This document shows positions 1-31,482 of a DNA stretch of 31,482 nt, piece after piece. The stretch spans positions 1-31,482 of IMG/VR virus record IMGVR_UViG_3300025608_000063; one strand, 5' to 3'. The notes under the pieces are model-generated. The model did not search any database, was not told the origin of the DNA, and worked only from the letters and a program-made list of their open reading frames with translations. Origin of the DNA: a virus (lineage: Duplodnaviria; Caudoviricetes). The number at the start of each line of letters is the position of its first letter. Position 1 is the first letter of the stretch. The translations under genes were made by a program, and so were the position numbers.

Positions 1-11
1 CAGGTAATAAA

Positions 12-137
12 ATGAAAATAATATATAAGATACTAAATAAATTAATTAACTTAATTGTTGAAATAATTATTATATTAGTATTTTGTATTATATTTACAAC
101 ATTAATAACAAGAATATTAAATTTAAATATCAATTAA
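12..137 (+). CDS. Possible 41-aa hydrophobic peptide
   Basis: MKIIYKILNKLINLIVEIIIILVFCIIFTTLITRILNLNIN; in the right copy (start 29495) its ATG overlaps the upstream stop (ATGA) and the stop position is kept; it also overlaps promoter-like sequence. Confidence 0.3.
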   Translation: MKIIYKILNKLINLIVEIIIILVFCIIFTTLITRILNLNIN

Positions 138-138
138 A

Positions 139-528
139 ATGAACAACAACAAATTAAAAGAACTTTATTTAAAGTACGAATTAGACAAAGAAGATTTCTT
201 TAAACACCAACACTACACAATCATAACAAGGCAAGGTATTGATAAAATACAAGCTAAAGAACAGATGTACGTTAGTTATGAAGTTATAAGATGTGAGCCT
301 AACTTTGCAGTATTTAAAGCAAAGGCACAAAAAGAGGGTAAGATGATAGAAACTTTTGGTTCTGCATTAAAAGGAGCAAACTACAAAGATGGGAATACTA
401 ATTCTTGGTATGTTGCTGAAATGGCAGAAAAAAGAGCAATGAGTAGAGCAGTATTAAAATTAACAGGGTTCTATGAATTGGGAGTTTTTGGAGAAGATGA
501 AAGCGAAAGTTTTAAGAAAGAAAAATAG
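139..528 (+). CDS. Putative single-strand annealing protein (Sak/Rad52/RecT-like), allele A
   Basis: AEMAEKRAMSRAVL...GEDE motif resembles phage SSAPs; lies directly before SSB and helicase. Confidence 0.55.
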   Translation: MNNNKLKELYLKYELDKEDFFKHQHYTIITRQGIDKIQAKEQMYVSYEVIRCEPNFAVFKAKAQKEGKMIETFGSALKGANYKDGNTNSWYVAEMAEKRAMSRAVLKLTGFYELGVFGEDESESFKKEK

Positions 529-540
529 AAATATAAATAA

Positions 541-571
541 TACACGAGGTATTGCGTGTAATGACAATACC
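541..571 (+). promoter_or_regulatory. Predicted H-type RNA pseudoknot in the SSB leader
   Basis: TACACG(541-546) pairs with CGTGTA(555-560) and GGTATTG(548-554) pairs with CAATACC(565-571), crossing; loop 1 is a single A. Confidence 0.65.
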
Positions 572-591
572 AAAATTAAATAATAATTATT

Positions 592-888
592 ATGAGTGCA
601 ATTATCAATTACAGTTTAAGAGTAGACAAATTACCAAAAGAAAAATTTGTAGCAGGAAAAGATGGAGCAGTTTATCTAAACCTAACAATGTCAGTAAATG
701 ACGAAACAAGATACGGAAATAATACTTCTGTTTATGTTTCACAAACTGCAGAAGAAAGAGAAGCTAAAAAAGCAAGAAACTATGTAGCTAATGGCAAAGT
801 AGTTTGGAACGATGGTAATATAGTAAATGCTGAAAAAGAAGTGAAAGAAGCAGTACAGGAAGAAGTAGTATCTGATTTACCATTTTAA
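592..888 (+). CDS. Putative ssDNA-binding protein, allele A
   Basis: Small beta-rich protein with acidic tail ending DLPF; occupies the same slot as the DUF3127-like SSB in the other repeat copy. Confidence 0.65.
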   Translation: MSAIINYSLRVDKLPKEKFVAGKDGAVYLNLTMSVNDETRYGNNTSVYVSQTAEEREAKKARNYVANGKVVWNDGNIVNAEKEVKEAVQEEVVSDLPF

Positions 889-894
889 ATTTAT

Positions 895-924
895 AGGGTA
901 GTGTAAAAGCTACCCTTTTTTTTT
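895..924 (+). terminator. Rho-independent terminator
   Basis: AGGGTAG-tgtaaaag-CTACCCT followed by a T run. Confidence 0.85.
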
Positions 925-973
925 AAATAAATTTTTATATATTAGTAAAAAATAATGACACAAAATAATATAA

Positions 974-1861
974 ATGACAATAGATATTTCAGAAGAAAAG
1001 ACCATAGAAAATATGGAAATGGAACTTATAGAAAAGGAGTGTAGTGTATCAACAGATGAAGTGTTAGACTACCCACCAACTGCTTTAAGTTTAGGAGAAA
1101 AGACAATACAAACAAAGGATGGAGATTTAAAAATACCAATAGCAATAGGAACTTATGGAAACTTTAGTTTTGTACAAGCACCACCAAAGACAAAGAAAAC
1201 ATTTTTTATAAGTTTATTAGCAAGTGTTTATTTAAGTGGAAGAAATAATTTTGGAGGTAAAATAAAAGGACATAGAGATGGTAGATGTTTAATACATTTT
1301 GATACAGAGCAAGGTCATTGGCACTCACAAAGGGTATTTAAAAGAGTAGAGGATATGGCAGGTATAAAAGATTTAGGATGCTATAAAACATATGCTTTAA
1401 GAACTATAAATTATAAAAACAGAGTTAAGTTTATAGAATATATTTTAGAACAAAATAAAGGTAATAATGGACTTGTAGTAATTGATGGGATAGCAGACTT
1501 GGTAAGTGATGTAAATAACCTTGAAGAAAGTAATTTATGCGTACAAAAGATTATGGAATTATCGGCTAAATACGATTGTCATATAATAACAGTTATACAT
1601 AGTAACTATGGTACAGATAAAGCGACAGGTCATTTAGGAAGTTTTTTATATAAGAAGTGTGAAACTGCAATAAGTTTAGAGCAAAATACAGTACATAAAG
1701 ATAATGTAACTGCAACCTGTAAAATAAGTAGAGGATATGCTTTTGACACGTTTAGCTTTAGTGTAAACAGATACGGTTTACCTTTTGTAGTAGGGGATAT
1801 ATATGACCCATTAGAAGATTTTAAAAAAAATCAACCAAATAATAAAGAAATACCATTTTAA
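974..1861 (+). CDS. AAA/RecA-like ATPase, probable replicative helicase, allele A
   Basis: Variant Walker A (APPKTKKT), HFDTEQ, Walker B VVIDG, VIH and GHLGS motifs. Confidence 0.8.
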   Translation: MTIDISEEKTIENMEMELIEKECSVSTDEVLDYPPTALSLGEKTIQTKDGDLKIPIAIGTYGNFSFVQAPPKTKKTFFISLLASVYLSGRNNFGGKIKGHRDGRCLIHFDTEQGHWHSQRVFKRVEDMAGIKDLGCYKTYALRTINYKNRVKFIEYILEQNKGNNGLVVIDGIADLVSDVNNLEESNLCVQKIMELSAKYDCHIITVIHSNYGTDKATGHLGSFLYKKCETAISLEQNTVHKDNVTATCKISRGYAFDTFSFSVNRYGLPFVVGDIYDPLEDFKKNQPNNKEIPF

Positions 1862-1872
1862 AAAATTAAACA

Positions 1873-2391
1873 ATGTCTAAACTAATTAAAAAAGCTGCAG
1901 AAAAACACCAAACTTGGATAAATGTAGTTAACTCCTTTGGGTGTCCTAAAAATATATCAGAAGATATAGTACAGGAAATGTATATTTATTTAATTAGATA
2001 TGAGAAAGAGGGTAAGAATATTTGGTATGAAGATGGAGAGGTTAACTATTATTATATATTCAAACAGTTAAGAGGTATCTATGTAGCTTATTTAAGAAGT
2101 AACAGTAAGATTATAAAAGTTTCTTTAGATGAATTAAACGAGATAGAAAAAAGTTTTGAAGAAATAGACCCATTAATTTATGAGGAACAATACGAGGAAT
2201 TTTTAAATAATTATTTAAGAGCAGTAGATGATGTTTATTGGTACGACAAAAAAGTATTTGAATTAATAGCAAGAGGTAAAAGTGTAGCTGAATTAAGTAG
2301 AGATACAAAGATAGGTTACTATTCACTTTACAATACATATAACAAGGTTAAGGATAAATTAAAAGATGAATTATTATCAATAAACAAATAG
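1873..2391 (+). CDS. ECF-type RNA polymerase sigma factor
   Basis: Region-2-like EDIVQEMYI and C-terminal region-4 HTH (KSVAELSRDTKIGYYSLYNTYNKVK); 172 aa. Confidence 0.75.
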   Translation: MSKLIKKAAEKHQTWINVVNSFGCPKNISEDIVQEMYIYLIRYEKEGKNIWYEDGEVNYYYIFKQLRGIYVAYLRSNSKIIKVSLDELNEIEKSFEEIDPLIYEEQYEEFLNNYLRAVDDVYWYDKKVFELIARGKSVAELSRDTKIGYYSLYNTYNKVKDKLKDELLSINK

Positions 2392-2417
2392 CTAAAGAAT
2401 TAAAACTATTTACAGAT

Positions 2418-2690
2418 GTGGTTTGTAAAAGATATTCTCAAAAAGATAGAGCAAATAACTTCAATAATGAAACATTTTTAGTTCAAGAAATAATACCTAC
2501 AAGCGACCATTCAGCAACTGTAATATTTGAAAAAAATACAGGAAAACGTGCTGCATTCTTTTTTTATTATATACAATCTTTTAAAAAATGGAATTACTTT
2601 GTACCAACTGATAGCCATATAAACGGAATGAGTTGTTTTGCAAATCAAAAAATAGAAGTAGAAAGACATAATTATAAATATAATTTTTAA
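2418..2690 (+). CDS. Hypothetical protein (frame is open back to 2370)
   Basis: ORF track; fills the gap in a co-oriented operon. Confidence 0.65.
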   Translation: MVCKRYSQKDRANNFNNETFLVQEIIPTSDHSATVIFEKNTGKRAAFFFYYIQSFKKWNYFVPTDSHINGMSCFANQKIEVERHNYKYNF

Positions 2691-2691
2691 T

Positions 2692-2832
2692 ATGAAACTC
2701 GGAGACTTTATAGAATTAATTACAACATACACAGGAATAAAATGGCTTGTAAAGAAATGGAGTAAACTTACAGGCAAAGATTGTGGGTGTGATGACAGAA
2801 AGAATAAACTTAACGATATTGAATTATGGTAG
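2692..2832 (+). CDS. 46-aa hypothetical protein with CGC motif
   Basis: Hand translated MKLGDFIELITTYTGIKWLVKKWSKLTGKDCGCDDRKNKLNDIELW; abuts both neighbours. Confidence 0.75.
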   Translation: MKLGDFIELITTYTGIKWLVKKWSKLTGKDCGCDDRKNKLNDIELW

Positions 2833-3566
2833 AATTATACAAAGGAGATTGTCTTAAGGTTATGAAAGGCATTAAAGATAATAGTATTGATGCTATAATA
2901 ACAGACCCCCCTTACGGCACTACTGCCTGCAAGTGGGATAGTGTTATTGATTTTGACTTAATGTGGGAACAGTTGAATAGAATTATAAAGCCTAATGGTG
3001 CTATTGTCTTATTTGGTAGTGAGCCTTTTAGTAGTGCTTTGAGAATGAGTAATATTAAGAATTACAGGTACGATATTATTTGGGATAAAATACGTGGGAG
3101 TAATTTTGCACTTGCTAACAAACAGCCACTAAAAACACACGAAAACATCTCCGTATTTTATAAAAAACTACCGACATATAATCCACAAATGACGGTTGGT
3201 GAACCATACGACAAAACAAAGTATAATGGAGTAAATGATACAAGTAACATAACAGGGCATAAAATAAAGAGGACAAGAAAGAAAAATAATGGTGAAAGGT
3301 TTCCTGTTTCAATTCAAAAAGTATCTATGAACTGGAAGAGGCAAGACCAGATACACCCAACACAAAAACCAATAGCTTTAATGGAGTACCTAATAAAGAC
3401 TTACACCAACGAAAATGAAACGGTTTTAGATTTCACAATGGGAAGTGGTTCTACTATGGTAGCTTGTCAAAACACTAAAAGAAACGGAATAGGAATTGAA
3501 ATGGATGAAAACTATTTTAATATAGCTAAAAAAAGAATTGAAGATAATAAATTAAAACTTTTTTAA
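2826..3566 (+). CDS. Orphan DNA N6-adenine/N4-cytosine methyltransferase (beta class)
   Basis: DPPY catalytic motif, HPTQKP, and VLDFTMGSGST SAM-binding motif in beta order. Confidence 0.95.
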   Translation: MVELYKGDCLKVMKGIKDNSIDAIITDPPYGTTACKWDSVIDFDLMWEQLNRIIKPNGAIVLFGSEPFSSALRMSNIKNYRYDIIWDKIRGSNFALANKQPLKTHENISVFYKKLPTYNPQMTVGEPYDKTKYNGVNDTSNITGHKIKRTRKKNNGERFPVSIQKVSMNWKRQDQIHPTQKPIALMEYLIKTYTNENETVLDFTMGSGSTMVACQNTKRNGIGIEMDENYFNIAKKRIEDNKLKLF

Positions 3567-3567
3567 T

Positions 3568-3771
3568 ATGACTTTAGAAGATAGAGCAACTTGGGAAGAT
3601 TTTAAAGCGAATGTAACAAACAAATTAACTCCTGAATATAGGAAAATATTATGTACCTTACACGCACAATATTATAACCATAAATATTCAGAGCCTTGCA
3701 CCTGTAACGGAAAGATTTACAGGATGTGGATAGCAGACATTGACAGAGTATATGATAAACAAAATACATAA
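3568..3771 (+). CDS. Hypothetical protein (H...PCTC motif)
   Basis: ORF track; tightly packed in operon. Confidence 0.75.
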   Translation: MTLEDRATWEDFKANVTNKLTPEYRKILCTLHAQYYNHKYSEPCTCNGKIYRMWIADIDRVYDKQNT

Positions 3772-4168
3772 GTTAGAACAAGCAATAGTACAAATATTAA
3801 ACCTTGATGGTTGGAAACTTAAATGGACAGGAGAGGGTTCACAAAGTTGGGATGCAGAGGGTTTGACACCCAAAGGTAAAGAATGTGTTATAGAGATGAA
3901 GTTTAGGAATAAGCACTATGACACCAAAATGTTAGAACAGTTTAAATACGATAAGCTAATAGGTACAGGTAAAGTAGCTTTGTATTTCGTAAATGACCCA
4001 AAGGCAAATTATTTGTTTTGGTTAAATGATATAGAGATGCCTGAACCTGTAAAAAAATATTGTCCTGATACTACAATGTGGACAAAGAAACGAGTTCTAA
4101 AACCTGTTTACCTACTTGAAGAAAGTAAGGCAATAATAATAAATAAAAATAATTCTGAAAATAATTAA
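3752..4168 (+). CDS. Putative PD-(D/E)xK nuclease / Holliday junction resolvase-like protein
   Basis: E...WDAEG...IEMKFR catalytic-like pattern; ATG at 3752 preferred over TTG at 3740. Confidence 0.6.
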   Translation: MINKIHKLEQAIVQILNLDGWKLKWTGEGSQSWDAEGLTPKGKECVIEMKFRNKHYDTKMLEQFKYDKLIGTGKVALYFVNDPKANYLFWLNDIEMPEPVKKYCPDTTMWTKKRVLKPVYLLEESKAIIINKNNSENN

Positions 4169-4214
4169 CAAAAATTGTTTATAATTAAAATATTTGTTTT
4201 ATATTTGTACCATA
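4162..4214 (+). promoter_or_regulatory. Bacteroidota housekeeping-type promoter with upstream dyad
   Basis: TATATTTG (-7 box, TAnnTTTG) at 4200-4207; architecture is nearly the same at 28378-28430. Confidence 0.7.
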
Positions 4215-4230
4215 ATTAAAAACAAGTATT

Positions 4231-4359
4231 ATGAATATAATTAAAAGAATGATTAAAGAGTACAAGGTAAGAAAGAATTTAATACCATTTAAGACAGTTA
4301 AATTAGATACAGGTGTTATTTGTAAGCATTATATTAATGGTAAAATAGAGGTGGCGTAA
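4231..4359 (+). CDS. 42-aa hypothetical protein
   Basis: Hand translated MNIIKRMIKEYKVRKNLIPFKTVKLDTGVICKHYINGKIEVA; TAATG overlap with the next gene. Confidence 0.7.
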   Translation: MNIIKRMIKEYKVRKNLIPFKTVKLDTGVICKHYINGKIEVA

Positions 4360-4736
4360 TGGTAAAATATACAGACAAACAAATCGAAAATATATCAGGT
4401 GCTATACTAACATCTTTTATTAACTTACATTTTTTAGAAGAATGCAGTCAGTTAGGTATTTTTAAGCATAGAGTAAAAAAGAATGTTAAAAGAACTATTG
4501 AAGATTTAATAGATATTGAAACAGTTTACTTTAATGAAATTGAAAAGACAGATGATAATGATATGGGAGATAAGTTAGTTTCTAATAGTATGGACTTTAT
4601 ATCTTTTTTATTAAATGACTTTGACTTCAACGACTTTATAAAGATACAGGAAGTTGTTGCAGCTTATTCTATGGATAGACAAAAGGTAACAGAATTGACT
4701 GACAAGATATTAAAAGATAACGGTGCAAAAGAATAA
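4359..4736 (+). CDS. Hypothetical protein
   Basis: ORF track, 125 aa. Confidence 0.8.
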   Translation: MVKYTDKQIENISGAILTSFINLHFLEECSQLGIFKHRVKKNVKRTIEDLIDIETVYFNEIEKTDDNDMGDKLVSNSMDFISFLLNDFDFNDFIKIQEVVAAYSMDRQKVTELTDKILKDNGAKE

Positions 4737-4752
4737 TAAATTATGGAATTAA

Positions 4753-4878
4753 ATGAAAATAAACTTTGATTTAAAAAACAAGTACCCAAGTGTAGAATTT
4801 TGCTACAATAACAAAGCGGTAATAATTAGGTATTGGGGTGGATTAAAATTTAATAAGGTTGTGATTTATGGTGCATAA
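4753..4878 (+). CDS. 41-aa hypothetical protein
   Basis: Hand translated MKINFDLKNKYPSVEFCYNNKAVIIRYWGGLKFNKVVIYGA; stop lies inside GCATAAC. Confidence 0.55.
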   Translation: MKINFDLKNKYPSVEFCYNNKAVIIRYWGGLKFNKVVIYGA

Positions 4879-4920
4879 CACCAAGATAAGAAGCGTTTTA
4901 ATGTGGTTGTATAAATAATA
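4872..4920 (+). repeat. Intergenic repeat, shortened copy of the element at 5243-5321
   Basis: Shares AAGATAAGAAGCGTTTTAATG and CGTTTTAATGTGGTTGT.TAAATAATA with the longer copy. Confidence 0.85.
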
Positions 4921-4936
4921 ATTAAATAATAAAGAT

Positions 4937-5113
4937 ATGAAACAAAGACAATTAACTGGTAATTGGTATCTTAAAAGAACAATTTGGGGTACATATAGAG
5001 TAATGGTAGAAAAATGTAGTAATGATGTACCTGGCGGTGTCACTTTTTATAAAAAAGCGAATGAAAGAGACGAAGTAGAACTAGGAATTTATTGCAATTT
5101 ATATAAAGCTTAA
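4937..5113 (+). CDS. 58-aa hypothetical protein
   Basis: Hand translated MKQRQLTGNWYLKRTIWGTYRVMVEKCSNDVPGGVTFYKKANERDEVELGIYCNLYKA. Confidence 0.7.
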   Translation: MKQRQLTGNWYLKRTIWGTYRVMVEKCSNDVPGGVTFYKKANERDEVELGIYCNLYKA

Positions 5114-5120
5114 AATAAAT

Positions 5121-5250
5121 TGTTGTGTGCCGAAAGGCTTGTAGTATGGTGCGAGGGAAAGTAAATTGTTTCAGCAAATTAACAAGTACCTTAATTAATA
5201 GTCGCTGAACGTAATGGATAGATATTAAAAGCACCATATTACACACAACA
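5121..5250 (+). ncRNA. Candidate structured RNA/ssDNA element
   Basis: Nested stems TGTTGTGTG/CACACAACA, TGTAGTATGGTGC/GCACCATATTACA and TTCAGC/GCTGAA, plus a GCC-GAAA-GGC tetraloop hairpin. Confidence 0.55.
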
Positions 5251-5321
5251 CTAAGATAAGAAGCGTTTTAATGCTTTTTATCGACTGTTGAACCACGTTT
5301 TAATGTGGTTGTGTAAATAAT
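5243..5321 (+). repeat. Palindromic intergenic repeat (two hairpins; attC-like ends)
   Basis: CAACA..GATAAGAAGCG-TTTTAA-TGCTTTTTATC..TGTTG followed by AACCACG-TTTTAA-TGTGGTT; bounded by complementary ACACAAC/GTTGTGT. Confidence 0.75.
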
Positions 5322-5334
5322 AAATAATAAAATT

Positions 5335-5562
5335 ATGGAAAAATTAGCAATTAAACTAAAGATTATACAGAAAGTATCTAATACAGAAAGAGTAAAAAAC
5401 GGTTTGGAAAGACTTGGTAAAGGATATTTTGATGCTTACAGGTTTAACCCTTACAACCCTTTAGCTTATATAGTTCTTATATGTATATTTATTATCGGAT
5501 TAATAATGTATGGTTTTATTGGTGTATTTGAAAAAGCAGAAAACCCTTTTTTGTGGAATTAA
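5335..5562 (+). CDS. Small membrane protein
   Basis: 75 aa with one C-terminal hydrophobic helix. Confidence 0.75.
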   Translation: MEKLAIKLKIIQKVSNTERVKNGLERLGKGYFDAYRFNPYNPLAYIVLICIFIIGLIMYGFIGVFEKAENPFLWN

Positions 5563-5575
5563 AACAATTTAGTTT

Positions 5576-5628
5576 TTAGCGGCAAGGCCCGGGGTCCGGG
5601 CGAGGTTACTGACCTTTTGAGCCGCTAA
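5576..5628. ncRNA. GC-rich three-way-junction element
   Basis: TTAGCGGC/GCCGCTAA closes the hairpins GCCCGG-ggt-CCGGGC and AGGTT-act-GACCT. Confidence 0.55.
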
Positions 5629-5667
5629 TTACTAATAAATTTAAAAAATAAATTAAAAACAAATATT

Positions 5668-5811
5668 ATGAAACACTCAATAGAAAACGAAATATTTAAT
5701 CATTACAGAAAAAATAAGAAAAAAATAGAATTAGCGAAATCACTTTTAGAAAAAGACGGTTATATAGTTAGTAAAAAACAAACAAATGGAAGCAACATAT
5801 ATACATTATAA
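5668..5811 (+). CDS. 47-aa hypothetical protein
   Basis: Hand translated MKHSIENEIFNHYRKNKKKIELAKSLLEKDGYIVSKKQTNGSNIYTL. Confidence 0.65.
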   Translation: MKHSIENEIFNHYRKNKKKIELAKSLLEKDGYIVSKKQTNGSNIYTL

Positions 5812-6019
5812 AACAGGTAAGGACTACGATATTATAGACGTGTGTAAGGATTACTCTCTTAACTTTAACAGAGGTAATATTTTGAAATATGTAGCAAGAG
5901 CAGGTAAGAAGAATGATGAGTTACAAGACTTGAGAAAAGCATTAGATTACTTACAAAGAGAAATAGATTATTTAGAGAATAAACAAAAAGAATATATAAA
6001 ACAAACAATAGATAGATAA
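5786..6019 (+). CDS. DUF3310/SaV-like protein (T7 gp1.7-related)
   Basis: HY...FNRGNILKYVARAGKK...QDLRKALDYL signature. Confidence 0.85.
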   Translation: MEATYIHYKTGKDYDIIDVCKDYSLNFNRGNILKYVARAGKKNDELQDLRKALDYLQREIDYLENKQKEYIKQTIDR

Positions 6020-6156
6020 TGGAAGTATTTGACAATGAATTAAATGATTATTTAGAGAGTTTAGAAAACACAAGTAAGTGTTCTGAATGTGGAGAAACAA
6101 TAGATGAAAGCAAATCATATTGTAGTGAACAATGTTTTAAAGCATCTATGTTATGA
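6019..6156 (+). CDS. 45-aa zinc-finger protein
   Basis: Hand translated; CSECG...YCSEQC; start and stop overlap both neighbours. Confidence 0.75.
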   Translation: MEVFDNELNDYLESLENTSKCSECGETIDESKSYCSEQCFKASML

Positions 6157-6866
6157 TATTATTAATAGATGCAGATAGCTTAATATTTGCGAGTTGTTAT
6201 AGAAAAAAACAAACTCCTGATGACAATCCATATTATGAAAAGTTATCGGATAGTGTAGAAAAGTTTGAAGAACAACTTATGGGTATTGTAAATGATTTAG
6301 AGGAACATTACAACATAGACAAAGTACTTATATTTAGTGGTTCAAAAGGTAACTTTAGAAAACTAATAACAAAGAAATACAAAGCTAATAGACAAAAACA
6401 ACAAAGACCACCTTTATTATATGAGATGCACGATTATGTAAAAGAGAAACATAATTCTATTTATGGGTATGGTGTGGAGACAGATGATATGGTTGCAAGG
6501 TATTGGCACGATTTATCAAAAGAGTTTGGTAGAGATGAGGTTATGATTGTATCAATAGATAAAGATTACAAACAGTTTCCTTGTTTAATGTATAACTACC
6601 ATTACAAGCATAAAGTAGTGTATGACATTACAGAAGAAGAAGCAATGTATAATTTCTATGAACAAATGATAATAGGAGATACTGCTGATAATGTAAATTA
6701 CTTTAAAGGTAAGGGTAAAAAGTTTGCAGAAAACTATTTAGCAGAATGTAATAGCCATTACCAATACACTAAAAAGATGTATGCTTTATTTAAAGAAGTA
6801 CACAAAGGAAAAGCAAAACAAAGGTACATAGAGTGCTATAACTTATTGAAATTAAGAACAAATTAA
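6153..6866 (+). CDS. 5'-3' exonuclease / flap endonuclease (T7 gp6/RNase H-like)
   Basis: LLIDAD, NFR...YKANR, ETDD, SIDKD and GDTADN...GKG motifs. Confidence 0.92.
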   Translation: MILLIDADSLIFASCYRKKQTPDDNPYYEKLSDSVEKFEEQLMGIVNDLEEHYNIDKVLIFSGSKGNFRKLITKKYKANRQKQQRPPLLYEMHDYVKEKHNSIYGYGVETDDMVARYWHDLSKEFGRDEVMIVSIDKDYKQFPCLMYNYHYKHKVVYDITEEEAMYNFYEQMIIGDTADNVNYFKGKGKKFAENYLAECNSHYQYTKKMYALFKEVHKGKAKQRYIECYNLLKLRTN

Positions 6867-6889
6867 ATAACAGATTAAAAGCAAAGAAA

Positions 6890-7402
6890 ATGAACGAGAA
6901 TGAAATGTTAAATTCTATAAAGGAATATGTAAATAATTTATATGGATTGGATATTGTAAAGGACACAAGAAAAAGAGAATATGTAGATGCAAGAGCATTA
7001 TATTATAAATTATGTAAAGACTTAACAAAATGCACCTTAACAGTTATTGGTAATTCAGTAAATAGAGACCACGCATCTGTATTACACGCATTAAATAATA
7101 CTATTCATTACATAGATGAAGAAGAAATAGTTGAGGGTAACTTACATTTCGGTAATGCTATAAACTTACCAAAGCAATCTCCTGCATATTTAGAACATAA
7201 AAACAATGAGTTGCAAAAAGAATTAGAAAGAAAGAATGCAGTATTGAGGTTGTTACCAAAATTAGAAGATATTTATTCTGAATTAAATAACTTAACAGAA
7301 GAACAAAAACAAAACGTAAATAGAAGAAACGAAATGCAATTCGATACTATTGGCAGATGTCTAAATAAGGTAGAAGAAATAATAAAAGTAGAAACAGAAT
7401 AG
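6890..7402 (+). CDS. DNA-binding protein with DnaA C-terminal (domain IV)-like HTH and coiled coil
   Basis: RKREYVDAR...LTVIGNSVNRDHASVLHA matches the DnaA signature (RDHTTVxH). Confidence 0.75.
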   Translation: MNENEMLNSIKEYVNNLYGLDIVKDTRKREYVDARALYYKLCKDLTKCTLTVIGNSVNRDHASVLHALNNTIHYIDEEEIVEGNLHFGNAINLPKQSPAYLEHKNNELQKELERKNAVLRLLPKLEDIYSELNNLTEEQKQNVNRRNEMQFDTIGRCLNKVEEIIKVETE

Positions 7403-7403
7403 G

Positions 7404-7757
7404 ATGAAAAACGATAAACAATTAAATTACTTAAAAGTAGTATTATTAGGGCAATTAACTATTGAAGCAATAGAAGACTTACAACATACAAATAAATACA
7501 AACAGAACTTAAAAAATCAAGGTAATAAGTTTCTAAAGATGTTAGAGGGTTATGTACAGGATGATTACAATACTGTGTACTTAAACAACCAAGAGATGAC
7601 TACAAACGTTTTAATAAAGATTGGAACGTTGATAGACAAGATAAAAAACTCTGATGTAGATGACCTTGTTATGATTGATGCTATAATAGATAAATACAAA
7701 GAAAATCAAGAATGGTTTATGAAAAACGCATCTGCAGACTTTCTAAAGTTAGATTAA
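7404..7757 (+). CDS. Hypothetical protein
   Basis: ORF track, 117 aa. Confidence 0.8.
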   Translation: MKNDKQLNYLKVVLLGQLTIEAIEDLQHTNKYKQNLKNQGNKFLKMLEGYVQDDYNTVYLNNQEMTTNVLIKIGTLIDKIKNSDVDDLVMIDAIIDKYKENQEWFMKNASADFLKLD

Positions 7758-7774
7758 TGAAAAGCATATCTTTT

Positions 7775-7805
7775 AAAAAATAATAAAAATTAACTATATA
7801 CTAAT
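7775..7805 (+). promoter_or_regulatory. Putative late promoter
   Basis: ACTATATA at 7793-7800, 5 nt before the ATG; motif recurs before structural operons. Confidence 0.6.
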
Positions 7806-9002
7806 ATGCAACTAATAAATATTCAAGAGGTTAAACCTAACGAAAACAATCCAAGATTTATAAAAGATTATAAATTTAAAAAACTTGTAAAATCAATTAA
7901 AGAGTTTCCTGAAATGCTAAAGTTAAGACCTATCGTAGTAAATAGCGATATGGTAGTGCTTGGTGGTAATATGCGTTTAAAAGCGTGTAAAGAAGCAGGA
8001 TTAAAAGAAGTTTATATACTAAAGGCAGATGACTTAACAGAACAACAACAAAGAGAATTTATAGTAAAAGACAATGTAGGTTTTGGAGAATGGGATTGGG
8101 ATGTATTAGGTAATGAATGGAACACGCAACAGTTAGAAGATTGGGGTTTAGAATTTATGCCATTTGAAGAAGAAGAAGTTTTAGAAGCTAAAGAAGATGA
8201 TTTTAACGAAGCACCACCTGAACAACCTAAAACAGTTTTAGGGGATTTATACGAGATAGGAGAGCACAGGTTACTTTGTGGAGATAGTACGGATAGCGAC
8301 CAAGTAGCAAAGCTAATGAATGGGAATAAAGCAGATATGGTGTTTACTGACCCACCTTACGGAGTTAGTTATACAGGAGGACACAACAAAAAACAAAGAG
8401 AGGGTATTAAAAGTGATGAATTTGAAAACGAAGAATTATCAAGTTTATTTGAAGATGCTATAAATAATGCTTGTATATTTTCAAAAGAAACATCTCCTTT
8501 TTATATTTGGTATGCAGGAGGTAAATCTAAAGAAACTTATTCAGGATTATCTAAAACACCAATTGAAGTTAGGGCAGTAATATGTTGGTATAAAGTAAAA
8601 AGTGGTTCGGGAGCGTTTATGTCACAATACATACCTAATTATGAACCTTGTATTTATGGTTTTAAAAGTGGTAATACTATAAAATGGTATGGACCAACAG
8701 ATGAAAAAACTGTTTGGGAGTTTCCTAAAGATAAGCAAAATGAATATCATTTAACTCAAAAACCTATATTAGTAGTAGAAAGGGCTCTAAAAAATAGTAG
8801 TAAGAACGATGATTTAATTTACGATAGTTTTTTAGGTGGTGGTTCTACAATGGTAGCATCGCACCAACTAAAAAGAAAATGTTACGGAATGGAATTAGAC
8901 CCTAAATATTGTGATGTAATTATAAAAAGAATGATTAAATTAGACCCTACATTAAAAGTAAAAAGAAATGGTGTTAACGTTAACAACGAATTTAAATTAT
9001 AA
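7806..9002 (+). CDS. ParB/Srx N-terminal domain fused to DNA methyltransferase
   Basis: NENNPR...RPIVV...GGNMRLKA (ParB-N); HRLLCGDS, DPPY, HLTQKP and DSFLGGGST (MTase). Confidence 0.93.
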   Translation: MQLINIQEVKPNENNPRFIKDYKFKKLVKSIKEFPEMLKLRPIVVNSDMVVLGGNMRLKACKEAGLKEVYILKADDLTEQQQREFIVKDNVGFGEWDWDVLGNEWNTQQLEDWGLEFMPFEEEEVLEAKEDDFNEAPPEQPKTVLGDLYEIGEHRLLCGDSTDSDQVAKLMNGNKADMVFTDPPYGVSYTGGHNKKQREGIKSDEFENEELSSLFEDAINNACIFSKETSPFYIWYAGGKSKETYSGLSKTPIEVRAVICWYKVKSGSGAFMSQYIPNYEPCIYGFKSGNTIKWYGPTDEKTVWEFPKDKQNEYHLTQKPILVVERALKNSSKNDDLIYDSFLGGGSTMVASHQLKRKCYGMELDPKYCDVIIKRMIKLDPTLKVKRNGVNVNNEFKL

Positions 9003-9005
9003 AAA

Positions 9006-9803
9006 ATGATAGAGAAAGTAAACCCACAACACCCTGATAAATTAGCAGACCGAATAGCAGGTGCATTGGTTGATTATGCTTACAGTATAAATGAAAATCC
9101 AAAGATTGCAGTAGAGGTTTTAATAGGACACGGATACTGCACTATTATATCTGAAACAACTGTTAAAACAAAAAAAGACATAGTAGATAATATCGTTAAA
9201 AGAATAGCAGGAAAATTAAAAGTTAATTACATAGAAGTACCACAAGATGTATTTTTAAATAGTAATCAATCAGAAAAAACAAAAGCAGGAGATAATGGTA
9301 TTTTTAAAGGAATACCTATTGATGATGAAGTTAAAGAACTTTCTAAAATATCAAGAAGTATATATAAAAAATATCCAACAGATGGAAAATATATATTAGA
9401 TAAAAAAGAAGGTAGGGTTATTATTTGCCAATCAAATGCAAAATCAAAAGAGTTAGAAGAATATATTGGTAATAAATATGATTTAATAGTAAACCCTTTA
9501 GGTTATTGGATAGGAGGTATTGATGTTGATAGTGGAGCAACTAATAGAAAATTAGGTTCTGATATGGGTAGAGCAGTAACAGGTGGAGGTTTACACGGAA
9601 AGGATTTATCAAAGGCAGATGTATCTGTAAATATTTACGCACATTTAAAAGCACAAAAAGAAAATAAAATAATAGATATTTGTTGTGCTATTGGAGATGA
9701 AAATGTAGATGGAAAAGATTATAGCGAAATAGTTGAAATATCAAGAGATTATATAAATTCAATCGGTGGATTTGAAAAATTTGCTGAATGGGGAATAGTT
9801 TAA
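9006..9803 (+). CDS. metK: S-adenosylmethionine synthetase, shortened phage form
   Basis: HPDK, AGDNG, DGK, VNPLG..IGG..DSGATNRKL and GGGLHGKDLSKAD are collinear with MAT motifs. Confidence 0.88.
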   Translation: MIEKVNPQHPDKLADRIAGALVDYAYSINENPKIAVEVLIGHGYCTIISETTVKTKKDIVDNIVKRIAGKLKVNYIEVPQDVFLNSNQSEKTKAGDNGIFKGIPIDDEVKELSKISRSIYKKYPTDGKYILDKKEGRVIICQSNAKSKELEEYIGNKYDLIVNPLGYWIGGIDVDSGATNRKLGSDMGRAVTGGGLHGKDLSKADVSVNIYAHLKAQKENKIIDICCAIGDENVDGKDYSEIVEISRDYINSIGGFEKFAEWGIV

Positions 9804-9809
9804 AAAAAT

Positions 9810-9956
9810 ATGGAAAAGATATATCTTACAGAAATAAATGGTAAAATGGCTTATAAGAAAGGTAAAGATGGTTACTGCTACACTTTTAATAAAAATGAAA
9901 AAAGCAGGAGAAAAGCATACGATGATGCAAAAAATTCATACAAAAAAGATATTTGA
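9810..9956 (+). CDS. 48-aa basic hypothetical protein
   Basis: Hand translated MEKIYLTEINGKMAYKKGKDGYCYTFNKNEKSRRKAYDDAKNSYKKDI. Confidence 0.6.
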   Translation: MEKIYLTEINGKMAYKKGKDGYCYTFNKNEKSRRKAYDDAKNSYKKDI

Positions 9957-10161
9957 TTGGATAGGGTCTATATTTTTAATATCGGCAGGTATTTTAATTT
10001 CAGGTAAGTTTAAATATTTTGAGTGCAGTTATATATTATTTTTTATAGGACATTTAATATATATTATAAATTTTATAAAACAAAAAGAATACAGTTATGT
10101 AAGTGCTAATATATTTTTTTTAAGTATTGATATATTAGGGATATACAAATGGATATTATGA
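9922..10161 (+). CDS. Small three-TM membrane protein
   Basis: Three hydrophobic segments; start at 9922 preferred over 9838. Confidence 0.65.
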   Translation: MMQKIHTKKIFDWIGSIFLISAGILISGKFKYFECSYILFFIGHLIYIINFIKQKEYSYVSANIFFLSIDILGIYKWIL

Positions 10162-10523
10162 AAGAAAACCAAAACAGAACCGAACACCATAAAAAAGCAA
10201 TAATAGAAGCATTAGAGAAATCTTTAGGGGTTGTTACAACTGCTTGTAAGATAGTAGGTATAGGTAGGACTACATTTTACCAATGGTTAAAAGATGATGA
10301 GGAATTTGCAAAGCAAGTAAAGGATATTGATAACATAGCTTTAGATTTTGTAGAAAGTAAATTATTTGAAAACATAAAGAATGGTAAAACATCTGAAACA
10401 ATATTCTACCTAAAGACAAAGGGAAAGAATAGAGGTTATGTAGAAAGGCAAGAAATAACAGGTGCAGATGGTATGCCTACTAAATTTGAAATAGAAATAA
10501 TAAAGCGTGAAGATAAAAACTAA
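10149..10523 (+). CDS. terS: Terminase small subunit (HTH)
   Basis: ACKIVGIGRTTFYQWLKDD HTH and IFYLKTKGKNRGY; directly upstream of TerL. Confidence 0.85.
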   Translation: MDIMKENQNRTEHHKKAIIEALEKSLGVVTTACKIVGIGRTTFYQWLKDDEEFAKQVKDIDNIALDFVESKLFENIKNGKTSETIFYLKTKGKNRGYVERQEITGADGMPTKFEIEIIKREDKN

Positions 10524-11661
10524 TGTTGTTTTTGAACACTTATTACAATCAGATAAAAAGATAACAATAGAGCAAGGTGGTACAAGGTCAGGAAAGACCT
10601 ATAACATTTTGCTTTATATTATTTTTAAATACTGTTTAGAGAATACAGGTAAAACTATTACTATTTGTAGAAAGACTTTTCCTGCAGTTCGTTCTTCTGT
10701 TATGAGAGATTTTTTAGATATACTAAAACAATATAAATCTTATTCAGAAGAGTTACATAATAAATCAAACCACGAATATAAACTGAATGAAAACCTTATA
10801 GAGTTTATATCTTTAGACCAACCACAAAAGGTAAGAGGTAGAAAAAGAAACTTATTATTTATAAATGAAGCCAACGAGTTAGATTACGAAGATTGGCAAC
10901 AGTTAGTATTCCGTACAGAAGATAAAATAATAATTGACTTCAACCCATCAGATGAATACCATTGGTTATACGATAAAGTAATACCAAGAGATGATGCAGA
11001 TTTCTACATTACTACTTATTTAGACAATATGTTTTTAAATAAAAGTATTGTAGAAGAAATAGAGCGTTTAAAAGATACAGATGAAACGTATTGGCAAATC
11101 TATGGTTTAGGTTTAAAAGGTATTTCTAAAGCCACTATATTTAATTATACAGAGGTTAACCATATACCACACGATGCAGAGTTTATAAGTTACGGAGCAG
11201 ATGCAGGATATTCAAATGACCCTACTACTTTAGTTTCTGTTTATAGAAAAGAACACAACCTCTACATTAAAGAACATATATACCAAACACAAATGACTAC
11301 TTATGATATTAGTAGGAAGTGGAAAGAGATAGGAATACAAAGAGAAACAATATACTTTGATAGTGCCGAACCAAGATTGATTGAGGAATTGCGTAGAATG
11401 GGTTTTAACGTAAGACCAAGTTTAAAAGGTGCTGATAGTATCAACGCGGGAATAGACCTCTTAAAACGTTTTAAAATACATATTGAAAAAGATAGTCATA
11501 ATTGCATACAGGAATTTAGGAACTACAAATGGCAAGAAGATAGAAGTGGTAAGATGATAAACAAACCAATAGATAAAAATAACCATACTATTGATGCAGT
11601 AAGATATGCTACCTATTCTGTTTTAAGTAAACCTAACTTTGGTAAATATGCTATCCAATAA
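10507..11661 (+). CDS. terL: Terminase large subunit (PBSX/SPP1-like)
   Basis: GGTRSGKT Walker A, LFINEA Walker B, DFNP; nuclease motifs GADAG, DSAEP and NHTIDA. Confidence 0.96.
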   Translation: MKIKTNVVFEHLLQSDKKITIEQGGTRSGKTYNILLYIIFKYCLENTGKTITICRKTFPAVRSSVMRDFLDILKQYKSYSEELHNKSNHEYKLNENLIEFISLDQPQKVRGRKRNLLFINEANELDYEDWQQLVFRTEDKIIIDFNPSDEYHWLYDKVIPRDDADFYITTYLDNMFLNKSIVEEIERLKDTDETYWQIYGLGLKGISKATIFNYTEVNHIPHDAEFISYGADAGYSNDPTTLVSVYRKEHNLYIKEHIYQTQMTTYDISRKWKEIGIQRETIYFDSAEPRLIEELRRMGFNVRPSLKGADSINAGIDLLKRFKIHIEKDSHNCIQEFRNYKWQEDRSGKMINKPIDKNNHTIDAVRYATYSVLSKPNFGKYAIQ

Positions 11662-11665
11662 AATT

Positions 11666-11692
11666 AACCTCTACAAATCGTAGGGGTTTTTT
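11666..11692 (+). terminator. Rho-independent terminator
   Basis: AACCTCTAC-aaatc-GTAGGGGTT followed by a T run. Confidence 0.8.
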
Positions 11693-11697
11693 GTTTC

Positions 11698-11728
11698 TAA
11701 AATATTTAAAAAATAACTATATACATAT
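11698..11728 (+). promoter_or_regulatory. Putative late promoter
   Basis: TAAA-N14-ACTATATA(11716-11723)-N5-ATG immediately after a terminator. Confidence 0.65.
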
Positions 11729-12382
11729 ATGAAAGTTGAATTAACAGTACCAAATAGTTTAAACGAGATTACTTTAGGTCAATACCAAGAGTATTTAAAA
11801 TTAACTGAATTAAAAGATTTAACAGATATAGAACTATCTCTTAAAATGATTGAGATATTTTGTAATGTAAAGCTTGAATATATTAGATGCATAAAAGCAA
11901 ATGATGTAGCAGATATTGTAAATATCATTTCTAATATGTTTGAAAGTAAACCGAGTTTAGTAAATACTTTTAAATTAAATGGCGTTGAGTATGGCTTTAT
12001 TCCTAATCTTGATGAGATGTCTTTCGGAGAATATATAGACCTTGATACTAATATAGGAGATTGGGATAACATAGATAAGGCAATGGGTGTTTTATACAGA
12101 CCAATAGAAATAAGAAAAGGTAATAGGTATCATATAAAAGAATATGATGCAGGAGATACAGAGCATTTAAAAGATATGCCATTGGATGCAGTATTGGGTT
12201 CTATACTTTTTTTTTATCATTTAGGGAACGAATTGTGTCAAGTTACGATGAACTCTTTGGGACAAACGGAGGAAACACTCTTACAAGAGTATCTCAATTC
12301 GGAACAAAATGGGGTTGGTACTCATCAGTTTATGCACTCGCTCAATCAGATATTAGGAGATTTGAAGATATCACTAAATTAA
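11729..12382 (+). CDS. Putative tail assembly chaperone (gpG-like)
   Basis: Contains a T9 slippery run at 12207-12215 and overlaps an ORF in the -1 frame. Confidence 0.65.
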   Translation: MKVELTVPNSLNEITLGQYQEYLKLTELKDLTDIELSLKMIEIFCNVKLEYIRCIKANDVADIVNIISNMFESKPSLVNTFKLNGVEYGFIPNLDEMSFGEYIDLDTNIGDWDNIDKAMGVLYRPIEIRKGNRYHIKEYDAGDTEHLKDMPLDAVLGSILFFYHLGNELCQVTMNSLGQTEETLLQEYLNSEQNGVGTHQFMHSLNQILGDLKISLN

Positions 12383-12477
12383 AAATGCACGAATGTTTAC
12401 TATTCTTAACGTTTGAAAAAGAAAAACAAGAAATAGAAGCAAGTAATATAAAAAATAAATTTAATGCAAGGAATTAG
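12207..12477 (+). CDS. -1 frameshift extension (gpGT-like C-terminus)
   Basis: The -1 frame is open from the T run: FLSFRERIVSSYDELFG...KWGWYSSVYALA... Confidence 0.65.
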
Positions 12478-12931
12478 AGGGTTTTACCAACTTACAGAAA
12501 AGATAAAAGAGCAGTTACTAAATGATGTAAATGTCAATACAGTAACCACAGGAGATATAACAGAAATAGATTTATCTAAACAAACTATATTCCCTTTATC
12601 ACATATTATAGTAAACAATGTAATCACAGAAGAACAGTATTTATCTTTTAACATTACAGTTATGGCTATGGATGTTGTAGATGAAAGTAAAGAACCCACA
12701 GAAGATATATTCAGAGGTAATGATAATGAGCAGGATATTTTAAATACACAGTTAGCAGTATTGAATAGATTAACAATGGTATTAAGAAAAGGAAACTTAC
12801 ATACTGATTTATATCAATTAGATGGTAGTCCAAACTGTGAGCCTTTTTATGAGAGGTTTGAAAACAAGTTAGCAGGATGGGCGTGTACGTTTGATGTATT
12901 TATTCAAAATGATATTGATATATGCAGTTAA
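12464..12931 (+). CDS. Putative tail terminator/completion protein
   Basis: 155 aa, acidic, IFPLSHI motif, in tail gene context. Confidence 0.55.
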   Translation: MQGIRGFYQLTEKIKEQLLNDVNVNTVTTGDITEIDLSKQTIFPLSHIIVNNVITEEQYLSFNITVMAMDVVDESKEPTEDIFRGNDNEQDILNTQLAVLNRLTMVLRKGNLHTDLYQLDGSPNCEPFYERFENKLAGWACTFDVFIQNDIDICS

Positions 12932-13461
12932 AACAAACACAAGAAGCCTTAAATAAGTTTGCTAAATATGTTATACAACAAAGTAGAAGTAACTTAACTA
13001 AAGGTAAAAAGAATGCATCTAAAGAACTTTATAACAGTTTAGATAGTGAAGTAAAGGTTTCTAAAAATAGCTTTCAATTAGAGTTTCTAATGGAGCAGTA
13101 TGGTATTTTTCAAGATAAGGGTGTGCGAGGTGCAGGTGGTGTAAGGAAAACAACAAGTAAATTTAATAGAAGAAATAACAAAGGTAAGATTTGGAAGCAA
13201 AAGGGTGGTAATAGTCCTTTTAGTTTTAAAGAGGGTAGAAAGCCATCTGTAAAGCATTTTAAAGAATGGTCTAAAAGAAAAGGTTTATCAGCTTACGCAG
13301 TTAGAGATGCAGTATTTAGGCAAGGAATTAAACCAAGTTTATTCTTTACCAAACCATTTGAGAAAGCATTTAAGAATTTACCAAAAGAGTTAGTACAATC
13401 GTTTGCTTTAGATATGGAAACCTTATTAGAAACAACGATAAAAGATAATTTAAAAAAATAA
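12922..13461 (+). CDS. Putative neck/tail completion protein (HK97 gp10-like)
   Basis: Basic protein with L..S...YGIFQDKG...GIKPSLFF pattern. Confidence 0.5.
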   Translation: MQLKQTQEALNKFAKYVIQQSRSNLTKGKKNASKELYNSLDSEVKVSKNSFQLEFLMEQYGIFQDKGVRGAGGVRKTTSKFNRRNNKGKIWKQKGGNSPFSFKEGRKPSVKHFKEWSKRKGLSAYAVRDAVFRQGIKPSLFFTKPFEKAFKNLPKELVQSFALDMETLLETTIKDNLKK

Positions 13462-13464
13462 GAA

Positions 13465-14565
13465 ATGGCAGTTATATTTGCAAGAAGTCCAAGATACTTT
13501 TGGTTACCTAAAACATCTACAGAACAATCATTAAAATTTGTATTAAGTGTTGATGGTGTTGTAAGATATACTATTACAAAAAATTATGTTAACAATAATG
13601 TGTTAATAGAATACGCAGAGTTGTTAAGAGATTACATAGAAATTGAATATGATAATCCTGATAGTTGGAGTATAAATGTTGAATATACTTTTACTACTTA
13701 TGATGGCTTAAATGGTACAGGGAATATTATTAATAATATAGCATCAGGAACTTCATTTTTTTCTGATGGTTATGGTTACTTTGAAGATGGAGATGATGGT
13801 AAGTTTTCTAATAATGTTGGTCTAATGCAAACTAATAAAATAATTTATAAGTATGCAGATGCAGATGTTAGAATACCAATAGATAGAAATGCAACAGATA
13901 GTGTAATTTATTTATTTAAAGGAGAGATAGTAAGTTCAGAAACAGTAACATCAAGTACTGATTATGCTTTTCAATATATAGGCAATAGTTCGGATAGTTT
14001 TGAAGATAGGGTTTTATCTGATGGTGGTACTTATGAAGAAACAAAATGTATATCAGACTTTTTAGATGAGTTTGAAATAAGTGAAGTCGATGAAATTAGA
14101 ATAGTGCCAACTTTTGGAGATTTAGAAATAATCAAAGTAAAAAATATAGAAGAGTGTAAGTTTACACCTGCAAAGGTTTCTTTTGTAAATAAGTTTGGTG
14201 CTATACAAGACGTATGGTTTTTTAAGAAATCAATAGAAACATTAAATGCAAAAAGAGAAACGTTTAATAGATTTTCAATTAATGAAAGAGGTATTTACAA
14301 TACAAGCGACCATCAAAGAAAAGATTTTAATGTAAGTGCAACAAAATCAATAAAGCTAAACACAGGTTATGTAGATGAAAGTTATAATGCTATTATGCAA
14401 GAATTAATGCAGTCAGAATACGTTTGGATGAAAATGGATGATGTTGTAACACCAATGAATGTAAAAGCAAATAGTCTAACTTTCAAAACAAGTGTTAATG
14501 ATAAGTTAGTAGATTACTCGTTAGATTTAGAATATTCTTTTTCAGTTATAAATAATGTAAGATAA
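13465..14565 (+). CDS. Virion structural protein (tail/baseplate region)
   Basis: 366 aa, FVNKFGAIQ motif, in tail operon. Confidence 0.55.
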   Translation: MAVIFARSPRYFWLPKTSTEQSLKFVLSVDGVVRYTITKNYVNNNVLIEYAELLRDYIEIEYDNPDSWSINVEYTFTTYDGLNGTGNIINNIASGTSFFSDGYGYFEDGDDGKFSNNVGLMQTNKIIYKYADADVRIPIDRNATDSVIYLFKGEIVSSETVTSSTDYAFQYIGNSSDSFEDRVLSDGGTYEETKCISDFLDEFEISEVDEIRIVPTFGDLEIIKVKNIEECKFTPAKVSFVNKFGAIQDVWFFKKSIETLNAKRETFNRFSINERGIYNTSDHQRKDFNVSATKSIKLNTGYVDESYNAIMQELMQSEYVWMKMDDVVTPMNVKANSLTFKTSVNDKLVDYSLDLEYSFSVINNVR

Positions 14566-16596
14566 ATGCAGGAACTACAATTATACATACAAGGTCAAAG
14601 AATAGATTTATTTAAAGACGAAAGTGTTTCTATTACGCAGTCAATACAGAATGTAAAAGACATAGCAAAGGTATTTACAGACTTTAGTAAAACGTTTAGT
14701 ATTCCTGCATCTAAAGTAAATAACAAGATATTTAAACACTACTACAACTTTGATATAGTTGGTGGGTTTGATGCACGTAAAAAAGTATCTGCTACAATAG
14801 AACTAAACAACTTACCATTTAGAACAGGAAAGGTAAAGTTAGAAGGGGTAGATTTAAAGAATAATAAACCTACTGCTTATAGAATTGTTTTCTTTGGAGA
14901 TATTGTAGACCTTAAAGACAAATTAGGAGAAAAGAAACTGTCAGACCTTAATTTAGCAGCATACGACTTAACATATAGCCCTACAAATGTAGAAACTAAA
15001 CTAACAACAGCACAGAGTAGTAGTAACCATATTATCTGTCCTTTAATTACACACACACAAAGATTATTTTACGATAGCGTAGAACATATAAACAATAATG
15101 GTAATTTATACTACCACACAGGTTCAGGAAGCAACTTACACGGTGTAAAGTGGAACCAACTAAAGTACGCTATGCGAGTAAACAAAATAATTGAGCAGAT
15201 AGAAGCTGACTATGGTTTAGAGTTTAGTAGCGACTTTTTTAAGAACACAAGTTTAGAAGAGTTTGACCATTTGTTTTTATGGCTACATAGAAAGTCAGGT
15301 AAGATAGAAGATTTATCAGGTGGTACTAAATTCGACACTCACGTAGACGGTTGGACACCACAAGACGATGGTGTATTTTATATAGACACAAGAACGTTTA
15401 CAAGTGAGCAGTTTCTGGAATTTGTTATAGAGTTTGAACTTGACCTTGTAACCGCAAGTACTGACCCTTATGATGTACGCATAGAATTAAATGGCGATGC
15501 GGTATACACCAAAACAAACCACACAGGCAATCTAAATGTAGATGCTATTGCAGGGGACTTTGTATATGAAGAGGGAGATTACGATGTTTATATCATAGCG
15601 CAAACACAAATAACATTTAGTGCTATTGTATGGAGAGCAACTGAAAACGAATTAGGCACACCAACATCAATAGATTACGATACAGGCTCATTTACTACTG
15701 ATGCTTCGTTTACTTTTAACGTAGCTAAACAGATGCCTGATATGAAAATATTAGACTTTCTTACAGGGCTATTTAAGACGTTTAACCTTACAGCCTATGT
15801 AGAGAACGATATAATAGTAGTTAAGCCTTTAGATGATTTCTTTACAAGCCCAACGACATACGACATAACAGAATTTGTAGACGTAGAGAGCAGCAAGGTA
15901 GACGTAGCACTTCCGTATAAAGAGGTTGTATTTAAGTTTAAAGATACAGCTACATTTTTAGCGCAGAAATACGGAGAGATAAATAATAAAACTTGGGGGG
16001 AAACAAATTACAATGATAGTAGTGATGACTTGTCAGGTAGTTTATATAAAGTAGAAGCACCATTTGGGCATATGTTATTTGAAAGATTAAATGACGTAAG
16101 CGGTGGCACACAAAAGAACATACAATGGGGTTGGTCAGTAGATAAAAGCCAAAACGCTTATTTAGGTAGCCCTTTATTGTTTTATCCTATATTGGTAAGT
16201 ACAGGACAGATAAGTTTTGTAGATAGCGTAAACGCAGACGATGAAGCTACAAGCCACAAAGCTATAACACAAGCTAACTTACCTTTTAATAGCCCTGCAC
16301 TATTGGCTTCTACTAATCCGCATCAGTTGAATTTTGCAAGAGAGTTTAGTGAATGGACTTTAGATACTTCGTTTGACGAAACACTATTCTCGGAGTACTA
16401 TACGAACTATATAACAAGTGTATTTAATCCTAAACAAAGACTAACAAAAGTAAAAGCATATTTACCTATGAAGATTTTACTTAATTATAGTTTAGGAGAT
16501 AGATTTGTTATAGCAGGAAACCAATACAAAATAAATAGTATATCTACTAATTTACAAACAGGAGAAAGCAATTTAGAACTAATAAATGATTTATGA
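14566..16596 (+). CDS. Putative tail tip/baseplate hub protein
   Basis: 676 aa, beta-rich, next to the tape measure gene. Confidence 0.6.
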   Translation: MQELQLYIQGQRIDLFKDESVSITQSIQNVKDIAKVFTDFSKTFSIPASKVNNKIFKHYYNFDIVGGFDARKKVSATIELNNLPFRTGKVKLEGVDLKNNKPTAYRIVFFGDIVDLKDKLGEKKLSDLNLAAYDLTYSPTNVETKLTTAQSSSNHIICPLITHTQRLFYDSVEHINNNGNLYYHTGSGSNLHGVKWNQLKYAMRVNKIIEQIEADYGLEFSSDFFKNTSLEEFDHLFLWLHRKSGKIEDLSGGTKFDTHVDGWTPQDDGVFYIDTRTFTSEQFLEFVIEFELDLVTASTDPYDVRIELNGDAVYTKTNHTGNLNVDAIAGDFVYEEGDYDVYIIAQTQITFSAIVWRATENELGTPTSIDYDTGSFTTDASFTFNVAKQMPDMKILDFLTGLFKTFNLTAYVENDIIVVKPLDDFFTSPTTYDITEFVDVESSKVDVALPYKEVVFKFKDTATFLAQKYGEINNKTWGETNYNDSSDDLSGSLYKVEAPFGHMLFERLNDVSGGTQKNIQWGWSVDKSQNAYLGSPLLFYPILVSTGQISFVDSVNADDEATSHKAITQANLPFNSPALLASTNPHQLNFAREFSEWTLDTSFDETLFSEYYTNYITSVFNPKQRLTKVKAYLPMKILLNYSLGDRFVIAGNQYKINSISTNLQTGESNLELINDL

Positions 16597-16739
16597 TTAA
16601 AAATATATTAGACCTTTTAAAATACGCAAACGGACAAACAGAAAACATCCGAATAGCACAAGGTAAGAATAAACTACCTATTACATTAAAAGATGGTTAC
16701 AAAGCAATAAAACAAGAAATAAGATGGCAGAAAAAATAA
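16593..16739 (+). CDS. 48-aa hypothetical protein
   Basis: Hand translated MIKNILDLLKYANGQTENIRIAQGKNKLPITLKDGYKAIKQEIRWQKK; ATGA overlap. Confidence 0.7.
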   Translation: MIKNILDLLKYANGQTENIRIAQGKNKLPITLKDGYKAIKQEIRWQKK

Positions 16740-18571
16740 TAATAGATTTAGAAGCTAAAACAGACAAGGCAATAGATGATATTAAAAAACTAAATAAAGA
16801 ACTTAATAATACATCAAAATCTTCTAAAGATGCATCTGATAGTTTAAATAATGCATCAAGTTCATTAGATAGTTCTTCTAATAGTGCGAAAAAATTAGCA
16901 TCAAGTTTTGAGGAAGTGAAAGATAACGGTGGTGCTATTGCTATCCTTGACAGTTTAACAGGTGGTTTAGCTTCACGAGTTAGAGATGCATATGAAGCTA
17001 CTAAACTATTTAACTTTTCTTTAAAGGGTACTAAAAAGGCACTTATAGCTTCAGGTGTAGGTGCATTAGTTGTTGCATTGGGAACTGTTATTGCTTATTG
17101 GGATGACATAACTAAACTTATAGATGGTGCTAATAGAAAATTAAAATACCAAGAGGAAAATTTAAAAAAACAATTAAAGACACAAACCCTTCAATTAGAT
17201 TTATTAAAACAACAAATAGCTATTGAGGAATTAAGAAATGGTTTTAGCCCAAAACTAACAGCTGAATATAAAAAGCAGTTATTAATACAACGTGAACAAA
17301 ACATTGCTTTATTAGAAAATCTACAAACACAATTAGATATTGAAGAAAGTAAGAATAAAGAAGTTACACTTTGGGAAAAAATAAAAATAGCTGCATCAGG
17401 ACAACTTGGTATTGGTTTACAGGCAGAACAAATAGCAAAAGCAACTAATGGAACTTCTAAAAAATCTATTGAAATTCAAGAAAAATTAAATGAAGCTAAA
17501 AAGCTGACAGGTGTAATTGACTTGGAATTAGCACAAATTGATAAAGATGCCGTAGATAGAAAAAAAGGAGATGTAGATAAAACTAAAGAAAGAGAAAAAC
17601 AAAATTCGGATGATTTAGAAAAAATAAGAAAAGCATTAATAGATACAGAAGATAAAAGAAGAAAAGAGCAATTAAGAGAAATAAAAGCTGATTATGATGA
17701 AAAAATAAAATTAGCTGAAAAATATTACGGAGAAGAAAGTGAAGAAGTTTTAGCTTTAAGAGAAGCACAAAAAAATGCTATTGATAGTCAACAAGAAAAA
17801 TTTGATAATGAAGATGAAGGAAAAAGAAAAGCAAAACAAGATAAAGAAAATGAAAAAGCTAAAGCATTATTAGATTTAAAAAACCAAATAAAAGATGCAG
17901 AAGCAGTAACAGAAGAAGAACGCAGGTTATTAGAAATAGAAAAAACAACAGAGCATTACAATAAGCTAATAGAACTTGCAAAACAAAAGGGTTTAAGTAC
18001 TGTTGCTTTAGAAGAAGCTAAAACAAAGGCTTTAAATAAATTAAATCAAACCACTTCTAAAAATGAAATACAGTGGGAGAAACTAACACAACAAGAAAAA
18101 TCACAAGTAATAACACAAGGCTTAAATAACTTAACATCTATTTTAGGAGAAGAAAGTGCAGCAGGAAAAGCAGCAGCAATAGCAAGTGCTACAATAAGTA
18201 CTTATCAATCTGCAACGGATAGTTACAAATCATTGTCGGGTATTCCTATTATAGGTCCTGCATTAGGTTTTGCAGCAGCAGGTGCAGCCATAGCAAGTGG
18301 TGTGGCAAATGTTAAAAAAATAGCATCAACTAAAACACCTAAAGGAAGAGGTGGTGGTGGTTCTGCACCGAGTGTATCAGGTGGTGGTGGTTCAGCACCG
18401 AGTGTATCTCAACCACCTGCATTTAATGTAGTAGGTGCAAGTAGTACTAATCAATTAGCAGATGCTATTGGTAGTCAAACAAAAGAACCTGTTAAAGCTT
18501 ATGTAGTTTCTAATGATGTTACAACTGCACAAAGTATGGATAGAAATATTGTAGATGGTGCAAGTATTTAA
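16724..18571 (+). CDS. Tail tape measure protein
   Basis: Long coiled coil with Ala/Gly-rich hydrophobic segments near both ends; 615 aa. Confidence 0.8.
   Translation: MAEKIIIDLEAKTDKAIDDIKKLNKELNNTSKSSKDASDSLNNASSSLDSSSNSAKKLASSFEEVKDNGGAIAILDSLTGGLASRVRDAYEATKLFNFSLKGTKKALIASGVGALVVALGTVIAYWDDITKLIDGANRKLKYQEENLKKQLKTQTLQLDLLKQQIAIEELRNGFSPKLTAEYKKQLLIQREQNIALLENLQTQLDIEESKNKEVTLWEKIKIAASGQLGIGLQAEQIAKATNGTSKKSIEIQEKLNEAKKLTGVIDLELAQIDKDAVDRKKGDVDKTKEREKQNSDDLEKIRKALIDTEDKRRKEQLREIKADYDEKIKLAEKYYGEESEEVLALREAQKNAIDSQQEKFDNEDEGKRKAKQDKENEKAKALLDLKNQIKDAEAVTEEERRLLEIEKTTEHYNKLIELAKQKGLSTVALEEAKTKALNKLNQTTSKNEIQWEKLTQQEKSQVITQGLNNLTSILGEESAAGKAAAIASATISTYQSATDSYKSLSGIPIIGPALGFAAAGAAIASGVANVKKIASTKTPKGRGGGGSAPSVSGGGGSAPSVSQPPAFNVVGASSTNQLADAIGSQTKEPVKAYVVSNDVTTAQSMDRNIVDGASI
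18350..18409 (+). repeat. 30-bp tandem duplication encoding GGGGSAPSVS twice
   Basis: Two copies differing at 2 synonymous positions. Confidence 0.9.
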
Positions 18572-18576
18572 AAATG

Positions 18577-18607
18577 CAAAATAATTATAAAATAACTATA
18601 TACGGAT
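18577..18607 (+). promoter_or_regulatory. Putative late promoter
   Basis: CAAA-N14-ACTATATA(18595-18602)-N5-ATG(18608). Confidence 0.65.
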
Positions 18608-18646
18608 ATGGCAATAGTATATATAAACAAATAAAACAGATTTAAA

Positions 18647-19582
18647 ATGGATGTGATTGAATTGATTATCGATGATGAAGATGCTATTGGAGTAGAAGCT
18701 ATAAGTTTGGTAGAACACCCTGCAATAGAAGAAGATTTTATTGCCTTAAAAAACCAAAAAACAGAATTTAAAACAATAGATAAAGATAAAAGAATTGTTG
18801 TTGGTTTGGCATTGATACCTAATAAACCTATTTATAGAAAGAGTGGGGATAATGAGTATTATGTTTTCTTTTCAAAAAATACAGTTAGAAAATCTGCAGA
18901 ATTATATCTTAAAAATCACAATAGTAATAATGCTACTTTAGAACACGAAATAAAAGTAGAGGGTGTAAGTGTTGTTGAAAGTTGGATAGTTGAAGATGTA
19001 GAAAAAGATAAGACTGCTTTATATGGTTTAAATGCAGTAGAAGGTGCTTGGGCAGTTGTTATGAGAATAAACAACGAAGAAGTATGGCAAGATGTAAAGA
19101 AAGGAATTTACAAAGGTTTAAGTATTGAAGGATATTTTGCTGATAAAATGGAAAGACCTAAAGAAAATTTACAAGAGGAATTAAGTAAGATAGAAGAAGC
19201 AGAGGCAGAGTATATGCTATCTCAAATAAAGGCAGTTATTAAAAGTGATAAAAGATTAAAGAAAGGTAAAAGAACAGAAATGGAAAGTTTTTCTGATTAC
19301 CCACAATCTGTAAGTAATAATGCTAAAAGAGGTATCGAACTAAATAAGAAAGTAAATAATAAATGTGCTACACAGGTTGGTAAGGTAAGAGCACAACAAT
19401 TAGCAGACAGAAAACCTGTAAGTATGGAAACTATTAAACGTATGTATTCATATTTAAGTAGAGCAGAAGAATACTACAAAACAGGAGATACAGAGGCTTG
19501 TGGTTATATATCTTATTTACTATGGGGAGGTAAGTCTGCAAAGAGTTGGGCAGAAAGCAAAATCAATAAGAATGAAAAATAA
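18647..19582 (+). CDS. Prohead protease (XkdF-like serine protease) with extra C-terminal domain
   Basis: AISLVEHPAIE, LEH, VESWI and KGLSIEG motifs; upstream of scaffold and capsid. Confidence 0.8.
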   Translation: MDVIELIIDDEDAIGVEAISLVEHPAIEEDFIALKNQKTEFKTIDKDKRIVVGLALIPNKPIYRKSGDNEYYVFFSKNTVRKSAELYLKNHNSNNATLEHEIKVEGVSVVESWIVEDVEKDKTALYGLNAVEGAWAVVMRINNEEVWQDVKKGIYKGLSIEGYFADKMERPKENLQEELSKIEEAEAEYMLSQIKAVIKSDKRLKKGKRTEMESFSDYPQSVSNNAKRGIELNKKVNNKCATQVGKVRAQQLADRKPVSMETIKRMYSYLSRAEEYYKTGDTEACGYISYLLWGGKSAKSWAESKINKNEK

Positions 19583-19718
19583 CAATAGTACACCGAGTAG
19601 AACAAGTCCAAGAGCAAGTAAAAGAGGTTGCTTATGTAAGGATGGTAAATACTCTAAAAAGTGTTGTGATGGTAGCTTACAGGCACAAGGAATAGGTAGG
19701 ACATCAACTACTATATAA
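19572..19718 (+). CDS. 48-aa Cys-rich basic protein
   Basis: RGCLCKDGKYSKKCCDGSLQAQGIG; start at 19572 preferred over 19500. Confidence 0.7.
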   Translation: MKNNNSTPSRTSPRASKRGCLCKDGKYSKKCCDGSLQAQGIGRTSTTI

Positions 19719-19727
19719 ACGAAAATA

Positions 19728-19758
19728 CAAATTAATTTTTTTAATACTATATAATTAT
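19728..19758 (+). promoter_or_regulatory. Putative late promoter
   Basis: CAAA-N14-ACTATATA(19746-19753)-N5-ATG. Confidence 0.65.
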
Positions 19759-20349
19759 ATGAAACCAAGTGAAATGTTAGACCAAGTAAAAACTCTTTTA
19801 GGGGTTGAAGTAAAACTTGAGCAAATGAAATTAGAAAACGGAACTGTTTTAGAAGCAGATAAATTCGAGGCAGGAAACGAAATCTTTATCGTAACAGAAG
19901 ATGAGAAAGTAGCTTTACCTGTTGGAGAATACGTTTTAGAAGATGGTCAAACTTTAGTAATCGAAGAAGAGGGTATCATTAAAGAAATGAAATCTGAAAA
20001 CGAAGAAGCTGAAGAAGTAGAGGTAGAAGTAGAAGCAAAAGAAGAAGAAGAAATGGGTTATGCTACTAAAGAAGAACTTGCAGAGGTTAAATCAATGATT
20101 GAAGAAATAAAAGCAATGTTAGAGCCTAAAGAAGAAATAATCGAAGAACCAAAAGAAGAAAAACAAGAGTTATCTTCTGATGTTGTAAACGAAATTCCTG
20201 AAGAAGTAAAACAAGAATTATCTGAACCTGCTGCTGAACCAATTAACACAAACGCAGAAGTTTCTAAAACAGAAGTAAAATTTAATATAGCATCAAAAAG
20301 AAAGATGTCTACATTAGATAGAGTAATGAATAAAATAAATAAACTTTAA
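19759..20349 (+). CDS. Putative capsid scaffold protein
   Basis: Very Glu-rich with basic C-terminus; lies between protease and capsid genes. Confidence 0.65.
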   Translation: MKPSEMLDQVKTLLGVEVKLEQMKLENGTVLEADKFEAGNEIFIVTEDEKVALPVGEYVLEDGQTLVIEEEGIIKEMKSENEEAEEVEVEVEAKEEEEMGYATKEELAEVKSMIEEIKAMLEPKEEIIEEPKEEKQELSSDVVNEIPEEVKQELSEPAAEPINTNAEVSKTEVKFNIASKRKMSTLDRVMNKINKL

Positions 20350-20376
20350 TAAACAATAAATTAAAATTAAATAAAA

Positions 20377-21297
20377 ATGAGTGTATCTTTAACATCAACT
20401 TATGCAGGTGAATTTAGTGGTAAGTATATCGCAGCTGCATTATTATCTGCATCAACTTTAGATAGTGGTGCTATTTCAATTCTACCAAACGTAAAATTTA
20501 AATCTGTTATCCAAAAAGGAGCAACTGATGACATCGTAAAAGATGCATCTTGTGATTTTGTAACTAATCAAGGAACTTTAACTTTAACAGAAGCAGTATT
20601 ACAACCTGAAGAATTTCAAGTAAATTTAGAATTATGTAAGAAAGATTTACATAACTCTTGGGAAGCTGCTCAAATGGGTTATTCTGCATTTGATAATTTA
20701 GCACCATCTTTCGCTGAATTTGTAATTTCTCACGTTGCTGCTAAAGTAGCTGATAGAACAGAGAAAAACATTTGGAGTGGAGCAACTGCAACAAGTGGAC
20801 AATTCGATGGGTTTACTGCAAAGTTAACTGCTGATAGTGATGTAATTGATGTAGCTGCTGCAACTGTAACTTCTGCTAACGTAATCGCTGAATTAGGTAA
20901 AGTAGTAGATGCTATTCCAACTGCAGTTTACGGACAAGAAGATTTAACTTTATATGTTTCTTCAAATGTAGCAAGAGCATACATTAGAGCATTAGGAGGT
21001 TTCGCTGCAACTATCGGTGCAAATGGTTCTGATAACAAAGGAACTCAATGGTACAATGGTGGAGAGTTATCTTTCGATGGTATCAACATTTTTGTTGCTA
21101 AAGGATTAGCAGATGACACTATGATTGCTGCACAAAAATCAAACTTATATTTCGGAACAGGTATCTTAAACGACCAAAACGAAGTGAAAGTAATTGATAT
21201 GTCAGACATCGATGGTTCACAAAATGTAAGAGTAATAATGAGATTTACTGCAGGGGTACAACACGTATTCGGTGGAGATATCGTTCTTTATTCATAG
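20377..21297 (+). CDS. Major capsid protein
   Basis: 306 aa, strongly biased codons, follows protease and scaffold, followed by a terminator. Confidence 0.8.
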   Translation: MSVSLTSTYAGEFSGKYIAAALLSASTLDSGAISILPNVKFKSVIQKGATDDIVKDASCDFVTNQGTLTLTEAVLQPEEFQVNLELCKKDLHNSWEAAQMGYSAFDNLAPSFAEFVISHVAAKVADRTEKNIWSGATATSGQFDGFTAKLTADSDVIDVAAATVTSANVIAELGKVVDAIPTAVYGQEDLTLYVSSNVARAYIRALGGFAATIGANGSDNKGTQWYNGGELSFDGINIFVAKGLADDTMIAAQKSNLYFGTGILNDQNEVKVIDMSDIDGSQNVRVIMRFTAGVQHVFGGDIVLYS

Positions 21298-21321
21298 TAA
21301 ATTAATTAATAATCATTAAAG

Positions 21322-21350
21322 AGGGTGGGTAAAATAACCTGCCCTTTTTT
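21322..21350 (+). terminator. Rho-independent terminator
   Basis: AGGGTGGGT-aaaata-ACCTGCCCT followed by a T run. Confidence 0.85.
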
Positions 21351-21370
21351 ATTTAAAACAATATAAAAAT

Positions 21371-21898
21371 ATGGCTTGTTCATTAACAACAGGTAGAAAA
21401 GTACCTTGTAAATCGGCAGTAGGTGGTATAAAAACTATTTACTTTGCTGATTATGGAACTTTAGGAGATGCTACCATATCTGCAGGAGAAATAACTGCAT
21501 TTGCAGGTACTCCTGAATTTTTCCAATTTGATGTAAAAGGTAGTTCTGCTTTAGAAACTGCTATTAACTCATCAAGAGAAAATGGTACAACTTTCTACGA
21601 AAGTACATTAACTATGTCTTTAACTTTTCAAGATAAGGCAACACAAGAAGAATTAAAATTAATTGCACACGCAAGACCTCACGTAGTTGTAGAAGACTAT
21701 AACGGAAACTATTTCTTATTAGGATTAGAACACGGGGCAGAGGTAACAGGTGGTTCTATTGCTACAGGGGCAGCAATGGGAGATTTAAGTGGTTACTCTT
21801 TAACGATAGTAGCACAAGAAACTGCACCTCCTTATTTTGTAACTCCATCAGCAGTAACAGATGATGCGTCTTCGGTACAGATTGACCCAACTGCATAA
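21371..21898 (+). CDS. Putative major tail tube protein
   Basis: 175 aa, Thr/Ala/Gly-rich, biased codons, has its own terminator. Confidence 0.65.
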   Translation: MACSLTTGRKVPCKSAVGGIKTIYFADYGTLGDATISAGEITAFAGTPEFFQFDVKGSSALETAINSSRENGTTFYESTLTMSLTFQDKATQEELKLIAHARPHVVVEDYNGNYFLLGLEHGAEVTGGSIATGAAMGDLSGYSLTIVAQETAPPYFVTPSAVTDDASSVQIDPTA

Positions 21899-21920
21899 TA
21901 ATTATTTATATTTTTAAAAG

Positions 21921-21950
21921 AGGGGTATCTTAATTGATATCCCTTTTTTT
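21921..21950 (+). terminator. Rho-independent terminator
   Basis: AGGGGTATC-ttaatt-GATATCCCT followed by a T run. Confidence 0.85.
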
Positions 21951-21983
21951 ATTCTAAAAGCTATGCTTTTTTACTAACACACA

Positions 21984-22014
21984 CAAAAAATACTTTTTAT
22001 TACTATATACTATT
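21984..22014 (+). promoter_or_regulatory. Putative late promoter
   Basis: CAAA-N14-ACTATATA(22002-22009) after a terminator. Confidence 0.6.
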
Positions 22015-22034
22015 ACAAAACGAAGTTTTTAAAT

Positions 22035-22379
22035 ATGAAAGTATTAACGACAAGTACAAACCCACAAACTATAAAAGTTATACCGAGAGTTTATGTTGCA
22101 TCTGTTACTTTAAAATTAAGAGATGATAGCACAAATGAGGTAACTACTGCAAGTATAAATACTGTTACTGATAAAGACTATTTAAGTTTATCTTATGCAT
22201 TTAATTTAAAAGAGGGTAGATATTATGATTTAACACTTTTAGATGGTTCTGATGTAATATATTTAGATAGAGTGTTTTGTACAGACCAAACAATAAACCA
22301 AGATACCAATGATTACTATTCAGTTAATAAAAATGAGTATGTAAGTAAAGATGGTAATAACGATTATATAGTTTTATAA
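22035..22379 (+). CDS. Putative virion protein (head closure-like)
   Basis: 114 aa, beta-rich, precedes the portal gene. Confidence 0.45.
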   Translation: MKVLTTSTNPQTIKVIPRVYVASVTLKLRDDSTNEVTTASINTVTDKDYLSLSYAFNLKEGRYYDLTLLDGSDVIYLDRVFCTDQTINQDTNDYYSVNKNEYVSKDGNNDYIVL

Positions 22380-22380
22380 T

Positions 22381-24135
22381 ATGAATGATTTAAGAGTTTT
22401 AAACTTATCGACTTATACAAGTCCTAAAATAAAAGAAACGAAAACAGATAACTTTGTTTCTTATGGAGAGGACAACAACTACTTTCAGTTTTTAATTGAT
22501 AGATATAATGGTAGTGCAACAAATAATGCTATTATAAATGGAATGTCAGAAATGATATTCGGTAGAGGTTTGGATGCTACAGATAGCAATAGAAAACCTG
22601 AAGCCTATGCACAAATGATTACTTTATTCCACGATGACTGTGTAAGAAGATTAGCATCTGATTTAAAGTTAATGGGACAATGTGCAATGCAAGTTATTTA
22701 TTCTAAAGATAGAAAGACAATAGCAAGAGTAGAGCATATACCTGTTGAAACGTTAAGAGCAGAAAAATGTAACGAGAAAGGAGAAATTGAAGCGTACTAT
22801 ATGCACCCTGATTGGGCAAACTATAAAAAGAACGATACACTAAAAAGAATAGAAGCATTTGGTTATGGTAAAGAACCAATACAAATATATTATATTAAAC
22901 CTTATAAGGCAGGTTATAAATATTATTCTCCTGTAGATTATCAAGGTGGTATTCAATATGCAGAGTTAGAAGAAGAAATATCTAATTATCATATAAATAA
23001 TATTATGAATGGGTTAGCACCAAGTATGTTAATCAATTTTAATAATGGTACTCCTGACCCTGAACAAAGACAATTAATAGAAAATAGAATATATCAAAAG
23101 TTTAGTGGTAGTTCTAATAGTGGTAAGTTTATTTTATCTTTTAATGATGATGCAAATACTGCTGCAAGTATAGAACCAATACAGTTAAGTGATGCACATA
23201 ACCAATACCAATTCCTTTCTGATGAAAGTATGCGTAAAATAATGGTAGCACACCGAGTTGTTAGTCCTATGTTATTAGGTATAAAAGATAGTAGTGGATT
23301 GGGTAATAATGCAGATGAATTAAAGACTGCATCTTTATTAATGGATAACACAGTTATTAGACCATTTCAGACACTTTTAATAAAAGCCTTTGATGATATA
23401 TTAGCTTACAATGATATTAGCTTAAACCTTTATTTTAAGACATTACAACCTTTAGAATTTAAAGAGTTAGATAATGTAGTAGATGAAGAAACAAGAGAAG
23501 AAGAAACAGGTGTTAAGTTATCTAAAGAAAACCAAGATTTCAACGATGAAGAAATGCTTGATGCATTAGATGGAGAAGAAATCTCTGATGAATGGGAACT
23601 TGTAGAAAAAAGAGAATATTCAGAAGATAATGAAAGTGTAGAAGATTGGGCAGATAAATTAATAAAAGAAAAGAAAAGTACATTAAATAAATTAGCAGAC
23701 TTTATAAAATCAAAACCTAACGACAAAAGTAAGTTAGATAAGAGTTACTATAAAATACGATATGAATATTCAGAAAAGTATTCAAGTGGTAATTCAAGAA
23801 AGTTTTGTAAAAATATGATGGGTAGAACTGCTAAAGGTGTTGTGTATAGAAAAGAAGATATAGACCAAGCAAGTTTTAGTGGTGTAAACAAATCTTTTGG
23901 ACATAAAGGTAATAACTATTCTTTATTTAAATACAAAGGAGGTGTAAACTGTGGACATTTTTGGAGTGAGAATTTATACAGATTAAAATCTAAAACAGAA
24001 AAGTATATCTCAAAAGGTAAAGAAGTAGATAACATACCAAAGAGTTATGTACCAAAAGGAGAAGAATATAAGACTGCAGAAATAGCACCAAAGGATATGC
24101 CTAATAATGGAAGACACCCTAACAATAAAGGATAA
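22381..24135 (+). CDS. Portal protein with C-terminal extension
   Basis: YGEDN..., YYSPVDY, NGLAPSMLI, FSGSSNSGKFIL, AHRVVSPMLLGI and VIRPFQ resemble PBSX/HK97-type portals. Confidence 0.85.
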   Translation: MNDLRVLNLSTYTSPKIKETKTDNFVSYGEDNNYFQFLIDRYNGSATNNAIINGMSEMIFGRGLDATDSNRKPEAYAQMITLFHDDCVRRLASDLKLMGQCAMQVIYSKDRKTIARVEHIPVETLRAEKCNEKGEIEAYYMHPDWANYKKNDTLKRIEAFGYGKEPIQIYYIKPYKAGYKYYSPVDYQGGIQYAELEEEISNYHINNIMNGLAPSMLINFNNGTPDPEQRQLIENRIYQKFSGSSNSGKFILSFNDDANTAASIEPIQLSDAHNQYQFLSDESMRKIMVAHRVVSPMLLGIKDSSGLGNNADELKTASLLMDNTVIRPFQTLLIKAFDDILAYNDISLNLYFKTLQPLEFKELDNVVDEETREEETGVKLSKENQDFNDEEMLDALDGEEISDEWELVEKREYSEDNESVEDWADKLIKEKKSTLNKLADFIKSKPNDKSKLDKSYYKIRYEYSEKYSSGNSRKFCKNMMGRTAKGVVYRKEDIDQASFSGVNKSFGHKGNNYSLFKYKGGVNCGHFWSENLYRLKSKTEKYISKGKEVDNIPKSYVPKGEEYKTAEIAPKDMPNNGRHPNNKG

Positions 24136-24138
24136 GAT

Positions 24139-24639
24139 ATGGCAACAGCATTATTTATAAATAGAACAGATTTAGTAAAGAACAGTATTCTTGATGGTAA
24201 CACAGATACGGATAAGTTTATACAATTTATTAAGGTAGCACAACAGATAAACATACAGAATTATTTAGGTACTGATTTATATAATAAAATAAGTGCAGAT
24301 ATATTAGCAGGTACATTAACAGGAAACTATTTAGCTTTAGTAGAAGATTATGTACAACCTATGTTAATACATTATGCTATGATGGAGTATTTACCTTTTG
24401 CTGCATATCAAATAAAGAATGGTGGAATTAGTAAACACAATTCAGAAAATGCAGATGGTGTATCTAAAGAAGAAGTAGATTATTTAGTACAAAAACAAAG
24501 AAACTTTGCAGAGTATTATACAAGAAGATTTATAGATTATATTAGTTTTCACGAAGAAGATTTCCCTGAATACAATAGTAATAACAATGAGGATATAAGT
24601 CCTGATACAAATGATTTGTTTAACGGATGGGTGCTATAA
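24139..24639 (+). CDS. Putative head-tail adaptor
   Basis: FI...AQ..IQNYLGTDLY helical protein directly after the portal gene. Confidence 0.6.
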   Translation: MATALFINRTDLVKNSILDGNTDTDKFIQFIKVAQQINIQNYLGTDLYNKISADILAGTLTGNYLALVEDYVQPMLIHYAMMEYLPFAAYQIKNGGISKHNSENADGVSKEEVDYLVQKQRNFAEYYTRRFIDYISFHEEDFPEYNSNNNEDISPDTNDLFNGWVL

Positions 24640-24731
24640 CATATAAACCGAAACAATCTAACATTATAAAGTTAGAAAAATATTTAACTGATAAAAAAGA
24701 TAAAAATGATAAATTGGGGAAAAATATATAA
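24627..24731 (+). CDS. 34-aa hypothetical protein
   Basis: Hand translated MGAITYKPKQSNIIKLEKYLTDKKDKNDKLGKNI; bridges the intergenic gap. Confidence 0.45.
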   Translation: MGAITYKPKQSNIIKLEKYLTDKKDKNDKLGKNI

Positions 24732-24879
24732 TACAACCTATTGGGGTATTGGAGTAATAAATGACATCTTTTGGGGTGTTGTTTACTACAATAATAAAGT
24801 AAGAAAAGATTTTGTAGATAGAGTAATTGCAGATGGTGGTGTTATAGAAAACTCAATGTGTATAAACGTAATAAAATAA
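24706..24879 (+). CDS. 57-aa putative virion protein (WG repeats plus DRV..DGG motif)
   Basis: Hand translated MINWGKIYNTTYWGIGVINDIFWGVVYYNNKVRKDFVDRVIADGGVIENSMCINVIK. Confidence 0.75.
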   Translation: MINWGKIYNTTYWGIGVINDIFWGVVYYNNKVRKDFVDRVIADGGVIENSMCINVIK

Positions 24880-24883
24880 AGAT

Positions 24884-26011
24884 ATGGCAGTAAAACCAAG
24901 TTTAGCACTTATTCCAAGTGGTGTAAAAGCAAATAAAGTATATTCAGTATTACCTGCTGATGGTACAGGAGACTTTGATTTCTCAAGAAGTGGAAGTGCT
25001 ACAAGGATAAATAAAGATGGACTAATTGAAACAGTAAGTAGTAATGTATCAAGACTAAACTATCCTATGATAGATGGTGTTGTAAGTGGGTGTCCAAGTT
25101 TATTGTTAGAGCCTGCAAGAACTAATTTAGTACAGTATTCAGAAGATTTTACATCTTGGATAAATTCAAGTTCTTATATAACTTCTGACTATGGTATTTC
25201 TCCTGATGGTTCACAAAATGCAAGTAGATTGTTGTTTACAGGTACAAGTCAAACTTTATCTAAAAATATTGGAACAAATGGCACTTTAAGTTATAGTATT
25301 TATGTAAAAGGTGTTAAGGGAGAAACTATAAATATTTCTATGGCATCAGGTTCTGATGAAAATTTTTTACTTAATGGAGAATGGCAAAGATTAAGTTATT
25401 CAGATACAGTAAGTAATTCTACTATAAATATAAATACTTTTGGTAATAAAACTGCAAGAGATTTGTTAATTTGGGGAGTGCAATTAGAAGTAGGCTCTTA
25501 TCCAACATCATACATACCAACAAACGGAAGTACAGTTACAAGAGATGCTGAAAGTTGTGAGCAAACTCCACCAAGTGGTATAATAGGACAAACAGAGGGT
25601 ACTGTTTATGCAGATGTTAATTTTGTTGGAGTAACCGAAGCAATAACAAATCAAATTTTCTTTGTGCGAGAGCAAGGAAGTAACAATGGATATTTATTTG
25701 CTGGATTTTATCAAGGTAGATTAAATTGTGGTATGAAGGTTGGTGGTTCACTTTTGTTTGATGATTATTTTAGTTCAGCTTTAACTAAAGGAAGATATAA
25801 AATTGCAATTTCTTATAAAAGTGGAGATACAAAAATATATGTTAATGGTATTCAAACTGGTTTTAAAAATAATTCCTTTGGAGTAACTAATTTTGCTCAA
25901 ATTTTCTTAAATGGTTCTGCTGGAACAAATCAATTAGGAGATGTTAATAGAGATTTTAAACTTTACAACACAAGATTAACAGACCAAGAATTAATTGCAT
26001 TAACAAGTTAA
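24884..26011 (+). CDS. Fibre/spike protein with carbohydrate-binding (LamG/ConA-like) domains
   Basis: FSRSGSATRIN, LLLEPARTNL, WGVQLEVGSYPTSYIPT and C-terminal YNTRLTDQEL LamG-like end. Confidence 0.75.
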   Translation: MAVKPSLALIPSGVKANKVYSVLPADGTGDFDFSRSGSATRINKDGLIETVSSNVSRLNYPMIDGVVSGCPSLLLEPARTNLVQYSEDFTSWINSSSYITSDYGISPDGSQNASRLLFTGTSQTLSKNIGTNGTLSYSIYVKGVKGETINISMASGSDENFLLNGEWQRLSYSDTVSNSTININTFGNKTARDLLIWGVQLEVGSYPTSYIPTNGSTVTRDAESCEQTPPSGIIGQTEGTVYADVNFVGVTEAITNQIFFVREQGSNNGYLFAGFYQGRLNCGMKVGGSLLFDDYFSSALTKGRYKIAISYKSGDTKIYVNGIQTGFKNNSFGVTNFAQIFLNGSAGTNQLGDVNRDFKLYNTRLTDQELIALTS

Positions 26012-26138
26012 TTTTCTTTACATAACAAACACAATAAGATAAGATAATTAAAAAAACTATACATATAAACACTAATAGTTATAACCATAAGGGTAACAAT
26101 TACACCTATTAAACTAACAAGAGTAAATAAATTAAATT

Positions 26139-26492
26139 ATGATACGCATAGCGAAATATGAATTTTTAAACAAAGAACAAGCAGAAACTAAAATACAAGG
26201 TTTAGGAGTAGCTGAAGATGAAAACGGTAACGAATACCCAACGCATAAACATACTATTGTTCAATTAGGTAATATTGTGTTAGAACAGGGCGAATACGAT
26301 GAAGAGGGTAACGAAACAGTTGCACCTGTATTATCTGATAAATGGCACGTTGATGTTTTATGGAAAGGTTTAGAAGCAGATGAAGATGGTGTTATTGACC
26401 ACCCTTATGGTTGGAAGTCTTATGCAGTTGATATTGATGGCGATGGAGTACATTCATTTTTAGGGTTAAGTTACAACTCATATAAATTCTAA
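26139..26492 (+). CDS. Hypothetical protein (possible fibre-associated)
   Basis: Acidic 117 aa after the fibre gene; WHVDVLW and HSFLG motifs. Confidence 0.6.
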   Translation: MIRIAKYEFLNKEQAETKIQGLGVAEDENGNEYPTHKHTIVQLGNIVLEQGEYDEEGNETVAPVLSDKWHVDVLWKGLEADEDGVIDHPYGWKSYAVDIDGDGVHSFLGLSYNSYKF

Positions 26493-26494
26493 CA

Positions 26495-26656
26495 ATGGAA
26501 ATGCAGGATATAAAGATAGCGTTGATTAATTTTTTGACTTTTACAATTAGTTTTAGTAATGTAGAGCAATGGCTTAAATTAACGCTATTAGTTGTATCTA
26601 TTATTTATACTATTCAAAAGATTATTGAATTAAAAAATAAAAAAAAAGATGAGTAA
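26495..26656 (+). CDS. Putative small holin/antiholin
   Basis: Hand translated 53 aa, two hydrophobic segments, basic C-terminus, overlaps the endolysin start. Confidence 0.6.
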   Translation: MEMQDIKIALINFLTFTISFSNVEQWLKLTLLVVSIIYTIQKIIELKNKKKDE

Positions 26657-26975
26657 ATATTTTAAAGAGATAGATGATGGTAATATGGATGCTAACTTTT
26701 TACATAAGCTGGATAAAGCAAGAAGTATTGCAGGTTTACCTTTTAAAATAAATTCTGCTTATAGAAGTCCTGAACATCCTTTATCTATTAAAAATCCATC
26801 TTCAAGCCATATTAAAGGTTTAGCGGTAGATATTAAGTGTACTGATAGTAGAACACGTTTTATTATAGTTGATGCTTTAATTAAGGTTGGTTTTAATCGT
26901 ATAGGTATTGCAGATACATTTATACACGTAGATTTAGATTTAGATAAAAGCAATAAAGTAATTTGGACTTATTAG
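26649..26975 (+). CDS. Endolysin, peptidase M15A family
   Basis: SAYRS..H, SSHIKGLAVD and FIHVD zinc peptidase motifs. Confidence 0.9.
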   Translation: MSKYFKEIDDGNMDANFLHKLDKARSIAGLPFKINSAYRSPEHPLSIKNPSSSHIKGLAVDIKCTDSRTRFIIVDALIKVGFNRIGIADTFIHVDLDLDKSNKVIWTY

Positions 26976-27153
26976 TAAAGATTAAGCGATAAACTTATCA
27001 GATATAGACCAATATGTATAGAAAAGTTTAAAAAGTTTTCTTATAGCAAACTAATAGTTTGTAAAGGGATAAAAAAGTAAACAAGGGTACATATTACTCT
27101 TATACGTACTACGAGGGTACATAATACATTAATAGTTATAACTAAACGTGAAT

Positions 27154-27291
27154 ATGGAAATAAACTTAATCTTATTAGTACCAGAAGCTATGTTAATTGG
27201 TTGGCAATATTATCAGCCAGATGAAACTTTTGATTATTCAGAGGTTAATTTATTTTTATTTTTTATACAACTCCAATTTAGGTGGAATTAA
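27154..27291 (+). CDS. 45-aa hydrophobic hypothetical protein
   Basis: Hand translated MEINLILLVPEAMLIGWQYYQPDETFDYSEVNLFLFFIQLQFRWN. Confidence 0.65.
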   Translation: MEINLILLVPEAMLIGWQYYQPDETFDYSEVNLFLFFIQLQFRWN

Positions 27292-27302
27292 AATGGTAGG
27301 TT

Positions 27303-27695
27303 ATGAATAAGATTTTAAATTGGTTTACAGGAGGTGTAATAAAAGAAGTAGGTAAGGTTGTAGATAATCTATTTACTACAGAAGAAGAACGCTTAAAAGC
27401 GAAGAATGAGATAATTAAAGTACTCCAGGAACAGCAATTAGAACTACAGAAACTACAAACAGAAATAATAGTTACAGAAGCTAAAGGTAATTGGTTACAA
27501 AGAAGTTGGAGACCTATCTTAATGTTAGCTTTTGGTTTTATAGTTATTTATGTAAAGTTTGTTGCACCTTTATTTAGTTTACCTATACCACCTTTAGAGA
27601 ATGAATTTTGGAACTTATTAGAGTTAGGTATTGGTGGATATGTTATTGGTAGAAGTGTAGAGAAAGTAGCAAAGAACATTACTATTAATAGATAA
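27303..27695 (+). CDS. 3TM-type holin (GTA holin-like)
   Basis: TEEERLKAK...EAKGNWLQRSWRP...GGYVIGRSVEK signature. Confidence 0.85.
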   Translation: MNKILNWFTGGVIKEVGKVVDNLFTTEEERLKAKNEIIKVLQEQQLELQKLQTEIIVTEAKGNWLQRSWRPILMLAFGFIVIYVKFVAPLFSLPIPPLENEFWNLLELGIGGYVIGRSVEKVAKNITINR

Positions 27696-27860
27696 TTTAA
27701 ATTTTACTTGTTTTTTTAAAAAAAAATATATAACTTTGTATTTTTTATTATTACTACTTATATAAAAATAATTATATAAAGATATTTATAAATATTGTTA
27801 TAAAAACATATATAAAAAAAATAATAAATATATATAAAATAAAAATATAAGAGTTCTGAA
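27696..27860. other. Extremely AT-rich non-coding region, candidate origin/promoter region
   Basis: Repeated TATA(T)AAA units; TAACTTTG box at 27731-27738. Confidence 0.35.
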
Positions 27861-27869
27861 ATATTATCT

Positions 27870-28250
27870 ATGCCTAAAAAACCAAGTAGAAAAACATTAG
27901 TAAAGAAGTTAGATACTATATTTAGTATATATATAAGAAGAAAAAATAGTATAAATGATATTGCACAATGCATCACCTGTGGGAAGCAAGACCATTGGAA
28001 GAAAATGCAGAATGGTCATTTTATGAGTAGGAAACATTATGCTACAAGGTGGGATGAAGATAATGTAGAGGTACAATGTATGGTTTGTAACGTTTATAGA
28101 TATGGAGAACAATATTTATTTGCTAAACATTTAGGAGAAACTAAAGCAGATGCTTTATTAGTTAAAAGTAGACAGATACAAAAGTTTACAGATACTGATT
28201 TAATAGACTTAATAGAATTATACACAAATAAGGTTAATAACTTACCATAA
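27870..28250 (+). CDS. ninG: NinG/Rap-like recombination endonuclease
   Basis: FSIYIR, CITCG, GHFMSR and RWDEDNVEVQCMVCN. Confidence 0.88.
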   Translation: MPKKPSRKTLVKKLDTIFSIYIRRKNSINDIAQCITCGKQDHWKKMQNGHFMSRKHYATRWDEDNVEVQCMVCNVYRYGEQYLFAKHLGETKADALLVKSRQIQKFTDTDLIDLIELYTNKVNNLP

Positions 28251-28329
28251 TTATATATATATAAAAGATTTATAAGTACTATATTTGAATTGTCATTTAA
28301 TTACTATATTTCTCAATATCCTTGTTTTA

Positions 28330-28362
28330 AAAGGGTTTCATTAATTTGGAACTCTTTTTTTT
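28330..28362 (+). terminator. Rho-independent terminator
   Basis: AGGGTTTCA-ttaatt-TGGAACTCT followed by a T run. Confidence 0.75.
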
Positions 28363-28377
28363 GTGCTTATTTAAAAA

Positions 28378-28430
28378 TAATTAACATTTATTGTTGGTAA
28401 TTAAAATATTATTTATATATTTGTACCATA
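28378..28430 (+). promoter_or_regulatory. Bacteroidota housekeeping-type (early) promoter
   Basis: TATATTTG at 28416-28423; same layout as 4162-4214. Confidence 0.7.
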
Positions 28431-28452
28431 GTAATAATTAAAAAACAAGAAT

Positions 28453-28656
28453 ATGAGATTAATTGACAAATTAAAACCCGAGTACAAAGTAGTTTTTGAA
28501 AAGAATAATTTAGAATATTCTTCACTTATAGAAAGAATTATAAATTGTTTTGAGCAGTTAGAATATGTATCAGACATACCATTTGGTATTTGGATGGATA
28601 TAAAATTCTTTACCAACGTATTTAGTCCTTTTGAATTATTTACAGATAATATATAA
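28453..28656 (+). CDS. Hypothetical protein, paralog of 28953..29153
   Basis: MRLIDKLKPEYK...SPFELFTD. Confidence 0.8.
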   Translation: MRLIDKLKPEYKVVFEKNNLEYSSLIERIINCFEQLEYVSDIPFGIWMDIKFFTNVFSPFELFTDNI

Positions 28657-28659
28657 GTT

Positions 28660-28767
28660 ATGAGAGAAAGCGATTGTTGTGGTGCATTACCACTATGGGA
28701 AACAGATATATGTTCAGATTGTGGAGAACACGCTGAATTTTATTATACAGATGAAGATATTATTTAA
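28660..28767 (+). CDS. 35-aa zinc-ribbon protein
   Basis: Hand translated MRESDCCGALPLWETDICSDCGEHAEFYYTDEDII. Confidence 0.7.
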   Translation: MRESDCCGALPLWETDICSDCGEHAEFYYTDEDII

Positions 28768-28777
28768 AACAAAAGAT

Positions 28778-28942
28778 ATGAGTAAAATAAACAATGATGC
28801 TTGGGAAAAATTAAAAAAACAGATTGAGTATCATTTAAAAGAAGACCCTAACTTAACAGACATAGCAATTAACTATCAAGTTAGAATACCAAAAATAGGT
28901 ACAAGAAATTATTTAAAATTAGGAGTAACAATAGATAATTAA
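28778..28942 (+). CDS. 54-aa hypothetical protein
   Basis: ATG at 28778 after an A-rich leader, preferred over GTG at 28679. Confidence 0.7.
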   Translation: MSKINNDAWEKLKKQIEYHLKEDPNLTDIAINYQVRIPKIGTRNYLKLGVTIDN

Positions 28943-28952
28943 AAACAAGAAT

Positions 28953-29153
28953 ATGAAATTAGTAGACAGATTAAAACCAATTTATCGAAGCAAGTTAGGA
29001 ATAGCTAATATAAAATATCCTGTTATTGTTGGAAATATTTTAGATGATTTAGAAAGAGCAGAATTTGTAGGTGATTTAAAATATGATACAGTTATACAAT
29101 TATCAGTTATTTTAGATACACATATTTCTCCTTATAACTTTTTTACAGAATAG
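28953..29153 (+). CDS. Hypothetical protein, paralog of 28453..28656
   Basis: MKLVDRLKPIYR...SPYNFFTE. Confidence 0.8.
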   Translation: MKLVDRLKPIYRSKLGIANIKYPVIVGNILDDLERAEFVGDLKYDTVIQLSVILDTHISPYNFFTE

Positions 29154-29172
29154 ATAATTAAAAACAATAACA

Positions 29173-29310
29173 ATGACACACGCAGAAGATATAAAAAGAA
29201 TTAAAGAAAACGACTACCAAGAATATTTACATTACAGGATAAATGCTTTAGAAAAGAGAGTAGAGTTTTTAGAGGCACAATTAGAGGTATCTAAACAGAT
29301 GATAAAATGA
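29173..29310 (+). CDS. 45-aa coiled-coil protein
   Basis: Hand translated MTHAEDIKRIKENDYQEYLHYRINALEKRVEFLEAQLEVSKQMIK; ATGA overlap with the next gene. Confidence 0.7.
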   Translation: MTHAEDIKRIKENDYQEYLHYRINALEKRVEFLEAQLEVSKQMIK

Positions 29311-29498
29311 ATAAAGCAGAATTAATAAACAAAATTACTTTGTTAGATACATCTATTTATAGAAAAATTGGTTTTTTAAAAAGTGGTGTATATTTACACG
29401 AACCATTAATGTATCGAAAAAAACTTTATGAAGTTTATGAAAAATTAGACATAGAAACTTTAACTAAATTATTAGAATTAAAACAGGTAATAAAATGA
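29307..29498 (+). CDS. Hypothetical protein
   Basis: ORF track, 63 aa. Confidence 0.65.
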   Translation: MNKAELINKITLLDTSIYRKIGFLKSGVYLHEPLMYRKKLYEVYEKLDIETLTKLLELKQVIK

Positions 29499-29621
29499 AA
29501 ATAATATATAAGATACTAAATAAATTAATTAACTTAATTGTTGAAATAATTATTATATTAGTATTTTGTATTATATTTACAACATTAATAACAAGAATAT
29601 TAAATTTAAAAATTAATTAAA

Positions 29622-30008
29622 ATGAACAACAACAAATTAAAAGAACTTTATTTAAAGTACGAATTAGACAAAGAAGATTTCTTTAAACACCAACATTACA
29701 CTATTATTACAAGACAAGGTATTGATAAGATACAGGCTAAAGAACAGATGTACGTTAGTTATGAAGTAATAAGATGCGAACCTAACTTTGCAGTATTTAA
29801 AGCTAAAGCACAAAAAGAGGGTAAGATGATAGAAACATTTGGCTCTGCATTAAAAGGAGAGGGTTACAAAGATGGTAATACTAATTCTTGGTATGTAGCT
29901 GAAATGGCAGAGAAAAGAGCAATGAGTAGAGCAGTTTTAAAATTAACAGGTTTCTACGAGTTAGGAGTATTTGGTGAGGATGAAAGCGAAAGTTTTAAAA
30001 AGAAATAA
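29622..30008 (+). CDS. Putative single-strand annealing protein, allele B
   Basis: Protein identical to 139..528 except GANY/GEGY and the C-terminal end; many synonymous changes. Confidence 0.55.
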   Translation: MNNNKLKELYLKYELDKEDFFKHQHYTIITRQGIDKIQAKEQMYVSYEVIRCEPNFAVFKAKAQKEGKMIETFGSALKGEGYKDGNTNSWYVAEMAEKRAMSRAVLKLTGFYELGVFGEDESESFKKK

Positions 30009-30043
30009 TTAAGTATATTAACCTAAATTAAAATAGAAATATT

Positions 30044-30379
30044 ATGAGTTTACAATTAACAGGAAAAATTAAATTAATCGGAGAAAAACAAACCTTTGAT
30101 AGTGGTTTTCAAAAAGTAGAATTTGTTATTACAACAAACGATAAATACCCACAAGATGTAAAATTTGAAATAGTACAAGATAAAGTAGATGATTTTATAA
30201 AATATAATAAAGTTGGTACTGATGTAGATGTTTCATTTAACGTTAGAGGTAATGAGTATCAAGGTAAATATTATGTAAGTTTATCTGCTTGGAAAGTTTT
30301 TAAATCTGATGCTAATGCACCTGCTACTGATATAGGAGTGCCGACAGAAGAATTAGAAACAACTGATTTACCATTTTAA
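30044..30379 (+). CDS. DUF3127-like OB-fold SSB, allele B
   Basis: F.K.EFVI...YPQ...V.VSFNVRGNEYQGKYY.SL.AWK plus acidic tail ending DLPF. Confidence 0.8.
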   Translation: MSLQLTGKIKLIGEKQTFDSGFQKVEFVITTNDKYPQDVKFEIVQDKVDDFIKYNKVGTDVDVSFNVRGNEYQGKYYVSLSAWKVFKSDANAPATDIGVPTEELETTDLPF

Positions 30380-30386
30380 TAATTAG

Positions 30387-30416
30387 AGGGTAGTGTAAAA
30401 GCTACCCTTTTTTTTT
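30387..30416 (+). terminator. Rho-independent terminator (same as 895..924)
   Basis: AGGGTAG-tgtaaaag-CTACCCT followed by a T run. Confidence 0.85.
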
Positions 30417-30457
30417 ATATATTAGTAAAAATTTAATGACAAAATTAATTACATAAA

Positions 30458-31357
30458 ATGACAGAACAAGAATTACAAGAAAATAACGACCATTTAATGT
30501 TTATGCAATCAATTGAGGAAGATTGTAAAGTAGATATTAATAAAAAAATAGAACACCCACCTGTGGCAATTAGTTTTAAAACAAAACAGGTAGTATTAAA
30601 AAATGGAGAAACAAAAGAATTCCCAATCCCTATCGGAACTTATGGAAATTTTAGTTTTATACAAGCACCACCTAAATCAATGAAAACTTTTTTTTGCAGT
30701 TTATTAGGTAGTGCATATACAAACTCAAATGGTGCATATACTAAAGGTATGTGTTCTTTTAGAGATGGTAAGGAATTTATACATATAGATACCGAACAAG
30801 GTATATGGCACTCTCAAAGAGTATTTAAACGTATTCAATGGATGAATAAAGGTTTTGATTTAGGTTTTTATCACACCTTTGCTTTAAGGCAAATCAATTA
30901 TAATTCAAGGATTGATTTTATAGAATATTATTTAGAGGGTTTAAAAGAAGATGGCAAAGAAGTAGGATTGGTTATTTTAGATGGTGTAGCTGATTTAGTT
31001 AGTGATGCAAATAATTTAGAGGAAAGTTCTGCAGTTGTTCAAAAAATAATGCAATGGACAAGTCTTTATAATTGCCATATAGTTACAGTAATTCATAGTA
31101 ATTTTGGTAGTGATAAGCCAACAGGACATTTAGGAAGTTTTCTTGAGAAAAAAGCAGAAACACAAATACAATTAGAAAAAGACCCAAATAAATTAGGTTG
31201 TATAACAGTTACTTGTAAAAGAAGTAGAAATACACCTTTTGAACAATTCGATTTTAAATTAGATAATTCAGGGTTACCATACATAATAAATGATACAGAT
31301 AACTCTTTAAATTACAATAAAGAATATACTTTTAAAAATAAAGAAATACCTTTTTAA
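30458..31357 (+). CDS. AAA/RecA-like helicase, allele B
   Basis: APPKSMKT, HIDTEQ, ILDG, VIH and GHLGS; divergent homolog of 974..1861. Confidence 0.8.
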   Translation: MTEQELQENNDHLMFMQSIEEDCKVDINKKIEHPPVAISFKTKQVVLKNGETKEFPIPIGTYGNFSFIQAPPKSMKTFFCSLLGSAYTNSNGAYTKGMCSFRDGKEFIHIDTEQGIWHSQRVFKRIQWMNKGFDLGFYHTFALRQINYNSRIDFIEYYLEGLKEDGKEVGLVILDGVADLVSDANNLEESSAVVQKIMQWTSLYNCHIVTVIHSNFGSDKPTGHLGSFLEKKAETQIQLEKDPNKLGCITVTCKRSRNTPFEQFDFKLDNSGLPYIINDTDNSLNYNKEYTFKNKEIPF

Positions 31358-31367
31358 ATAATCAAAC

Positions 31368-31482
31368 AATGTCTAAATTAATTAAAAAAGCAGCAGAGAA
31401 ACACCAAACTTGGATAAATGTAGTAAACTCCTTTGGGTGTCCTAAAAATATATCAGAAGATATAGTACAGGAAATGTATATT
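31368..31482 (+). CDS. ECF sigma factor 5' part (truncated by window end)
   Basis: MSKLIKKAAEKHQTWINVVNSFGCPKNISEDIVQEMYI, same as the start of 1873..2391. Confidence 0.85.

Follow-up and report, generated by a model that had tools for sequence, protein, structure and literature searches.

Positions 541 to 571 of the window (the whole stretch of 31,482 nt that was analysed) hold a real, covarying, and optional leader pseudoknot, the fold of which is predicted from the sequences of the window and its relatives. It is situated upstream of 592..888, a likely gene for a single-stranded-DNA-binding (SSB) protein, and we read it as a swappable leader module that would be exchanged by recombination at a hotspot of methylase/nuclease-like cassettes. 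The features of the locus are as follows.

139..528, + strand: 129-aa ORF, no Pfam match, in the slot of Rad52-like or ERF genes in relatives
541..571, + strand: predicted H-type (CPK-1) RNA pseudoknot, read from the sequence and from covariation in relatives
572..591, + strand: A/U-only spacer and translation initiation region, 20 nt with one UUAAA, from the sequence
592..888, + strand: likely SSB-like gene, 98 aa, from context and acidic tail
895..924, + strand: terminator-like hairpin with T run closing the SSB-like gene, found by eye
974..1861, + strand: AAA_25 protein gene, swapped jointly with the SSB allele
29484..30005, + strand: copy of window positions 1-523, 93.7% identical, from comparison
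30009..30043, + strand: leader of the alternative allele, unstructured, from folding and comparison
30044..30379, + strand: alternative allele DUF3127/phrog_4932 (annotated as single-strand DNA binding protein), from Pfam and PHROGs

Sequence and Predicted Fold of the Pseudoknot

An earlier note on this DNA had claimed two perfect crossing stems, TACACG/CGTGTA and GGTATTG/CAATACC, with a single nucleotide in loop 1 and no loop 2, and direct reading of the sequence confirms all of these elements. Stem 1 (S1) is formed by 541-546 and 555-560 (6 bp), stem 2 (S2) by 548-554 and 565-571 (7 bp), loop 1 consists of A547, and loop 2 has a length of zero. Loop 3, for which 4-5 nt had been given, is present and measures 4 nt (561-564). 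The 3' end of the pseudoknot is located 20 nt upstream of the ATG at 592. In T4's own gene 32 pseudoknot, loop 1 is exactly 1 nt and stem 2 exactly 7 bp long. With an S2 of 7 bp, a loop 1 of 1 nt, and a loop 2 of 0 nt, the element falls into the CPK-1 class, in which S2 spans 6-7 bp, loop 1 measures 1-2 nt, and the stems adjoin directly; the gene 32 pseudoknot of T2 and T6 is a prototype of this class according to PMC3988561 and PMC11262651.

A strict pattern (6 + 7 Watson-Crick base pairs, loop 1 of 1 nt, loop 2 of 0 nt) has its sole match in the whole window, both strands included, at 541-571. Dinucleotide shuffling of the complete window likewise produced one strict knot in 3 of 40 trials, so that the window alone is suggestive and not decisive, and support comes from the relatives. 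Terminator hairpins preceding other genes come up in strict scans as well (22/192, 4/92, 8/176, and 1/130 leaders), so that a match of this kind alone is no proof. The CPK-1 geometry suits the + strand only; a knot on the minus strand was rejected on geometry, since by established stereochemistry it would need a 1-nt minor-groove loop. With a looser knot score, four other leaders of the window also reach at least 28, and these are likely hairpin or A/T-run artefacts.

No Rfam match was obtained over 541-591 at E<=10, nor for the element in four related loci at E<=5. Searching with a covariance model built on it yielded no further copy in the window, including the leaders of the capsid and other abundant genes, or in 88 other loci, and did not recover a second knot described below. 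ViennaRNA, which considers nested structures only, returns as its minimum an extended hairpin made up of S2 and three inner pairs, and the z value of whole-leader folding, likewise for nested structures, is only -0.54. As the conserved fold, this extended hairpin was rejected because pairing is lost without compensation at its inner positions, in 4 and in 10 of the 19 variants; it might compete kinetically with the pseudoknot. A terminator reading of the element was discarded as well, the hairpin being followed by no U run on either strand.

Conservation and Covariation of Both Stems

Relatives were scanned with patterns in which one stem was constrained and the other left free. When S2 was left free, it was retained in all 60 viral matches listed, among which A551-U568 is replaced by G-C in 16 and single changes of the G-U type occur in 5. 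When S1 was left free, a lineage (L235, L294) was found in which the three inner S1 pairs are all exchanged. The metagenome scan with S1 left free gave at least 120 matches, or 119 after removal of the window itself (L426). Among these 119 listed matches, 92 precede members of the 592..888 family, 4 a ParB-like or methylase-cassette gene, and 1 another gene, and 2 are cut; S1 has at least 4 bp in all 99 non-chance matches, including 92 of 92 linked to the family, and in 1 of the 20 chance-type matches. In the corresponding viral scan, which overlaps with the metagenome set and like it contains many near-copies, 66 of 73 matches precede the family, with an S1 of at least 4 bp in 66 of 66 and in none of the other 7.

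For 19 distinct variants, 92.7% of the cells are paired (S2 100%, S1 84%); slid controls reach 23-62%. S2 shows an exchange of A-U for G-C in 7 variants, which amounts to one compensatory pair, and three changes of the G-U type, all one-sided changes being G-U-compatible on the + strand. S1 contributes four pairs changed on both sides, giving five such pairs in total for S1 and S2. Its outer pair (541-560) is open in 15 of the 19 variants, and 4 variants have an S1 that is cut to 4 bp or mismatched; judged from these alignments, the conserved part of stem 1 is 4-5 bp. Two of five covariation measures do not rise above shuffles (both-side-changed pairs, 118/500; further pair types, 310/500). 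Few independent lineages stand behind the covariation, and the changes in S1 come mainly from one lineage and could represent a single event. The check suggested in the earlier note, covariation of both stems in leaders of homologs, thus turned up compensatory changes in S1 (4 pairs) as well as in S2 (1 pair). Conservation among homolog leaders holds in part: both stems are kept where the knot occurs, but most homolog leaders are devoid of it.

Position Relative to the Start Codon and the Upstream Gene

The 20-nt A/T stretch that had been claimed before the ATG at 592 is present, as 572-591 contains neither G nor C. Its interpretation as a sign of an operator has to be abandoned, since this composition is ordinary here: 12 of 39 starts in the window, the DUF3127 start among them, have at most one G or C in positions -20 to -1. 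Such A/U richness is expected because initiation in Bacteroidetes does not use Shine-Dalgarno (SD) sequences, as stated in PMC6847099.

The spacer between knot and ATG is 18-22 nt in all 96 distinct loci, within a search window of 15-25 nt. In 57 of these 96 loci, S1 begins 0-1 nt past the stop codon of the upstream gene, with many unrelated upstream genes involved; in the window, this stop lies 12 nt before S1. The upstream frame reads through the knot in 7 loci, and in 17 the nearest long ORF ends more than 100 nt away. A slippery-type heptamer occurs in 23 of the 96 loci. Since the phase from upstream stop to ATG varies (15/40/41 over the 96 loci), conserved recoding by frameshift or readthrough is ruled out, and an N-terminal extension was rejected on the same ground.

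The Locus and Its Two Alleles

The window is likely a phage genome of marine Flavobacteriia, as suggested by its sequence relationships: homologs were identified in phages of Flavobacterium and Polaribacter and mostly in Bacteroidota bins. Both ends of the contig (1-2000 and 29484-31482) represent versions of one locus, and their divergence begins at the small gene and the adjacent AAA_25 gene, the product of 974..1861 being 51% identical to that of the copy at 30458. Probably, the two versions are population variants that were joined in a circular assembly. By its slot, 139..528 would encode an annealing protein. Its family is abundant (4969 matches) and without Pfam match; it is a candidate small annealing protein.

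In RNA libraries, one contig (X1) matches 253-853 exactly, and further portions of the phage occur in three runs; strand, level, and ends are not evident from contigs of such libraries, which may also include DNA. No weight was given to a gap of the RNA contigs over the DUF3127 allele or to one contig starting at 551. In the contigs of two RNA runs, 278 nt (20247-20526) are skipped between a scaffold-like and a capsid-like gene; the short side measures 26 nt, and the skip may derive from a related phage. Elsewhere in the window, the ORFs at 2826-3566, 7806-9002, and 9006-9803 resemble DNA methylases and a SAM-synthetase-like gene by their motifs.

The Protein Encoded by 592..888

The 98-aa product of 592..888 contains neither Cys nor His. 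It has no Pfam match, a weak PHROGs match to phrog_24909 (function unknown), and 650 relatives at E<=0.001 among cluster representatives (50% clustering). [quoted passage not shown] The homologs are neighboured by ERF, Rad52-like, exonuclease, and AAA_25 genes, i.e., by a recombination/replication module, and the gene swaps with the PHROGs SSB family phrog_4932. The protein carries an acidic tail that ends in DLPF in the window, in D/E-x-PF in 72 of 132 homologs, and in F or W in 33 more; a profile comparison with DUF3127 aligned this tail alone. Pfam SSB is matched at E<=0.01 by only 3 of 124 family members, and one homolog of 58% identity exceeds its cut-off (27.6 vs 26 bits). A match to gp32 was found in neither Pfam nor PHROGs, with the protein or with its 124-member alignment. 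The call of the earlier note therefore stands on context, tail, and the weak family link to Pfam SSB. The knot, which had been adduced as additional support, gives it none because CPK-1 is a generic fold that also serves frameshifting, as described in PMC3988561.

The structure model (pLDDT 83.6) is confident and beta-rich for residues 1-76 and of low pLDDT past residue 80. Foldseek returned no structure match at E<=0.001, the best Z of a VIA structure search was 2.4, and a sequence search of the PDB gave only weak eL22 matches; matches in BFVD are unnamed phage proteins and those in the ESM Atlas unnamed clusters. Absent structure matches do not show a new fold. The family is a large phage family with a confident model and no matched solved fold. 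A single-sequence model of DUF3127 was of low confidence and was left out.

Distribution of the Knot among Homologs

From the lack of the knot at the DUF3127 allele, the earlier note had concluded that the RNA element travels with the gene. The leader at 30009-30043 indeed contains no such structure, and none of 75 leaders of DUF3127 homologs has a comparable knot, but the conclusion does not hold. Among the 80 closest homologs listed (75-96% identical), the knot is absent from 77 and present in 3, and 25 of the 80 are preceded by the leader of the DUF3127 allele with at most 3 mismatches over 33 nt, one of them exactly. In a second homolog set it occurs in 7 of 78 and is absent from 71; a genome collection with 7 loci gave none in 6 usable leaders, and 71 of 74 leaders of a distant set (best 80 of 520 loci) are without a knot. 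In case of 5 of the 119 listed metagenome matches, the knot leads unrelated genes. On a protein tree of 68 rows, built from a short alignment and with bootstrap not settled, the knot needs about 5 gains or losses, 3 of which are forced by well-supported branches, and the lineage of the window is nested in a knot-less clade. Since most homologs have no detectable knot, it is dispensable.

Of 42 loci with the knot, 19 have a methylase/nuclease-like cassette directly upstream; for loci without the knot, the counts are 0 of 59 and 6 of 60. These hypervariable cassettes consist of an N6_N4 or MT-A70 methylase gene with a shared N-terminal domain, followed by a variable ORF that is probably nuclease-like, only one of these ORFs having a Pfam match. 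They are inserted behind the annealing-type gene, ahead of the SSB-like gene, and were seen upstream of the element in L522-L594. One nuclease-like gene together with the knot precedes three different SSB clades. In three contigs (L410/L411, L444/L443, and L516/L515), two copies of the element flank inserts of 1.4-1.8 kb; in most cassettes, the element is confined to the right side. The two-copy contigs presumably arose from crossovers in the A/T-rich start regions.

A Second Knot and Other Leader Motifs of Distant Homologs

The best 80 of 520 confirmed loci with distant homologs gave 74 distinct leaders, 3 of which (L742, L743, and L757, at 751-782) contain a second CPK-1-type knot of different sequence 19 nt before the ATG. 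It has an S1 of 5 bp and either a loop 1 of 1 nt with an S2 of 8 bp or a loop 1 of 2 nt with an S2 of 7 bp, follows directly after the upstream stop, and contains an in-frame ATG; an ERF gene precedes these homologs. Controls with reverse complements (0/74) and shuffles (0/740) were negative. One compensatory and one G-U change were observed, which is not significant with 3 sequences (147/500), and the knot is single-copy in 3 of the 5 records searched. It may have diverged from the first knot or have been invented separately. A repeat of the strict scan gave lower counts for the family (1/47, 5/59, and 0/74), the start site being shifted by the in-frame ATG in case of the second knot; we presume that the lower counts elsewhere are due to the same kind of shift, and the higher counts are those used here. 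Both CPK-1 knots occur almost only before the 592..888 gene family and, terminal repeats and cassette duplications aside, with one copy per record in the scans.

A motif similar to DUF805b (RF02914) leads two further homologs with 32-34 bits, below the cut-off of 35.6. Sites of this motif are L598:449-481, L597:227-259, and L319:2447-2479, with L737 and L744 added by eye, and phage elemoE gives a weak match. In L319, it is preceded by what we take to be a promoter-like sequence of the Bacteroidetes type. Just past the SSB-like gene of one clade (L036-L076 and L387-L398), the loop of the terminator could pair over 7 bp with the sequence behind the T run, which would again give a CPK-1 shape, with the next gene beginning about 22 nt further on. 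The copies are near-identical, no covariation was seen, and this shape may be due to chance.

Possible Functions of the Element

Read from sequence were pairing potential, conservation by compensatory and G-U changes, a fixed offset to the start, and a patchy, recombination-like distribution; we infer that the knot folds in the cell and that the protein functions as an SSB, binds the RNA, and represses. Among the functions considered, we prefer a putative convergent autorepression operator of the T4 gene 32 type, since two knot families are almost confined to this one gene family at a fixed offset, and give it nearly even chances. The knot would be the nucleation site at which surplus 592..888 protein loads; the loaded protein would spread over the 20-nt A/U initiation region and thereby block ribosomes, and single-stranded DNA would draw the protein off and lift the block. 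For T4 gp32, knot-nucleated binding with subsequent coverage of the initiation region is described as demonstrated repression in PMC535899 and PMC3014915.

The knot lies near the edge of the 30S footprint with a spacer about half as long as that of T4, and an enhancer is therefore suited equally well. The main alternative, though rather unlikely, is an expression element that raises SSB output independently of the protein, either as a standby site for bS1/30S just outside the initiation footprint or as an mRNA stabiliser, i.e., a barrier protecting the processed mRNA after cleavage in an upstream A/U-rich region. The fixed offset of 18-22 nt is in agreement with it, as are the similarly placed DUF805b-like motifs of other homologs. 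In Bacteroidetes, which lack SD sequences, bS1 has been proposed to read A-rich nucleotides at -12 to -15 (PMC6847099), and according to PMC10931766 it binds pseudoknots with high affinity. Such an element would act before any gene, which matches the 5 metagenome matches leading other genes, but both CPK-1 knots keep almost exclusively to one gene family, are not found before the capsid or abundant genes of the window, and occur with one copy per record apart from terminal repeats and cassette duplications.

An improbable third explanation is a coupling or insulating device, in which the knot would be opened by ribosomes terminating upstream or would protect SSB expression from whatever cassette has been inserted. 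S1 directly behind the upstream stop in 57 of 96 loci, with many unrelated upstream genes, and the cassette counts (19 of 42 loci with the knot; 0 of 59 and 6 of 60 loci without it) would fit, but the start region is not sequestered by the knot, the stop of the window is 12 nt away, 7 loci read through the knot, and in 17 the distance exceeds 100 nt. Moreover, clade is a confounder of the link to cassettes, and stops arise by chance in A/T-rich DNA.

Still less credible is a feature of the DNA itself, i.e., a cassette boundary or recombination site that acts as single-stranded DNA and is kept as homology for gene swaps. The paired copies around 1.4-1.8 kb inserts in three contigs, the occurrence of one nuclease-like gene plus knot before three SSB clades, the near-invariant sequence, and the precedent of STAXI, pseudoknot motifs near SSB and integrase genes (PMC2864571), speak in favour of it. 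Yet the one-sided changes of S2 are all G-U-compatible on the + strand, a 1-nt loop across 7 bp suits A-form RNA, and most cassettes have the element on the right only, duplicates being explicable by the presumed crossovers in start regions. A neutral passenger, namely a chance pairing spread through recent recombination, is very improbable: 3 of 40 shuffles holding a strict knot, a folding z of only -0.54 for nested structures, and few independent lineages are outweighed by the compensatory changes of S1 and S2 and by the second knot family, which has the same offset.

Returning to autorepression, it is tempting to speculate, although we regard it as doubtful, that small, widespread phage SSBs with no relation to gp32 and no matched solved fold repeatedly recruited compact pseudoknots (two CPK-1 families, perhaps the DUF805b-like motif) as plug-in autorepression modules at an offset of 18-22 nt, and that these move with methylase/nuclease cassettes as segG moves T4 gene 32. 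If so, the ssDNA-sensing feedback loop of T4 would have been invented independently in the SD-less translation of Bacteroidota.

Comparison with Known Systems

Stem and loop shape are common to the window element and the CPK-1 family, which is a structural class and does not define a function. The element is no recoding signal, since its frame relative to the upstream gene is not conserved. That structured RNAs precede phage SSB-type genes is known from PMC10690425, which reports among IMG/VR candidates 12 before gp32 and one, DNAVirus_7276, before DUF3127 in gut Bacteroides phages. Like the element, these candidates covary and are located within 25 nt of phage SSB-type genes, but they belong to other gene families and hosts. 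DUF805b (RF02914) and STAXI (PMC2864571) are similar as small motifs in intergenic regions of phages and mobile elements, and STAXI forms a pseudoknot in the vicinity of SSB genes; in Rfam, neither of them is matched by the window element, and STAXI is described as tandemly repeated (PMC2864571). A description of the motif was not found in Rfam or in the literature searched; the supplements of PMC10690425 and PMC5737381 may list it.

The closest parallel is the gene 32 operator of T4, T2, and RB69, in which, likewise, the leader of an ssDNA-binding-type gene contains a compact pseudoknot (about 28-31 nt) that is placed 5' of an A/U region without structure. Both knots are missing in some relatives (RB49 in case of T4), and a mobile nuclease gene may abut or overlap the knot (segG in case of T4), as described in PMC535899. 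In contrast, the 98-aa protein of the window is not a zinc SSB of the gp32 family and lacks Cys and His; the spacer is 18-22 nt with one UUAAA, whereas that of T4 exceeds 40 nt with several UUAAA/UAAA repeats (PMC535899); there is no SD, and the leader is exchanged among SSB clades and in some cases precedes other genes. The window element at best works like the T4 gene 32 operator without being a member of its family. A review of 2010 (PMC3014915) considered the gene 32 knot as perhaps the only viral pseudoknot known for translational autoregulation, and PMC535899 names as an open question by what means an SSB recognises its own mRNA among single strands. A 31-nt knot with a 98-aa protein, together with natural alleles with and without the knot before proteins of 85-95% identity, would be a minimal system in which this question of mRNA recognition becomes testable. 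Should the element act as an enhancer or stabiliser instead, it would still be a compact, covarying leader element for SD-less translation.

Follow-up and report, generated by a model that had tools for sequence, protein, structure and literature searches.

The 31,482 nucleotides analysed here, referred to as the window, very probably represent the path of an assembler that went once round a circular marine phage of 29.5 kb, carrying a replication arm A, and then continued into the divergent arm B of a rarer, co-existing variant. The SSB and helicase genes of arm B likely entered as a unit, through recombination with a phage lineage that has an ERF-type annealase. The phage itself is best read as a 29,483-bp circular phage of flavobacterial type. 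Both arms are real and were found in several samples. The features discussed below are collected in Table 1.

Table 1. Features of the window with positions, strand and supporting evidence
Feature	Position	Strand	Evidence
Tailed-phage genome, circular or permuted, one complete turn including arm A	1..29483		Pfam/PHROG: terminases, portal, tape measure, endolysin, NinG
Exact 127-nt repeat of 1-127; the arms likely diverge at this vertex of the assembly graph	29484..29610		Exact match; JGI k list
Putative single-strand annealing protein (SSAP), allele A, 129 aa	139..528	+	Atlas lead; slot equivalent of ERF in sister phages
ssbA (98 aa), likely an SSB, from a family without a name; beta-rich basic core and acidic tail ending in DLPF	592..888	+	Family profile, model, phrog_24909 (function unknown)
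Intrinsic-terminator-like hairpin and T-run, arm A copy	895..925	+	z -2.8
Helicase allele A (helA), AAA_25, 295 aa, NKEIPF end	974..1861	+	Pfam, helicase tree
Sigma-factor-like gene	1873..2391	+	phrog_1740; TIGR02937 E 1.6e-05, below cut-off
Allele B of the putative SSAP, 128 aa; 91% nt and 98% aa identity to allele A	29622..30008	+	Arm comparison
ssbB, DUF3127-family SSB, 111 aa	30044..30379	+	PF11325 E 3.8e-24; phrog_4932 'single strand DNA binding protein'
Arm A-type (recipient) terminator separating the two imported genes	30387..30417	+	z -3.4; 31-nt identity
Helicase allele B (helB), AAA_25, 299 aa, nested among ERF-lineage helicases	30458..31357	+	Pfam, helicase tree, AU test
Recipient-type NKEIPF end of helB, likely right-hand crossover remnant	31337..31357	+	Sliding windows, helicase-end survey
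Sigma allele B, codons 1-38; its last 57 nt, where the contig stops, equal 1930-1986	31369..31482	+	Arm comparison

Comparison of the two arms

The regions 1..1986 and 29484..31482 align collinearly, which confirms the common gene layout given in the preliminary description of this DNA. At the start of the arms the match is exact over 127 nt (1-127 = 29484-29610), and the arms are identical again over 132-212. At the other end the match is exact over 57 nt only (1930-1986 = 31426-31482) and may be left over from an assembly stage with k=55. The putative SSAPs and the sigma proteins had been called almost identical with mostly synonymous differences, and this holds: 125 of 128 amino acids of the SSAP alleles are the same, the codon differences comprise 27 synonymous and 3 nonsynonymous ones (91.4% nucleotide identity, pS 0.42), and the two sigma fragments agree in 38/38 amino acids.

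The genes in between differ. As described earlier, the SSBs are alike only at their DLPF ends. The stretch common to both genes consists of the last 17 nt (872-888 = 30363-30379), and outside the tail no similarity between ssbA and ssbB was detectable, either by BLASTP (E 0.65) or by profile-profile comparison, which aligned the 13-column DLPF tail only. The identical terminator was likewise found, with 31 nt in common (895-925 = 30387-30417), whereas shuffled sequences (n=200) gave longest matches of 12.1 on average and 18 at most; the T-run of the arm A copy carries a 12-nt insertion relative to arm B. For the helicases, the re-convergence at the NKEIPF end (1841-1861 = 31337-31357) stands, but the two proteins are not unrelated: with 152 identities over 295 amino acids (51%) they are homologous, and both belong to AAA_25.

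Outside the arms the window is an ordinary tailed phage according to its Pfam and PHROG matches, including a large terminase of the Terminase_3 type (Pfam). The nearest cultured relatives of its genes are mostly phages of Flavobacteriaceae. A scan of GTDB returned 12 loci, all in MAG bins, of which 7 are titled Flavobacteriales or flavobacterial genera and 5 are titled as unrelated taxa, a result too weak for naming a host. A promoter scan was uninformative (17 sites versus 15.4 expected).

Probable assembly path and recurrence of arm B

Positions 1-29483 close into a circle, and an open reading frame (29307-29498) is intact across the junction of 29483 and 1. The window is the complete record of a JGI metagenome collection, and two database entries (L172/L175) are identical to it. 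The JGI workflow uses metaSPAdes with k 33,55,77,99,127 (10.1101/2020.09.30.320929), and the exact overlap of 127 nt equals the top k of this general workflow, as the preliminary description had supposed; this is a match to the workflow, not one specific to the record. Terminal repeats of k-mer length have been described as a product of assembling circular templates (CheckV paper, PMC8116208). The overlap observed here corresponds to such a repeat but differs in that it is followed by a 1.9-kb variant arm, and a test for identical start and end would therefore not flag this contig as closed.

Sequencing depths were taken from Logan contigs, which give one flat figure per contig, for the best 4 of 20 runs (X1-X4). 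In X1, which is possibly the source sample and thus not independent, the contigs that connect the backbone with arm A show 0 differences and have depths of 84/98/98, and the contigs of arm B have depths of 15 and 14. In X2 we found 126/123 for ssbA/helA, 36/39-40 for ssbB/helB, and 157 for the shared start of the sigma gene, close to the sum of helA (123) and helB (39). The depth of arm B is 33 in X4, with arm A pieces at about 50, and 4-6 in X3. Arm B contigs thus reach about 15-30% of the depth of arm A in X1 and X2, corresponding to ratios of arm A to arm B of about 6.5:1 (X1) and 3:1 (X2). Since the contig depths are flat and those in X1 do not add up (84 upstream, 98 for arm A, 15 for arm B), these figures indicate that the arms are unequal but do not give exact frequencies. 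Among the filtered X1 matches listed there was no contig over most of 31351-31482, which proves nothing. The overlap equal to k, the unequal depths and the contigs containing a single arm support the earlier suggestion that the assembly walked both arms of a population bubble. This removes a false 'terminal repeat' and provides an example of one contig concealing two genotypes.

Arm B recurs outside the window. The independent viral contig L001 carries it with identities of 96% (SSAP), 98% (ssbB), 95% (helB), and 95% (sigma), together with backbone-like upstream DNA at 88% identity, and another locus, L177, carries arm A at 98% nucleotide identity. In X2 a single contig spans the SSAP-ssbB join (29921-30416), and in X4 a single contig extends from ssbB through the terminator and helB to the start of the sigma gene (30003-31389). 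Both arms were present together in 4/4 runs examined, from 4 studies (2017 and 2023; one possibly the source). These findings support the view that two SSB-helicase modules circulate on one family of backbones, arm B being joined to backbone-like flanks. This part of the preliminary description is upheld by the recurrence of both arms in several samples; exchange by way of the short conserved anchors is not, as these look recipient-derived (see below).

We considered three other explanations for the second arm. First, arm B could belong to a sister phage with about 88-95% identity that has only the flanks in common; the cassettes would then mark separate lineages instead of alleles exchanged within one population. 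The pS of 0.42 between the SSAP alleles, the 88-93% identity of L001 to the window with differing small genes, and the nonadditive depths in X1 agree with such a phage. However, the arms are identical over 1-127, 132-212, and the last 57 nt, and in X2 their depths sum at the shared sigma start and a window-identical contig covering 29260-29519 lies at the depth of arm B (36.5 versus 35.8). Moreover, the SSB and helicase of type A are also combined with different SSAP alleles and gene content (L177), a sign that strains recombine with one another. We consider a separate sister lineage unlikely. Second, a pure chimera, with the arm of an unrelated phage attached by mis-assembly, would be in keeping with ssbB and helB being native to a different, ERF-type lineage. 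This outcome, named earlier as one that would overturn the reading, is extremely improbable: the SSAP-ssbB and helB-sigma joins recur in independent contigs (L001; X2; X4), the SSAP of arm B is 98% identical to that of arm A and groups with it, and L001 refutes a chimera unless it was mis-assembled in the same way. Third, a real headful-packaged recombinant with a heterozygous 2-kb terminal repeat, for which the preliminary description had given about 6.7% redundancy, has hardly any probability left: a Terminase_3-type enzyme is present and the apparent redundancy (1999/29483 = 6.8%) is plausible for pac phages, but the overlap equals k=127, heterozygous ends would give arms at 1:1 instead of the depths reported above, L001 and L177 carry one arm type each, and the repeat starts 10 kb away from the small-terminase gene.

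Gene families and the pairing of SSB with helicase

The protein encoded at 592..888 is likely an SSB, as judged from its slot, its basic aromatic core, its acidic tail, and weak links to the Pfam SSB family; binding of ssDNA is predicted. Its family has 907 representatives at E<=0.001 and bears no family name. The gene fills the slot of the DUF3127 SSBs beside either type of annealase. In the family alignment 81/129 members end with [DE][LIVMF]PF, and Y28, Y41, Y64, W72, and several K/R residues are conserved; the core of ssbA has a pI of 9.0 and the tail a net charge of -4. A tail and the gene context were among the arguments for regarding DUF669 as an SSB (PMC4889955). The window protein itself does not match the Pfam SSB profile PF00436. 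One family member (P0123) reaches 27.6 bits with this profile (cut-off 26), and SSBs account for 10/11 of its matches to PDB sequences (best E 0.005). In the family as a whole 4/129 members match Pfam SSB at E<=0.05, and 7/129 match ribosomal L22e weakly. A relationship to ribosomal L22 was considered and dropped, as the family profile gave only weak L22 matches against PDB sequences, which we read as chance.

The structure model of ssbA is beta-rich with a pLDDT of 85 (48 in an earlier model from a shallow alignment). Foldseek against the PDB gave no match at E<=0.001, and none of 430 Foldseek candidates reached Z>=2. Comparison with 48,161 chains yielded a best Z of 2.3 (rmsd 4.0, 52 residues aligned) with no SSB among the matches listed, and the 5 matches in BFVD at E<=0.001 are all unnamed or uncharacterised. 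As far as a predicted model can tell, these searches neither exclude an OB-derived fold nor point to a new one. A likely function can thus be proposed for a family of >900 protein clusters annotated as hypothetical, which has a homologue in the cultured Elemovirus phages.

The second SSB gene, ssbB, matches PF11325 with 85.1 bits (gathering score 27) and phrog_4932 with E 2.3e-31. We therefore assign it to the DUF3127 family by its sequence, the label SSB being taken from PHROG, record annotations, and PMC8004638; a search with the DUF3127 profile found no solved relative. With PF13481 (AAA_25, RepA-like) helA scores 35.3 bits, above the cut-off of 27, and helB 25.6 bits, just under it. For 139..528 there was no Pfam, NCBIfam, or PDB-sequence match. 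Its description as a putative SSAP is a lead only, given by an Atlas score of 0.86 to a 71% SSAP_Sak cluster and by a position equivalent to that of ERF.

To see which genes travel together, 403 locus stretches were reduced to 217 nonredundant SSB-helicase pairs after removal of duplicates and of every locus in which near-complete genes for both proteins did not lie within 2.5 kb. Four types of pair were found: ssbA with a non-B AAA_25 helicase (151 pairs; 123 with the window-type annealase, 18 with ERF, 10 unknown), DUF3127 with a B-clade helicase (47 pairs; 35 with ERF, 3 with the window-type annealase, 9 unknown), DUF3127 with a DnaB-like helicase (7 pairs), and a third DLPF-tailed family of 93-105 aa with a DnaB-like helicase (12 pairs). 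The slot is thus filled by at least three SSB families; ssbA and the third one align at the tail only. The survey of the combinations A/A, B/B, A/B, and B/A that had been suggested earlier gave 0 mixed pairs (ssbA with helB or DUF3127 with helA) among the 198 pairs of SSB and AAA_25 helicase. All four combinations of annealase and SSB occur, and the annealase family varies independently of SSB and helicase. On the helicase tree the SSB type changes once and the annealase family five times, and on the weakly supported annealase tree the SSB type changes ten times.

The subclade of the window contains 28 pairs, namely 10 A/A, 16 with ssbA and a helicase allele C that is 66-71% identical to helA, and 2 B/B. 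The occurrence of the A and C helicases under the same ssbA indicates that the helicase can change without the SSB; B was seen only as a block. The data fit a pairing of SSB with helicase, but the events are few (1 on the helicase tree and 2 B cassettes in the subclade) and adjacency alone could explain why the two genes travel together.

Probable origin and persistence of the B cassette

Searches with ssbB and helB return mostly phages that have an ERF-family gene (Pfam ERF) before the SSB and a sigma protein only about 30% identical. The ssbB protein is 81-92% identical to most of these ERF-lineage homologues and 75% identical to three of them. In a helicase tree of 57 rows, arm B and L001 fall into a clade of 21 rows (SH-aLRT 99), the other 19 members of which are of the ERF type; arm A lies in a separate clade of 15 rows. 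Forcing helB into the clade of the recipient helicases, a group named after the tree was seen, was rejected (delta lnL 241.5, p-AU 3e-98). Among annealases, that of arm B has its nearest relatives in arm A and in the loci L173, L001, and L174. A sliding-window comparison places ssbB and most of helB in arm B nearer to the donors, and the terminator and the part from about 31330 on nearer to arm A. These breakpoints are approximate because the closest donors are only about 82% (ssb) and about 75% (helicase) identical in DNA.

The short anchors have a restricted distribution. The terminator core was found in 39 loci (not de-duplicated), 37 of which have ssbA, the others being arm B and L001. With the intergenic region of arm A, arm B has 31 nt in common and the 93 other ssbB loci no more than 18. 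Helicases ending with IPF make up 35/152 of the non-B type and 2/48 of the B clade, both of the latter on this backbone, and 0/142 at loci where the sigma protein is <70% identical. This distribution suggests that sequence of the recipient was retained at the imported genes or between them, and the anchors accordingly look like recipient-derived remnants of an old import. Present exchange more likely proceeds through the long flanks of 90-100% identity than through the short anchors, and the identical stretches 1-127 and 132-212 suggest that exchange in the flanks has been recent.

Between arm B and L001 pS is 0.17 (ssb) and 0.27 (helicase), with pN/pS of about 0.07-0.08. As the alleles of the backbone differ to a similar degree (pS of 0.19-0.44 for the annealase and 0.22-0.31 for close sigma genes), the values lie in or near the range of backbone alleles, suggesting that the import is old and now a resident polymorphism.

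We propose the following course of events. Crossovers just past the SSAP stop codon and within the last ~25 helicase codons would have replaced ssbA and helA, so that the KEIPF end and the sigma start of the recipient were kept. A further pair of crossovers, one at the DLPF codons and one downstream of them, could have brought in the recipient terminator; alternatively, the two genes might have entered separately. Since then the cassette would have persisted under purifying selection as an allele of the slot, and it now likely moves between strains by way of the long similar flanks. The two SSBs would have one and the same function, to coat ssDNA and to dock partner proteins by the acidic DLPF tail, and each would travel with its own helicase clade and not with the annealase.

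What maintains two alleles is a separate question. One possible, though not probable, cause is that some hosts have defences responding to one phage SSB, or to its complex with ssDNA, and not to the other. Phage SSBs are described as triggering or modulating several defence systems, including retron Eco8, Hachiman, DARNA, and Nhi (10.1101/2022.08.27.505566; 10.64898/2026.02.22.705581), and for Nhi recombinant phages escaped through an acquired SSB allele (10.1101/776245). The co-occurrence of both alleles in runs of four studies (2017, 2023), the age of the cassette, and the filling of the slot by at least three SSB families agree with this. On the other hand, the arms are tied here to no identified host or defence system, the helicase alone varies (alleles A and C) where ssbA is the same, and the neighbourhood of the slot gains and loses methyltransferases and small genes. 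The last two observations mean that a recombination-prone slot with equivalent alleles explains the data without selection; in our analysis neutral mosaicism by relaxed recombination would be sufficient. A wider proposal, which we regard as doubtful, holds that the slot is a long-lived selected polymorphism in which the widespread ssbA family and DUF3127 take each other's place as obligate pairs of SSB and helicase, whatever the annealase, both being kept in the sea because flavobacterial defences sense only one SSB. The two arms offer a natural experiment, with two dissimilar SSBs on a shared backbone with a shared annealase, and this natural swap allows the sensitivity to SSB-sensing defences and the need of each SSB for its own helicase to be tested directly.

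Mosaicism of this kind is already known for phages; what is added here is the donor lineage, the SSB-helicase coupling, and an unnamed family of likely SSBs. Interchangeable gene variants co-existing on near-identical phage cores and recurring across samples have been described as flexible gene modules or metagenomic islands (Bellas et al., PMC7468147). Those variants are described as diverged homologues or as resulting from gene gain and loss, whereas here the SSBs are dissimilar and a donor lineage is identified. In staphylococcal phages with Sak or Sak4 and a cognate Ssb (PMC5499656), SSAP and SSB are likewise neighbours with alternative alleles at one locus. There the SSB is linked to its cognate recombinase; here it follows the helicase clade, and annealases that are 98% identical stand beside two unrelated SSBs. 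Divergence-tolerant exchange with traces of homology at the flanks is also known from phages with Rad52-like recombinases and relaxed homologous recombination (PMC3945230); the difference is that the recombinase identity of 139..528 is only a lead. No description of an SSB-helicase swap was found among the literature listed on DUF3127 SSBs, SSB/annealase swaps, and Elemovirus replication modules, most subscription papers being outside the scope, and the accessible text of PMC7077304 on other Baltic Flavobacterium phages contains nothing on SSB swaps.

Cultured phages show related arrangements. In Lillamyvirus and Muminvirus the putative annealase recurs (77%) and a PF11325 gene follows two genes downstream, but the primase/helicase modules are others; the idea that the presence of DUF3127 might track the host strain in these phages was dropped, as a PF11325 gene occurs in 3/3 records examined. 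A parallel among the cultured Flavobacterium phages is found in Elemovirus, where the replication block is swapped between elemoA and elemoE/F between flanks of 100% and 98.4% identity, a swap that may already be in print. As in the window, the flanks are near-identical and the sequences converge at the helicase end, the primase/helicases of the swapped block having only their last 28 aa in common (89%). The Elemovirus block differs in comprising a replication protein and the primase/helicase, and the ssbA homologue (44%) lies outside it, where it adjoins an ERF gene.

Proteins of the SSB slot and their helicases

The position between the putative annealase and the helicase, held by ssbA in arm A and by the DUF3127 gene ssbB in arm B, can also be occupied by a third family of DLPF-ending proteins of 93-98 aa. 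A Pfam search with this family gave no match; its partner is a DnaB-like helicase in 12 of 12 pairs, and we consider it a candidate for a further SSB family.

The helicases of the subclade (the window's own group of SSB-helicase pairs) and some DnaB-like helicases end in EIPF, EVPF or NIPF, which resembles an SSB C-terminal motif. Such an end might dock the helicase onto host replisome partners. Allele C, a third helicase allele found beside ssbA, is the most frequent of those found in the subclade and forms a long branch (0.38) within the arm A clade of the helicase tree.

Insertions and exchanged blocks

Comparison of the loci revealed insertions in the gaps on both sides of the SSB gene, one kind being an ORF of 47 aa and another an MT-A70 methyltransferase together with one more gene. 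In a phage of the donor lineage (ERF-annealase phages, the likely source of the arm B cassette) an HNH-like ORF is inserted beside the SSB gene. Between the cultured Elemovirus phages elemoE and elemoA, the exchanged block consists of the replication protein and the primase/helicase, with near-identical flanks.

Positions of the features in the window and in related viral contigs (L)
Feature	Location
Third DLPF-tailed family	L057:5399-5680, L059:4664-4948, L037:3765-4058
Helicases with EIPF/EVPF/NIPF-type end	window 1841-1861, window 31337-31357, L010:4386-5300, L057:5790-6704
Helicase allele C	L002, L173, L174, L254
Insertions flanking SSB gene	L002:2445-4241, L001:1253-1396, L081:5400-5795
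Elemovirus exchanged block	elemoE (L329) 3220-6007, elemoA (L330) 3269-6383
ParB-fused methyltransferase/S-adenosylmethionine-synthetase-like gene	window 7806-9803
Second methyltransferase	window 2826-3566
Strain-variable small genes	window 29312-29480, 2378-2690

Other genes of the window

A scan of 24 ORFs detected neither a DNA polymerase nor a primase domain, so the phage likely relies on host enzymes. The window encodes a DNA methyltransferase fused to ParB, and the gene after it resembles S-adenosylmethionine synthetase (PF00438, E 1.8e-10). A second methyltransferase is also present. The presence of small genes in two regions varies among strains, as seen from L177, a contig with the arm A type, and from joints and loose ends in the Logan contigs of the sequencing runs X2-X4.
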